64,000 nucleotides of DNA, from assembly GCA_945869735.1 (NCBI GenBank), contig CAMBPQ010000013.1, positions 155-64,154 of the forward strand. The letters run 5' to 3'. This stretch comes from Planctomicrobium piriforme (GTDB lineage: Bacteria > Planctomycetota > Planctomycetia > Pirellulales > UBA1268). The position numbers and the translations under genes are program-made. How positions within the stretch are numbered: the stretch's first letter is position 1; each line of letters opens with the position of its first letter. Below, piece after piece: positions 1 through 64,000 of the stretch. The notes beneath the pieces are model-generated. The model was not told the origin of the DNA. It saw nothing but the letters and a program-made list of their open reading frames with translations, and ran no database searches.

Positions 1-185
1 GCCTGAGTCCCGGCCGCGCAATCAGCACGACCGTTCGCGTCGCCGGTCGGCTGGCGAGCAATCGTAGATTTCTTGCGAACCCCGTGACGCCACCGGCTCC
101 GGCGGCAACTCATCAGGAAGAAGGGCATGTCCGGCGGAGGACGCGGCCCCTGAACGACAGACCTATACGCGAAGGACGGATATCA

Positions 186-473
186 ATGGATCCCCAGATC
201 ATCACCTGGATCGTGAGCCTCATCGCCGGCGGTGCCGGTGGCAACATCGTGGGCGCGCTGCTCAAGAATCGGAACCTCGGCCCGATGCTCAACACGGTGC
301 TCGGACTTGTGGGTGGCGGCCTCGGTGGCAAGATCCTGCCGATGCTCGTGCCGGCGATCGGCTCGCTCGTTGGTGGCACCGACAGCCTCGCCGGCACTGG
401 TGGCCTGGCGGCGCTCGTCGGCGCCGTGCTGCCCCTGATCGTCAGCTTCCTGAAGAAGCCGGCGCAGGCCTGA
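186..473 (+). CDS. Small Gly-rich membrane protein (GlsB/YeaQ/YmgE-like)
   Basis: ATG at 186 after AGGA; 95 aa with three Gly-rich hydrophobic segments (LIAGGAGGNIVG, VLGLVGGGLGG) and a basic tail. Confidence 0.7.
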   Translation: MDPQIITWIVSLIAGGAGGNIVGALLKNRNLGPMLNTVLGLVGGGLGGKILPMLVPAIGSLVGGTDSLAGTGGLAALVGAVLPLIVSFLKKPAQA

Positions 474-504
474 GCGGCGGTTTTTTCTTTACGCGACCGT
501 CAAC

Positions 505-535
505 GCGGCCGAGGGACGTGGAGTCCCTCGGCCGC
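505..535. terminator. Perfect 13-bp stem-loop between convergent genes (terminator or REP-like)
   Basis: GCGGCCGAGGGAC-gtgga-GTCCCTCGGCCGC; a T-tract at 481-490 follows the upstream stop. Confidence 0.4.
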
Positions 536-600
536 CGGGTGTGACGGTGGCATGGCTGAGCAAGCAGACGCCCCGCTCAGGAAGCCCAAGGGCGTTAAAG

Positions 601-774
601 CGCATTCGACTTATGTGGATCGCCGGCTCGGGGGCGGCAAAAGTCTTGTCGCCGGGGCGAGGATACGCCCAAGGCTCCTCGAGCGTTCGCCGACCCTCTT
701 GCCTCCCGACAGGAAGCCCCAAGCGTGGGGAATGCGGGTAAGCACTCCGCCCTGCTCCACCCAAGGCAGATGCG
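601..774 (+). repeat. Dispersed ~175-bp intergenic repeat (MITE/REP-like), copy 1, full length
   Basis: Core CGCCGGCTCGGGGGCGGCAAAAGTC...CGCCCAAGGCTCCTCGAGCGTTCGCC recurs near 21.4, 26.7 and 54.2 kb; ends CGCAT...ATGCG form an imperfect inverted repeat. Confidence 0.8.
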
Positions 775-789
775 CTCTCGTCGTGGGAA

Positions 790-2655
790 TCATGGGCGGC
801 GGATCGTGACGGCGAGCTCACCCTCGTTGTCGGCAAGTTGCGTCCAGTCGTCGTCGCACCGCAGGAAGAGCTGGCCGTCGGACGGCGCGACGAACGACGA
901 CCGCGCGCCCAGGGGAATCTCTTTGGTGAGCGCGAAGTCGTGGAAGATGGTCGCCACGAGCCTGCCGTGGCTGGCGCTGTCGCCGTCGGCACCGCCGGCA
1001 GCCGCAGCCTTGGCGGTCTGCCACGTGCCAGCCGCCTCGATCTCGTAGGTCGCTCCCTTTTCGACCGTGATCCCGGCGGCCTGCCAGCCCGCGGCGGCCG
1101 CAACGTCGATGTTCGCGGTGGCGCCAGTGGCGAGCGGCCGAAACTTCGCCTTCCACGGCCAGGCGGTGAGGTCGGCGCGGTAGCCGTTGCCCACGGTCTC
1201 GAGGAACCGGTCGTACTCAAATCCGATCTCACGAGCGACCGGTCCGTAGACCGCGTCGAACGACGCCCCCGGTCGCTCCTCCATCAGCGCCACGGCAAGC
1301 GGCTTGAAGCGGTCGGTGTAGTTGGGGTTGTAGGCGAGGAGATGGCAGAGAGCCCACCGCCATGCGTAGTCCTGCCAGCCCCCGGCTGGCTCGCGGCCGG
1401 GCACGGCAATCTCACCGAGCGACCGCTTCGGCGTGGTACCGCGGATGTAGCCCATCACACCAGGACTGATCTCGACGGCCGTGTCACCGTCGCGCCAGTA
1501 GTTGCCGAGTTCGGCGACGCCCTCCGCCAGCCACGTCGGGCCGGTGGATCCAAACGTGAGGTGGCAGAAGCCGTGCACGCACTCGTGCTGGATCACGCCG
1601 TGATCGGCGCAGGAATAGAGTTCCGCCCGTCGCTGCGGGCCCAGCGACGAGTTGAAACACACCCCCTCGCCGCGGCGGATCTTTTCGACCCCCATCGCCT
1701 CCTTGAGCGTGCCCTCGGGCCAGGTCGCGAGGTCACGGACGATGAAGCCTTCGACCACGCCCGTGCTCTTGCGGCCGAAATACCTTTCCAGGAGGCCCGC
1801 CATTCGCTCAAGCTTGTCGCGGACGATGGCCCACTCGCGGTCCGAAAGATCGGTGAGAAACGCGAAGTGGGGCGAGCGGACGAGCCGGGGCTCCTTCATC
1901 GGCATGTCGGATAGCGAACGATATCTGTTCTCGAGCACGTCGTCGCCGCGGTTGGCGACGGCCGCAGATGCGCCGTTCTCGACGACGAGTGTCTTGGCGA
2001 CCACATCGCCCGAGTCGAGCTGCGCCGCCTCCAGGCGGACCACCGTCGCACCCGGCTCGATCCGCTTGAGGTCGGTGCTCACAAGCCGGGCCTTCGCCCC
2101 GTCCTCGAGCTTGACCGACACCAGGGTCTTCTTCTTGAACGGCTGCCCGGCGGGCAACTCGACGACGAGCCGATTCTTGAGTGCCTTGCTTAGCGGAGCG
2201 GTGACCTCGCAGTCGGCGATATCCTTGGGCGTCGTCGGTTCCGCACCGTTCCAGACCACGCCGACTATCGCGGCGTCGGCGTCAATGACCGTCACCTCGC
2301 CGATGGCGCTGTCGGCCGTGCCTTTGCCGCTGAGTCGTGCCTTGAAGCGGACGACCTGACCAGGTTTGAGTTTCGCGGCGTCGATCGAGCCGGTGATTTG
2401 CACCTCGGCCGGAAAGGCAAGGAGGCGTCCGTCAGCGAGCGGCACTCCCTGCTCGTCGGGCTTCTGCACGCGGACCTCGTGCCGCATGCCCGCGTCGTCG
2501 CGGACAGTGACCCGACTTCCGGCCACCGACTCGACCGTGCCGGAGAGCGAAAGCTGCCCGGTGATCTGCAGCTGCCCCCGGGCCTCGACCGCCGGCCCGG
2601 CGCAGGCGACGGCCGCGACGACGGCCGCGAACCAACGCAATCGACCACGGGTCAT
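790..2655 (-). CDS. Secreted protein with HEXXH metallopeptidase-like (DUF1570/MA-like) domain and C-terminal LecA/PA-IL-like beta domain
   Basis: Signal peptide MTRGRLRWFAAVVAAVACAGPAVEA; QHECVHG...PTWLAEGVAE; C-terminal AAAGWQAAGITVEKG...IEAAGTW...DNEG. The start is placed at ATG 2655 because the longer ORF is antisense to glyA. Confidence 0.7.
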   Translation of the reverse strand: MTRGRLRWFAAVVAAVACAGPAVEARGQLQITGQLSLSGTVESVAGSRVTVRDDAGMRHEVRVQKPDEQGVPLADGRLLAFPAEVQITGSIDAAKLKPGQVVRFKARLSGKGTADSAIGEVTVIDADAAIVGVVWNGAEPTTPKDIADCEVTAPLSKALKNRLVVELPAGQPFKKKTLVSVKLEDGAKARLVSTDLKRIEPGATVVRLEAAQLDSGDVVAKTLVVENGASAAVANRGDDVLENRYRSLSDMPMKEPRLVRSPHFAFLTDLSDREWAIVRDKLERMAGLLERYFGRKSTGVVEGFIVRDLATWPEGTLKEAMGVEKIRRGEGVCFNSSLGPQRRAELYSCADHGVIQHECVHGFCHLTFGSTGPTWLAEGVAELGNYWRDGDTAVEISPGVMGYIRGTTPKRSLGEIAVPGREPAGGWQDYAWRWALCHLLAYNPNYTDRFKPLAVALMEERPGASFDAVYGPVAREIGFEYDRFLETVGNGYRADLTAWPWKAKFRPLATGATANIDVAAAAGWQAAGITVEKGATYEIEAAGTWQTAKAAAAGGADGDSASHGRLVATIFHDFALTKEIPLGARSSFVAPSDGQLFLRCDDDWTQLADNEGELAVTIRRP

Positions 2656-2820
2656 GGCAGGCACCTCCCGCTGTGAAACAGCCTGTATGGTAGCCGACAG
2701 GACGCGGCCACGTTCATTCCGCGAGCCCCAGTCGCGTTCGTTGACGATGCCCCTGGGGCGGCCGACAATCGTGACTATTCTTAAGTGAGGTTCCGATCGT
2801 CCAGCACGGAGGATACGCAG

Positions 2821-4095
2821 GTGAGCACCCAGCCGAATTTCATCGAGAGCGAGGATCCCGAGGTCTGGTCCGCCATCGCCGCGGAGCAGGTGCGGCAACA
2901 GGAAGGCCTCGAGATGATCGCCAGCGAAAACTTCACGAGCCCAGCCGTGATGCAGGCCGTCGGAAGCGTGCTCACCAATAAATACGCGGAGGGCTATCCG
3001 GGCCACCGCTACTACGGTGGCTGCGAGTTCGTCGACAAGGTCGAGGACATCGCCCGCGAGCGATTGAAGACCCTGTTCGGGGCGGAGCATGTCAACGTGC
3101 AGCCCCACTCGGGTAGTCAGGCCAACGCCGCCGTCTATCTCTGCGCGATCCAGCCGGGCGACACCGTCCTCGCCTTCGATCTGGCCCACGGCGGCCACCT
3201 CACGCACGGGATGAAGCTCAACGCCTCTGGCATTTTCTATAAGTTCGTGCATTACGGCGTTCGCCGCGGCGACCACCTGCTCGACTTTGATCAGATCGCC
3301 AGGCTGGCCCGCGAGCACCGGCCGAAACTGATCGTCGCCGGGGCCAGTGCGTATCCCCGTGAGATCCCGCACGGCCGGTTCGCCGAGATTGCCCGCGAGG
3401 TGGGTGCAAAACTGATGGTCGACATGGCCCACTACGCCGGCCTTGTCGCGGCGGGCATCCACGACAACCCGGTGCCGGTGGCCGACTTCGTCACGAGCAC
3501 GACCCACAAGACGCTCCGTGGCCCACGGGGTGGCATTGCGATGTGCCGGGCGGAGAATGCCAAGGCGCTCGACCGGTCGGTCTTCCCCGGCCAGCAGGGT
3601 GGCCCGCTCATGCACGTGATCGCCGGCAAGGCGGTGGCCTTCCGCGAGGCGCTCGAGCCAGCCTTCAAGACCTACGCGACGCAGGTCGTCGACAACGCGC
3701 GAACGCTCGCCGAGGCCCTGGCCTCCGGCGGTGTGAAGCTCGTCAGCGGCGGCACCGACAACCACCTGATGCTCGTCGACGTCACGCCGCTCTCGATCGG
3801 CGGTAAGTTGGCCGAAGAGACGCTCGACCGCTGCGGCATCACCTGCAACAAAAACATGATCCCCTACGATGAGCGAAAGCCGATGGATCCCTCTGGCATC
3901 CGCCTCGGTACGCCGGCGCTCACGACTCGCGGGATGGGCCGCGACGAGATGAAGCGGATCGCCCGCTGGATTCTGCAGGTCTTGAAGTCGCATGATGATG
4001 CGACTGTGGTCGATTCGACGCGGCGCGAAGTGGCCTTGCTCGCCGAACAGTTCCCCGTCCCGGCGGCGAAGTTCGAAGAGGCGGTCGCGGGATGA
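2821..4095 (+). CDS. glyA: Serine hydroxymethyltransferase
   Basis: [36 protein letters not shown] lysine motif [12 protein letters not shown]; GTG start after GGAGG. Confidence 0.98.
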
Positions 4096-4964
4096 ACGGC
4101 CGTGGGAGCGTCGTGCGGATTGGACTGGTGCAGTCTGCTTGCTCGGCCTCACGGGAAGACAACATAGCGCAGGCGCTGGCCGGCATCGCCGAGGTGGCTG
4201 CTGCAGGGGCGGAGGTGGTCTGCCTCCAGGAACTCTTCGCCGGCGAGTACCCCTGTCAGTCCGAAGACCACGTCAGGTTCGCCGAGGCGGAGGTGGTGCC
4301 GGGGGCGCTCACCGAACGCCTGGCCGCGGCAGCGCGAAAGCATCGAGTCGTGCTCCTGGGAAGCGTGTTTGAGCGGCGGAGCGCCGGCCTGTTCCACAAC
4401 ACGGCGGTGATCTTTGAGGCCGACGGCTCGACGGCCGGTCTGTACCGCAAGATGCACATTCCCGACGACCCGCACTATTACGAGAAGTTCTATTTTGCAC
4501 CGGGCGATACGGGCTTCATAAGCGTGCCCACGAGCCGGCTCGCTGTGGGGCCGCTGGTCTGCTGGGACCAGTGGTATCCCGAGGCCGCGCGGCTTACGGC
4601 GATGGCGGGCGCGCAGGCGCTCTTCTACCCCACGGCTATCGGCTGGCTCGACGGCGAGGAAGCGCTGCACCGCGAGCAGTATGAGGCGTGGGACACGATG
4701 CTCCGCAGCCATGCCATCGCCAACGGCGTATTTGTCGTGGCGGTCAACCGCACCGGCCGTGAGGGGCCGCTGCGCTTCTGGGGCGCGAGCGTCGTCTACG
4801 CGCCGAATGGCGAAGCCCTCATGAAGGCCGGCCACGACTCCCTCGAGACGCTTGTCTGCGAGTGTGATCTCGACCGCATCGAGTGGTCGCGGACGCGGTG
4901 GCCCTTCTTCCGCGACCGGCGGATCGACGCCTACGGCCATCTGCTCAATCGCTGGGGGTCGTAA
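4092..4964 (+). CDS. aguB: N-carbamoylputrescine amidohydrolase (carbon-nitrogen hydrolase)
   Basis: Nitrilase triad motifs [25 protein letters not shown]; adjacent to agmatine deiminase; ATGA overlap with glyA. Confidence 0.88.
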
Positions 4965-4968
4965 CGGC

Positions 4969-5979
4969 ATGCCCGACTACCGGCTGCCGGCCGAGTGGGA
5001 GCCGCACGCCGCCACGTGGCTGGCGTGGCCGCACCGCCGTGCGACGTTCCTGGGTTCCTTCGCCGCCATCCCGCCGGTCTACGCGCGGCTCGCGCGGCTC
5101 GTCGCCGCGTACGAACCGGTGCGGATCGTCGGCACGCGCGACGTGCTTGCCGGACCGCGGGCGCTCTTGGCCGACGAGCCAAGCGTTACCTTCGTCGAAC
5201 TGCCCACGAGTGATTCCTGGATCCGCGACACGGGGCCCGTGTTCGTCGTGCCGCGGGAGCGGACGGGCTCGCCGCCGGCCGCCGTCTGCTGGGACTGGAA
5301 CGCATGGGGTGGCAAGTATCCGCCGTGGGATGCCGACGCAGGGGTGTCTCGCGGCATCGCAGAGCATCTCGGCATGCAGGCCTTCGAGCCGCACGTGGTG
5401 CTCGAAGGGGGCGCGATCGAGACCGACGGCGACGGCACGTTGCTCGCGAACGAGCGGTGCGTGGTCGACCCGCGGCGGAATCCCGGCCTCGACCGCGACG
5501 CGATGGAGGCGATCCTCCAGCGGTGGCTGTCGGTCGATCGCGTGCTCTGGGTGGGTGGCGATCTCGCCGGCGACGATACCGACGGCCACATCGACCAGCT
5601 CGCGCGGTTCGTGGCCCCCGGCCGCGTGCTCGCGGCGCGACAGCCCGACCCGCTCGACCCCAACCACGCGGGTCTCGAGGCCAACCTGACGCTGCTCCGC
5701 CGTCACGTCGATGCCCGGGGCCGAACGCTCGAGGTCGTGCCCATCGACATTCCGGCAGGGTTCGCCTTCCAGGGCACGCAACTGCCTGCGAGCTATCTCA
5801 ACTTCTACGTCGCTAATGGGCTCGTCGTAGTGCCCGTCTTCGGCGGCCCGACCGACGAGCCGGCGCTGGCGACAATCGCCGGCTGCTTCCCCGATCGCCG
5901 GATCGAGCCCTTCGACTGCCGCGAACTCGTCCGCGGCCGGGGCGGCGTGCACTGCATCACGCGGGACGAACCCTCCTGA
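4969..5979 (+). CDS. aguA: Agmatine deiminase
   Basis: LPAEWEPH, DSWIRDTGP, WNAWGGKY, LEGGAIETDG, DDTDGHID, ASYLNF, GGVHCIT. Confidence 0.93.
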   Translation: MPDYRLPAEWEPHAATWLAWPHRRATFLGSFAAIPPVYARLARLVAAYEPVRIVGTRDVLAGPRALLADEPSVTFVELPTSDSWIRDTGPVFVVPRERTGSPPAAVCWDWNAWGGKYPPWDADAGVSRGIAEHLGMQAFEPHVVLEGGAIETDGDGTLLANERCVVDPRRNPGLDRDAMEAILQRWLSVDRVLWVGGDLAGDDTDGHIDQLARFVAPGRVLAARQPDPLDPNHAGLEANLTLLRRHVDARGRTLEVVPIDIPAGFAFQGTQLPASYLNFYVANGLVVVPVFGGPTDEPALATIAGCFPDRRIEPFDCRELVRGRGGVHCITRDEPS

Positions 5980-6061
5980 ATCCCCGGGATTTTCCCCCTT
6001 GCCCCGTCGGGGCCCGTGGGCGACCATTTGCAGTCAGTCATGAGGTCTGAGGAGAGGATCG

Positions 6062-6544
6062 ATGCAGCAGATGGCAGATGCCGTGCAAGGGTTCGTATCG
6101 CTGCTTGGACGGCTGATGATTGCAGTCGTGTTCGCCAGCGCCGTCGTCAACAAGGTGACGCAGTTTTCCTCCACCGCCGCCTACATGGCGTCGGAGGGGG
6201 TTCCCAACCCGAAGTTCGCCCTCTTCGGCGCGATCGGGCTGTTGCTCATCGGCGGATTGTCGTTGATTCTCGGCGCCTGGACGAGGATCGGCGCCATCTT
6301 TCTGTTCATCTTCCTGATGGCGGCCTCATTCTATTTTCATGACTTCTGGCGGTTTGCCGACCCCGGCCAGCGGCAGTTGCAGACGATCCAGTTCATGAAG
6401 AACCTTGCGATCGGCGGCGGACTGCTCTCGCTCGCCGCCTATGGCGGCGGGCCGTGGAGTATCGACGGCTGGATCGCACTCAAGCAGGAGGAGGCCGAGA
6501 CCACGCCCAGGCCTCGCGCTGCGGCGAAGTCGCAGGGGGCGTAG
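6062..6544 (+). CDS. DoxX family membrane protein
   Basis: LLGRLMIAVVF, four transmembrane segments, FHDFW, QFMKNLAIGGGLL, GGPWSID. Confidence 0.9.
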   Translation: MQQMADAVQGFVSLLGRLMIAVVFASAVVNKVTQFSSTAAYMASEGVPNPKFALFGAIGLLLIGGLSLILGAWTRIGAIFLFIFLMAASFYFHDFWRFADPGQRQLQTIQFMKNLAIGGGLLSLAAYGGGPWSIDGWIALKQEEAETTPRPRAAAKSQGA

Positions 6545-6575
6545 TGGACGGCTGTCACCAGTCGAAGGGGGAAGA

Positions 6576-7814
6576 ATGAAGGCGCGGGTGTCGGTGCGAT
6601 CGGCGGTCGTTTTGGGTCTCGCCAGTTCGTGCCTTGCCTGTGTGGCGGGTGAGACGCCAAAACCCGTTGGAGATAAACACATGCCCGTGCCGCCCGCGGC
6701 CGCAGTGTTCACCATTCCCACCGTCCAGCCGTTTGGCACACTGCCCGACGGCCGCGAGGCGTACCGCTACACGCTCGAGGTGCCCGGCGGCTGGAAGGCG
6801 ACCGTGACCGACTACGGTGCGATTCTCACGAGTTTTCACGTGCCGCCCAAGGATGACGCGGAGGGCATGCCAGTCGACGTGGTACTCGGCTTCGATTCGC
6901 TCGCGGGCTATCTGAAGGGACATCCCTATTTTGGTGCCACCTGCGGCCGCTATTCCAACCGGATCGCCGCCGGCACGTTCGAGCTCGATGGCAAGACCTA
7001 CAACCTCGCCATCAACAACGGCCCCAATCATCTGCACGGTGGCGTCGTCGGCTTCGACAAGAAACTCTGGAAGGGCACGCCGCGGGTCACGCAGCGCGGC
7101 CCCTCGGTCGCGTTTGAGATGGTGTCCCCCGACGGCGACGAGGGCTATCCTGGCCGACTTGCGGCGCAGGCCGTCTACACGCTCACGCCCCAGGGCGAAC
7201 TCGTGGTGGAGATGCGGGCGACGACCGACGCCGCCACGATCGTAAACATGGTCCATCATTCCTACTGGAACCTGGCGGGCCATGCCTCTGGCTCGATCCG
7301 CGACCATGAGTTGGCGGTCAACGCCGACCGCTACCTGCCGGTCGACGCCGGCTCCATCCCGACCGGCACGTTCGCCCCGGTTGAGGGCACGCCTTTCGAC
7401 TTCCGTCCTGAGCGGCTGCCGTGGGGCCGTTGCGGCGCCGCGATCGAGACGCTGCCCCCAGACGCCGCCTCGGGCACGCCCCGCGGTGTCGATCACAATT
7501 ATGTTGTCCGCGACTGGAAGCCCGACGGCAGCCTGCGGACCGCCGTGACGCTGCGCGATCCGGGCAGCGGACGAAGACTGGAAGTGCTTTCGGATCAGCC
7601 TGGCGTGCAGGTTTACATGGGCAACTTCCTCGACGGCACGCTCCATGGTAAGCCGGAGGTCGGGAAGGAAGCCGCGGTCTACGCACCCAACGGCGGCATC
7701 TGCCTCGAGACCCAGAAGTATCCAGATAGTATCCATCACGCCGACTGGCCGAGCTCCCGGCTCGACCCGGGCCAGACCTACACGCATACGATGGTGCATC
7801 GCTTCACTCGCTGA
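6576..7814 (+). CDS. galM: Aldose 1-epimerase (galactose mutarotase), with signal peptide
   Basis: YFGATCGRYSNRIA, NHLHGG, HSYWNL, DHNY, CLETQKYPD. Confidence 0.93.
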   Translation: MKARVSVRSAVVLGLASSCLACVAGETPKPVGDKHMPVPPAAAVFTIPTVQPFGTLPDGREAYRYTLEVPGGWKATVTDYGAILTSFHVPPKDDAEGMPVDVVLGFDSLAGYLKGHPYFGATCGRYSNRIAAGTFELDGKTYNLAINNGPNHLHGGVVGFDKKLWKGTPRVTQRGPSVAFEMVSPDGDEGYPGRLAAQAVYTLTPQGELVVEMRATTDAATIVNMVHHSYWNLAGHASGSIRDHELAVNADRYLPVDAGSIPTGTFAPVEGTPFDFRPERLPWGRCGAAIETLPPDAASGTPRGVDHNYVVRDWKPDGSLRTAVTLRDPGSGRRLEVLSDQPGVQVYMGNFLDGTLHGKPEVGKEAAVYAPNGGICLETQKYPDSIHHADWPSSRLDPGQTYTHTMVHRFTR

Positions 7815-7866
7815 CAGTGATCCACATCGCGACTGTGATCCACTCACCCCACGGCTGCCACCTTCT

Positions 7867-8670
7867 ATGGTATTTCCAGTTGGCGACGACAATTCCGACC
7901 GGCGGACGTTTCCATTCGTGACGATCGCCCTGATCGCGGCGAACGTCTTCGTGTTCGCTGTCCTCCAGGGGATGGGGAGCAACGAGGCGTTCACGATGGC
8001 CTACGTGCAGGTGCCCCAGGAGATTATCACCGGCCAGGACATCGAACTGGAGCCTTCGCTGCGGACGATCCACACACCCCAGGGGGATATCCAGGTCACC
8101 GACCCGGGCCTGCAAAAGACGCCGATCCCCCCGTGGATGACGCTCTTCACCGCCATCTTCATGCACGGCAGCATCATGCATCTGCTCGGCAACATGTGGT
8201 TTTTGTGGATCTTCGGTGACAATATCGAAGACGACATGGGGCACGTGAAGTATCTGATCTTCTATCTGGCCACCGGCGTCATCGCATCGCTGACATTCGT
8301 GGCGCTCAATAGCTCTGGCGAGGCCGCGCTCACGCCCTGCCTCGGCGCATCGGGGGCGATTTCGGGGGTGCTCGGCGGCTACCTCGTGCTCCATTCGCAG
8401 CGGCGGGTGAGCGTGATCCTGCTGCGGATGATGGTCGACGTGCCGGGCTACGTGGCCGTCGGGATCTGGTTTCTGTTCCAGATTGTCAGTGGCTTCTTCG
8501 ATCAGGGCGGGGGCGGCGGCGGGGTCGCCTACTCGGCCCATATCGCCGGCTTCGTGGCAGGCATGGTCCTCGCCAAGCCGCTGAGTTTCGCGACCGTCCG
8601 CGCCGAGGCCGATCCGATGATCGTGCTCCGCCGGCCGACGCTCGATGACCGGCTCCAGCGCCGGGGGTGA
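7867..8670 (+). CDS. Rhomboid family intramembrane serine protease
   Basis: FMHGSIMHLLGNMWFLWIFGDNIED, GASGAISG, AYSAHIAGF. Confidence 0.93.
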   Translation: MVFPVGDDNSDRRTFPFVTIALIAANVFVFAVLQGMGSNEAFTMAYVQVPQEIITGQDIELEPSLRTIHTPQGDIQVTDPGLQKTPIPPWMTLFTAIFMHGSIMHLLGNMWFLWIFGDNIEDDMGHVKYLIFYLATGVIASLTFVALNSSGEAALTPCLGASGAISGVLGGYLVLHSQRRVSVILLRMMVDVPGYVAVGIWFLFQIVSGFFDQGGGGGGVAYSAHIAGFVAGMVLAKPLSFATVRAEADPMIVLRRPTLDDRLQRRG

Positions 8671-8704
8671 TCATGGCCAGCGGTACGCCGCGACCTCGAT
8701 CGCG

Positions 8705-9607
8705 TCAGCTCATACGGCCGGCGTGCAGTCGACGGCGACGAACGTGGTCATGGCATGCGGAAGTTCGGTGAAACTGCCTTCGTCGGTGACGACGAGCTGC
8801 TTCCCGAGGCTGAGGAGTTGTCCGGCGGCAGGAGCGGGCCGCGGCCCAGCCTGCGATTACGAGCCGTGCCGGCCTCCACTGCGCGACAAGCGCGACGCTC
8901 CTCGCCACGCTTGCCGTCACCCGTGATCGCGCGTCGCGGTCGGATCGTCCACCGGCTCGACGGGCAGCAGCGCCTGGTTTGGCCAGGAGCCGGTGCATGG
9001 CCGCCGCGATCGAGGCGGGCTCGGCGGGGTTGAAGGCGAGTTCGGAAATCACCAGTTCGACCACCGACGACGTCGCCGAGCCGACGGCGGGCACTCCGCA
9101 CCCGTAGGCCTCGAGGACCGGGAGCCCGAGGCCCTCGTACAGCGATGGGTAGACGAGCATGGTCGCGTGCCGCACGAGGCCTTCGGTCGACACGTAGCCC
9201 GTGCAGATGACCGCGGCGGTGTCGCCAGCCGGCAGCCGCATCAGTTCCCGCTTGCGGTGGTCGATGTCGCCGTAGATGCAGTGCACGCGTCCGGAATCGA
9301 TCGCCGCGTGGCGGATCGTGTCGTGGCAGTCGTGCCGCGGTAGGAAAAAGCAGCCGGTGATCAGGGCATCGATCCGTGTGGAGGCTATGGCCTCGGCTTA
9401 CTCCGCCGTGCACCACATGCCGTGGGTGGCGAGTTCAGTCGCGCGTGACGACGGCGGTAGCCGATCGTCGTCGAGGAGCAGTCAGCGGTGCGCCGGGAAG
9501 GCCCGGCAGAGTTCGGCGGCGAGGCTCTGGCTGTAGGCCGGGATGCCCCGATCGCCATGAAACTCCGCCACGCGGAGGTCGATGAGAATGGTGAGCGGCA
9601 TCGTCAT
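8705..9607 (-). pseudogene. Degraded GT4 glycosyltransferase
   Basis: Starts MTMPLTILIDLRVAEFHGDRGIPAYS; in-frame stops at 9482-9484 and 9398-9400; later VYPSLYEGLGLPVLEAYGCGVP; short for the family, suggesting internal deletions. Confidence 0.75.
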
Positions 9608-9852
9608 GCGGCCGTCCGGTCGTCCCCGGTGGCCGCGTTGTCGTCCGCGAGCCGGAGGTAGGCAAGGCCGGTCAGTTCACGGACAAGCGATTCGAGTGCG
9701 GCGACACGCTGCTCGAGCAGCACGACCTCGTCGTTGCTGCACTCCATACCGCGGACTGAGCGTTTTAGCAGCCGGCCCATAGGACGGATGCAGTGTTTCT
9801 CGAACGTTCGCAGCGTCTGTCGGATCAACACGATGTGCCGTGTTCCTGTCAC
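9604..9852 (-). CDS. Small coiled-coil hypothetical protein
   Basis: LEQRVAALESLVRELTG heptads; stop overlaps the next ATG (ATGA); lies within the operon. Confidence 0.55.
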   Translation of the reverse strand: MTGTRHIVLIRQTLRTFEKHCIRPMGRLLKRSVRGMECSNDEVVLLEQRVAALESLVRELTGLAYLRLADDNAATGDDRTAA

Positions 9853-9874
9853 GCTGTTCCGTGGCGAATGGGTA

Positions 9875-11326
9875 TCACGCCGCTTCAGGGATCATGGAGG
9901 ATTCGGTGTCGATCGCCGTGAGCAACTGGCCGGCCGTGTGGGTCCAGGGCGTTGGCACGAACGACTCGTGGATCAACCGCTCCCGCTCGCCGACCCAGGC
10001 GGGGTCGTGCAGGGCACGGTCCAGGAGGCCCACGAGCCCTTGAGGGTCGCGTGGATCGAAGAACTCCGGCAGCGTGCGGCTGATCTCGAGAATGCTCGCC
10101 GCATGAGAGGCGAGGCAGAGTTTGCCGTGGCCGAGGCTCTCGGCCACGGGCAGTCCCCAGCCCTCGTATCGTGAGGGATAGATCGTGGCCACGCAGTGAG
10201 CGTAATACCAGGAGAGTTCGCGGTCGTCGATGCTCTGGAGAATATGGATCCGGCCATTCACCGCCCGATCGTGGCGGATTTCATGCAGCAGGTCATCGAC
10301 ATAGAGATGTGGCGTGCCGATGCACAAGAGGTCGGGGCAGGCGTCGGGATCGCGGGCGGCGAGCACGCTCCAGGCGTCGTAGAGCAGGCGATGATTCTTC
10401 CGGACGTCGAGCGTCGAGACGCAGACGAAAAAGGGGCGTGCCGGCACGAACCGCGGCAGTGGTGCCTCCGGGCCAGTCGCTTCGGTGGCGCTGAGCACAT
10501 CGCCGAGTCTTACGACCGAGAGTGGCGGCGGATCGAATTGACATTCATGGCAGTAGCGTTCGATCTCACGCTTTGAGAACTCGGAGATCGTGAAGACATG
10601 GTCAGATTCGGTGAGGACATTGCGGGCCCAGAGCGTGAACTCACGGGTGTGCACGGGGGCGACCCACTGAGGCTGGATGGCCGGGATCAGGTCGTAGATC
10701 ATCCGCAGCACGCGGATGCCCCGGTGTCGCGCCGCCGCGGCGGCGGTGGCATGGCCCGGCATGGACCAGGTGCAGCCGAGCGAGAGAAGGACGTCGCCGG
10801 GGGCGAATGGGCCTTCGCCACCGGGCGGTACGGGGGGGATGGGTGCCGTGGTGCCCGCCGGTAGACCCGTGACGCTTGGCGATGGTGGGGACGTCAGGTC
10901 CGGCGGCGACCATCTCGTCCGAGCCCAGCGGGCCGCATGCCGCCGCAGATTTCGCCCCGCGATCTTGAACTGCCGCAACGCGGCCCGCAGGTCGTCGGCC
11001 GCCGGTGCCGTCCCGAACAGCGTTGTTCGAGAGAGCCACCGCTTTTTGGCTACCACCGACTCACCTGTCCGCTGCGGCTTACCTGTTTGCTGCGATCCGG
11101 GCAGGTCCGTTTCCGCCGCCGCGTTGATGTGGCTGCGAACCGACGCCGGCAGAGCCGCGATGTTTAGCGGGACAAACTCACCGCGACGTAGATCGAAGTG
11201 CACGATCTTGAGGGCAATGCCCTGCCCGAGCAGCCCATTCAGGATGCCGACGGTCGTCCGCTGGATGCCCGTCAGTTGTAGCCGATTCCAATGGGTCAGG
11301 CCGGTGACGTCGTACCAGATGTTCAC
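9875..11326 (-). CDS. GT4 glycosyltransferase (mannosyl/rhamnosyltransferase-like)
   Basis: IWYDVT...TGIQR, IYDLIP, VSTLDVRKNH, YPSRYEGWGLPVAESL; GTG start. Confidence 0.9.
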   Translation of the reverse strand: MNIWYDVTGLTHWNRLQLTGIQRTTVGILNGLLGQGIALKIVHFDLRRGEFVPLNIAALPASVRSHINAAAETDLPGSQQTGKPQRTGESVVAKKRWLSRTTLFGTAPAADDLRAALRQFKIAGRNLRRHAARWARTRWSPPDLTSPPSPSVTGLPAGTTAPIPPVPPGGEGPFAPGDVLLSLGCTWSMPGHATAAAAARHRGIRVLRMIYDLIPAIQPQWVAPVHTREFTLWARNVLTESDHVFTISEFSKREIERYCHECQFDPPPLSVVRLGDVLSATEATGPEAPLPRFVPARPFFVCVSTLDVRKNHRLLYDAWSVLAARDPDACPDLLCIGTPHLYVDDLLHEIRHDRAVNGRIHILQSIDDRELSWYYAHCVATIYPSRYEGWGLPVAESLGHGKLCLASHAASILEISRTLPEFFDPRDPQGLVGLLDRALHDPAWVGERERLIHESFVPTPWTHTAGQLLTAIDTESSMIPEAA

Positions 11327-11355
11327 GGCGGATCCTTTCGGTCGGCGGGCGGCCG

Positions 11356-12096
11356 CTAGCCGGCCTTGCGTTGACTCGCCAGAAAATGGCCGTGCATGAG
11401 CTGGAAGCCATCGGTGACGTTGGCGGGGTACGAGAGCGGCCCGCGTAGCGCCGGCTCCTCGCGACGGTAGTAGTAGCGGTTGAGCCCGTCGAAGAGGGCG
11501 AACTCGTAGCCATGCTCGAAGAGCAGCCCCTCCCACTCGTACCATGACGGTTCGAAGGAATAGGGATCCGAACCGGGCAGCTTCGGCTTGATCGCCTCGA
11601 GCAGGATCACGCGGGGACGAAAGGACCGCCAGTCGCCCCCGAGCAGCACGTCCCGCTCGGCCCCTTCCACGTCAATCTTTAGGAACTGCACGTCCTGGCC
11701 GTCGAGCTGCCTCGTGATCTCGGCGAGCGTCGTCATGGGGACGGTTCGGGTCGTGCGGGCGAAGCCCATGCCGGCCACGACTTTGGCATCGAACATCTCG
11801 CGGATCGTGGATAGGCCGGAGTCGCCCCATTCCTGGAACTCGACCGTGCCGATGGCGGTGCCGACGCAGACATTGAGGTTCCAGTCGCGGGGCCGCTCGG
11901 CCACAAACTTCTGATAAAACCGCTCGACAGGCTCGACATTCACCCCCGACCAGCCGTGGTCGTAGAAGTGCTTTGTGACCGAGTCGATCGTCGGGTCGAA
12001 TGCGCCGATGTCGATGTAGCGGCCGTTGGCCACGTCGTGAAACACCCGATTGAGGATCACGTCCTCGAAGTTCTGGGCATACGAGATCATGGTCAT
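11356..12096 (-). CDS. FkbM family methyltransferase
   Basis: ISYAQNFEDV, YIDIGA, GWSGVNVEP, FLKIDVEGAE. Confidence 0.92.
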   Translation of the reverse strand: MTMISYAQNFEDVILNRVFHDVANGRYIDIGAFDPTIDSVTKHFYDHGWSGVNVEPVERFYQKFVAERPRDWNLNVCVGTAIGTVEFQEWGDSGLSTIREMFDAKVVAGMGFARTTRTVPMTTLAEITRQLDGQDVQFLKIDVEGAERDVLLGGDWRSFRPRVILLEAIKPKLPGSDPYSFEPSWYEWEGLLFEHGYEFALFDGLNRYYYRREEPALRGPLSYPANVTDGFQLMHGHFLASQRKAG

Positions 12097-12119
12097 CGGT
12101 GAGGTCCCCTTGGCGACAT

Positions 12120-13151
<1,032 letters not shown>

Positions 13152-13263
13152 GAAGCCTCCTGGGACACGCTGGTCATCCGCGACGCCTCGGAAGATGGGC
13201 TGCCTGCGGACAACGGATCGGGGGAGAAGGTAGCAGGAGCGGGGAGGCCCAGGAATGCCATTT

Positions 13264-14388
13264 TCAGGCTGTGTTTCCGGCCAGAGCCGACTCGTAGGCC
13301 CGCAGATAGCCGCGGGCCGTCTCCGCCCAGGAGTAGCCGGCGGCGTGGGCCCGGACACGGTCGGCGAATCCGGGGTCGCCACGCTGGGCCGCCATGCCCG
13401 CGTCATAGGCCGCCGCCATCGCCGCCGGGTCGAACGAATCGAAGTAAAAACCGTTCTCGGCGGCAATCTCCGGGAGGCACGTCGTCCGAGAAAGAAAGAC
13501 CGGCTTGCCGCACTGCATCGCCTCGAGCACAGGGAATCCAAAGCCCTCAGTGAGCGATGGAAACAGGAACGCCTCGCAGTGTTCGTAGAGCCATTGGCGA
13601 TCGGCGTCGGAGACTTCACCCGTCAGAATCGCCCGGCCCTCGAGTCCCCGGCGAATGATCTCGCGAGCGAGAAAGTCTCCGTAGGGGGTCGCCTTCTTGC
13701 CGGCGATGACCAGCCGCCGCCCGGGCAGGCGATCGAGCAGGTCGAAGAGCACATGAAAGTTCTTGTGGGCCAGGCAGTTGCCCACGGAAAGCACGAAGGG
13801 GCCGTCGGCCAGAAAGCCTGGTCGCGTGGTCGCCGAGGGGGACGGGTCAGCCAGTCCGAGTGGAACGACATGCACGGGCCGGTCACCCAAATTCAGATGT
13901 GCCCGCACGTCGTTGGCGACGTAGTGCGAATCAGTGACGATCACGCTGGCACGATCGACCTTCGCCTGGATGTCGGCGAGTTTCCTTTCGATCTTCCGTA
14001 GTTGTTCGTCGTGCGGGGTCTCATGGAGAAACGTGAGGTCGTGAATGGTGAGCACGACCGGCACGCGGTCGTCGAGCGGCAGATATTTCGACATCTGATT
14101 GGTGGTGTGCCAGAGATCGATCAGCGCCGGCGGCAGGAAGGGCCGGACGAACGGCCGCAGCGGCCGCAGAAAAACCTCTTTTTTCCACGAGCTGACGGCG
14201 ATGCGATCGAAGCCGCCCGCGGGAAAGTAGCGATCGGTATCGGGGCGCAGGAAGAAGACAGGCTCAAACCGACCGGGTGCCAGTCGCAGCAGTTCCTGCC
14301 CGAGATGCATTGAAAATCGGCCGAGTCCACAGTTGATGTGCCGCAGCTTCTCGAGGTCGATGACGATGCGGGGCGGGCGATCGGGCAT
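13264..14388 (-). CDS. GT4 glycosyltransferase
   Basis: [37 protein letters not shown]. Confidence 0.92.
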
Positions 14389-14560
14389 GTTGAATCCGGG
14401 GTCTGGAATCTCCATCTTTGCGGGTGACCTCGCCGCTGCACAACCCGGTGACGATCCGCGGGCGGCCGTCACCCCTCTTAAGTGGTGGCTGCGATGGATG
14501 ATATTCTCGTGTGGACGGCGTTGCCGCCCACCAGACCGTGCCATCCACTGGGAACCTTCC

Positions 14561-15316
14561 ATGACTCGTCTCATGCTTGCCGTGTCGGTTGTGCTCCTCG
14601 CGCTGCGTCTCGAGGCTGTAGAACCGGCCGGAATCCCCGTTGCCCCCGTCCCCGGATGGCGGAGCCTCTTTAACGGACGCGACCTGACGGGCTGGGACGG
14701 CGATCCGCGGATGTGGAGCGTGCGTGACGGGGTGATCCACGGCGAGACCACCGCCGACGTGAAGGCCGAAGGCAACACCTTTCTGATTTGCAAGGACGCC
14801 ACGGTGCGCAACTTCGAGTTGAAGCTTTCGTTTCGCTGCGGTTCCACTAACAACTCGGGTATCCAATACCGGTCGAAGCATATCCCCGCCGCGGCGGACA
14901 AGTCCCAGAAGGCCTGGGTGGTCCGTGGTTACCAGCACGAACTGCGAAACGAGTCGAAGCTGCCCAACGTCGCCGGCTTCATCTATGACGAAGGGGGCAA
15001 GCGGGGCCGCATCTGTCTCGTGGGTGAGCAGGCCGAGTGGACCGACGGTGCGAAGAAGGTGACCGGCCAGCTCATCGACGCTGAAGCCTTCGCGAAGCTC
15101 TTCAAGCTCGACGACTGGAACGAGGTTCGCATCGTCGCCGATGGGAATCACCTGCGTCACTTCATGAACGACGTGCCGACGCTCGACTTCACCGACGCCC
15201 CCGATCTCGCCCTGCGTGAAGGCATTATTGCGCTTCAGTTGCACGCAGGCGACCCGATGTGGGTCGAGTTCAAGAACATCTCGCTCCGCGCAACCGACGC
15301 CCCCCACGGGAACTGA
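14561..15316 (+). CDS. DUF1080 (3-keto-disaccharide hydrolase-like) secreted protein
   Basis: Signal peptide; SLFNGRDLTGW, NNSGIQYRS, WNEVRI, GIIALQLHAG, VEFKNI. Confidence 0.92.
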   Translation: MTRLMLAVSVVLLALRLEAVEPAGIPVAPVPGWRSLFNGRDLTGWDGDPRMWSVRDGVIHGETTADVKAEGNTFLICKDATVRNFELKLSFRCGSTNNSGIQYRSKHIPAAADKSQKAWVVRGYQHELRNESKLPNVAGFIYDEGGKRGRICLVGEQAEWTDGAKKVTGQLIDAEAFAKLFKLDDWNEVRIVADGNHLRHFMNDVPTLDFTDAPDLALREGIIALQLHAGDPMWVEFKNISLRATDAPHGN

Positions 15317-15325
15317 ACCTGGCGG

Positions 15326-15430
15326 TAGGTGGAGCGGAGCGGATGGGGGTAGAGAGCGTGTTCCGCGCGTTTGCGCTTGGGGCTTCCTGACGGGAGGCGG
15401 CGAGGAGGCCCTCAGGAAGCCCGGAGCGCG
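15326..15430 (-). repeat. Partial copy of the dispersed repeat, with hairpin GGGCTTCCTGA...TCAGGAAGCCC
   Basis: GCTTGGGGCTTCCTGACGGGAGGC matches the reverse complement of 701-724 and the copy at about 54222-54242. Confidence 0.55.
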
Positions 15431-15611
15431 AGCGATGGGTATGCGGGTGGCGACCGTGGGAACCCTGCGCATCGCGGTCGTTGGGCCACAAGTCCGCCTG
15501 ACGCAGCCACGCAGAACAGTGATGTTCACAAACGGCCGCGGCGAGGCTGCCGGCGCTCAGCACGCCGCTAAAAATGAGGGCCGCAAGCGGCGTGGCGTGA
15601 TTTTTTGAGTT

Positions 15612-15627
15612 TGGCACGCTGAGTGCA
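15612..15627 (+). promoter_or_regulatory. Putative sigma-54 (-24/-12) promoter
   Basis: TGGCACG-CTGA-GTGCA with exact GG-N10-GC spacing, in a long intergenic region upstream of a PEP-CTERM gene. Confidence 0.55.
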
Positions 15628-16123
15628 TATGTATTCCGGCGAAGGCAGGACGTCGTGTCCTGCTGATGCCGGCCCAGGGCTGGCTCCGTGCCCCGCACTG
15701 ATTTTGAGGTGTCCCATGATGGTCGTCGCACATGGCATTACGTCGGAAGAGGTGGTTTGGACCCGCAGATAGCCTTTTCTCGGCTCGTGCTGCGGTGTTC
15801 CCTGTCCTCGCAGTGTTGGATAGCAGTGTTGCCGCCGGCGCTTGTGCATCGGCGATCCCCGAGATGCCTGTCTCACCATTTTGGTGAGACGGTCACCAAT
15901 CCAGTGATGACCAGTTTATGAGCCCGAAAAATCCACAAATCACGTTGATTTCCAGGGATTCCCGAGTTTCGGGGGTCTTTCGGTGGTCTGGGGCAGCAGG
16001 TCAGGGCGTTCGTTCCGCCCGGACGGGCCGTCGAGTGGTTCGTTCCCGTTCGTTCTTCGTTCTTCAACCAACCTCTGGTCCGGCGTTTCCAACCGTCTGG
16101 CCCAGTCTGAAAGGATCCGTCTC

Positions 16124-16864
16124 ATGAACAGCCCGCTCTCCGTCCTCGTTCGCAGCGTCGGCACGATCGCCGCGCTAGCGGCAGTGCTCTTTTGCTCGCT
16201 GACTGCCCAAGCCGCGGTCGTCACGGTCTACAGCAATCCCTACGCGGAGGTCGCCACGACCAACTCGCAAATCTCGGGGTCGAACTTCTTCGCCACGGGT
16301 TTCACGACCAGCGCGGATAGCAGTCTGCTGACGCTCAAGTCGATTGATCTGGCTCTGGCGTCTTCGGGAACGTCGTCGATGCCCATCGTCCAATTGTTCT
16401 CGGGCGACAGTATGCCCACGTCGCTCATCGGTAACTTCACCGTGTCGCCGTTCACGAACTTGACTCCGGCATCGATGAACCTGGCCTATGGGGCCGGAAC
16501 CGTCCAACTCGCGCCGCAAACGACCTATTGGATCGTGGCCTCGGCGTCGGCAGGTGATGCATATGGCTGGTACATCGCCGACTCCAACCCGGCTGCCCAA
16601 AACAGTTCCGGTTACAACTTCGTCGGTGGTGCCACATCGACAAATGGCGGCTCAACATACTCACACAGTAACGCCGCCGGCGCGAGCCAGGTCGCGGTGA
16701 ATGTCGAGACCGTGGTCGCGATGAATGTCGAGACCGTGCCTGAGCCATCCACGCTTGTCCTCGCCGGTGTCGGCCTGACAACAGCGGTGATGATCGGCGG
16801 GGTGCGGCGGAAGAAGCAGTCCCGGCATGGGCAGGCCGGACTCCCGCACCTCGGTAGGGCTTGA
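16124..16864 (+). CDS. PEP-CTERM protein (choice-of-anchor R-like domain)
   Basis: Signal peptide ending AQA; Ser/Thr-rich body with ATGFTT and LAPQTTYWIVA; VPEPST, then a transmembrane helix, then RRKK. Confidence 0.92.
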   Translation: MNSPLSVLVRSVGTIAALAAVLFCSLTAQAAVVTVYSNPYAEVATTNSQISGSNFFATGFTTSADSSLLTLKSIDLALASSGTSSMPIVQLFSGDSMPTSLIGNFTVSPFTNLTPASMNLAYGAGTVQLAPQTTYWIVASASAGDAYGWYIADSNPAAQNSSGYNFVGGATSTNGGSTYSHSNAAGASQVAVNVETVVAMNVETVPEPSTLVLAGVGLTTAVMIGGVRRKKQSRHGQAGLPHLGRA

Positions 16865-16945
16865 TCCGCCTGCGGGCCGGAAGAACGAGCCGGTCCGCAC
16901 GGCGTTGGCTGATGGTTGGAAGACGATCTCGAACGAAGAACGAAG

Positions 16946-16977
16946 GCCGCGCTGGCATCTGCCGGCGCGGCTTTTTT
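16946..16977 (+). terminator. Intrinsic terminator
   Basis: GCCGCGCTGGC-atct-GCCGGCGCGGC followed by TTTTTT. Confidence 0.75.
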
Positions 16978-17005
16978 CATGGGTTGCGACCGCGGCACCA
17001 GTGCC

Positions 17006-21351
<4,346 letters not shown>

Positions 21352-21376
21352 AGCGGATTCGGGATAGCCGGAGCGA

Positions 21377-21502
21377 CGCTTGGCATACCTGAAGGGGTAG
21401 GCGCGGGGGTCGGCAAACGCTCGAGGAGCCTTGGGCGTCTCGTCGCCCCGGCGACGAGACTTTTGCCGCCCCCGAGCCGGCGCACCACCAAAGGCAGATG
21501 CG
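21377..21502 (-). repeat. Dispersed repeat copy 2
   Basis: AAACGCTCGAGGAGCCTTGGGCG...GACTTTTGCCGCCCCCGAGCCGGCG...GGCAGATGCG is the reverse complement of the copy 1 core. Confidence 0.8.
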
Positions 21503-21526
21503 ACCGAGAGTCACTGCAGTTCACGG

Positions 21527-21985
21527 TCAGTGTCCCGTCGAACGGTGGAGCGCGGGCCCCTGGGAACGACCTGCCGACGGGGAGTGCAGCACCCGCGGGC
21601 CATCGGTGGGATAGGAGCCCGTGCCGCCTTGGTAACGGCTGCCGTGCCACCACCTCAGGTTCGTGTGTTTTGGAATGACGAGGCCGGTGTAATCGGTTCC
21701 CCACACGCCTTCGTTGATTCTTCGTTCCTCGCTCGAGCGGCTGCGCTCGCGGGCGCCGCCGCCGACGTAGTAGCCCTCCTCGTGGGGTGATTCCGTCGGT
21801 TTCGCCAGCGGTGAAATCCGCTCGGGATTGCCGGCCCGACGGAACTGGTCTCCCTGGAAATGTTTTCGCTTGGTCGCCGGACGCCCCATCGGCGGGGTTA
21901 GGTCGTGGCCACAGGCCGAAGGGAGCAACGGCCCAGCCATGATCACCGCCAGCAGCATGATTCTCCAGCACCCTGGTGTGTGCAT
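21527..21985 (-). CDS. Small secreted hypothetical protein
   Basis: Hydrophobic N-terminus; aromatic/Gly motifs GYYVGGG, GVWGTDY, WWHGSRYQGGTGSYPTDG; start may be a few codons later. Confidence 0.6.
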   Translation of the reverse strand: MHTPGCWRIMLLAVIMAGPLLPSACGHDLTPPMGRPATKRKHFQGDQFRRAGNPERISPLAKPTESPHEEGYYVGGGARERSRSSEERRINEGVWGTDYTGLVIPKHTNLRWWHGSRYQGGTGSYPTDGPRVLHSPSAGRSQGPALHRSTGH

Positions 21986-22206
21986 CCGCTAGTCCCTCTC
22001 CAGAGCCCGTTTCTTGTCCAATCAGATCCTTTGCTGAGCCGCCGTCTGTCACAGAGTCGACGCAGTGTGCCCAGTTTGTGCAGACTTCTTCCGCTATTTC
22101 GTCCAATCAGAAAGGAACTCAAAGTCAACCCGGTCCGCAACGCCGATACCTTTGTCACAGCCCGATTTATGAGCGTTTCTTGACAGGGTGTCTTATCGTC
22201 CCGGGT

Positions 22207-24330
22207 GTGATTGACCGTCGCGCGCGATCAATTCCTCGGCCGCTACCGGCCGTGAGGGTCTGCGCGATCGTGGTCGGCGGGCTTTTCGCCGTGTTGTTCT
22301 TCCATCGCGTCGAGGCCGGGGAATACCCGTTGCCGCCGCCGGGCGAGCGGTCGGAGAGCACGCTTTCGAAGCGCGGGAATACCGGCGAGATTCCGAGCAT
22401 CTTCATCCCGCCGGAATGGCCGCGGCAGCTTCCACCCATCGACGGTTCTGTCGAGACGGGTGCGGATGGCTGGCAGTTCGAAATGAATCTCCTCGAGCAG
22501 GAGTCAGCGCTCTTCGACGCAGGTGCAGCCAATACCATCCGGGACGAACAACTCCGCATCTCCCAGATCCGTGGGCCGCAGGTCCTCGCCGAGCCGGCGG
22601 AAAACCCTTACGACATGGCCGGACAGAGCCCGGTCACGGATCCTCTCAACCGCTATCCCGTCTTTCCAACGCCGGGATTCGCCGGCGCATCGAGCGTGTT
22701 GCCGAGCGAGCAGCAGGAGTCGAGCCACTTCGTGCCCATGGAGGACCGTTGGCGCATCGGATCCCCCGCATGGGACCGCTATGGCCGTGGGCATCCTCGG
22801 CTCGACGACTATCCCTATGCACTGGGCAACGCCTTCAATCCCTACACGCAGAACTTCCTCAAGGAGGATTTTCCGCTCATCGGGCAGCACACGTTCTTCG
22901 ACATGAAGGGCATCAGCCGCACGATCACGAACTTCCGGCAGGTCCCCACGCCAAACACGCCGTTCGAGTCGACGCCAACTCCGGGGCAGGAGCCATTTTT
23001 TGGCAACCCCAACGGGTTCCTGTTGCTCCAGTACTACGCGCTGGCGTTCGAACTCAATCACGGCGACAAGACGTTCAAGCCCAACGACTGGCGGATCAAG
23101 ATCGCCCCGGTCTTCAACCAGAACTACCTCGAGGTTTACGAGTATGGCGTGACGTCACCCGATGTCGAAAAGGGCCGGCGACGCTATCGGGGGTTTGCCT
23201 CGCTCGAGGAGTGGTTCCTCGAGGTCAAACTCGCCGACCTCAGTCCGGACTACGATTTTATGTCGGTACGGGGGGGGTCACAGCCCTTTACGAGCGACTT
23301 TCGGGGCCTGATCTTCAGCGATTTGAACCGTGCCATCCGGCTCTTCGGCACGCAGTTCTCCAACCGTGATCAGTTCAATGTGATCATCTTCGACCAACGG
23401 GAGAAAGACACCAACAGCTTCCTCAACTCGTTTGACGACCGCGGTCAGAACATTCTCATTGCCAACTACTACCGGCAGGACTTCATCTGGCCGGGCCACA
23501 CGGTGCAGACCAGTTTTCACTACGACTACGACCAGGCGCAGATCAAGTACGACAAGAACGGATTCCTCGTGCGTCCTGACCCGGTTGGCCTCGCTGAGCC
23601 GCACGAGGTCAACGCCTGCTATTTCGGAGTTGCCAACGATGGCCACATCAACGAGCTCAATATCTCGAGCCACTTCTACTACGTGCTCGGGCACGACACG
23701 CTCAACCCGCAGGCGCTGCAGCCGGTGGACATCGGCGCGACTATGGCGGCCGTCGAGCTCTCCTATTCGCCCGACTGGATCCGCTTCCGAAGCTCATTCT
23801 TCTTCGCTTCCGGCGACAACGACATCAACGACAATAAGGCCGGTGGCTTCGACGGCATCATCGACAACCCACAGTTCGCAGGTGGCGAGTTCAGCTTCTG
23901 GGTGCGGCAGCAGATCAAGCTGCTGGGTACCAACCTCAAGAACCTGCTGAGCATCTATCCCGACCTCCGCGCCAGCAACAAGTTTCAGTCCCAGGCCAAC
24001 TTCGTGAATCCCGGCTTGCAGCTCTACAATGTCGGCGTGGACTTCGAACTGACCCAGCGAACAAGGCTGATCACCAACTGTAATTTTCTCTTCTTCGACA
24101 CGACGGACGTGCTCGAGTCGTTCGTGTTTCAGGACAACATCTCGCGTTCCATCGGCACCGACCTCAGCGTGGGCTTCGAATCCCGCCCGCTCCTCAACAA
24201 CAACTGGATTTTCCGGGCGGGCGTCTCGGGCCTGCTCGTCGGCGAGGGGTTTCAGCAGCTCTACGGCAACCTGGACAACAACGTGCAAAATCTGTTCGCG
24301 GCATTCACCGACCTCGAAATGGCGTTCTGA
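22207..24330 (+). CDS. Probable outer-membrane beta-barrel protein
   Basis: Signal-like segment ending VEA; Pro-rich N-terminal region; many alternating aromatic/hydrophobic strands; terminal Phe (TDLEMAF); start uncertain (22207-22270). Confidence 0.7.
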   Translation: MIDRRARSIPRPLPAVRVCAIVVGGLFAVLFFHRVEAGEYPLPPPGERSESTLSKRGNTGEIPSIFIPPEWPRQLPPIDGSVETGADGWQFEMNLLEQESALFDAGAANTIRDEQLRISQIRGPQVLAEPAENPYDMAGQSPVTDPLNRYPVFPTPGFAGASSVLPSEQQESSHFVPMEDRWRIGSPAWDRYGRGHPRLDDYPYALGNAFNPYTQNFLKEDFPLIGQHTFFDMKGISRTITNFRQVPTPNTPFESTPTPGQEPFFGNPNGFLLLQYYALAFELNHGDKTFKPNDWRIKIAPVFNQNYLEVYEYGVTSPDVEKGRRRYRGFASLEEWFLEVKLADLSPDYDFMSVRGGSQPFTSDFRGLIFSDLNRAIRLFGTQFSNRDQFNVIIFDQREKDTNSFLNSFDDRGQNILIANYYRQDFIWPGHTVQTSFHYDYDQAQIKYDKNGFLVRPDPVGLAEPHEVNACYFGVANDGHINELNISSHFYYVLGHDTLNPQALQPVDIGATMAAVELSYSPDWIRFRSSFFFASGDNDINDNKAGGFDGIIDNPQFAGGEFSFWVRQQIKLLGTNLKNLLSIYPDLRASNKFQSQANFVNPGLQLYNVGVDFELTQRTRLITNCNFLFFDTTDVLESFVFQDNISRSIGTDLSVGFESRPLLNNNWIFRAGVSGLLVGEGFQQLYGNLDNNVQNLFAAFTDLEMAF

Positions 24331-24334
24331 TCCG

Positions 24335-26605
24335 ATGGTTCTTCCCACGAGCCGTGCGGCCTTCGGCGCCCTCAGTCAATCGAGCCTCGAGAAAACCGCC
24401 TCGTGGTGTCGTCAGCACCGTCTCACGCTGGCGGGGGGCTGCGTTGCCGTGGTGGCCGCGGCGGTGCTGCTTCGGCCTGCTGCCCCGCCCGGCCGCCTCG
24501 ACCTCCATGCACTGCGGTCGCTGTCGGCCGAGAAGGCGGGCGAGATTGCCGGCTTCCCGGGCACCATCGACCTGCGGGGGCTCCCCACGCTCTCTGCGGA
24601 GGCGGCCAGGGCCGTCGCCGCCCACGCCGGACGTCTCCAGCTCGACGGGCTGGCGGAAATCTCCGATGCGGCGGCCGCGGCGCTCGTGGCCCATACGGCC
24701 CCGCTCTCAATCGACGGCCTCGTGCTCCGCGCCCGTGACGACGAAATAGTGTCCGTGCCGCTTGCGGCGCTGCTGTCGCGGCATGCTGGACCGCTGAGGT
24801 TCGACCGACTCGCTGAACTGAAGCCGGAGGCGGCGGCTGCATTTTCGGGGCATGCCGGGCCGCTTGTGCTCCCCGCCGTCAGCCGGCTGACACGGCTGGC
24901 GGAGGAGCGGCTCGCAGGGCACCCCGGTAGGCTCGTCCTCGAGGGGCTCGAGTCGATCCAGACCCTGGCGCTCATCGCGAAACTACGGGCCGACGGCAGG
25001 GATGACTTCGATGCGGTGACGTCGCTCTCTCCGGAGGCGTCTGAGGCCTTGGCCGCCTCCGACGGTGCGATCTCGATCGCGGCGATCGTCTTCCAGGCGG
25101 CCGCTGCGGCTGACATCGATCCCCCGCTCGCCCGGCTGCTCGCCCGGCACTCGGGCCCCGTCAGCCTGCCCGCGCTCGACGCGCTCTCCGAAACAGTTGC
25201 TGGCGAACTGGCCCGGCACACGGGCCCGCTCGCGTTCGATGGGCTCTTGAATCTCTCCGCTGCCGCCGCCCAAGCGCTCTCCGCGCATGTCGGGCCATTA
25301 CGTCTCAACGGTCTCGCCACACTCGATGGGCCCGCGGCGGCCGCGCTCGCCGCGCACCGCGGCCCCCTCCATCTTGATGGTCTCGAGACGATCGAGTCCG
25401 CCGAGCTGGTCAGAAAACTGTTGGCTGATGGACGGACCGACTTCAGCCGAGTGGTATCGATCTCCACGGCCGCCGCGGAGCGATTTGTGGACAATGCGGG
25501 GCCGCTCGATTTCTCGGGGCTGGCTGCGGTGAGCCCGGCGGTGCAGGAGGCTCTCGCCCGTCACCCCGGTCCGCTCGGGCTGGCGGGGCTGGCAGCCGCG
25601 GCCGCCGAGGCAACACGGCTCGACGAACTCGATGCCGCGATGCTTGCGAAGCACCGCGGACCTCTGCCACTGACGCGGCTGGTCGAACTCGAAAGCCCGG
25701 CGCTCGCAAAGAAACTCCTTGCGGACGGCCGCCCCGACTTGTTCACGCTCGAAAGGCTGTCGCCTGAAGTGGAGAAAGTCTTTGCCGACCATGCTGCGCC
25801 GCTTGATCTGAGCGGATTGCGGAGCATCGCGGCGCCCGAGTTAGCCGCGAAACTGCTGGCCGACGGTCGCACGAACTTTGACCCGGTCGAATCGCTCTCT
25901 GACGAGGCTGCCCGCGTGTTTGGAAAGCATGACGGAAGCCTCTCTCTCCGCGCGCTCGTCAGACGGGTGGCCGCGAGCCGCACGATCCCGTTACCATTGG
26001 CGGCGGCCGTCGCCCGTTCGAGCGGCCGGCTTCGGCTGCCGCTTCTGAACCAGCCCTCCGACGACGTCGCCGCGGCGCTCGCCACGCATGTCGGGCCGCT
26101 CGAACTCGACGCACTCGAGGAACTCACGCCCTCGCAGGCCGCCGCGCTGGCCGCCCACGCGGACGGGCCCCTTTCGCTCGACGGCGTTGCCCACTGCACG
26201 GCTGAGGCTGAAGAGGCGATCGCCGCCCATCCGGGACCCGTCTCGATGGCCGGTCTACGGGGGCTGACCACGGGGCGGCTGGCAGAGAAGCTGTGCACCG
26301 ACGGCCGCCGTGAGTTTGGCAAGCTCGTGGAACTTTCCCCGCAACCTGCGGCAGTGCTCGCCAGGCTTTCGGGCCCGCTCTTCCTGAACGAGCTCGGTTC
26401 GATCTCGGCCGAGACGGCCGCAGTCCTCGCGGTGCACGTGGGCGACCTCTCGCTCAACGGGCTCGAAACGCTCTCCATCGAGGCCGCGACCGCCCTGGCG
26501 GACCACCGCGGTGAACTCTCGCTCCGCGGCATCCGGCAGCCCGCGGGCGATCTGAAGGCTGCGCTCGACAAACACTCCGCACCGGTCTGGCTCGGCGACG
26601 ACTGA
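24335..26605 (+). CDS. Membrane-anchored leucine-rich repeat-like solenoid protein
   Basis: One N-terminal transmembrane helix, then many ~22-aa repeats H-x-G-P-L-x-L-D-G-L-x-x-L-S-x-E-A-A-x-A-L-A plus KLLADGRT inserts. Confidence 0.75.
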   Translation: MVLPTSRAAFGALSQSSLEKTASWCRQHRLTLAGGCVAVVAAAVLLRPAAPPGRLDLHALRSLSAEKAGEIAGFPGTIDLRGLPTLSAEAARAVAAHAGRLQLDGLAEISDAAAAALVAHTAPLSIDGLVLRARDDEIVSVPLAALLSRHAGPLRFDRLAELKPEAAAAFSGHAGPLVLPAVSRLTRLAEERLAGHPGRLVLEGLESIQTLALIAKLRADGRDDFDAVTSLSPEASEALAASDGAISIAAIVFQAAAAADIDPPLARLLARHSGPVSLPALDALSETVAGELARHTGPLAFDGLLNLSAAAAQALSAHVGPLRLNGLATLDGPAAAALAAHRGPLHLDGLETIESAELVRKLLADGRTDFSRVVSISTAAAERFVDNAGPLDFSGLAAVSPAVQEALARHPGPLGLAGLAAAAAEATRLDELDAAMLAKHRGPLPLTRLVELESPALAKKLLADGRPDLFTLERLSPEVEKVFADHAAPLDLSGLRSIAAPELAAKLLADGRTNFDPVESLSDEAARVFGKHDGSLSLRALVRRVAASRTIPLPLAAAVARSSGRLRLPLLNQPSDDVAAALATHVGPLELDALEELTPSQAAALAAHADGPLSLDGVAHCTAEAEEAIAAHPGPVSMAGLRGLTTGRLAEKLCTDGRREFGKLVELSPQPAAVLARLSGPLFLNELGSISAETAAVLAVHVGDLSLNGLETLSIEAATALADHRGELSLRGIRQPAGDLKAALDKHSAPVWLGDD

Positions 26606-26662
26606 AGAGCCAGAGCACATCTGAGAGCGCCGGAGCGCCGGCGGGTTTGACCACGCCTCGAC

Positions 26663-26765
26663 CGCATCTGAGTGTGGTGTATCGCCGGCTCGAGGGCGGC
26701 AAAAGCCTCGTCGTTCTGGGCCGCGGCGGCCCGGCGCTCCTCAAGCGTTCGCCGACTCTCTCACC
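26663..26765 (+). repeat. Dispersed repeat copy 3 (diverged, 3'-truncated)
   Basis: CGCATCTG...ATCGCCGGCTCGAGGGCGGCAAAAGCCTCGTCG...GCTCCTCAAGCGTTCGCCGAC. Confidence 0.7.
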
Positions 26766-26869
26766 TCGGCCCCTGGCTTGCGTCAAACCCCGTGACACGT
26801 GTGATGATGTCGATACACAAAACCCGGTCCCTCGTGACCCCTTGGACGTGAACCGGCGGAAATGACACG

Positions 26870-27048
26870 GTGGTAGCCACGCTCGCTGAATCGCTTGCCG
26901 CCGGGGCCGCCGGGCCGCGATCCACCGCCGGGCCGTGCTCGCGATCGCCGCTGCGACCGGCGCGAGTCTCAACACGGTGGCCAGCCGCTACCGCTACGCA
27001 CTGGAAAAACTTCGGACCGCGCCCGCTGGCCGGGAGGACGAGCCATGA
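26870..27048 (+). pseudogene. Internally deleted ECF sigma factor remnant
   Basis: Frame 26941-27048 reads AIAAATGASLNTVASRYRYALEKLR (region 4.2 helix-turn-helix); N-terminal-like ATLAESLAAG lies in another frame; stop overlaps the next ATG. Confidence 0.65.
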
Positions 27049-27485
27049 GCGAGCGCTATGACGCACGCCTTGACGACGTCGAGCGGCGGCTCGCCAACCG
27101 GGCCGCTCTCGCCGCCCCGCCCGGGCACCGCGACCGGGTGCTTGCCGCGGTGCGAGATACGCTCGCCGGGCGAATCTCACCGCCGGTCGCGCCCGCTGGC
27201 ATCGACTCGGGCGGCATGGCAGCGCTCGTCGCGAGAGCCCTCTCGGTTATGGTAGTGGCCGTCGTCCCCTGGCTCGTCGTCGCCCGGGCGGTCGCGCCTG
27301 TGCCAACGGAGCCCAGGATCGTGGCGCAGGCCCGGGCCGCCGGGGTCGACCTGCCGGCTGTGATCGCCGCGGCGACGAGCGGCCCGGCCCGGAAACCGTT
27401 TTCCCGTTCCCGCATAAGCGACCCGCTGAACGTCCGGCACCACGAAGCTTGGCACCTGCGAAACCTGCTCCAGGGAGAACTCTGA
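27045..27485 (+). CDS. Putative anti-sigma-like single-TM protein
   Basis: Coupled (ATGA) to the ECF remnant; DDVERRL...PPGHRDRVLAAV, then a transmembrane helix. Confidence 0.55.
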   Translation: MSERYDARLDDVERRLANRAALAAPPGHRDRVLAAVRDTLAGRISPPVAPAGIDSGGMAALVARALSVMVVAVVPWLVVARAVAPVPTEPRIVAQARAAGVDLPAVIAAATSGPARKPFSRSRISDPLNVRHHEAWHLRNLLQGEL

Positions 27486-27486
27486 C

Positions 27487-29115
27487 ATGGGCCACCTCTT
27501 CTTCTATCTCGCCGTCATCGCCGCCTGCCTGCTCTGGTCGGCAGCGTTCACGGCCGCGGCGGCCCGCACCCGTCCGGGTTGGATCCGGTGGATCCTGATT
27601 GCAGTGGCCGTCACCGTGCCCGTTCTCGCGGCCGCGCCGTGGGTGCTCGTGACGGCGAGGCTGGCCTTCGGGGCGAGGCTCGAGACCAACTGGTTTGCCC
27701 CCACGCTCACGGCGGCGATCGCCGCGGCCATCGGCGGCGTGTGGATCAGCCGCGCGGGGCTCGCTCCACGGGCCGCCCCTGCTGCCGCGGCCTGGCCGCT
27801 GGTGGGCCTGGCGGCGATGTGCGTGCTGGCCAATGCCGTGGCGGCGGGCACGCTGCTCTTGATCGACAACGCCGTCATGGCCGAGGTGCGGGCGGCCCGG
27901 ACGGAAGCGGTAGCGGTGATGCAGTCGGTCGTGCCGCCGGTGCTGCCGGCCGACGAGGATGCGGCCCCGCTCTACCGGCAAGCGTTCGAACGGATCGAGA
28001 TCGACAAGGGGCTCACCGCCGAGCAGTCGCCGCTCAAAGCGGCCGCTGCGGCCGATGTCAGCACCGACGAGGTGACCGCGCTCCTCGCCCGCCATGCGAC
28101 AACGCTTGATCTCCTTCGGCGGGCCGCCGCCAAGCCCGGCTGCCGGTTCGCCCGCGACTGGGCGCGGCCATCAATGGGCATGCTCCTGCCAGAGCTGGCT
28201 TCGATGCGGCACGCCGCCCGGCTCTTGGCCCTGGCGGCCCGGCGGGAAGCGACCAGCGGCGACGTGTCCGCGGCTTTGGCCGACGTCGTGCGGCTGCATC
28301 GGATGGCCATCCACGTGGCCGCGGAACCGATCCTCATCTCCGGCCTGGTGGAAACGGCGGTCGACTCGATCGCGCTGGAAACCCTCGCCGTGATCCTTCC
28401 CCTGATCACCGCCAAGGATGCCGCGGCGCTCGCCGACCCGGCGCTCGGTGACTTTGTCCGCTCGCAGCCCTCGTTTGAGCGGCACGCTCTCGGCGAGGAG
28501 GCTTTCGGACTGGCGACATTCGCAGACCTGGCCGAGGCGAAGGTACGACTGCACGACCTCGGGATGAGTCCCGATCCTGTTGGCTTTGCCATCTCCGTCG
28601 CCAGCATTCTCTATCGGTGCTTCCTCCTACCGTCCGATCTCGCGGCCTACACGGGGGCCATGAGTCGATGGCGAGCGCAGGCCGCGCGGCCCGCGATGCC
28701 GGACGAGCGCTCTGCCGAGGTCGCCCGCCGGCCGGCGCCGATCGGAAGTGAACTGACGACGAACCGCCAGGGACTGCTCACAAGCCTCCTCACCCCCGCC
28801 CTCGGCGCCATCCTCAAGACGCAGGCCAAGTCCCTGGCAAAACACCGCGCCGCCGAGGTGCTGCTCGCGGCCACGAGGGCCCGGCTGAAGTCGGGCGAAC
28901 AGCCCGGGTCGGCCGAGTCGCTCGTGCCTGAGTGGCTGCTCGCAGTGCCTGCCGACCCGTTTCGAGACGAGGGCTCGCTCACCGTGAAGACGAGTGCCGA
29001 CGGCTGGCTTGTCTACTCGGTCGGCCCCGATGGCGAAGACGACGGCGGGCCGGGGCCGGCCGGGGCCGCAGCGGTCGAGGGCAATGACGACGTCGGCCTG
29101 CGGCTGGCGCGGTGA
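27487..29115 (+). CDS. Membrane protein with large helical extracytoplasmic domain and pseudopilin-G-like C-terminus
   Basis: Four N-terminal transmembrane helices; DAAPLYRQAF; C-terminal VPADPF...YSVGPDGEDDGG. Confidence 0.7.
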   Translation: MGHLFFYLAVIAACLLWSAAFTAAAARTRPGWIRWILIAVAVTVPVLAAAPWVLVTARLAFGARLETNWFAPTLTAAIAAAIGGVWISRAGLAPRAAPAAAAWPLVGLAAMCVLANAVAAGTLLLIDNAVMAEVRAARTEAVAVMQSVVPPVLPADEDAAPLYRQAFERIEIDKGLTAEQSPLKAAAAADVSTDEVTALLARHATTLDLLRRAAAKPGCRFARDWARPSMGMLLPELASMRHAARLLALAARREATSGDVSAALADVVRLHRMAIHVAAEPILISGLVETAVDSIALETLAVILPLITAKDAAALADPALGDFVRSQPSFERHALGEEAFGLATFADLAEAKVRLHDLGMSPDPVGFAISVASILYRCFLLPSDLAAYTGAMSRWRAQAARPAMPDERSAEVARRPAPIGSELTTNRQGLLTSLLTPALGAILKTQAKSLAKHRAAEVLLAATRARLKSGEQPGSAESLVPEWLLAVPADPFRDEGSLTVKTSADGWLVYSVGPDGEDDGGPGPAGAAAVEGNDDVGLRLAR

Positions 29116-29214
29116 ACAGAAACTCCTCGTAGCGGCGGGACCGCGCGGGGCTGCCAAACAACGGCGCGGCCGCTGAACAAAGTGCCGTTGACCGGGCGAT
29201 CCTCGATCAGCCGG

Positions 29215-31092
29215 TCACAGCGAGGTGACGTTTCGCGAAAACTTGATGTAGGGCAGACGGATGCCGCGGAAGATGTACTGATCGGCCCGCTTGGCTTCGG
29301 GCGCCGCATACCCCACCGCTCCGTAGAACGCGCCGACATCGTCCTGATCGACGCCATCGCCGCTGGAGCCGTATCCGCCGGCGAGTTGACCGTTCTTGTA
29401 GAGGGCCGAGCTTCCCGGGAAGAAGATCGTGCCGTTTTGATTTTCCTTCGGCATCACGCTGAACGGTGCGCGGAAGTTGCGACCCGGATTGAACGAATCG
29501 AAGCCGAGTACCGTTTGAAACGATGACGCCGCCTTTGGCGGGCCGATGTTGAGCCCGGTCTTCGGGTCGATGCCCGGTTCGTTCAGGATCGACCAGATCC
29601 CGGGCGCCGCATTGTCGTTCCCCGAGGGATATCGGGGCACGGCAAGGTAGCGGAACGTGCGGGTCGTAAACGCAGTGCCGAGCGGAATCCCGGGCAGTTG
29701 GTCCTGCGGCTGGAGGTCAGGCGACGCGTAGTAGACGGAGTTCCTGGCCTTCGCAGGGGTGACATCGAGCGCGTCGCAGAGCGCGTCGGGCATCCGATAG
29801 AGGCCGAGGATGTCGCCGTTGAAGTCTGCGACCACGAAGATCAATCGTGAGTATGTCGTCGGAACGCGGATCTGGGCCCGCGTGACGAGTGCCTGTGCGA
29901 TGCCCTGGTTGATGATCGTCGTGACGTCGGCGGCCGAGAGAACGGATCCATTGGTCGCTGGCACAATCCAGCCGTCGGCCTGGGCCATACCGTTGAGAAG
30001 TGTCACGCCGCCTGCGGCGACCGGCTGGTTGGTGCCGTTGACGCTGCCCGGGCCGAGTACCTTCATGAGATTGAAGAGCGTCTGCACGCCGAGGGGCCCT
30101 GCCTTCGGACCAAAACTCTGCAGCGCGATGCCGCCGAGATTAATTCGCGCTGCGGCGTTGATCTTGTTGATCTGCGTTTGGAGCGGCTGCTTGGGGGAGA
30201 TCTTCGCGAGGTTGATGATGCCTTGCGGCGCCCCGGTAATGGCGGGTCGCGGTACGCCACCGATCGGAGTCGGCACGAACAGTGTCTCGAAGACAATCAG
30301 TTCGGATTCGATGGCCAGCGGTGCATTGACCCGCTGCTCACGGGTCTGTGAAGCGACTGGCTGAAACGATTGCTCGAATGAGGCGTATCCGAACGGACCG
30401 GGGAAAAATGCGCCGATCCCGGCGATCAGTTCGCTGGTGCCGGCACGGTAGACGGGCAGCCCGCCGGGCATCGTGCCGATACCCCGGGACGTCTCATCGG
30501 GGTTGGTTCCCACCTGCTGTCCGTAGGACTTGCGATTGGCGACCAACTGCCCGTTGACGACGGTGCTGACCCGATTCGAGTGCTCGATCGCGAAGAGATC
30601 GACCAGCGGCTGGTTGATGATGCCGGGCGGGAACTGGCCGCCGACTCCCACGGGTGCGACAAAGCCCGGACCCCGGATCGTTTCATCCAGGCTCGTGGGA
30701 TTGGCCTCCACTTCCCGCTGCGTGATCGTCGACTGACTGAGGTAGCCGACCGTCCGCGACGTGAGGATGCCCTGGCCGCTGGAGAAAAATACGGCGCTCC
30801 GCGCCTTGGCAATCGCCCCGTTGATCGCGAAGTTCAAGTCGTTGGTGACGACGTTCGCCTCGGTCCGCACTCCGAGGATCTGCCCGGAGCGATCCACCAC
30901 CGCGAAGATTGCGCTGGTGCTGGGGGTTGCCGCTGCCGCTCGGTCGAGCAGTGCACCGACCTCCAAGGCCGTGAGTTGGCCCGCAGTCATCATGCTCCGC
31001 TGTTCGAGGGGCTCGGCCGAGAGGCAGTCGGGGGCCGCAGCACGCCGGCGCGGCTTGCCACGCCACCATGTTGTGAAAATCTTGCCAATCAC
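29215..31092 (-). CDS. Tandem GlcG/HbpS-type heme-binding protein with planctomycete-type export motif
   Basis: AEPLEQRSMM motif; two GlcG-like halves (IFAVVDRSGQIL...AIAKARSAVFF...GGLPVY; IFVVADFNGDIL...AKARNSVYY...GSSGDGVDQDD); start is GTG 31092 or ATG 31158. Confidence 0.75.
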   Translation of the reverse strand: MIGKIFTTWWRGKPRRRAAAPDCLSAEPLEQRSMMTAGQLTALEVGALLDRAAAATPSTSAIFAVVDRSGQILGVRTEANVVTNDLNFAINGAIAKARSAVFFSSGQGILTSRTVGYLSQSTITQREVEANPTSLDETIRGPGFVAPVGVGGQFPPGIINQPLVDLFAIEHSNRVSTVVNGQLVANRKSYGQQVGTNPDETSRGIGTMPGGLPVYRAGTSELIAGIGAFFPGPFGYASFEQSFQPVASQTREQRVNAPLAIESELIVFETLFVPTPIGGVPRPAITGAPQGIINLAKISPKQPLQTQINKINAAARINLGGIALQSFGPKAGPLGVQTLFNLMKVLGPGSVNGTNQPVAAGGVTLLNGMAQADGWIVPATNGSVLSAADVTTIINQGIAQALVTRAQIRVPTTYSRLIFVVADFNGDILGLYRMPDALCDALDVTPAKARNSVYYASPDLQPQDQLPGIPLGTAFTTRTFRYLAVPRYPSGNDNAAPGIWSILNEPGIDPKTGLNIGPPKAASSFQTVLGFDSFNPGRNFRAPFSVMPKENQNGTIFFPGSSALYKNGQLAGGYGSSGDGVDQDDVGAFYGAVGYAAPEAKRADQYIFRGIRLPYIKFSRNVTSL

Positions 31093-31231
31093 GCCGGCGG
31101 CACTCCAAGAACCTGCCCCGATCGATCCACCATCTGCCACAATAGATTCAATTATCATCGACCGCCAGCGTCCGGTTTCATGGATGCGTTCGGGCTGGTG
31201 CCTCTGAGAAAATGCCCCGCAGGGAGAAACT

Positions 31232-33979
31232 GTGTCAGAACTGGCGAACCGCATGGCCGCACAAATGCCGCAATCCGCACCAGATCCCGAGTCGCGTCGG
31301 ATCCGCGAGTGTTCCGATGATTCCACCGGCTGGCGGAGATGGGGCCCCTACCTGTCGGACAGGTCGTGGGGTACGGTCCGGGAGGACTACTCTCCCGATG
31401 GCGATGCCTGGGCATATCTCACCTACGACCGGTCCCGCGGAAAGTCCTACCGCTGGGGTGAGGATGGTATCGCCGGCATCTGCGACAGGTATCAACGCCT
31501 TTGTTTCGCGCCGGCCTTCTGGAATGAAAGTGATACGCACCTCAAGGAGCGATTGTTCGGGCTGACGCCTGCCGAGGGAAATCACGGCGAGGACGTGAAG
31601 GAGTATTTCTTTCATGTCGACAATACACCGACCCACTCCTTCATGGCGCTCCGCTACCGCTATCCGCAGGCGGCCTTCCCGTATGCGGAGCTGATCGCGG
31701 AAAACGGCCGCCGCCGCGGCCGGGGCCCCGAGTACGAACTGATCGACACCGGGATCTTTGAGAACGACCGTTTTTTCGACATCCTGATCGAATATGCGAA
31801 GCGGTCTCACGACGAGATCGCCATCCGCATCACGGTTGAAAACCGAGGACCCGAGGCCGCACCGCTGCACGTGCTGCCGACGCTCTGGTTTCGCAACACA
31901 TGGAGTTGGGGGCAGGAGCGGCAGCCGCAGCCGGTAATCCGCTGTGATAAGGGCCCCCCGGGCACCGTCTGCCTCCTCGCTGACGACGGTCTGCTGCGTG
32001 CCGACCCCCAGATTCCGACAGCCTCTCGACTTGGGCGGCGCTGGCTCATCGCCGGCCATGCCGCTGGAGCAGGGCCGCTGTTCACCGACAACGAGACCAA
32101 CGGTCCGGCGGTGTTTGGGGAGGGGCATGCGAGCCTGTCGCCGCATACCAAAGACGCCTTTCATCGCTTGCTCTGCGACCACGACGAGACCGCCTGCAAT
32201 CCTGATCGAACCGGCACGAAGGCGGCCATCGACTACCGCCTGGTGGTGCCGGCAGGGGGGGCCGCCGCGGTGCATCTGCTTTTCACTGATCGGCCGCCCT
32301 TGGAGGCGCTGCCTCCCGACCGGCCCGGGCTGGCGGCGACGGTCGACGCGGCCATCGACCTGCGACGTGGGGAGGCGGATCAGTTCTATGCAGCGCTCGC
32401 TCAGCCGGAGGCGACCGCCGACGAGCGGCACGTCCAGCGGTCGGCGCTTGCCGGGCTGCTCTGGTCAAAGCAGAACTACATCTTCGATGTCGCCAAGTGG
32501 CTCGATGGCGACAATCCCGAGTGCCCGCCGCCTGCCGGTCGCCGCACCATCCGCAACCACCACTGGCGGCATCTCAATTCCCAGCGGGTGCTTTCCATGC
32601 CCGACACGTGGGAGTATCCCTGGTTCGCCGCCTGGGATCTGGCGTTTCACTGCATTCCCTTTGCGCTCATCGATCCGCAGTTCGCCAAGGACCAGCTCTG
32701 GGTGCTCCTCTTCGAGCAGTTCCAGCACCCCAGCGGCCAGTTGCCTGCCTACGAATGGGAGTTTGGCGACCTCAATCCGCCGGTGCATGCCTGGGCCGTC
32801 TGGCGGGTCTACAACATGGAGAAGCGGCAGCATGGCTCAAGCGACCGGCAGTGGCTCGAACGTTGCTTCCACAAGCTGCTGCTTGTCTTCACCAGCTGGG
32901 TCAACAAGGTCGATCGCGAGGGACACAATGTCTTCGAGGGCGGGTTTCTCGGGCTCGACAACATCAGTGTGTTCGACCGGAGCGATCGACTCCCGGACGG
33001 TTCCACGCTCGAACAGGCCGACGCGACCGGCTGGATGGGAATGTTCTGCCTCAACATGATGCGGATCGCGCTGGAACTGGCCCACGACAATCCCGTCTAC
33101 GAGTCACTCGCCTCGAAGTTTCTCCAGCACTACGTCCACATCGCTCATGCCATGAAAAACATGGGCGACAGAGACTATGCGCTGTTTGACGAGGCCGACG
33201 GCTTTTTCTACGACGTGCTTAAGCGGCCGGACGGCGGCATCCGCAAGTTCCATGTCCGCTCGCTGGTGGGCCTGATTCCGCTGTTCGCGGTGGAACGCCT
33301 CGAAGCGGCGTGGATCGAGCCGTTTAAGGAGTTCTCTGGCAACCTGCGATGGTTTCTCAAAAACCGCCGCGACCTCGCTGCCGACGTGATCCACGAGATT
33401 CCCGCGGCCGATGGCTCGACGACGCACCTGTTGACAATCATGAATATTGAGCAGCTCTCGCGGATGCTCACGCGGCTGCACGATCCAGAGGAGTTTCTCT
33501 CCCCCTTCGGCATCCGCTCACTCTCGAAGCGGCACCAGGACGAGCCGTTCGACTTCGATGGCCGGCGGGTGGGATACGAGCCGGCGGAGTCGGAGACGAA
33601 GCTCAAGGGGGGCAACTCCAACTGGCGGGGGCCGATCTGGTTTCCGACGACATTCCTGATCATCGAGTCGCTCCGCAAGCTCGGCACGGCCTTCGGTCCG
33701 GGGTTCACGGTGCGCACGGCGGGTGCGGGGGGCCGTCCGATTGCGCTGCGCGCGATGGCCAGCGACATCGCGCGACGTCTCACCTCGATCTATCTGAAGG
33801 ATGGCCGGGGCCACCGTCCGGCCTGGGGTGAGACGGAAATGTTTAACGGCAATCCGCTGTGGGGGGATAACCTGCTCTTTTTCGAGTATTTTCATGGCGA
33901 TACCGGTGCCGGGCTCGGTGCCAGCCACCAGACCGGCTGGACAGCCCTGATCGCCAATCTCATCGACGAATGGAGTTGA
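31232..33979 (+). CDS. GH63-like (MGH1/mannosylglycerate hydrolase-like) glucosidase
   Basis: [66 protein letters not shown]. Confidence 0.88.
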
Positions 33980-34010
33980 GTCTCGCACCACGGAGGCGTA
34001 CCGTAGGACC

Positions 34011-35774
34011 ATGATCGTTCAGGAACTGCACCACATTCAGCACCGGCACCGGCACCTGCCCGAGGCGGAACTCCGCAAGCTCGCCGAACGCACCGGCACG
34101 CCGCTCCACCGGCTGCAGGAGGTCGCGAGCTTCTTTCCTCACTTCCGCCGGTCGCCGGCGCCGGCGGTCGAGGTGCTCATCTGCCACGACATGGCCTGCC
34201 ACCAGCATGGCTGCGTGGGACTGAAGCGGGATCTTGAGCAGTCGCTCGCCGGCGAGCTGTCGGCGGGCAACGCGGCGGTGAAATATGCCTCCTGTCTGGG
34301 GCGGTGCGACCGTCCCGTGGCGACGCTGGTCAACGACCAACTCTATGCGGCCAGGTCGGCCGCCGACCTAGCGCAGATCGTGCGCACCACGCTCGCCGGC
34401 TCCCCTCCGCCAGCCGACACCGACAGCGGCTATCAGGTACATGCCAATCGTCCCTGGAGAATCGACCCCTACGCGGGTCCATCCACCTACGAGGCCGTCA
34501 GGGCCTTCGTGGCGTCTGGCGACGTGCAGGCCGTGATCGACATCCTGAAAATCTCCGACCTCCGCGGGATGGGCGGGGCGGGCGTGCCGGCCCATCAAAA
34601 GTGGAACGACGTCTGGAAGGCAAAGGGAGATGCGAAATACATCGTCTGTAACGCCGACGAGAGCGAGCCGGGCACGTTCAAAGACCGTGAGCTGCTGACG
34701 CAGCACCCGCACCTCGTGCTGGAGGGCGTGATCCTCGCGGGCCTGATGACGGGGGCGACGCGGGGCACGATCTACATCCGCCACGAGTATGCCGAACAGA
34801 TCGCAATCATGAACCGCGAGATCTCGCGGGCCGTCGCGGCTGGCGTCTGCGGGGTCAACGTGCTCGGCAGCGGGCGGACGTTTCCGGTTGATGTCTTTAC
34901 GAGCCCCGGCGGCTATATCTGCGGCGAGCAGAGCGCGCTGATCGAGGCGATGGAAGACCGCCGGGCCCAGCCGCGGAACAAGCCGCCCCAACTCGAGACC
35001 AACGGCCTCTACGACAAGCCGACGCTCGTCAGCAACGTGGAGACGTTCGCGTGGGCACCGGCGATCGTGATCAACGGCGGCGAATGGTATGCGGCCCAGG
35101 GAATCAACGGCTGCAAGGGAAGGCGACTGTTTTCGATTTCAGGCGACGTGCTTCGTCCGGGCGTCTATGAGGTGCCAAGCGGCATCACGCTGCGGGAGTT
35201 TCTCGTCGATCTGGCCGGCGGCGTGTCCGGCCCAGGCGGCCATGCTGGCACGCTCAAGGCGTTTGCCCCGTCGGGACCATCGGGCGGATTCATGCCGGCG
35301 AAGCTACCCGTCTCGTCCCTCCCGCGGGGCTGGGAAAAGCGGGCCCCAGCACCGCTTCAAGCGGCGGTGGCGGCCGCCGGCGGCACCCACCTCGACATCC
35401 TCGACCTGCAGCTCGACCTGCAGCGGTTTCGCGATCTTGGGCTGGCCATCGGCGCCGGCATGGTCGTCTATAACGACACCCGTGACATGGTCGCCGAGGC
35501 CGTCAACTGCTCCGAGTTCTTCCGGGACGAGTCGTGCGGGAAGTGCGTTCCCTGCCGGCTCGGATCGGAGAAGATCGTCGAGATCGGTCATGAGCTCGCC
35601 GGCCGGCGGTTCGATCCGCAGGCGTTGGCGGCACAGCAGCTGCTCGTGCACGAGCTCACCCGCGCGATGGAGATGACGTCGATCTGCGGACTGGGAATGG
35701 TTGCTGCCAAGCCGCTGCAGTCGGTGTTTGAGTTCTTTCCAGCCGACGTCGAAGCCCATCTGCAGAAGGTCTGA
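34011..35774 (+). CDS. NuoE-NuoF fusion (FMN/NAD(P)H-binding, 2Fe-2S plus 4Fe-4S) diaphorase subunit
   Basis: CHDMAC...CLGRCD (NuoE cluster); LRGMGGAG, CNADESEPGTFKDR, YICGEQSAL, SNVETF, CGKCVPCR...CGLG. Confidence 0.92.
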   Translation: MIVQELHHIQHRHRHLPEAELRKLAERTGTPLHRLQEVASFFPHFRRSPAPAVEVLICHDMACHQHGCVGLKRDLEQSLAGELSAGNAAVKYASCLGRCDRPVATLVNDQLYAARSAADLAQIVRTTLAGSPPPADTDSGYQVHANRPWRIDPYAGPSTYEAVRAFVASGDVQAVIDILKISDLRGMGGAGVPAHQKWNDVWKAKGDAKYIVCNADESEPGTFKDRELLTQHPHLVLEGVILAGLMTGATRGTIYIRHEYAEQIAIMNREISRAVAAGVCGVNVLGSGRTFPVDVFTSPGGYICGEQSALIEAMEDRRAQPRNKPPQLETNGLYDKPTLVSNVETFAWAPAIVINGGEWYAAQGINGCKGRRLFSISGDVLRPGVYEVPSGITLREFLVDLAGGVSGPGGHAGTLKAFAPSGPSGGFMPAKLPVSSLPRGWEKRAPAPLQAAVAAAGGTHLDILDLQLDLQRFRDLGLAIGAGMVVYNDTRDMVAEAVNCSEFFRDESCGKCVPCRLGSEKIVEIGHELAGRRFDPQALAAQQLLVHELTRAMEMTSICGLGMVAAKPLQSVFEFFPADVEAHLQKV

Positions 35775-35778
35775 AGCC

Positions 35779-38340
35779 ATGGCCGGGCACGATACCGAAA
35801 CTCGCCGTCCGGACATGCTCGACGACGGCCTCGTGCTGCCCGAGGAGGACGGCCTGTTCGCTCGCGACATCGACGGCCAGCTCGTGCGGATGGACAAGGT
35901 CACGGCGGCCGATTTCGAGAAACAGATCACGATCAAGATCGATGGTCGCGAGGTGACCGTTCCCAAGGCGGTGCCGCAGACCGATTCGCAGGGCAGGATT
36001 CTCCGCGATGCCGAAGGGCGGCCGATCCCGCGGGCGACCACGATCTACGACGCCGCCACCAAGGCCTACGCGGGCGATCCCGCGGGTAATCCCGTTCCGA
36101 TTCTCTGCCACCAGGAGCATCTCGACCCGGTCGGCGTCTGCCGTGTCTGCTGCGTGGAGATCGCGAAGGTAAAACGCGGCTCGATGCAGCGGGAGCGGAA
36201 GCTACTCCCCGCCTGCCACCACCGCGTCGAGGAGACGATGGAGGTGCAGACGATTCGCTCCCCCGACCTGGCGGCACGGAAGCGGGTCGATGCAAACGTG
36301 CGGACGCTCGTCAACCTGCTCGCCGCCGATCACCTGCCGGCCGATTGGAAGGCGGGCCTGCCTGCCAACGAACTCGGACGGCTTGTCGAGGAGCTTGATG
36401 AACTCGCCCTCGATGCGCGGGCGATTGAGGCGGCCACCGACCCGGCGATCGACCCGGCCGTGATCGAGGCGAAGTGGCCGCTGGCCGGTGGGCAGCTCTT
36501 CAGCCGGCGGGCGCTCGACCGTGGCCGTGACGACAGCTCCTCCCGGATCGCCGTGGATCACAACCAGTGCATCCTCTGCGACCGCTGCGTGCGGGCCTGC
36601 AACGAGGTCAAGGAAAACCACGTCATCGGGCGTTCGGGCAAGGGCTATGCCACGCACATCGGTTTTGATCTGGATGATCCGATGGGGTCTTCCAGCTGTG
36701 TCTCCTGCGGCGAGTGCATGATCTCCTGCCCGACGGGAGCGCTGGTGTTTCGTGAGTTGGTCGGGGCGGCCTCCCCTGGCGGAAGCGATCGCCCGGACAT
36801 CGAGGAACTGAAACGGCATCCGCTGTTTGCGGGTATTCCGGCGAAGTTTCTCGAATGGAACTCACAGAGCATCACCCGCCGTCGCTTTCGGGTGGGCGAG
36901 GTGATCTGCCACGAGGGTGAGTATGCGTCGACGGCGTTCGTCCTCGTCCGCGGCCGCGTGGGCGTGTCGATCGGGGCGGCTGGCGCCCGTGAGGCAACGG
37001 CCGCGGCCGGCGGCTTCAAGGCGTTTGTCCGTTCCGCTACCAGTTGGCTGCAGGGCACTGCCTCCGCGCGGCCGGGCCGCCGCCTCGCAAAGCAGAAGTC
37101 CGTGGCGATCGATAGCGGCCGTTCGCTCGCGCTGGTCGATGGCAAATGGGTCGGTGAACTGACGCCCGCCGACGTGCTCTTCGGAGAGATGTCGTGTCTC
37201 AACGCCTACCCGCGATCGGCGACGGTGGTCACGCTCGAGGAGACCGAGGTTCTCGAGATCCACCGCAACGTGCTCTACATGCTGCAGCGGAGCGAGTCGT
37301 CGCGGCAAGTCCTCGACCAGGCCTACCGCAGCCGCACGCTTGCCCAGGAGCTTTCCCAGCTCTCGATGTTTCGCGGGCTCTCGGAGGAAGACCGCCGTCA
37401 CTCCGCCGAATTCCTGCGAGACCGGGCGGAACTCGTGACGGTGGACAAGGGCCAGCCGATCTTCCGGCAGGGCGACGTCGCCACCGACTTCTACAAGGTT
37501 CGCTTCGGGTTTGTGAAAGTTTCGCAGCGGATGGGGGAGCATGAGCGGGTGCTCGACTATCTGGGCCCCGGCCGCACGTTTGGCGAGATCGGCCTGATCT
37601 CATCGATGGTCGACCTCGACACGGAACTGGCCAGTTCCGGCGGCACGCGCGCCCTGCGCGTGGCCACGTGCACGGCGCTCGACACCGTCGAACTCGTGCG
37701 TATCCGTGGTACTGATTTCCGTGAGATCGTCGAGCGATATCCGGCGGCTCGGGACGAACTGGTTGCAGAGGCCCGGCGGCTATTGGCACTCAACGTCGAC
37801 CGCAGTCGGCAGAACGACGGCGGGCTCGAGGAGTTTATTGGCAACGGCCTCTACAGCGCCCAGAAACTGCTCGTGCTTGATCTCGAGAGTTGTACGCGGT
37901 GTGACGAGTGCACGAAGGCCTGCTCCGACACGCACGAGGGGGTGACTCGGCTGATCCGCGAGGGGCTGCGATTCGAGAACTTTCTCGTGGCTAGTTCGTG
38001 CCGGTCCTGCCTCGATCCCTACTGCTTGGTCGGCTGCCCCGTTGACGCGATCCATCGCAAGCCGCGGGAGAACCATCCCGGTGCCGTCGAGATCGTGATC
38101 GAGGACCACTGCATCGGCTGTGGGCTCTGTTCGAGCAACTGCCCCTACGGCAACATCTCCATGCACAAGGACGAGGAGGAGGACCGCCGTGTAGCCACCA
38201 CCTGCGACCTCTGTCGCGACCTTGTCGGCCCTGACGACGATCCCAGCTGCGTCTACGCCTGTCCGCACAACGCGGCCTTCCGGATGAGCGGGCAGGAGCT
38301 CCTCCAGATCGTCTCCAGCCGCCACGCAAGGGTGCCCTGA
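35779..38340 (+). CDS. Multi-Fe-S protein: NuoG/FdhF-type N-terminus, two cNMP-binding domains, DmsB-like four-cluster ferredoxin
   Basis: LCH...CRVC...PAC (2Fe-2S); CILCDRCVRAC, CVSCGECMISCP; FGEMSCLNAYPRSATV and FGEIGLI...RVATC; CTRCDECTKAC, CRSCLDPYCLVGCP, CIGCGLCSSNCP, CDLC...SCVYACP. Confidence 0.9.
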   Translation: MAGHDTETRRPDMLDDGLVLPEEDGLFARDIDGQLVRMDKVTAADFEKQITIKIDGREVTVPKAVPQTDSQGRILRDAEGRPIPRATTIYDAATKAYAGDPAGNPVPILCHQEHLDPVGVCRVCCVEIAKVKRGSMQRERKLLPACHHRVEETMEVQTIRSPDLAARKRVDANVRTLVNLLAADHLPADWKAGLPANELGRLVEELDELALDARAIEAATDPAIDPAVIEAKWPLAGGQLFSRRALDRGRDDSSSRIAVDHNQCILCDRCVRACNEVKENHVIGRSGKGYATHIGFDLDDPMGSSSCVSCGECMISCPTGALVFRELVGAASPGGSDRPDIEELKRHPLFAGIPAKFLEWNSQSITRRRFRVGEVICHEGEYASTAFVLVRGRVGVSIGAAGAREATAAAGGFKAFVRSATSWLQGTASARPGRRLAKQKSVAIDSGRSLALVDGKWVGELTPADVLFGEMSCLNAYPRSATVVTLEETEVLEIHRNVLYMLQRSESSRQVLDQAYRSRTLAQELSQLSMFRGLSEEDRRHSAEFLRDRAELVTVDKGQPIFRQGDVATDFYKVRFGFVKVSQRMGEHERVLDYLGPGRTFGEIGLISSMVDLDTELASSGGTRALRVATCTALDTVELVRIRGTDFREIVERYPAARDELVAEARRLLALNVDRSRQNDGGLEEFIGNGLYSAQKLLVLDLESCTRCDECTKACSDTHEGVTRLIREGLRFENFLVASSCRSCLDPYCLVGCPVDAIHRKPRENHPGAVEIVIEDHCIGCGLCSSNCPYGNISMHKDEEEDRRVATTCDLCRDLVGPDDDPSCVYACPHNAAFRMSGQELLQIVSSRHARVP

Positions 38341-38403
38341 GAAGGACAGGCTCAATCCTGTTCGGCACGGGGGTTGCCGGGCAGGTGAATCGGCGTCTTG
38401 CGA

Positions 38404-38542
38404 GGGAGGGGTTGCCCGCGTCCTTTCGCTGGACGTTCGCGGCGGGCCTCCAGCCCGCCGCTCACTGCGGTGGAAGCTGCGCTTCGCAATCCTTGCTTCG
38501 CTTGCTTCCACAGCCCGCTCGAGGACGCGGGCCACCCCTCCC
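38404..38542. repeat. Palindromic (cruciform) intergenic element between convergent genes
   Basis: Ends GGGAGGGGTTGCCCGCGTCCT / AGGACGCGGGCCACCCCTCCC (20 of 21 complementary); internal hairpins GCGGCGGGC-ctcca-GCCCGCCGC and GTGGAAGC...GCTTCCAC. Confidence 0.65.
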
Positions 38543-38551
38543 GCCGGCTGT

Positions 38552-39982
38552 TTACCGGTCGCGACTCTCGATCGCCCTGACGATTGCCTCAAGTTCGAGG
38601 CGCACGGCGGCGGGATCGTAGTCGTGCGGGCTGTCGAACCGCACTTTTCTGCCGCCGACCTCGCCTTCGGGAAACTCGAGCATTGTCCGCACGGCAGCGA
38701 GCCGTTGCCGAATCTCCGTCACGTCCTCATGGGTCGCCAGTCGGTCAGTAAGGGCGTTGAGAGCCTTGGCCCCGATCACTACTTCGTCCCAGTTCGCGAC
38801 GTTAAGACTCTCGAGTGCAAGGCGGGCGAGTTGGTTGTCGGGAATCGTCTTCAGCCGGTCGCTCGCGAGGTATTGCGCGGTTTTGACTGCCTGACGGCAG
38901 GCCTCGATCGCTTCCGGCCGTGGCGGTTGCCACCACGTGGCCTCGACATCCGTGCGGAAGGCGGCCAGCGTGCGTGCGGCATCCTCGGGTAAGAGTTCTT
39001 CCGTCAGCGCCCACCGCATCGGCTCCAGCCGCAGGCGACCGAGCGGCCGGGTGGCGGTCGCACTGCGATCAACCGGTATGTGATCGATCTGGGCGTGATC
39101 GATCTGGGCGATGGCCTGTCGGTGGCAGCCGTAGCAATCGAAGGCGGTGAACTCCGGCCAGACCCCGGCCTGGTCGCCAGCGCCCGTTTTCATCGCGCGA
39201 GCGGCCTGAAACTCAATCTTCGCCAGATACGCGTCGAGCGCCCCGAGCCGACCGAGAACCACTTCATCGAGCACGTCGAGACCACCGTCGCCAGCAGCAA
39301 ATCGATCCCGCCAGTGCGGCGGCTCCCCCTGTTTGAAACTTCTGAGGTTGAAGACCAGGCGGGGATGGCCGGCGGCGATCATGTCATGGCTCACCTCGTA
39401 GAGGGCGCCGTCGGCCGCGGGGGGAGCGCCGATGTGACACTGGCCGCACTGGGTGGCGCAGATGTACGGGTCGGCGAGATCGACCATACCGAGGGAGTTG
39501 CCCCGTGTCTGCCAGCCGGGCAGCGTGTGGGCGACAAGCCAGTCACCAGCGGGTCCGTGGCATGACTCGCAGCTCACGCCCTCGGAGGCGCGGGCCCCCT
39601 GCACGGTGGTATGGCAGCCCAGGCAGGACTTGTTTTCATGGGCAGGCGATAGCGAATGGGATGGATCCCGTGCGCTGAGCAGGGTGATGATCTGCTGTGC
39701 GAGCGGTTCCCGGAGCACCTCGTAGGCCCGCGTGTGCCGATCGTGCGTGGCCCACACGGTGTAGGCGCTCTCCCAGGGCAGGTGGCCCTCTATGGGGGCG
39801 GCATGGCAACCAGCCGTCGCGCAGCCACCGGCCCCAAGCACCGCCCGGGGCGCCGCGACGCTTCGTGCGCTCCCTGCGTCGCCCACCGGTTCACTCGCAC
39901 GGCGGCCTGACACGCCGTACGCCAGCAGCATCGCGAGCCCGGCAATGATCACGAAAAAAAGAATGCCACGCGGTCTGTCCAT
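38552..39982 (-). CDS. Multiheme cytochrome c (c554-like, 5 heme motifs), membrane-anchored
   Basis: CATAGCH, CLGCH, CESCH, CGQCH, CYGCH; HDMIAAGHP; N-terminal transmembrane helix. Confidence 0.88.
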   Translation of the reverse strand: MDRPRGILFFVIIAGLAMLLAYGVSGRRASEPVGDAGSARSVAAPRAVLGAGGCATAGCHAAPIEGHLPWESAYTVWATHDRHTRAYEVLREPLAQQIITLLSARDPSHSLSPAHENKSCLGCHTTVQGARASEGVSCESCHGPAGDWLVAHTLPGWQTRGNSLGMVDLADPYICATQCGQCHIGAPPAADGALYEVSHDMIAAGHPRLVFNLRSFKQGEPPHWRDRFAAGDGGLDVLDEVVLGRLGALDAYLAKIEFQAARAMKTGAGDQAGVWPEFTAFDCYGCHRQAIAQIDHAQIDHIPVDRSATATRPLGRLRLEPMRWALTEELLPEDAARTLAAFRTDVEATWWQPPRPEAIEACRQAVKTAQYLASDRLKTIPDNQLARLALESLNVANWDEVVIGAKALNALTDRLATHEDVTEIRQRLAAVRTMLEFPEGEVGGRKVRFDSPHDYDPAAVRLELEAIVRAIESRDR

Positions 39983-39996
39983 CTGCCGTGTATCCT

Positions 39997-41646
39997 TCAC
40001 GGCGGGGCGTGGGGGCCAAGCCCGTGGTAGCCATGGCATTCGACGCAGTCGAAACGCACCCCGCCCACGGTCGTCTTGGTGGCGGCATCATAGCGTGACG
40101 GTGCATGGCACTGCGTGCATGACTCCCGGCCCGCGATCATCACGATCGAGTTGTCGAGCGGTGAACCATACGAGCCAGTGTGCGTGCCATCCGCGGCCGG
40201 ATCATCGGGGTAGGCCGCAGCATGGCAGAGCCGACAGTCGTAGGAACGGTGGGGATGGTGATCGAACCGCGCCTTGGAGAGCCAGACATCCGGCACCCTG
40301 CTCGGCAGCACCCGAAACCAGTTGGTGGTCACCCCCGCCTCAGTCTCGGCTTTCTCGAGCAGGCTGCCGTCGTTCGACACGGTCGCAGTGTCGAGGGTGT
40401 GGCACTTGTCGCAGGTGCCCTGCACGAAGGTTCGGGCCGCCCGCACCCGATCGACGATAGCCATCCGGAGCGTCTCATCGGGCACGGCAGCATTCCGGAC
40501 GGAGGGGAGCGGATCCGTCGTCTTGATCCTGGCATCGAGCAGACGCCGGTTGTCTTCGAGCGCCTCTTCGAGGAATGTCGATTCCAGAAATCGCCGCAGT
40601 CCCTCGGCATCGAGTCCGTGGGGGACGAAGTGCTCACTCTGCAGGCTTGGCGGGCGGCGCTCAAGGGCCGTGTCGGCGGCCACGTCGCTGCCTGCGGGTA
40701 CGGCCATGCCGTCGTAGGGCAGCACGTGGCAGGCGGCGCAGTGCCGTTCAAACTCCACCGGCAACGCATAGGCCCCGGGCGATGATGCCGTGAGCAGGCT
40801 ACTCACGGTCCGCAGCTCTCCCGGCGCCGAAGAGGAGGCGAACTCATGGCAGGAGTTGCAGGAGAGCTGGATCGCGTCGGCGTCGAGCCCGCCCGTGGGG
40901 AGATACCGGCTGCGATCCTTCTCCGGAAGCAGGCCATACGTCCACACCTGTGCGGCCCGCCGTGTGTACGGCTTGAGCGTGCGGTCCTCGGGATGGTCGC
41001 TGTCGCTGGCGAACGTCAACCCGGCACGCATGTGCCGGCCGTGCGAAAACTTCACCGTGCCCGGATCGGAGGCGAGAGACGCAAATGGCGGGTGGTGCTC
41101 GTTGTCGAATCGCGTGATCGGTGTCGTCACACCCGAGGGGACGACCGCCGAGGTGGCAATCCGATGAGCCGAGATGTTGGCATGGCAGGCCGTGCAGGAA
41201 TGGTCGGCCACCCGCGTGAGGTCGTTCGATCGGCCCTGGTGATCGGCATGGCAGGAGGCGCACGATCCAACCTCGGCGGCGAGTTGCAATGGATGGTGGG
41301 AGGCCGCGCGGTGGCAGGCCTCACATTTGGCTTCCATCTCCCGGCGGGTTTCCGCCGTGGTCAGCCAGGTGTTGTCCTTGATGGGCGAGAGCGGCACGTG
41401 GCAGGCCGCGCAGTCGTTTTCCCACTTTGCATGCACGGTGGCCACCGGCCCCGGCGAGTGGTGCCGTGGCACGTCGATCGCTCCCCAGGCACACCAGCCG
41501 ATTCCGAAGACGACCGCTACCCCGATCAGCCAGCGGCGTCCGCGTTGCAGGGAGCTGAGTTGATGGAAGTAGGAGCGGTCGATCCGTGAGACCTGCTCGC
41601 GGGACGTCGCCTTACGATTCAGCGGTTGATCATTCGGGCCGGGCAT
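39997..41646 (-). CDS. Decaheme cytochrome c (c3-like), membrane-anchored
   Basis: 10 CXXCH: CAACH, CEACH, CASCH, CTACH, CNSCH, CAACH, CDKCH, CRLCH, CTQCH, CVECH; transmembrane helix near the N-terminus. Confidence 0.9.
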   Translation of the reverse strand: MPGPNDQPLNRKATSREQVSRIDRSYFHQLSSLQRGRRWLIGVAVVFGIGWCAWGAIDVPRHHSPGPVATVHAKWENDCAACHVPLSPIKDNTWLTTAETRREMEAKCEACHRAASHHPLQLAAEVGSCASCHADHQGRSNDLTRVADHSCTACHANISAHRIATSAVVPSGVTTPITRFDNEHHPPFASLASDPGTVKFSHGRHMRAGLTFASDSDHPEDRTLKPYTRRAAQVWTYGLLPEKDRSRYLPTGGLDADAIQLSCNSCHEFASSSAPGELRTVSSLLTASSPGAYALPVEFERHCAACHVLPYDGMAVPAGSDVAADTALERRPPSLQSEHFVPHGLDAEGLRRFLESTFLEEALEDNRRLLDARIKTTDPLPSVRNAAVPDETLRMAIVDRVRAARTFVQGTCDKCHTLDTATVSNDGSLLEKAETEAGVTTNWFRVLPSRVPDVWLSKARFDHHPHRSYDCRLCHAAAYPDDPAADGTHTGSYGSPLDNSIVMIAGRESCTQCHAPSRYDAATKTTVGGVRFDCVECHGYHGLGPHAPP

Positions 41647-41650
41647 GACA

Positions 41651-42661
41651 CTACCAGTACCAAAGAGCGACCGGCACGTGGATCGCAAGGAGAATTCCCA
41701 AGGCGACCGACACCGGCACGTGCACGAGTAGCCAGCCATGCAGCCAGCCGTGCAGCCGCGACTGCAAGTCGAACTGGCGTCGATTCTCGCACAACTGCTC
41801 GAGCTGGTTGATCAGATCGCTGGCGGCGGCGGGAGCATCGGCCCGCAGCGTTGCGAAAAACTGCCACGATTCCAGCCTCCCCGCCAGCGGCGAACCGCCG
41901 CCGGCACCGGCCAGGAGATAGGGCCGAATCTGCTCGTTGAAACGCCTGGCGATCTCCCGGGTTCCCGGGATGACGCTGTAGATCGGAACGGTCTCGAGCA
42001 CCTTTCCCTGGATCCCGGTCATCGATCGGAAGCCGGTGATGACGGCATATTCGGCCTCTTCGTCATGACGATCTCCACGGTTATGGTCGTCAGACTCGAA
42101 TCCTCCGGCGGTGGCACCAGATTCGTGGTCGGGCTGGTCGGCAACGGGTTCGCAGAGCGCATTGACGAGTTTTTCCGCATCGGTGGCCTGCTGTGCTGCG
42201 ACGTGCTCGATCTGATCGTAGATCGTCTCGGCAGGCACATGTTTCAGCAGTAATTTCGGCAGGAACTGCTGCAGAACGAGTCCCCAGACGCCGCTTCCGA
42301 TCACGATCACGAACGTCCACATCAGGGCCACATTCAGTAGTCCGCCAATAAAAAAGAGCCTCGCATGCATCACGACCAGTGGCACTGACAAGAGCCCGAG
42401 CCAGACGTGCGCCCGCAGCCAGGTCTGGGCCGAGCCGATCCGCCAGGAGCGGACGTATTTTCTCGGCCAGAGCAACAGTTCGAAGACGATAATCAGGCCC
42501 CCAGCGATCCCGTAGAGAAACCCCGAGTGGCTGCTGCCACCGGGGATCGTCCCGACGGTAGACCACTCGACGGCGTAGGCCGCCACGGCCAGCACCGAGA
42601 CCGCCACGATCGCGATCACCCACTTCCGATCGTGCGGCCAGGTTTTTCCACCGATGATCAA
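41651..42661 (-). CDS. Integral membrane protein with paired His helices (cytochrome b/ferric-reductase-like)
   Basis: About five transmembrane helices; WLRAHVWLGLLSVPLVVMH and WLLVHVPVSVALGILLAIH; TTG start after GGAG; 4 nt from the decaheme gene. Confidence 0.72.
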   Translation of the reverse strand: MIIGGKTWPHDRKWVIAIVAVSVLAVAAYAVEWSTVGTIPGGSSHSGFLYGIAGGLIIVFELLLWPRKYVRSWRIGSAQTWLRAHVWLGLLSVPLVVMHARLFFIGGLLNVALMWTFVIVIGSGVWGLVLQQFLPKLLLKHVPAETIYDQIEHVAAQQATDAEKLVNALCEPVADQPDHESGATAGGFESDDHNRGDRHDEEAEYAVITGFRSMTGIQGKVLETVPIYSVIPGTREIARRFNEQIRPYLLAGAGGGSPLAGRLESWQFFATLRADAPAAASDLINQLEQLCENRRQFDLQSRLHGWLHGWLLVHVPVSVALGILLAIHVPVALWYW

Positions 42662-42921
42662 GAGGGGCGCTCCGGGCAGAAGCAGAGGCAGAAGACAGCC
42701 TTGGCCGCTCGTTGGAGACGGTCCTCGGAACTTCCATTTCGCTGTAATACTAGGTGTTTTCGCCTCTCTGGAAAACGGCATTCGCCCCGACAACCGAGCT
42801 TTTGGTGCGGAAAAGGCTGAATATCCCGATCAGGGGGTGAATCGCACGATTTCTGCATCGGCGGGCGGTCTCCCGTCGAGTCTTCATACAGGGGACGTTG
42901 CGATCCTGGGAACTGCCTGAC

Positions 42922-44436
42922 GTGCGACCGTTTGGAGCCGCTGTGGGGGCGTGCGCTGCCGCGCTCTTCGCGTGGATCGGGGCTCCGTGCGCCGCTGCGG
43001 AACCACTGCCGGCCCCGTGCGTGGTCCGTTCGCCCGACATCGCCCTTCCCGGGGTGTCCGGCATTCCCAGCATGCCCGGCGACGCAACCGTCTACGCGGG
43101 AATGCGGCCTCAGGCCTCGGCAACGGGCCTCAGTGTCGCCTCGTGCGGCACCGTGTCGTGCCATGGAGGGCCGAAGGACGGCAACCGCGAGGTGCAGTCG
43201 TTCGCCTTCACGATCTGGATGAACGACGATCCGCATGCGCGGGCCTACGAGGTGCTGCATGAGCCACGTTCGCAGCGAATGGCGCGGTCGCTTGGCCTGG
43301 GAGAGGCCCACCGCGCCCAGCAATGTCTGGCGTGTCATTCCATGCAGAGCGAGAGCCGTCAGCCCCTCCCGCCGGAGGTGCTTGCCGACGGGGTTGGCTG
43401 TGGTTCCTGTCACGGTGATTCCTCAGCGTGGCAGCAGATTCATTATCTCCCCGAATGGAAGCGGCTTTCGACGACCCAGCGCGAGTCGCTTGGGTATCGC
43501 GATCTGAGCACTGTGCCGACCCGCGTTCAAAACTGTATCCCCTGCCATGTGGGTGATGGATCGCAGGAGGTGAACCACGACTTGATCGCGGCCGGCCACC
43601 CCCGGCTCTTCTTCGAGTTCGCCGCCTACCAGCAGCTCTGGCCCCGACACTGGACTCCCGCCGGAAAGGCCGAGTCGCAGGTCGACTTCGCAGAGCGCTC
43701 GTGGGCGGTTGGACAGGCTGCGACCCTCGAAGCGGTGGCCGCGCTCCTGGCAGTCCGCGTCGAGCGGGCGTCTTCCGACATCGCGGCCGCGCGGCCCCAC
43801 CGCTGGCCGGAACTGTCCGAGTTCGACTGTTATGCCTGCCATCAGGCCCTGGGACCGCGGTCGTTCACGGCGGGGCATCCTGCCCGCTTTCAAAACCCCT
43901 TCCCGGGGCAGCCGTCGTGGCAGCCGTGGTATGTCTCTGCCGGTCGGCTCCTCGAGGCCGTGGCTTCGCATTCGGAGCCAGGCAGGCCAGGGGTTGGAAC
44001 GACCACCGTCGATATCCGAAAAGTATTCGAGCCTGAATGGTTCATCGCCGACAAGGAGCGTCTCGACCGCGTGCTCCTGGAGGCGCGGGGGCTCTCGCGG
44101 GCGGCGGGGGCTTCCACCCGCGAACTCGCGGCCCGGGAGCGGATCGTCCTCGATGCCTCCCACCAGCGGCTCGATGCCCTGCTTGCCGACGCGCCGCCGG
44201 AGTGGCGGTTTTGGGATGCGGCGGTGCAGACGCTGCTCGTGATAGAGGCGGCAGGCGGTGGGCGTGCGACGGGCGGCCGGCAAGCGGCGGCCACGGGGCA
44301 AACGCGTCGGGCGATCGACGAGCTTCGCGAAAGTCTGCAGTTTCCGCCTGGCGCCGACAGCCCTCGGCGGTTCGACCCAGTACGTTTCAACCTCGATCGG
44401 GCCGCAGTACCATTGACGTCTGACGTGCAGCCGTGA
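42922..44436 (+). CDS. Multiheme cytochrome c (c554-like, 5 heme motifs)
   Basis: CGTVSCH, CLACH, CGSCH, CIPCH, CYACH; HDLIAAGHP; signal peptide; start approximate. Confidence 0.88.
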   Translation: MRPFGAAVGACAAALFAWIGAPCAAAEPLPAPCVVRSPDIALPGVSGIPSMPGDATVYAGMRPQASATGLSVASCGTVSCHGGPKDGNREVQSFAFTIWMNDDPHARAYEVLHEPRSQRMARSLGLGEAHRAQQCLACHSMQSESRQPLPPEVLADGVGCGSCHGDSSAWQQIHYLPEWKRLSTTQRESLGYRDLSTVPTRVQNCIPCHVGDGSQEVNHDLIAAGHPRLFFEFAAYQQLWPRHWTPAGKAESQVDFAERSWAVGQAATLEAVAALLAVRVERASSDIAAARPHRWPELSEFDCYACHQALGPRSFTAGHPARFQNPFPGQPSWQPWYVSAGRLLEAVASHSEPGRPGVGTTTVDIRKVFEPEWFIADKERLDRVLLEARGLSRAAGASTRELAARERIVLDASHQRLDALLADAPPEWRFWDAAVQTLLVIEAAGGGRATGGRQAAATGQTRRAIDELRESLQFPPGADSPRRFDPVRFNLDRAAVPLTSDVQP

Positions 44437-45983
44437 GCGTTGCGTGTGACCATCGGCGAGTTGGCAACATGAGCAGCACGGGCAGGTCCATTCCTGCGAC
44501 CATTGCCGCGGTCGTCGTCCTCCTGGGGGGCGTGTCCCGAGGTTTCAGCGCGGCCCCGGACGCACAGCCACTGCGGTCCCCGGCGTTTCGCTTGAAGGGC
44601 ACCGATCGCTGCGTGAAGTGCCACCGCAGCGAACAGGGTGACTGGTGCGACGTCGCGACGACGTCAGCCTGGCGGCACGACGCTCATTCACGGGCCCATC
44701 TCGCCCTATCACCGGACAACGAGCGCACGCGAGCGATGGAGCAGGCGCTCGGCATCAAGGCGGCGGAGACGGCCAGTTGCATCGCCTGCCACACGCATTC
44801 GATTGACGAGCCGCCGATCGAAGAAGAGACCAATGTGCTCCACGCCGGGATCAGCTGCGAGACCTGCCACGGCGCGGGCTCCGGGTATCTGGAGCCACAC
44901 CTGGAGAAGTCGTGGCGGTTTCTGTCGTCGGCCGAGAAGCAGGCATTTGGGATGCACGATCTCCGCAACCCGATCGCAAAGGCGCAAAACTGCCTGTCGT
45001 GCCATCTGGGAGAGGTCGCGACCGGCCGCATCATTACGCACCAGATGTATGCCGCCGGTCATCCGCCGCTGCCGGCCTTCGAGATGGAGGCCTTCAGCGC
45101 GGGCATGGGCCCACACTGGAAACGCGTCTGGGAGAAGTCGCCAAAAATCCAGCAGCTGGCGGCCGAAGCGCACTATGAGACCGAGGGGGCCAGCGAACTC
45201 GAGCGGTCGTTGGTCGGGGCGCTGGTGGCGCTTCGTGAGACGGCCCGTCTGGTAAACGACTACGCGAACGTGACGGAAAATGATGCCAAGGATCATCCTT
45301 GGCCGGAACTGGCCCTCTATGACTGCCAGGCCTGCCACCACGAACTGGCCGTGCCGAGTTGGCGGCAGGAGGTAGGGTATGGCCGGCTGGTGCCGGGACG
45401 GCCGTCGCTCGTCCGCTGGCCGCGCCGACTGGCGGCGGTCGCCTTCGCAGAGGCAGGCCTGCCGATAGACGTCGATGCCCTGCTCGAGCCGTTCGTCGCT
45501 GTGCTTAACCGCAGGCCGTTCGGTACTGCCGATGGACTGCGGCAGGCGGCCGACGCCGGAGCAGAGTCGTTCGCGCAGATCGACCGCGCGATCGAGGTGC
45601 TCACCCGCTGGCAGCGCGACGACACGCTGGCTGCACGGGAGCAGGCGGCGACCACACGCATTGCCGCCGCCGGCCGGGCAGTTGGCGACTTCGATTCAGC
45701 GAGGATACTCGCCTGGGCATTGACGCACGGGCTTGCCAACGCCGACGCCTGGCCGCAGGACATGCGGTCAGAGAAGATTGCCGAACTCTCGCGGCTGCTC
45801 TTGCTCGGATTTCCCACGCCGGCGTATCCGGTTCCACCGTCTCCTGAGAAACCCTTCTGGCAGACGTCGCTCACCGCCGCACCAGACGCCGACATCGCTC
45901 GGGTGCGGAAGGCGTTTGAACTTCCGCCTGCCGAGAAGCCGGCTCCCGGTATCGAGGTCATTCCGCCGCCCGTGGCACGCTGA
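44433..45983 (+). CDS. Multiheme cytochrome c (c554-like, 5 heme motifs)
   Basis: CVKCH, CIACH, CETCH, CLSCH, CQACH; HQMYAAGHP; GTGA overlap with the upstream gene (alternative ATG at 44469). Confidence 0.88.
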   Translation: MSVACDHRRVGNMSSTGRSIPATIAAVVVLLGGVSRGFSAAPDAQPLRSPAFRLKGTDRCVKCHRSEQGDWCDVATTSAWRHDAHSRAHLALSPDNERTRAMEQALGIKAAETASCIACHTHSIDEPPIEEETNVLHAGISCETCHGAGSGYLEPHLEKSWRFLSSAEKQAFGMHDLRNPIAKAQNCLSCHLGEVATGRIITHQMYAAGHPPLPAFEMEAFSAGMGPHWKRVWEKSPKIQQLAAEAHYETEGASELERSLVGALVALRETARLVNDYANVTENDAKDHPWPELALYDCQACHHELAVPSWRQEVGYGRLVPGRPSLVRWPRRLAAVAFAEAGLPIDVDALLEPFVAVLNRRPFGTADGLRQAADAGAESFAQIDRAIEVLTRWQRDDTLAAREQAATTRIAAAGRAVGDFDSARILAWALTHGLANADAWPQDMRSEKIAELSRLLLLGFPTPAYPVPPSPEKPFWQTSLTAAPDADIARVRKAFELPPAEKPAPGIEVIPPPVAR

Positions 45984-46096
45984 GCGCGAGGGCGGTCGAC
46001 GTTGGTGAGATGCAGCGTGAGATGCGCTGCTCGATCCGCGGCAAAAACGTCACCTTTCCCAACGACACGAAAGGCCAAGCAGGTGGTCGCGGGCCG

Positions 46097-47209
46097 TCAG
46101 GCAGCGCGGGTGACGCGAGCGACTTCGTCCCGGTCTTCTTCGAGATGGCGACGCAGTCGGTCGAGCTCGGCTGCTGCTGGACGCAGGCCCGCGCTGAGCT
46201 TCGCGAGCAGCTCTATGTCGTAATACCGCAGGGCGTTGCAGAGCACGTAGACCTCGTGCAGAAGGTCGGGCGTGCCCGCCGGCGACGTGATGTCGCAGAT
46301 GTTGTCGGAGCCAAGCCGTACGTGGATGCCCGCATCGAGCATCTCCAACACCCGGGCGATCGAGTTGAACGTGGGTGTAGCCACCGTGCGGTATTGCCGC
46401 ATGCTGATCGCCGCCGACGGGCAGCAGATCACGCCGAGGTTGAGCGCCGCAATGCCGTCGAGCAGCTGGGCGAACCGTCGCTCGTCGTAGGTGGAAGGGG
46501 AGATCATGTGCACGAGCCAGATCCGCGGCGGCTCAAAGCGGCTCGTGCCCAGTTCGAGTTCGTCCACGATCCGCACCACCGTCTCAGTCGCCGTCTCCGC
46601 CGGATGATTCATCTGATCGACGTGGATATGCAGTTCCTTACCCATTTCGGCGGCCAGGAGGAGCGCGCGGCGGCAGCACACCTCGAAGCCCACGTGCTCG
46701 GGATAGCGGCGGCGGTCGTCCCGCTCCGGCAGGAGCCCGATGAAGTCAGCCAGCCGCGCCCCTTCCTTTAGCACGCTCCAACGGTGCGGCTCGTCGTCGC
46801 GAAAGCCGAGCGGCGAATAAGCGCCCAAGGCGAGGTCGAGCGAGCCGCGGCGGGCGTCGCGAATGCGAAGCAGCGATTCGAGCGCGGCGAGCCCCACGCA
46901 ATCGGCGGTTGTATCGACGACGGTCGCGGCCCGCGTCGTGCCGGCCTCCATCATCTGATCAAGGAACCACTCCACGCGGCTCGTCAGGTTTTCAGGCTCG
47001 TAGCAAGGGCTCGCGTGGATCGCCGGGATGAGCGAGTGTTTCGCAGCCAGCGACAGCCTTGATTCGAGCCCCCGATCCCGCTCCGCGAGCAGCTTGCGCG
47101 TGGCGTCGAGCGTGCCGGACCGGTCGAGGTGCAGATGGGCGTTGTAGAGCCCACCGAGTTCCATCGCCCGGGCATGCAATTGCTTGAAGAACGGGGTCAC
47201 GCAACGCAT
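46097..47209 (-). CDS. Metal-dependent amidohydrolase (cytosine-deaminase-like)
   Basis: NAHLHLD, HIHVDQ, LVHMIS, ICCPSA, LGSDNI. Confidence 0.8.
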   Translation of the reverse strand: MRCVTPFFKQLHARAMELGGLYNAHLHLDRSGTLDATRKLLAERDRGLESRLSLAAKHSLIPAIHASPCYEPENLTSRVEWFLDQMMEAGTTRAATVVDTTADCVGLAALESLLRIRDARRGSLDLALGAYSPLGFRDDEPHRWSVLKEGARLADFIGLLPERDDRRRYPEHVGFEVCCRRALLLAAEMGKELHIHVDQMNHPAETATETVVRIVDELELGTSRFEPPRIWLVHMISPSTYDERRFAQLLDGIAALNLGVICCPSAAISMRQYRTVATPTFNSIARVLEMLDAGIHVRLGSDNICDITSPAGTPDLLHEVYVLCNALRYYDIELLAKLSAGLRPAAAELDRLRRHLEEDRDEVARVTRAA

Positions 47210-47268
47210 GGCTGGGGCCTCAGGAATGAGCGTGTGGGTGTGGTGCGACAGGCGGCGGCCGCTTGCGA

Positions 47269-48336
47269 TCAGGCGGCCCGCTTCCGCTCTATACAAGGCA
47301 TTGCGATTGGAATCCCGGCCGATTCGTCGGGCTCCGCGAGCGGAAATGCGTAGAGCGTCGATTCCGCGCCGCAGAGCGCCTGGATCCGGCCCACCGCCCA
47401 GCCAAGCGAGCGGACGCCGATCGCAAGCGAGCCGAGGCCGAAGACGGGGATCACAAGCAGCAACAGCCCCAACACCGCCCGGACCACGCTCATCGCCGCC
47501 GTGGCGACCGCGACCCCAAACGAGATACTGTCGTGCTTCATCCGGAAATGCGTAATGGACTGTGAGGCGCCACGCCAGAGTTGGTAGCGGAGCGTGAGGC
47601 GACCGGGCGGAATCGTCTCGTGCACCATCGCATCGGCTGCCCACGAGCGGCGGCAGCCCGCGGTGGTGGCGGCCCGACAGAAGGCGGTGTCGGAGCCGCC
47701 AGTGAGCAGGAGCCGCTCGTCAAACCGCAGCCTACTCGCCGCCAGCCACCGCAGATCGCAGAGCCAGTTGTTCGTCACGATCGTGTAGCGGCCACCCGAG
47801 GCCGCGGCTCTGGCCGCGCCTGCGTATTTCCGCAGGGATCGGGATGCGAGACTCGCGTTGATGAGCCGCTGCCAGGGCGTTGCCGTCGAGGGCACGGGGG
47901 CGACCCCAACCGGGCCGCCCACGAGTTCGGCGCCCGACCACCGCCACTCGGCGACGAGGTTCACGAGCCAGTCCGACTCCGGCACTTCGTCGTCATCGAT
48001 GAAGCAGAGCGCGTCGGCGTTGCTCGCAAGGGCTTCGCGGAGGGCGCGATTTCGTGCCACTGGGATGCCGACCCGCGGTTCGACCACGTACTGCGTGCCC
48101 GGAATGCGGTCGCAGTGGGCATCGACGGTCGCACGACCTGAGCCCTGGGCGTCGTTGTCAACCACGAGCAGTGTGACATCGGCGTCGGGAGGCAGTTCGA
48201 CCCGGGAATAGCCCTCGAGAAACTCGGCAAGTTCGCGGGATCGGCGGAACGTCAGCACCGCGACCATGATTGACTGCCGGCTGTCGCCATTCGGGCCCGG
48301 GGCGGAAACCACGCGAAGCGGAGGTCTGGGTGCCAT
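47269..48336 (-). CDS. GT2 glycosyltransferase (ExoM-like)
   Basis: VAVLTFRR, LVVDND, GIPVARN, FIDDDE, TGGSDT. Confidence 0.9.
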   Translation of the reverse strand: MAPRPPLRVVSAPGPNGDSRQSIMVAVLTFRRSRELAEFLEGYSRVELPPDADVTLLVVDNDAQGSGRATVDAHCDRIPGTQYVVEPRVGIPVARNRALREALASNADALCFIDDDEVPESDWLVNLVAEWRWSGAELVGGPVGVAPVPSTATPWQRLINASLASRSLRKYAGAARAAASGGRYTIVTNNWLCDLRWLAASRLRFDERLLLTGGSDTAFCRAATTAGCRRSWAADAMVHETIPPGRLTLRYQLWRGASQSITHFRMKHDSISFGVAVATAAMSVVRAVLGLLLLVIPVFGLGSLAIGVRSLGWAVGRIQALCGAESTLYAFPLAEPDESAGIPIAMPCIERKRAA

Positions 48337-48691
48337 GGGCAAAAGCCGTTGAGTCCGTGGTCCGAAGCTGGCGGGGGCAGTGCCCCCCCCGCCACGCCTT
48401 CAGGCGAAATAAGCATCGGCGGAATCGACACGACCGCTCCAATCGAACCGTGCACGGAATCGAGCATGGGCCCGAGCTCCTCGGTCTTGCACGTGGTGCC
48501 GGGGAGAAGAACGGGCGGCACTTTCGCAGAGGAACCTCCCCGGTTCGCCCAGCCTGTCTCGCCTGCCACGCCGCATGCCGGCGGGGCCACGGTTGACGTG
48601 CCCCCGCGTGGATCAGTATTTCTCGCGGCCACGGTGTACCGGCCACCGGCCGCGGGCTCGGGTCGCACGTTGTTCCGCCAGGACGCTCTCC

Positions 48692-49429
48692 ATGCGGTCG
48701 ATCAGGCAATTGTTGCAGTTGACGAGGCTGCGAACCGCTACGCCGCGGAAGGTTCACTTTCTGCACGTGGGAAAATGCGCCGGCACGGCGATCAAGGATC
48801 TTGCAACGCGGATCAACGCGCTGCCGAGCGGCCCGCGAATCCTCGCGCACGGGCACAGCAAGAAGCTCGCGGAACTGCCTTGCGATGCAACCTACTTCTT
48901 CTCGGTGCGGCATCCTGTCAGCCGGTTCGTGAGCGCGTTTTCCATGCGAAAGCGCAAGGAACAGCCGCGGCTCTATCGGGAGTGGACGGCAGGCGAGCAG
49001 GAGGCGTACGAGCTGTTTCCCGAAGCCAACGATTTGGCGGAGAGCCTGTTCGCCCCTGCGGCCGCGGGAAAGGCCGCCTTCGCAGCCATGCAAAGCATCG
49101 GCCACATGTCGTTTCAGCACGGCTTGTTCAAGGTCCGCGACGTCTTGTCCGCCCGTCCGCCGCTCTGCGTGCTTCGCCAGGAGAAGCTCGCCGCCGACGT
49201 GGCCCATCTGCTTCGGCTGCTGGGCGTTGACCAGGAGGTCGGACTGCCCGCCGACAGCACGCAGGCGCACCGGAACGACTATTCCCAGACGCCTCCTCTC
49301 AGCGGCAAGGCGATCGAGAACCTGACGGCGTGGTACGCGGTGGACATCGAGTATTACCGCCTGATCGACGCGTGGGTCGACGAGTCGCAGGGGCGGGATT
49401 CTTCCGTCTTCGAAAGGCAGACAGCGTGA
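48692..49429 (+). CDS. Sulfotransferase family protein
   Basis: FLHVGKCAGTAI (5'-PSB loop), VRHPVSRFVSAF (3'-PB), WYAVDIEYY. Confidence 0.82.
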   Translation: MRSIRQLLQLTRLRTATPRKVHFLHVGKCAGTAIKDLATRINALPSGPRILAHGHSKKLAELPCDATYFFSVRHPVSRFVSAFSMRKRKEQPRLYREWTAGEQEAYELFPEANDLAESLFAPAAAGKAAFAAMQSIGHMSFQHGLFKVRDVLSARPPLCVLRQEKLAADVAHLLRLLGVDQEVGLPADSTQAHRNDYSQTPPLSGKAIENLTAWYAVDIEYYRLIDAWVDESQGRDSSVFERQTA

Positions 49430-50601
49430 TCCACAAGACATTCGCGTCCCTTCGTGGCTGGCAGGATGCGTGGCACGCGCGGCGACTTCTCGCCGAGAAC
49501 TTCGCCCGGCGTCGCCATGCACCGCTGGCGATCGAGCAGCTCTTTCCGTCGGGCGGCACGCCGCGACGGATCCTGCTCCTGGTCGAGCGGGAGGAACTCT
49601 ACGGTCGGGCCTTCTTTCTCGAGAGCCTCGGCGGACAAATCGTCCGTGGGATTCCGCCGCAGACCCGGCCCGATGATGTCGCGATCTGCTTCGGTTACAC
49701 GGCCCTCGAGCGGCATGCGGCCCGTCTGCGGGCCAGCGGCGTCACGAACCTGCTGTTCATCGAAGCCGGCTTCCTCCGCGGGGTGCTGCTCGACAACTCC
49801 TGTTCGATCTATGACCAGGCCCTCTGCTTCTTCGTGGATGATCTTGGCTTTCACTTCGATCCCACGTCTGCCACGCGGCTGGAATGCCTACTGAACGATC
49901 CGCAGCTGAATCCGACGGCGGTCCAACTGGAGCGGGCCCGAACGCTGCGGACGCGGATCGTCGGGGCGCGGCTCACGAAATACAACGATCAGCCCATGGC
50001 GGTTCCGGTCGGGCCGAAGCGATCTCGCCGCGTGCTCGTCGTCGAGCAGGCCCGTAACGACTGGGCTGTGCTCAAGAGCGGTGGCAATCGCCGGTGTTTC
50101 GACTCGATCCTGCAGGCCGCGATCGACGAGAACCCGGATGCCGAGATAGTCGTGAAGGTGCATCCCGACTCGCTCGACGGTAAACGAGGCGGCCTGCGGC
50201 GATCGTACTTTGGCCGCCTGCAGGGAGGCGGCCGGGTCACGATCGTGAGGGAGAAGGTCAATCCGTTCGCGCTCCTGGAGAGTATCGACGCGGTGTATGT
50301 CTTCTCGTCGATGCTCGGCTTCGAAGCCGCTCTCATGGGGAAAGACGTGCACGTCTTCGGAAAGCCCTGCTACGCCGGCTGGGGCTTTACCCGGGATCGT
50401 CACGCCGTTCCCCGGCGCGACCGCCACCGCTCGCTCGATGAACTCGTGCACTTCATCTACTTCGCGTATCAACACCACAAGGATCTCGAGGGCCAGTGGT
50501 GCGAGCCCGAGGCTGCGGTCGACATACTCCTGGCATTGCGTGAGCGGTACATGGCGGAGGCGGAGGCAGTATCGCCGCGCCGCGCGTCGGAGGCTGCCTG
50601 A
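49426..50601 (+). CDS. KpsC/LipA-like capsule biosynthesis protein (single domain)
   Basis: IEAGFLR, LTKYN, VLVVEQ..ND, VKVHPD, SSMLGFEAALMGK..FGKPCYAGWG. Confidence 0.82.
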   Translation: MIHKTFASLRGWQDAWHARRLLAENFARRRHAPLAIEQLFPSGGTPRRILLLVEREELYGRAFFLESLGGQIVRGIPPQTRPDDVAICFGYTALERHAARLRASGVTNLLFIEAGFLRGVLLDNSCSIYDQALCFFVDDLGFHFDPTSATRLECLLNDPQLNPTAVQLERARTLRTRIVGARLTKYNDQPMAVPVGPKRSRRVLVVEQARNDWAVLKSGGNRRCFDSILQAAIDENPDAEIVVKVHPDSLDGKRGGLRRSYFGRLQGGGRVTIVREKVNPFALLESIDAVYVFSSMLGFEAALMGKDVHVFGKPCYAGWGFTRDRHAVPRRDRHRSLDELVHFIYFAYQHHKDLEGQWCEPEAAVDILLALRERYMAEAEAVSPRRASEAA

Positions 50602-50603
50602 CG

Positions 50604-53381
50604 ATGGATCGCTTCGTCGATATTCCGACACTGCTCGTGACGCGCGGCCGCACGCACGCCACGCGGTCGGCGATCGAGACCCCGGCGGGCGCCGTGCTGA
50701 CCTACGCCGAACTCACGGCCCGCGTGGCGGGCATCGCCACTGGCCTGGTGGCCGCGATGATTCGGTCGCGGCGGCGGCGACCGCGGATCGCGATCGTGAT
50801 GCCCAACGGCGCGGATCTGGCCGTGGCCCTGCTCGGCGTGACCGCCGTGGGCGAGGCAGTGCCCTTCAATCCGGCGAGCACGGCCTCCGAGCTCGACCTT
50901 TACTTTCGCAACACTGGCGTCGATGCGGTGCTCGTGCGGGCCGATGCCAACGGCGCGGCTGTCGCCGTGGCAGAGGCGAGCGGCCTGCCGCTCCTCCGGC
51001 TCACGCCTCGGCTCGAGATCGCGGGCTTCGAGCAGCCGGCGGCGGAGTTGCCGTCAGCCGCGGCCGATGACATCGCGCTCGTGCTGCTGACGTCGGGCTC
51101 CACCGGGCGGCCGAAGATCGTGCCGCTCACCCACCGTAATGTCTGCGTATCGGCCGGCGACGTGAGCCGGTCGATGCAGCTCACCGACCACGATTGCTGC
51201 CTCTGCATGTGGGAGCAGTATCATGTCGGGGGCCTCGTGGATCTGCTCCTCGCGCCGCTCTCGACCGGCGGCCAGGTGATCGTCACGGCGGGCTTCGACG
51301 CGGCAGAGTTTTTCAAGCTGTTGCACGCGAAGTCGCCCACCTGGTTTCAGGGCGTGCCCACGACGCTCAACGAACTTGTGCTCTCGGCCAGGCGGACCGG
51401 AGTGGTAACCAAGGCCAGCTCGCTCCGCCTCGTGCGGTCGGTGGCCGCCGCCCTGCCGCCGACGCTCATGCACGAGCTCGAGGCATCGTTCGGCGTGCCC
51501 GTGATCCAGACCTTCGGAATGACAGAGGCCGGCCCGCTGATCACCTCGACACCGCTACCGCCCGGGGAACGAGTGCCGGGCTCCGTGGGGGCGACGTGCG
51601 GGCCCGAGATCAGGATCGTGCCCGGGGCTGCGCCGACGCCTGGCGGTGTATTGGACGGTCAGCTCGTCGGCGAGGTGGCCATCCGCGGCCCGAATGTGTT
51701 TGCGGGCTACGAGAACGACGCCGAGGCGAACCAGAAGGCCTTTCGCGACGGCTGGTTCTTGACCGGCGACATGGGCTTTCTCGATGCCGCGGGCAATCTC
51801 CATCTTACGGGCCGGATCAAGCAGCTCATCAACCGGGGCGGCGAGAAGATCAACCCGCAGGAGGTGGACGACGCGCTTCTGTGCCATCCCGCGGTCGCCG
51901 AGGCGGCCACGGTGGCCGTTCCGCACAAGACCCTTGGCGAGGATGTCGCGGCTGCCGTCGTGCTCAAGAGCGCGACGACTGCGGACGACCTCCGCCGGTT
52001 TCTCGAGACACGGATCGCGGCCTTCAAGATTCCACGGCAACTGCTCGTGCTCGACAGACTGCCGCGGAATCCCGTCGGTAAGCTCGACAAGATCGCCATC
52101 TCCGGCGTGCTCGCCGCGGCCTGCGCCGAGACGGGCCACGTCGCGCCCCGCACACGGCTCGAAGCCCTGATCGCCGGCATCTGGGAGCAGGAGCTCGGCA
52201 TTCCCGCCGTTGGCGTGCACGACGACTTCGCCACGATCGGGGGGGATTCGCTGAGCAGCGTGCGGATTCTCCTGGCGGTCGAGCAGGCGGTCGGTAGCCG
52301 GGTTCCCCAGGCGGCGTTTGCCCACGCCTCGACGATCGCGACGATCGCCGCGAAACTCGGGGCGGCTGGCGTGAAGGCTCCCGGTCTCGACGGCCAGGCG
52401 ATCGAGGCGGTGCTTTCCGCGGCGCGGACGGGCACCGAATGCCTCGGCTCATCGCCCGGCGAGGCGAGCATGCGGCTTGAAAAGGCCGCATCGACGGGAG
52501 ACCTGACGAGCGTTCACGACTCGATGTCGCTCTACGCCACGCCGGCGGAGCTCAAACAGCTCCTGCACGATACCCGGCGGACTCGGCCCGCGAGGTCTTC
52601 ACCGGATGTCGGCTTACGCGACGCCTGCAAGCTCTGGCAGCAGCACGCCCGCTGGCGCCGGGATGTGCTGCGGGAGATCACGGCAGCGGCTACGGCCGAT
52701 GCCTGGCGGCGGGAGAGCCTGGGCCGGTCGGTGTTTCATTACTCGGCCGCCGGCGGCCCCGAGGCGAAGACGCTCGTGGTGGGCTTCGGGGGCAACTACC
52801 TGCGACTGATGGTGCCAGCGCATCGCATCCTGACGCACCTCGATCCGCAGCGAGTGGATCTCCTGCTGCTTGCCGACGAGCGGCGGTCGCTCTTTGTGCA
52901 TGGCATCGACGGGATCGCCGGCAGCCTCGCCGACCTGTGCGACCACGTGGATCGGTTCGCGTCGGCCAGGGGCTACGCACGGGTGGTTGCGCTGGGCACC
53001 AGCAGCGGCGGTCCACCGGCCATCTACGCCGCGATTCGCCAAGGCTGGGACAAGGCGGTCGCCGTGGGGCCGGGGAGCCCGGCTCGTCATCCCGACATGG
53101 CTGTCGCCCTCCAGTCGGTCGTGCCGCTGCAGGCCACGAGGCCGACGGAGATCGTCATCGTCACGTCGGCCAACGTCCGCGACACCGACGCCGCCCACCA
53201 ACTCCGCAGCCTGTTCCCGAGCATCGTGCTGGAACGAGACGATCGATTCGACAACCACAACCTCCTGCACGACCTGCAGAGAATGGGGGAACTGCGGTCG
53301 TTTCTCACCCGCGCGGTGCATGGGCCGCGTGTGGCCGACCACCCGGGAGCAGCGCGAGCATCGGCTCGCCCGGCGGCATGA
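50604..53381 (+). CDS. Adenylation domain + carrier protein + alpha/beta-hydrolase-like (NRPS-like A-T-TE) protein
   Basis: LLTSGSTGRPK, FGMTEA, TGDMG, GRIKQLINRGGEKI, PRNPVGKLDK; GGDSL (phosphopantetheine Ser); C-terminal GTSSGG. Confidence 0.85.
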   Translation: MDRFVDIPTLLVTRGRTHATRSAIETPAGAVLTYAELTARVAGIATGLVAAMIRSRRRRPRIAIVMPNGADLAVALLGVTAVGEAVPFNPASTASELDLYFRNTGVDAVLVRADANGAAVAVAEASGLPLLRLTPRLEIAGFEQPAAELPSAAADDIALVLLTSGSTGRPKIVPLTHRNVCVSAGDVSRSMQLTDHDCCLCMWEQYHVGGLVDLLLAPLSTGGQVIVTAGFDAAEFFKLLHAKSPTWFQGVPTTLNELVLSARRTGVVTKASSLRLVRSVAAALPPTLMHELEASFGVPVIQTFGMTEAGPLITSTPLPPGERVPGSVGATCGPEIRIVPGAAPTPGGVLDGQLVGEVAIRGPNVFAGYENDAEANQKAFRDGWFLTGDMGFLDAAGNLHLTGRIKQLINRGGEKINPQEVDDALLCHPAVAEAATVAVPHKTLGEDVAAAVVLKSATTADDLRRFLETRIAAFKIPRQLLVLDRLPRNPVGKLDKIAISGVLAAACAETGHVAPRTRLEALIAGIWEQELGIPAVGVHDDFATIGGDSLSSVRILLAVEQAVGSRVPQAAFAHASTIATIAAKLGAAGVKAPGLDGQAIEAVLSAARTGTECLGSSPGEASMRLEKAASTGDLTSVHDSMSLYATPAELKQLLHDTRRTRPARSSPDVGLRDACKLWQQHARWRRDVLREITAAATADAWRRESLGRSVFHYSAAGGPEAKTLVVGFGGNYLRLMVPAHRILTHLDPQRVDLLLLADERRSLFVHGIDGIAGSLADLCDHVDRFASARGYARVVALGTSSGGPPAIYAAIRQGWDKAVAVGPGSPARHPDMAVALQSVVPLQATRPTEIVIVTSANVRDTDAAHQLRSLFPSIVLERDDRFDNHNLLHDLQRMGELRSFLTRAVHGPRVADHPGAARASARPAA

Positions 53382-54151
53382 TGCCTCTCGCAAGCCTGTT
53401 CCGATCCCGGCAAGCAGCCGACGAGGTGCCGCGGGTGGCCATCATGGGCGGCCTCCGTACGGGCACCAACTATCTGAAGTTTCTGCTCGAGAGCAACTAC
53501 GTGGTGCGGGGGGATTTCAACGGCTTCGGCTGGAAGCACGGGGGCGTGCCGATCCTGCCGGCGGGCGGGCCCTGGGCCTATCCCGACATCCCGCTCTGCT
53601 ACATCGTCAAGAATCCTTTCGCCTTCGTGCGCTCCCTCCATCGCTACCACTGCCGCAAGCGGGACCAGAGACATGCGATCAGCCTCGTCGCGGCGGAGCT
53701 GTGGGATGAGTTTCTCACCAGCCCGATCGTGATCTTCGACAGCCAGTTGGCCGGCTCACCGCAGTTGCGATTTGCCAACCCGGTTCACTACTGGAACTTC
53801 CTGTATTGGAACCTCGAGACGCTCGACCGGCAGCGGTTTCGTGTCTGGGGCGTGAACTACGAGGATCTCGTCGCCGACCCGCAGCGGCTCCGGGAGATCG
53901 AAGGCGTGGCGCCGCTCGTCCGCCGTCACGCCGAGATCGTGACTCCCGGCAACCAGCTCAAGCGGCTCGGCGGCGGGGCCGACGTCGCGTCGGCAACCGG
54001 CTACGAGACCACGGAGAGCTTCGATGTCGATGTCTACACGTCGGCCGCGTACCTCGACGCGTTCACCGACGCCCAGCGGGCATTCATCCGCGACGAAGCT
54101 GATTCCTGGCTGATCGACCGCCGCGGCTACACCGACCTGATGCGCGCGTGA
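53378..54151 (+). CDS. Sulfotransferase-like P-loop protein
   Basis: GGLRTGTNYL, GWKHG, IVKNPFAFVRS, VNYEDL; ATGA overlap with the upstream gene. Confidence 0.7.
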   Translation: MMPLASLFRSRQAADEVPRVAIMGGLRTGTNYLKFLLESNYVVRGDFNGFGWKHGGVPILPAGGPWAYPDIPLCYIVKNPFAFVRSLHRYHCRKRDQRHAISLVAAELWDEFLTSPIVIFDSQLAGSPQLRFANPVHYWNFLYWNLETLDRQRFRVWGVNYEDLVADPQRLREIEGVAPLVRRHAEIVTPGNQLKRLGGGADVASATGYETTESFDVDVYTSAAYLDAFTDAQRAFIRDEADSWLIDRRGYTDLMRA

Positions 54152-54163
54152 GCGCTGCTACAG

Positions 54164-54337
54164 CGCATCCGCTTGTGGTGGAGCGGGGCGCGGTGCTAGC
54201 CGCATTCTCCGCGCTTGCGATGGGGGCTTCCTGACGGGAGGCAAGGGGGTTGGCGAACGCTCGAGGAGCCTTGGGCGGATCCTTGCCCCGGCGACTTTTG
54301 CCGCCCCCGAGCCGGCGATCCACGTAAGTCGAATACG
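54164..54337 (-). repeat. Dispersed repeat copy 4, full length
   Basis: Both ends and the core align with the reverse complement of 601-774 (CGCATCCGCTTGTGGTGGAGC...; ...GCCGGCGATCCACGTAAGTCGAATACG). Confidence 0.85.
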
Positions 54338-54339
54338 AT

Positions 54340-55134
54340 CTAGCCGCGCCAAATACCGTGCCGCTCCTGGAAGTAATGAATGCAGGCGGCGTTGGCCTGC
54401 TCGCGGTGGTGGTCGGCGTAGACGTAGTCCACGAGGGCGTCGACGTCGGCAAGGTCGGTCTTGTGCGACAGTTCGGTGGCTGACGCCTTGTGGATTGGAA
54501 TCCGGTTGACCGCCAACTGGCCGGAGAGCCAGATGTCGTCCACCGTCCAGAGCAGATCGGGGATGTCGAATGCGGCCGGTGTGAAAAACTCCGGTCGCAC
54601 GAGCACGCCGCCGTAGCCCTTGCAGATGTCCACGCGTCCGGCCTCGACCTCGAGGGCCCGCATGCCGTGGCGATAGCACGAACTGAAGAGCCCCAGGGTG
54701 GCGAGCGCTAGGCCGCGATACAGAGGGGTGGCCTTGAAAGCCTTCTTGAGCGTGAGCGCGACGACTTCACCGACCTCGGCGATGCACGCGCCGGGATGCT
54801 TGTCGCTCGCCGCGAGGAGCCGCGCGGCCCAGCCGGGATCGTAGAGCCGGTCGTCGTCGCAGTAGAGGATCCGCACGTTGTGACCGCGGAATGCTTGGGT
54901 CGCGGGGAGGATCTTCGTGGCCGGCCCGTAATCAAAGTCGCAACGACGCACCTCGATGCCGGCGGGCAAGGCAGGCAGAGTGAACGAGCCGAACTCCGAG
55001 CGGCGGTAAGACTCTGGGATCCAGAGAATCACGCCGTCGATCCGGGCATCCTGCTGCAGCAGGCTTTTGAGGGTGGGCCCGATCCGGGCCAGCCGCGGCG
55101 GAATGCTCGTCAGCGAGATGATCGTCTCGGGCAT
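54340..55134 (-). CDS. GT-A fold glycosyltransferase-like protein
   Basis: IISLTSIPPRL, DYGPATKILP, YCDDDRLY, GYGGVL, VDDIWLSG. Confidence 0.8.
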   Translation of the reverse strand: MPETIISLTSIPPRLARIGPTLKSLLQQDARIDGVILWIPESYRRSEFGSFTLPALPAGIEVRRCDFDYGPATKILPATQAFRGHNVRILYCDDDRLYDPGWAARLLAASDKHPGACIAEVGEVVALTLKKAFKATPLYRGLALATLGLFSSCYRHGMRALEVEAGRVDICKGYGGVLVRPEFFTPAAFDIPDLLWTVDDIWLSGQLAVNRIPIHKASATELSHKTDLADVDALVDYVYADHHREQANAACIHYFQERHGIWRG

Positions 55135-55241
55135 GGTGGGCTCGCAGTCGGGGGCGGCGAGGAGCGGAGGCAGGGCAGCGCGGCTGCGTGACGTGGCCAG
55201 CCCGCGTTGCTGTCGCCAAAAAATCCTGACACAATCCGGCA

Positions 55242-56264
55242 ATGTTCAACTTGTTTCGGCAGCGACGCCAGTCCGGATCTTCGCACGGCCGCGGGGAGGC
55301 GGCTGGAGATCACGAGATCGTGTCGTCGTTCCGCATGGCTGGCCAGGACGGCGAGCCGGCCGCCACCGCGGCCGTGGCATTCCTGCACTACCGCACTTCG
55401 GTCTTCAATCTCGGCGACTATCTCAGCAGCCCCCGGCATTATTTCCGGTTCGTGCCGGCAGCCGGCAGCCGGCGAGTGGCGGTGATCGGTGGTGGCGTCT
55501 TCGGCCGCTACGAGCGCATCAGGGGCCCGGGCGCGGCCATCGATATCGAAGGCCGCGCCCGGGTGGCATGGGCGGTCGGCTTGAGCCTCAAGGGAGCCGA
55601 CGGTGGCGGCGTGGAACGGCTCGCCGAGATGGCTCGCTCGTTCGACGCCGTCTCCACGCGTGATCCCAACCACGTGAGCGATGCGATTTCATTCTGCCCG
55701 TGCTCGAGCGTCCTCAACGGGATCGTCGACATACCGCCGGGCGATCGCACGGGGATCCTCTTGAACTTCGATCCTCGCGCCAGCGGGCGAGATCCACTCG
55801 CGATGCTGGAGTCGTTTCGGGATGTCGTTGTCGGCGTCAACGCCGTGTCGGAGCGGGACTTTCGCCGGTACTTTGCCCGCTGCGGACGCATCGTCACCAA
55901 TTCCTACCACACCGCGTTTTGGGGACTGCTGTCCGGGCGGGCCGTGGCCATCGTGGGCTTCTCGTCCAAGTATGACAGCCTTCGGGAGATGTTCGGCCTC
56001 ACCCGCGCGCCGCGACGCTACGCCATGGGCGACGGTGACAGTCTGCAGGCCGCGATCGGTGGTGCGCTCGACGAGGAATCGTTCCAGTCGCTCGACGAGC
56101 CGGAAGTCTGGCGTGCGCGGTTTCGTGATCTCAACCGGCGGTATGCCGACCAGCTCGTGGCGGCGGGCCTTTTCGAACGCATCGAGCTGATCGCCGACGA
56201 CGACGATGCCCTCGATCGCCGGCAGGCCGAGATTTTCGCCGACTACGTTCTGCGCGAGTGGTGA
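55242..56264 (+). CDS. Polysaccharide pyruvyl transferase family protein
   Basis: NLGDY, IGGGVF, WAVG, STRD, TNSYH. Confidence 0.7.
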   Translation: MFNLFRQRRQSGSSHGRGEAAGDHEIVSSFRMAGQDGEPAATAAVAFLHYRTSVFNLGDYLSSPRHYFRFVPAAGSRRVAVIGGGVFGRYERIRGPGAAIDIEGRARVAWAVGLSLKGADGGGVERLAEMARSFDAVSTRDPNHVSDAISFCPCSSVLNGIVDIPPGDRTGILLNFDPRASGRDPLAMLESFRDVVVGVNAVSERDFRRYFARCGRIVTNSYHTAFWGLLSGRAVAIVGFSSKYDSLREMFGLTRAPRRYAMGDGDSLQAAIGGALDEESFQSLDEPEVWRARFRDLNRRYADQLVAAGLFERIELIADDDDALDRRQAEIFADYVLREW

Positions 56265-56315
56265 GCCCGATGCCCAGAGGACTCGTGCGGCCGCAACCAT
56301 CCTCTCGTCTGCCGG

Positions 56316-57188
56316 TCAACCGAGGATCGACGAGGCGGGCATGATCCGGGAGACATCGTGGCTTCGCATCCAGGCGAAGATGCGGTCGTATTCCTCGCGT
56401 CGCGCAAGGTTCGCGGCCGTGATCGCCGGCAGATCCGCCGGGGTGTCGGGAACCTGCAGATCCGCCCCGGCCGAGGCGACGATACCGCGAATTTTGTGCG
56501 TGTTGCCCTCGGAGGCGATGAAGGGCACCCCCGCGACACAGGCCGCGTAGACGGCATGATGGCGGCCGGTGATCAGGTGACTGGCCGTCCGCAGCGACGC
56601 CACCACCCGACCCCACGACCAGTCGATGAAGGGCAGCGGTCGGGCGTCGGGAAACAAGTCGTCACGCCGGCCAAAGACGTGTCGCACGCCGTTGACCCGC
56701 TTGTCTTCGAGAAAGAAGTCGGTGGTGGCCGCGGCACCCCGGAAGTTGCGGGCCCACGTGAACCGGGGAAGCTCGTCGAAGAACGAGACGTCGGGGCACA
56801 CCTCGGCCCGCACCCCGTGCCGCTCGGCGAGATCCCGCTGGCTGAGCACCTCGCGCACGACGATGCCTGAAAGCTTGGACAACACGTGGTCGTAGTCCGG
56901 CGGATTATCCTGCCACACGGAGTTCACGAGAAACGCTGGCCGGCCAGACGCCACCGCAGTCGCTAACAGCCGCATCTTGTGATGAAAACGCTTCCCGCCG
57001 TGATGCATGCTCCCTTCGCCGTTCACGAGCAGGGCGTCGTAGTCGGCTTTCTCGGAAACGACCCGCCAGCCCTGCTGCGTGGCCAGCCGGCGCAGCGTCC
57101 GCGCGACCGCGTCGCAGCCCGCGTGGTAGCCGGAATGGTCTCCGGCCAGGCATAGTCTTGGGCGATGCCTCCCAAAGCGGGTCATCAT
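56316..57188 (-). CDS. Polysaccharide pyruvyl transferase family protein
   Basis: HAGC, VNGEGSMHH, VREVLS, CPDVSF, TGRHHA, NTHKI. Confidence 0.8.
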   Translation of the reverse strand: MMTRFGRHRPRLCLAGDHSGYHAGCDAVARTLRRLATQQGWRVVSEKADYDALLVNGEGSMHHGGKRFHHKMRLLATAVASGRPAFLVNSVWQDNPPDYDHVLSKLSGIVVREVLSQRDLAERHGVRAEVCPDVSFFDELPRFTWARNFRGAAATTDFFLEDKRVNGVRHVFGRRDDLFPDARPLPFIDWSWGRVVASLRTASHLITGRHHAVYAACVAGVPFIASEGNTHKIRGIVASAGADLQVPDTPADLPAITAANLARREEYDRIFAWMRSHDVSRIMPASSILG

Positions 57189-57335
57189 CGTGTTGGTGGT
57201 CTTGTCATGAATGGGCTGGTGGTGTTATCCCAATCGACCGCGCGGAGTGTCTCGGGCCCCGATGTACGTGGGTCGCATCCGGCCGTTCTGTGATACCGCC
57301 GCTGCGAGGACGATCGGACTTCTCGGAAATGTCGC

Positions 57336-58610
57336 ATGCTGCCCCGCATCGATGCCATCCCAGTTCCTGGTCTCGGGCGGCTCGACTTCCGCGCGATCGC
57401 GCCGGCGGTGTGGCGTAGTTTCACCTCCCGGTGTCGAGATCCACTGCGGCATCTGGCTGCCGAGTCGGCGTTCTTGGCAGGAGAGTTCGATCGTGCGATC
57501 GCTCGGTTTCGAGGCGTGACACGTGACCCCGTGCTGGGGCCGCGGGCCCGGCTGATGGAAGACTGGATCCGGTTTCACCGCGACGATGTTTCCGTCGGCT
57601 GGCCGCGGTATCCGGGCACCGACTACCAGGAGCCCGTCGCAGGCAGGGTGACCACCGCCATACGCGGCGTGCGCGTCGCCGATCCACGTCGCCCGGGTGA
57701 GCTGGCAACGCATCTCGGAATGCGACGTTGGACCGGGACCGATTCACTCGATGGACCACTGCTCGTGTGGTTCAACTTTCGTGACAGCCTGGGCGGCGAG
57801 ATTCTCGCGAGTCGATTGATCCGGTTGTTTCAGCGGCGTCATCCCGTTCCGCTGTTCCTGGGCTGTGGTTCGCGGCTCGTGACGCTCTTCCGGGAGTCGT
57901 TCCCCGAGTGTGAGGTGATCGATAACTCGGGCCCCGTGGACGGGCTCGCCGGACGCTGCCAGCGCTACGTGCTCGCCCGCGATCTTTTGGGCATGGTGGT
58001 AGGTCGTCCGGAAGACTTCGCCGGTCCTGCGGCTGAGCGGCTCCGCGTGCCCGCGGCAGCGCTCGGCTCCTTGCCCGGCAGTGCGCACCGGCCGCAGGTG
58101 GCCTTCTCGTGGAAAACGACGAACGATCACCAAGGTCGCTATCGCAACGTGCCGGTCGCCAATCTGGCACGAGTGCTGGCCCGCCACGATTGCGACTGGC
58201 ACGTGGCCCAGCATGGCCCCGTGGCAGATGATCTCGCCGTCCTGCGGCGGTCGGTAGCCAAGGACTGTCTGCACACCGACACCCTGCACCCGGCGGCCGA
58301 CATGGCGACGTTCGCGGGTCAACTGGCGGGACTCGACGCCGTGATCACGGTCGACAACTCCTTGCTGCACCTTGCCGGCGGCCTGGGGATCCCGACACTC
58401 GGACTGCTGACGATTCCGGCGTATTGGGCCTGGCCTGCTGAGGGCCCCGGTAGCCGCTGGTATGACTCGGTGCGCCTGCTGCGCCAGCAGCAGCCGGGTG
58501 ATTGGGGATCGGTGCTCAGCCAGCTTGGTGCAGCGCTTGGTGAACTGATGACGCGCCGCAGCTGCGACGAAGGCGGTAGTGAAGGCTCCCCGGATCCGCA
58601 CGCGGCCTGA
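57336..58610 (+). CDS. GT9/heptosyltransferase-like protein with TPR-like N-terminus
   Basis: SLGGEI, LFRESFP, LDAVITVDNSLLHLAGGLGIPT, WYDSVRLLRQ...GDW. Confidence 0.8.
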   Translation: MLPRIDAIPVPGLGRLDFRAIAPAVWRSFTSRCRDPLRHLAAESAFLAGEFDRAIARFRGVTRDPVLGPRARLMEDWIRFHRDDVSVGWPRYPGTDYQEPVAGRVTTAIRGVRVADPRRPGELATHLGMRRWTGTDSLDGPLLVWFNFRDSLGGEILASRLIRLFQRRHPVPLFLGCGSRLVTLFRESFPECEVIDNSGPVDGLAGRCQRYVLARDLLGMVVGRPEDFAGPAAERLRVPAAALGSLPGSAHRPQVAFSWKTTNDHQGRYRNVPVANLARVLARHDCDWHVAQHGPVADDLAVLRRSVAKDCLHTDTLHPAADMATFAGQLAGLDAVITVDNSLLHLAGGLGIPTLGLLTIPAYWAWPAEGPGSRWYDSVRLLRQQQPGDWGSVLSQLGAALGELMTRRSCDEGGSEGSPDPHAA

Positions 58611-58667
58611 AGTCGGCACGGCTGCACGTCAATCGCAGTGGGAGCGGCGCGCTGGTCGCGAGGCGGT

Positions 58668-61600
58668 CTAGCGAAGTGGGCGATAGAGCTCCAGGTCGAA
58701 CGGGTTGTCGCTGACCTTCCAGAGGCGGCCCTTGTTCAGATACATCCGCTGCTGGCTTTCGAGGTCGAGCGGTTTCGCGCCCACCCGTCCAAACACGGAG
58801 AGCTGGTTACCCGATTCATCCACGGCGCGATCGCGATCCACGCCCTCGGAGACCGAGAGCGCCATGCCCCCCTTCGTCACCGGATAGCTCGCCACCAGTT
58901 GCGGCGTGGGTCGGGGACTGAAGCCGACGTTGCCGGGAGTCTCGGGGCCGGTCAACTGCACCACCCGCAGCCCGTTCGCACCATCGGCGACGTAGGCGAA
59001 CTCGCTGACATAGGTGATCCCGAGCTTGACGTCACGGACGTCATTCATCTTGCCATCGGCGTCGAAACACTGGTCGATGAACGGTGCGTGCGGATTGGTG
59101 ACGTCGACGATGACGAGGCCCTGCTGGCCGGCGGCGACATAGGCATACGTGCGGGCCACATAGACCTTGTTGGCCGTTGCCAGTGGCACCGTGGCTAGCG
59201 GTACTGCTGCGGCCGGATCGGTGATGTCGAAGGTCTTGAGCCCCTCCGCATCGCAGACGAAGGCGTTGCGAAACTGAATCTCAACCGAAGTCGGGCGGAT
59301 GACGTTTGGCGAGCCGATCACGGACACAATCTTTGGGCACGTCGGGTCCTCGATCGACACCACGACGATGCCGGCGTTGCAGCAGATCCAGGCATTCGTG
59401 CCCGCGATCGTGATGCTCCGGGCGCCCTTGAGAATCCCATCCGGATTGAAGGTCACGTCGCGCTTTAAAAAGTTGTTGAGCGGGTTGCCGTCGAGGAGTG
59501 TGCCGGCCCCCACCATCACGAGCCCCTCCTCGAGGTCGGAGACGTAGAGGTAGCCGTACATAGCGTGGACGGTGCCCTCGAAGTTGGCGGGGTCGTGCGT
59601 GCGGGTGGGGTCGGGCGCGGTGGTGGAGGGAGAGGCCACGCCGGTGGCGTAGGCGGTCTTCACGTAGAACTGCTGGCCCAGCGGCGACACCGGAGCCGTC
59701 GTGATCCGCTGCGAGAAGGCCTTGTCGTCGATGAATGCGATGTCAAACACCCGTAGGCCGTCGGCACCGCAGGCGGCGTAGAGATACTCCCCCCGCATCT
59801 GCACCTGCAGCACCTCGCGACGCTTGAGGGGATTGAGCGCCAGCGAGACGGCGTCGGCGGTGGCGTGGTGGTGGGATTTCTGGAGCACACCCTGGTTGGC
59901 CAGATGCTTCCCGAAATCATCTGGGAAGGCGATCTTGTGGAACGAACTGCCGATCACCGCCTGCGGCTCCTGCTGCTCGGTCACCACGACTCCGGCCAGC
60001 CCACCGCTACCGAGCCCGACCCAGCAATAGCGGCCGATGAAGTTCGTGTAGTTGGTCCCCTGCATGAGCAGCTGGGCCATGATCGCGTTGTTGTCATCCT
60101 GCTTCGAGACGTGGCAGTCGGTGCACATCTTCGTCTCGTGCGTGCCGGGCCGGTGGGCGGTGAGATCGCGGGGCACGGAGGAGTGCGGGCCGCCGCGGAC
60201 GGTGTGGGGCACGTTCGTGCTGAACGCGATCCCGCTGTAACCCTCGGCCGAGATCGTCTGCTGCTGCGCGTAGATCGATTCGCGGTTAGCGTTGAAGGAG
60301 CCAACGTGGATCGCACAGCTCGACCGCGCGGGTCCGATGCGGTTGCCCGTGGCGTTGCCGTCGCGGGCGAGCATGAAGACGTCATCGCGGAGCGTCTGGA
60401 AGTTGTAGGCCACGTAGTTGCGAGACACGTCTCCCTCGTAGTGAAGCCCCGGCGATTTCTTGTTGACCTTCTGGGGCAGATGGCAGCCGAAGCAGCTCGG
60501 GTTCCACGCGCTGTGGCAGGAGATGCAGCTCATCAAGTTATCGCGATGCGCACAGGCTTCCGGACGAGTGGAGCCACCCCACTCCACGGCGCCGTCATCG
60601 GCCCGGCGCACCGTCTTGGCGAAGGCGGAGAGCACGTTGTAGTGCTCGCTCTGCGGATCGACCGTGGCCTTCGTCTGCTTGATCTCCCACGTCAGGTTCT
60701 CTTCGACCATCGAGTTTTGATAGACCCGCTCCCCTTGGACGACGAACCGCCGCTTGCCGGAGGGCGTGCGGAGCGTCCGCAGGTCGCGTCCCCCCTCGGG
60801 GCTCGAGGTGTCGCTCGCCGGGCCGCTTGTGCGGAGGGTCGCGTAGCGGTCGGTCGTGCCGTGGCAGTCGATGCATGTAATCTCGATCGCCGCGCGGACC
60901 TCACCGTAGAGCTTCGTGTTGCCGTGCATGTCTTGGATGAAGTGGCAGTCGATGCAATGCATCCCGCGTTCCATGTGGATATCGAGCATGTGCACGGGGA
61001 GGCCGTTGCGTTCATGGGCCACCATCGCTTCCTCGATCCGGATCTGCGCGGGGGTCTTTCTGTCGGCGCCGCGGTAGATCTCCTTGATCCGCTCGGGCAT
61101 CTTCACGGCGGCGCGCTGGGCGGCGTTACCGCCGTCGGCCACGATGTCGCCCTTGTGGTCGAGCAGGTTTCCCTTGCGGTCGTGCTTGAGCACCGCCCGG
61201 TAGGCCCAGCCGTGGCCGTGGAAATCGGCGAACTGCGTCTCTTTGGTGCGGTCGTTCAGATCGGTAAGGTTGGCCAGGAATTCGGGGTCGGACAGCATGT
61301 TTTTGACGGCCGACTCGTTGGGATTGGCGAACTGGCTGTTGATCACCTCCTCCGACGTCGGATACCGCTGCTTTTGCGGGTAGACCAGATCGCTGTCGGT
61401 CTCCTCGTCCCACCACATGTAGCCGATGTAGCTGTTCATCACGTTGGTGCCGGGATGGATGTGGCAGACGATGCACTGGCTCGTGGGGATGCCGTTGCCC
61501 GGGGCGAACTGGTGGGCGATTGGATGGCCGCTCTCCCCCTTGGGGATCGTGGGGTCGGGCGAGAAACTGCAGCCGCGGTTTCCAAAGGCGGCGTACGGCC

Positions 61601-62636
61601 CCGAGTGGACGGGAGAGCGGTCGTTGGCATACACGACGTGGCAGCCAGTGCAGCCGCTCGAGCGATAGTCGCCGGGATGGTCATTCGTACCCAGGAAATT
61701 GAGCGTGGGGTCGAGGAGGCGGGTTTTGTTGAGGCTCACGAAGACCGGATCGGTGCGGTTCTCGGTGCCAAGACCACGAGCGCTCAAGCGGGTCCGCGGG
61801 CGGCCATTTTCCTCGAGCCGCTCGGGATTGCCGACCTCGGGGCGGAAGCGTCCGCCGCGTTCGAAGAACCGTAGCACGTTGCTCGGCTGCTGGCGTTCGA
61901 ACCGCGGCAGTGGATCGAGGTAGCGCATCACCGACTTGTAGTTGATCTCGTCCTCGGTCGGCGGCGGCACGGTCTGCAGGCGTTGGCCGATTCCCTCGTG
62001 ACTGTAGCTCTCGCCGTAGGCGGCCCGCTTGTTGGGGATCGAGCCGTTGTTGTAGAGCGCGGCGTTCCAGAGCATGCAGCCGTGCGTCATCATGCTTTTC
62101 TGGACCTGCAGCACGATCGAGGCATGACACCCACCGCAGCTTTCAGGGGCAGCGCGGAGGTCGCCTGGATTGACGAACCGGACGAACTCGGGCGATTCGT
62201 GGTTTAGCAGCGTGTATGACCGGACGGGATTCGCGGAACCGGGCCACGATTCGGGCTCCTTGGGATGCACGTGGGCTCCCTGCTTGGTCAGACAATCAGC
62301 GTTGCCGCCATGGCAGTCGGTGCATCCGAGCCGGACATTCTCACTGCGGTGCATGTCGCCGACGCCGATATGGCAGGTGACGCAACCGTGGCTCTTGCGG
62401 GCTGCTGCGGCGTCGGTCTGCCGCGAAAGATCTTCGCCGAGCAGTTCCGGGGACAAGGGCAGGGGGTTGGCAGGATCAACCGGTGGCAGCGGCCGGACTT
62501 CTTCGCTCGCGGCCAGGGGCGGGCGACCTGAGGCCACGGGCTCGTCAGCGAACACGACCGTTCCCAGGGCCACGGTCAGGCAGCCGAGCGTTCCGGCCAC
62601 GAACAGCCCCGACAACGTGGGCTGCAAACGAGCCAT
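58668..62636 (-). CDS. Large secreted decaheme cytochrome c with C-terminal LVIVD repeat (beta-propeller) region
   Basis: 10 CXXCH: CVTCH, CTDCH, CGGCH, CTGCH, CIVCH, CIDCH x2, CISCH, CFGCH, CTDCH; YAYVAAGQQGLVIVDVTNP, FAYVADGANGLRVV; signal peptide. Confidence 0.9.
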   Translation of the reverse strand: MARLQPTLSGLFVAGTLGCLTVALGTVVFADEPVASGRPPLAASEEVRPLPPVDPANPLPLSPELLGEDLSRQTDAAAARKSHGCVTCHIGVGDMHRSENVRLGCTDCHGGNADCLTKQGAHVHPKEPESWPGSANPVRSYTLLNHESPEFVRFVNPGDLRAAPESCGGCHASIVLQVQKSMMTHGCMLWNAALYNNGSIPNKRAAYGESYSHEGIGQRLQTVPPPTEDEINYKSVMRYLDPLPRFERQQPSNVLRFFERGGRFRPEVGNPERLEENGRPRTRLSARGLGTENRTDPVFVSLNKTRLLDPTLNFLGTNDHPGDYRSSGCTGCHVVYANDRSPVHSGPYAAFGNRGCSFSPDPTIPKGESGHPIAHQFAPGNGIPTSQCIVCHIHPGTNVMNSYIGYMWWDEETDSDLVYPQKQRYPTSEEVINSQFANPNESAVKNMLSDPEFLANLTDLNDRTKETQFADFHGHGWAYRAVLKHDRKGNLLDHKGDIVADGGNAAQRAAVKMPERIKEIYRGADRKTPAQIRIEEAMVAHERNGLPVHMLDIHMERGMHCIDCHFIQDMHGNTKLYGEVRAAIEITCIDCHGTTDRYATLRTSGPASDTSSPEGGRDLRTLRTPSGKRRFVVQGERVYQNSMVEENLTWEIKQTKATVDPQSEHYNVLSAFAKTVRRADDGAVEWGGSTRPEACAHRDNLMSCISCHSAWNPSCFGCHLPQKVNKKSPGLHYEGDVSRNYVAYNFQTLRDDVFMLARDGNATGNRIGPARSSCAIHVGSFNANRESIYAQQQTISAEGYSGIAFSTNVPHTVRGGPHSSVPRDLTAHRPGTHETKMCTDCHVSKQDDNNAIMAQLLMQGTNYTNFIGRYCWVGLGSGGLAGVVVTEQQEPQAVIGSSFHKIAFPDDFGKHLANQGVLQKSHHHATADAVSLALNPLKRREVLQVQMRGEYLYAACGADGLRVFDIAFIDDKAFSQRITTAPVSPLGQQFYVKTAYATGVASPSTTAPDPTRTHDPANFEGTVHAMYGYLYVSDLEEGLVMVGAGTLLDGNPLNNFLKRDVTFNPDGILKGARSITIAGTNAWICCNAGIVVVSIEDPTCPKIVSVIGSPNVIRPTSVEIQFRNAFVCDAEGLKTFDITDPAAAVPLATVPLATANKVYVARTYAYVAAGQQGLVIVDVTNPHAPFIDQCFDADGKMNDVRDVKLGITYVSEFAYVADGANGLRVVQLTGPETPGNVGFSPRPTPQLVASYPVTKGGMALSVSEGVDRDRAVDESGNQLSVFGRVGAKPLDLESQQRMYLNKGRLWKVSDNPFDLELYRPLR

Positions 62637-62943
62637 GCGTTGAACTCCATTTCACGATGCCTCGCCAGGGCAGCTTCCCTGCTGCAATCGCGCGGTGGAC
62701 ACTCCCGCGCTGGCGACTCTGGTAGGATAGGAAGTCTTGCGGTCCTTGCAAAGCCGAGGTGTGCCCGGCGTTTGTGGCCGTTACGGGACCTCGCTCGGGC
62801 TGGCTGGATCGCCGGTGGCCGTCAGTGGGGCAGATGAGAGAAGCCGATCGCGAGGCTCAAGATAGACGCCCAGCAGACGAAACCCTTCGAACCAGTTGGA
62901 CTTGCCGTCCGCGATCAGCTCGCGTGACGTTCTCCCCATTTCT

Positions 62944-63046
62944 TGATCCATCCGAAATGTTAGGTTTTTTACCTTGGCATCACGAGAAAGGGTGGGTTTT
63001 TCGGATGGGAAAGAAGCACTTTACGGAGGAGCAGATCGCTTTCGCG
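62944..63046 (+). mobile_element. IS3-family left-end remnant (truncated orfA)
   Basis: 5'-TG start, AT-rich end, then ATG 63005 MGKKHFTEEQIAFA (typical IS3/IS407 OrfA N-terminus), after which similarity stops. Confidence 0.6.
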
Positions 63047-63193
63047 CCGCCGGCTTCGGTGGCTGCCGCAAGGGTGATGTCGTCATCGGGATCGGCGAGG
63101 AGTACCGGGACCGCTCCGCACAATTCGCCTCGGTATCGCCGCCCGCTTGAAATCTGCTTGATGAGAGCGGTTACGGAAACATAAACCTAGTAC

Positions 63194-63430
63194 ATGGAAC
63201 ACATCGTTACTCTCCACATCGAACAACTTCCCGAGGGCGTCTACCTGGCGACGAGCGATGACATCCAGGGCTTGGTTGCACAAGGCCGGACGATTCAAGA
63301 GACGCTGGAGATAGCTCGCGACGTCGCCAAGAAACTCCTGGAAGCGAGATCCGTTGCGGATGAAGCAACGGCCGGTCGTTTGCCCGAGGCTTGCGAACGT
63401 TTCGATTATCCGTTGGTCGTAGCCACCTGA
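63194..63430 (+). CDS. hicB: HicB-like antitoxin
   Basis: IEQLPEGVYLATSDDIQGLVAQGRTIQETLEIARDVAKKLL; TGATG-coupled to a hicA-like gene. Confidence 0.82.
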   Translation: MEHIVTLHIEQLPEGVYLATSDDIQGLVAQGRTIQETLEIARDVAKKLLEARSVADEATAGRLPEACERFDYPLVVAT

Positions 63431-63686
63431 TGGGACGGCTCGCCGGCTATCCTTACCGCGACATCATCAAACGGCTGAAGGAACTTGGCCTGCGGTTCCA
63501 CCGTCAGGCGGCTGGCTTCCACGAGATTTGGTTCAACGAATCGCTGCGCCGCTATACGACGTTCCAAATCATCCCGGAGACATGCCCGAGGGCACGCTCC
63601 GTGCGATTCTGCGGCAGGCCGGCGTCGAGGTGAACCAGTTTCTCGACGAAGAGCCTGAAAAGCAGGGCGACGCAGCGGCTCAGTAG
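63430..63686 (+). pseudogene. hicA: HicA-like toxin, frameshifted
   Basis: MGRLAGYPYRDIIKRLKELG..RQAAGFHEIW...RYTT continues in the -1 frame at ~63561 as VPNHPGDMPEGTLRAILRQAG. Confidence 0.78.
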
Positions 63687-63967
63687 GCCCCTCCAGCCGA
63701 TGATCCAACCGTCACTATGTGGGAGTTCCCACATACCGACCGTTGGATAATGCTCGGAAAGACACCTCGCGGCTGCCGCGACGTCGTGGTTTCACTGCGC
63801 CGCACGCCGAAATACGAGGCGATGAAGAAGAATAAGAATAGCCCGGGCATCCGGAGCGGGTTTCTCGAAATGCCCCGCACCCTCGTCGTTGGCGTTTTTC
63901 TCGCGTCTGCGCAGACCGCGTCTAAGTTCGCAGTTTTCCGACATGCGTGGGTCGCGTCCGGCAGCGG

Positions 63968-64000
63968 TCAGAGGCTGTGGATGTCGATCGCCGGCAGCTC
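63968..64000 (-). CDS. Possible 3' end of a gene running in from beyond the window
   Basis: ELPAIDIHSL* with GC3-rich codons; only 10 codons visible. Confidence 0.3.
   Translation of the reverse strand, partial: ELPAIDIHSL

Follow-up and report, generated by a model that had tools for sequence, protein, structure and literature searches.

We lean towards reading the 853-amino-acid protein described here as the cytoplasmic Fe-S subunit of an NADH-fed transmembrane conduit of the PCC4/Ptd type, in which at least the first of two CNB domains (CNB1) would most likely bind cAMP or cGMP and modulate electron flow or assembly. From its sequence, the gene set of the window (the whole 64-kb stretch of DNA that was analysed) appears to carry electrons from NADH through the membrane and on to multihaem cytochromes, and a second messenger may control this flow. 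This reading starts from what was directly observed, namely the domain layout, the conservation of the cofactor ligands and of the cassette residues, and a gene cluster conserved across phyla. The gene context, with a fused NuoE-NuoF protein, a membrane protein and multihaem cytochromes (Table 1), points to the likely role of the protein.

Table 1. Positions in the window of the target gene, the segments of its product and the neighbouring genes
Feature	Position	Strand	Description
784-aa protein, candidate outer-membrane porin	21976..24330	+	Beside the cluster in 21 related loci (tblastn)
Fused NuoE-NuoF gene	34011..35774	+	587 aa; NuoE-type 2Fe-2S, FMN/NADH site, N3-type 4Fe-4S (Pfam)
Target gene	35779..38340	+	Long-form PtdE-like protein of 853 aa, joining a HoxU-like Fe-S module, two CNB domains and a four-cluster ferredoxin
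2Fe-2S beta-grasp domain of target	35923..36258	+	Residues 49-160; C110, C121, C124, C146; Pfam Fer2_4
Helical segment of target	36259..36528	+	Residues 161-250; location of the His-Cys3 [4Fe-4S] site in HoxU/NuoG; H185 present, three Cys missing
Two-cluster [4Fe-4S] ferredoxin domain of target	36529..36768	+	Residues 251-330; Fer4_Nqo3/Fer4_9; PDB sequence matches
CNB1 of target	36796..37338	+	Residues about 340-520; cassette at 37180-37230, residues 468-484, FGEMSCLNAYPRSATVV
CNB2 of target	37339..37818	+	Residues about 521-680; cassette at 37579-37671, residues 601-631; 15-residue insertion, RVAT
DmsB/NrfC-type four-[4Fe-4S] domain of target	37846..38340	+	Residues 690-853; Fer4_11, 16 Cys; PDB matches 8c0z_C and 1kqf_B
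Multihaem cytochrome c	38552..40039	-	4 CXXCH and 1 CX4CH; N-terminal anchor
Decahaem cytochrome c (PtdG-like)	39997..41739	-	10 CXXCH; N-terminal hydrophobic segment
Membrane protein orf380 (PCC4 IMP/PtdF-like)	41651..42658	-	Five helices; W-x3-H-x13-H on helices 3 and 5; SGxxG on helix 4
Multihaem cytochrome c	42898..44436	+	4 CXXCH and 1 CX4CH
Pentahaem cytochrome c	44433..45983	+	5 CXXCH

The longest open reading frame of the target spans 35701-38340 from a TTG start, and the ATG at 35779 yields the 853 residues; the representative of its protein cluster (P0002) has the same length and is 100% identical. The first-pass annotation, made from the letters of the DNA, had described a NuoG/FdhF/HoxU-type N-terminus with one 2Fe-2S and two 4Fe-4S motifs, two CAP-family domains and four DmsB/NrfC-type 4Fe-4S motifs, and profile searches bore out this layout. 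Pfam places Fer2_4 at residues 102-158 (29 bits, cut-off 22.8), Fer4_Nqo3/Fer4_9 at 256-322 (29.4 bits for Fer4_Nqo3, cut-off 27), cNMP_binding (PF00027) on three stretches with a total E of 1.3e-29, the best at 553-654, and Fer4_7/Fer4_11 at 735-831 (35.9 bits for Fer4_11, PF13247, cut-off 26.2), and PDB sequence matches at residues 250-328 are to FdsA, HydA and NuoG-like chains. The cluster ligands are kept in all 116 full-length homologues, both in the N-terminal module (the four Cys of the 2Fe-2S domain, C264/267/270/274 and C307/310/313/317) and in the C-terminal domain (C705/708/711/715, C741/744/749/753, C778/781/784/788 and C809/812/824/828). The AlphaFold2 model of the target is a confident one, with a pLDDT of 87.2 and a pTM of 0.86. 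Foldseek found no structural relative over the whole chain, its matches covering the CNB tandem or the N-module only, and the target has no membrane segment. Since Pfam shows no DNA-binding domain, the reading of the target as a CRP/FNR transcription factor was ruled out.

HoxU and NuoG hold a further [4Fe-4S] cluster in a His-Cys3 motif, H-x3-C-x2-C-x5-C. The suspected loss of this site proved correct: the target has no Cys between C146 and C264, none of 97 long-form homologues contains H-x3-C-x2-C, and H185 (in LAADH) is retained in 82 of the 97. The model of the target shows helices at 164-185, 198-220 and 226-232 within this segment. That the CNB domains replace a catalytic domain, as the annotation put it, is fair as a description of the layout, not as a demonstrated evolutionary event.

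The target lies downstream of the NuoE-NuoF gene, with 4 bases between the end of the latter and the target ATG. In the NuoE-NuoF protein the Cys at 58/63/95/99 and 509/512/515/559 and the motifs GMGGAG and GGYICGE are all intact, and NCBIfam assigns nuoF_fam with an E of 1.4e-104, under the cut-off of that family. A second NuoF is encoded elsewhere in the host genome (contig C1), which shows that the NuoEF of the window is an extra, dedicated module. In one representative of the family (P0141, 1483 aa), NuoE, NuoF, Fer2_4, Fer4, cNMP_binding and a C-terminal Fer4 stand in a single chain. Flavin-based electron bifurcation of the HydABC/Bfu type, which requires extra clusters, was set aside: the Cys sets of NuoEF are those of the NuoE 2Fe-2S and N3 clusters only, and the protein carries no extra ferredoxin domains.

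The membrane protein orf380, whose longest open reading frame extends to 42793, is a putative dihaem b protein. Within its family, W80/H84/H98, G123/G126 and W309/H313/H327 are invariant in 46 of 46 sequences, at least 90% of which also have S122, and five long hydrophobic helices are predicted in the model. Because there is neither a Pfam or NCBIfam match nor a convincing structural relative, the putative haem binding is drawn from these motifs. Pfam at E up to 10 returned two chance-level rows, without PF01794 (ferric reductase), and NCBIfam returned nothing; Foldseek against the PDB gave nothing at E up to 0.001 (best E 3.6, with cytochrome b561 at 6-9), and VIA-align against 48,161 chains gave generic helical hairpins only (Z up to 9.2). 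When the CNB-Fd4 core and orf380 were predicted as a complex, the ipSAE came to 0.59 (0.55, 0.60 and 0.59 in separate runs) against 0.00 for the best of three controls, with at least 72% contact agreement between runs and a partner pLDDT of at least 71. Of 80 solved complexes, 58 pass the mark used, as do 2 of the 110 mismatched pairs; at 0.60 or under it is passed by only 7 of those 80 and by both passing mismatches. The prediction is a weak pointer to docking of the core on orf380.

In the window, the target is convergent with the orf380 and cytochrome genes, not co-transcribed with them, and lies within 4 kb of the orf380 gene; in loci with short forms of the protein (L031-L035) the two are adjacent. 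Some 10 kb separate the gene of the 784-aa candidate porin from NuoEF. Pfam finds no match in this protein, and its likeness to an Alginate_exp cluster, 0.95 in a comparison of features, is a lead only. The NuoE-NuoF partner, the dihaem-type membrane protein, the multihaem cytochromes and the PtdE name had all been missed by the first-pass annotation.

Scanning of genomes led to 579 confirmed related loci, from Planctomycetota and Acidobacteriota as well as other phyla, and with hundreds of homologues of the same layout the architecture of the target cannot be a chance feature. Among the related loci, 44 are 19 kb or longer; of these, NuoEF was found in 40, the N-module in 40, the orf380 homologue in 41, the decahaem cytochrome in 41 and the tetra/pentahaem cytochromes in 40; the corresponding figures for all 80 loci are 68, 73, 54, 57 and 61. 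One locus (L027) has all six genes in a row on the same strand. Short forms that lack the N-module and NuoEF have unchanged cytochrome and membrane neighbours, and every form of the Fe-S subunit conserves the PKA-R-like CNB tandem. Nine other variants carry N-terminal extensions, of which P0202, P0203, P0209, P0210, P0219, P0224 and P0235 were submitted to Pfam at 1e-6 and P0216 and P0221 left out; a flavoprotein domain was absent from the six of the nine that were scanned, and P0209 carries FHA. Hosts of the conduit number hundreds of genomes of soil, freshwater and marine bacteria, and the cultured hosts named in the records include Tautonia sociabilis (L086), Roseiconus nitratireducens and Novipirellula caenicola. 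One freshwater metatranscriptome run (X1) contained 12 short contigs covering six genes of the cluster, one of which bridges the NuoEF/target junction (35502-35868), and three other RNA runs (X2, X4 and X6) contained no contig on the cluster; as strand, level and a single transcript cannot be read from such contigs and the RNA library may contain DNA, this is a weak hint of expression.

In CNB cassettes, the G, E, R, S/T and A contact the cyclic phosphate, as established for PKA and CAP. The annotation was right that the cassette of CNB1 is intact (LFGEMSCLNAYPRSATV, key residues FGEMSCLNAYPRSAT) and that CNB2 has an insertion ahead of RVAT: in TFGEIGLISSM...RVATC, 23 residues separate E from R, against a canonical 8-9. 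We counted conservation over 94 cluster representatives at 50% identity from at least four phyla. For CNB1, G is found in 94, E in 93, R in 86, S/T in 71 (with A in a further 11), A in 80 and T in 86. Degeneracy of the cassettes in most homologues, which had been named as evidence against a cyclic-nucleotide ligand, was thus not found for CNB1 (key residues in 86-94 of 94, full G-E...R-[STA]-A signature in 68) and is borderline for CNB2 (full signature in 44 of 94). The CNB2 of the target keeps G, E, R and A, with V after the Arg (V in 3 of 94) where S/T is usual. Its cassette insertion is at least 18 residues long in 53 of the 94 representatives and in 41 of the 59 that have the N-module; CNB2 domains free of it show the canonical cassette, e.g. 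FFGEIGLL..P-RTATC. The host genome encodes only three CNB proteins, two of them within the 64-kb window, the target and a G6PD-CNB fusion, and both are NAD(P)H-linked redox enzymes, which hints at cyclic-nucleotide control of redox balance in the host. Three class III cyclase genes match PF00211 over the cut-off, two of them strongly, on contigs C33, C70 and C25; the 64-kb window contains none.

On this basis we infer the order of the carriers and an outward direction of flow. NADH would be oxidised at the FMN of the NuoE-NuoF protein, and electrons would enter the HoxU-like module of the target through its 2Fe-2S and then its two 4Fe-4S clusters, move on to the four 4Fe-4S clusters of the C-terminal chain, and pass to the two putative b-haems of orf380. 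From there they could reach the deca-, penta- and tetrahaem cytochromes c, which would be anchored to the membrane at its periplasmic face, and perhaps an outer-membrane porin beyond. The CNB tandem sits between the two Fe-S blocks, and CNB1 at least would have cAMP or cGMP as its putative ligand.

With the cassette of CNB1 strongly conserved and that of CNB2 half-conserved, a ligand-gated electron switch is plausible: cAMP or cGMP on the tandem might shift the HoxU-like block against the four-cluster ferredoxin, or against the dihaem membrane protein, opening or closing a wire from NADH to the periplasm or the cell exterior. The first-pass annotation had likewise suggested that a bound ligand could alter the spacing of the two Fe-S blocks. 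We offer this particular mechanism tentatively and consider it somewhat unlikely. The N-module and the four-cluster domain might be kept apart by the CNB tandem, or might be in direct contact and so form a constitutive wire. The same NADH-to-cytochrome conduit could instead use the CNB tandem as a structural spacer, a docking module or a binder of some other ligand, with constitutive electron transfer and no control by cAMP or cGMP, an option that we take seriously and yet find somewhat unlikely. It would accommodate the long insertions and the often incomplete signature of CNB2, as well as an insertion of roughly 45 residues in CNB1, at about 400-445, that is variable and poorly predicted in the model of the target. 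Non-cluster Cys inside the CNB domains (C377 in 75 of 94, C473 in 80, C631 in 63) may mean another role, and the Foldseek matches include trypanosome PKA-R homologues that are, by their PDB titles, cAMP-independent and nucleoside-bound. Against a mere spacer, the cyclic-phosphate contacts of CNB1 are kept in 71-94 of the 94 clusters, which share less than 50% identity, and across at least four phyla; it is difficult to see why, unless the domain binds a phosphate-ribose ligand. In addition, CNB2 has a canonical cassette wherever it lacks the insertion.

Modules of the NuoEF type are reversible in principle, as in Hox and complex I, which would also allow an inward conduit from an extracellular or periplasmic donor such as Fe(II) or Mn(II), through the cytochromes and the membrane protein, to NAD+ at NuoEF or to the quinone pool. 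Inward flow from extracellular Fe(II) is the model that He et al. proposed for PCC4 in iron oxidisers (PMC5566968). Here we consider it improbable: electrons from donors at the level of Fe(II) have to move uphill to reduce NAD+, and among the genes of the cluster we saw none for a subunit coupled to protons or sodium. The host genome also has a separate NuoF, and the host records belong to Planctomycetota and Acidobacteriota and are not those of known iron oxidisers. We give very little credence to a soluble NADH:ferredoxin-type or NADH:unknown-acceptor oxidoreductase whose closeness to the cytochrome genes would reflect co-regulation and not a physical conduit, although the lack of a membrane segment in the target, its convergent orientation to the cytochrome operon in the window and the weak pass of the complex prediction with orf380 would all suit it. 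Four-cluster proteins of the DmsB type are usually bound to a partner that is catalytic or sits in the membrane, as in Dms, Fdn and Nrf. Of the 44 long loci, which come from different phyla, 41 have the orf380 homologue and the decahaem gene together with the target, and both genes also accompany short forms without NuoEF.

To our knowledge, known cases of control over respiratory or extracellular electron transfer act through transcription or substrate availability, and a literature search found no electron carrier of the Fe-S type with cyclic-nucleotide gating, no paper joining a CNB domain with HoxU or NuoG and no functional study of PCC4/Ptd. If the preferred NADH-fed conduit is indeed gated by a ligand, it would represent a new regulatory principle for electron transport and a natural protein wire switched by a small molecule, that is, post-translational, ligand-gated control of an electron route by a second messenger, widespread in Planctomycetota and Acidobacteriota. 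Without gating, the cluster would still be a putative path by which NADH could feed multihaem cytochromes without the use of quinones, with a bearing on the disposal of reducing power in both phyla.

The N-module of the target is, by sequence, related to HoxU/NuoG without being an equivalog. Like the HoxEFU diaphorase, the NuoEFG N-module and the N-termini of FdsA and HydA, the system combines a NuoE/NuoF-type NADH-FMN module with a 2Fe-2S beta-grasp and a two-[4Fe-4S] ferredoxin domain, and Foldseek matches the target to 7t2r_A (rmsd 3.9 over 279 columns) and to FdsA (7vw6_A). NCBIfam scores are far under the curated cut-offs for HoxU (E 1.7e-26, 93 bits vs 333), FeFe_hydrog_A6 (E 4e-33) and NuoG (59.1 bits vs 470), and the C-terminal domain is not a DmsB equivalog either (TIGR02951, 68.9 bits vs 214.1). 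Unlike HoxU and NuoG, the family lacks the His-Cys3 cluster (97 of 97) and its N-module runs on into CNB domains and a four-cluster ferredoxin; the target also has no hydrogenase, molybdopterin or Nuo membrane partner, in contrast to HoxEFU, NuoEFG, FdsA and HydA. With PKA and PKG regulatory subunits it shares two consecutive CNB domains and the canonical cassette of CNB1, as seen in sequence (PKA RI-alpha/RI-beta chains align to residues 443-613 with E from 8.5e-10 to about 5e-8; PKA/PKG range about 1e-8 to 1e-10) and in fold (Foldseek E about 1e-13 for PKA-R and PKG tandem structures). Unlike those subunits, it has no kinase partner, inhibitor sequence or dimerisation/docking domain, and its CNB domains sit between Fe-S modules and carry the insertions described above. 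Two H-x13-H pairs on two transmembrane helices, as noted by He et al. for FRD, liken orf380 to the ferric-reductase-domain proteins NOX, FRE and MsrQ, whereas its five helices, its soluble insert of roughly 150 residues and the absence of a PF01794 match set it apart.

Judged by sequence, the gene set of the window matches the clusters PCC4 (He et al. 2017) and ptdABCDEFG (bioRxiv 2023.11.21.568154), both described by bioinformatics, and the CNB/Fe-S core of the target corresponds to PtdE, so that the CNB-plus-four-cluster core is already known and named (bioRxiv 10.1101/2023.11.21.568154). PCC4 subgroup II is described as comprising a porin, an Fe-S (pfam13247) gene and three multihaem cytochromes of the periplasm, with 4, 5 and 10 haems. 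To these is added a conserved five-helix protein of the inner membrane, which shows SGXXG in helix 4 and the WX3HX13H motif twice; Planctomycetes are among the hosts (He et al. 2017, Front Microbiol 8:1584, PMC5566968). The preprint sets PtdE beside the ferric-reductase-like PtdF, the decahaem PtdG and tetra/pentahaem cytochromes, reports the operon from Planctomycetes among other groups and calls its function completely unknown (bioRxiv 10.1101/2023.11.21.568154); in both naming papers, as consulted in part, the function of the cluster is termed unknown or hypothetical. The main text of He et al. has no occurrence of cyclic nucleotide, cNMP or NuoF, and the consulted parts of the two papers make no mention of a form that is fed by NuoEF and has a HoxU-like module fused to it. 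As in PCC4, orf380 shows every motif listed for the inner-membrane protein, the cytochromes of the window have 10, 5 and 4 (plus one CX4CH) haem sites, and the target, near the orf380 gene, joins Fer4_11 to cNMP_binding like the Fe-S (pfam13247)/CNB gene of PCC4/Ptd. Compared with PtdE as the preprint describes it, with two 4Fe-4S clusters and the FAD/NAD(P) oxidoreductase PtdC as its partner, the target has four Cys groups in its C-terminal domain alone, an additional HoxU-like Fe-S module of 336 residues at its N-terminus, and NuoE-NuoF as its partner.

Read from its ATG codon, the gene gives a protein of 853 residues, as many as in its 100%-identical cluster representative from the protein collection; two cNMP-binding domains (CNB1 and CNB2) lie in it between two Fe-S blocks. 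The N-terminal block (the HoxU-like N-module) is closest to the N-terminal Fe-S part of group A6 [FeFe] hydrogenases (E 4e-33), followed by HoxU (E 1.7e-26) and NuoG (E 3.5e-16), and the C-terminal part to DmsB (E 4.8e-19), all four NCBIfam matches being far under the curated cut-offs. Each of the 28 cluster cysteines is kept in all 116 aligned full-length homologues. The first-pass annotation had proposed this order of one 2Fe-2S and two 4Fe-4S sites, two CNB domains and four DmsB-type 4Fe-4S motifs, together with the loss of the His-Cys3 site, and both Pfam and the alignment agree with it. There is no cysteine between C146 and C264, and the H-x3-C-x2-C motif occurs in 0 of 97 relatives of the long form, which has the N-module; the His-ligated cluster of HoxU and NuoG is therefore missing throughout the family, and H185 of the LAADH motif, retained in 82 of these 97, is vestigial. 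The AlphaFold2 model (97-sequence alignment, mean pLDDT 87.2, pTM 0.86) is poorly predicted only at residues 1–17 and in an insertion of CNB1 at about 400–445, a confidence at which the predictor commits to one compact arrangement of all domains.

Features of the Fe-S/CNB gene, its product and its surroundings (window positions; residues of the 853-residue product)
Feature	Window	Strand	Residues	Remarks
Catalase-peroxidase-like protein	17006-19468	-		PF00141; looks ordinary
G6PD-CNB fusion	19480-21351	+		G6PD_N, G6PD_C; C-terminal cNMP_binding, E 4e-19
784-aa protein	21976-24330	+		ends ...LEMAF
756-aa Ala/Leu-rich protein	24335-26605	+		many similar repeats (HxGPLxLxGL-like)
703-aa protein	29215-31326	-		HbpS-like haem-degrading domain
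GH63-like glycoside hydrolase	31232-33979	+		
Fused NuoE-NuoF	34011-35774			4 bases upstream of Fe-S/CNB gene; Pfam thioredoxin-like 2Fe-2S, Complex1_51K, SLBB, NADH_4Fe-4S
Fe-S/CNB gene, longest open frame	35701-38340	+		ATG at 35779
Fer2_4 (2Fe-2S domain)			102-158	Pfam
2Fe-2S site			C110/121/124/146	4 Cys, kept 116/116
Two-cluster ferredoxin domain, Nqo3 type			256-322	Pfam
Two N-terminal 4Fe-4S sites			C264-C274, C307-C317	8 Cys, kept 116/116
cNMP_binding				three stretches; Pfam, E 1.3e-29
Non-cluster Cys inside CNB domains	36907-36909		C377	kept 75/94
Non-cluster Cys within CNB1 cassette helix	37195-37197		C473	kept 80/94
Non-cluster Cys right after CNB2 cassette	37669-37671		C631	kept 63/94
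Four C-terminal 4Fe-4S sites			C705-C715, C741-C753, C778-C788, C809-C828	16 Cys, kept 116/116
Fer4_11/Fer4_7 block			735-831	Pfam
Cytochrome	38552-40039	-		4 CXXCH + one CX4CH
Decahaem cytochrome	39997-41739	-		10 CXXCH
Membrane protein orf380	41651-42658	-		longest ORF to 42793; downstream of Fe-S/CNB gene
Two further cytochromes	42898-44436, 44433-45983			divergent from minus-strand trio
AMP-binding + carrier-domain protein	50604-53381	+		adjoins capsule-synthesis gene; looks ordinary

Of the 8000 candidates scored in a word-indexed search with the protein, 4067 reached E<=0.001; the best 120 are nearly all 800–870 aa long with an identical Pfam set, and carry names such as 'cyclic nucleotide-binding domain-containing protein' and 'CRP-like cAMP-binding protein/Fe-S-cluster-containing dehydrogenase component'. 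When the 50%-identity representatives were searched exhaustively, there were 10200 matches at E<=0.001 and 737 at E<=1e-30. At 1e-30, 46 of the 201 sampled genomes of the phylum matched, many over residues of about 340–845 only, and these correspond to a short form made of the core alone (the two CNB domains and the four-cluster ferredoxin). Scanning one genome per species yielded at least 600 pattern matches and at least 579 confirmed loci, the best 80 of which are, judged by their record titles, mostly from Planctomycetota, including Tautonia sociabilis, the remainder coming from Acidobacteriota (Bryobacterales, Terriglobia, Acidoferrales), one Rokuibacteriota and one Verrucomicrobiia record. 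Six related loci (L045, L050, L064, L083, L100 and L105) are in MAGs titled 'Candidatus Kuenenia stuttgartiensis', species labels that may be unreliable; the clusters of L045, L050 and L064 are 69–70% identical. In two representatives (P0209, P0234) an FHA domain, which binds phospho-threonine, is present at one end of the chain, N- or C-terminal.

The genes around the core recur with it. Among the 44 of these best 80 loci that extend over at least 19 kb, NuoEF, the N-module and a tetra/pentahaem gene are each present in 40, and a homologue of the membrane protein and the decahaem gene each in 41; over all 80 the counts are 68, 73, 61, 54 and 57, respectively. Of the 73 loci having both N-module and core, 67 encode them in a single unbroken frame. 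In a planctomycete locus (L027), membrane protein, decahaem, pentahaem, NuoEF, the Fe-S/CNB protein and another cytochrome form one same-strand row. Short-form loci are without NuoEF, yet the membrane protein and cytochromes adjoin the CNB/Fe-S gene. NuoEF is tied to our protein by a 1483-aa representative (P0141) joining NuoE, NuoF, the HoxU-like module, CNB and the C-terminal four-cluster ferredoxin in one chain. The NuoE-NuoF of the window has intact motifs (NuoE Cys 58/63/95/99, N3 Cys 509/512/515/559, GMGGAG and GGYICGE) and is an extra copy, since another contig of the genome carries a second NuoF. Taken together, the protein is very probably a cytoplasmic Fe-S subunit that partners NuoE-NuoF and whose function is linked with the multihaem cytochromes and the dihaem-type membrane protein. 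Electrons would flow outward from NADH, the thermodynamically easy direction.

The membrane protein, orf380, had no Pfam, NCBIfam or structural relative in our searches. W80, H84, H98, G123, G126, W309, H313 and H327 are invariant in 46 homologues and S122 is retained in at least 90% of them, so that each of two helices bears W-x3-H-x13-H and the intervening one SGxxG. The AlphaFold2 model (pLDDT 86.2) has five long helices and a partly disordered soluble insert of ~150 residues. Complex prediction of the core with orf380 gave an ipSAE of 0.59 (runs 0.55, 0.60 and 0.59; contact agreement at least 72%, partner pLDDT at least 71) whereas the best of three controls gave 0.00. The mark applied is one that 58 of 80 solved complexes and 2 of 110 mismatched pairs attain; with an ipSAE no higher than 0.60, just 7 of the 80 attain it, along with both of these mismatches. 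The models thereby lend weak support, as a small increment, to a possible core–orf380 contact.

Further upstream, the 784-aa protein is again part of the neighbourhood in 21 of the related loci, from different phyla; acidobacterial loci and loci of the short form are among them. It matches no Pfam or NCBIfam family and is a candidate porin for the outer-membrane step of the conduit; as to function, the sole clue is that its features liken it (0.95) to a cluster of alginate-export-type porins, a lead only. Between this gene and NuoEF lie the genes for the GH63-like and HbpS-like proteins (10 and 16 of the 80 loci, respectively), found in the closest relatives only, L045 included; the pair (29215–33979) appears to have been inserted into the cluster in this lineage. 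The 756-aa repeat protein has no Pfam match and was seen in three close relatives only.

In one freshwater metatranscriptome run, 12 short contigs of at least 95% identity fall on 33900–46000, with pieces on the junction between NuoEF and the Fe-S/CNB gene (35502–35868), on the latter gene, on the decahaem and membrane-protein genes and on two cytochrome genes. Contigs from an RNA library prove neither transcription nor a common transcript, so they are a hint only that the cluster is expressed.

Pfam reports the CNB region as three stretches because an insertion splits CNB1. As the first reading had it, the CNB1 cassette is intact (LFGEMSCLNAYPRSATV) and that of CNB2 is interrupted, FGEIGLISSM being separated from RVATC by 23 residues versus the usual 8–9. 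Conservation was assessed on 94 representatives (clusters at 50% identity) spanning the entire core, 59 of them with the N-module, 26 of the short form and 9 extended otherwise at the N-terminus. For CNB1 and CNB2, respectively, the Gly is kept in 94 and 93, the Glu in 93 and 81, the Arg in 86 and 75, the following Ser/Thr in 71 (Ala in 11 more) and 58, the Ala in 80 and 68, the Thr (Thr/Ser for CNB2) in 86 and 87, and the complete G-E...R-[STA]-A signature in 68 and 44. The Val after the CNB2 Arg of our protein is rare (3/94). The Glu-to-Arg stretch of CNB2 is canonical (<=10 residues) in 36 representatives and at least 18 residues long in 53, namely 41 of the 59 N-module forms, 12 of the 26 short ones and none of the nine others. 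CNB1 rather likely binds a cyclic nucleotide, since its cassette is conserved across phyla. More speculatively, CNB2 may be a second site where its cassette is canonical, and may be a docking surface in N-module forms, where the insertion concentrates. The genome has three PF00211 matches above cut-off for class III cyclases, two of them strong, and three CNB-domain proteins only, including ours. Another of the three is the G6PD-CNB fusion 14 kb upstream, also NAD(P)H-linked. That ligand binding to CNB gates electron transfer, as first suggested from the sequence, is possible though doubtful; with this protein, the idea that a second messenger directly controls an electron wire can be put to the test.

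The CNB tandem resembles those of PKA and PKG: PKA RI regulatory subunits match it in sequence (E 8.5e-10 to about 5e-8), and PKA/PKG regulatory-subunit tandems are its best fold matches (Foldseek E about 1e-13). The cluster itself has been described, by genomics alone, in the accessible text of two papers (He et al. 2017, PMC5566968; 10.1101/2023.11.21.568154). The former defined 'PCC4' as a porin, three periplasmic multihaem cytochromes (4, 5 and 10 haems) together with a conserved inner-membrane protein with five helices, SGXXG and two WX3HX13H motifs, for which two b-haems were proposed; in subgroup II, which includes Planctomycetes, an Fe-S (pfam13247) gene lies upstream of the membrane-protein gene. 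The terms 'cyclic nucleotide', 'cNMP' and 'NuoF' do not occur in the main text of that article. The 2023–24 preprint names the operon 'ptdABCDEFG', a name found in it alone within the literature searched, and states in its accessible text that the function 'remains completely unknown'. Our literature search found no later functional work on the cluster and no CNB domain joined to HoxU or NuoG. The cluster is thus already in print, and the window holds a variant of it: NuoE-NuoF stands in place of the flavoprotein donor of the ptd cluster, and the Fe-S/CNB protein is a variant PtdE-type protein that differs from PtdE by the HoxU-like Fe-S module fused at its N-terminus.
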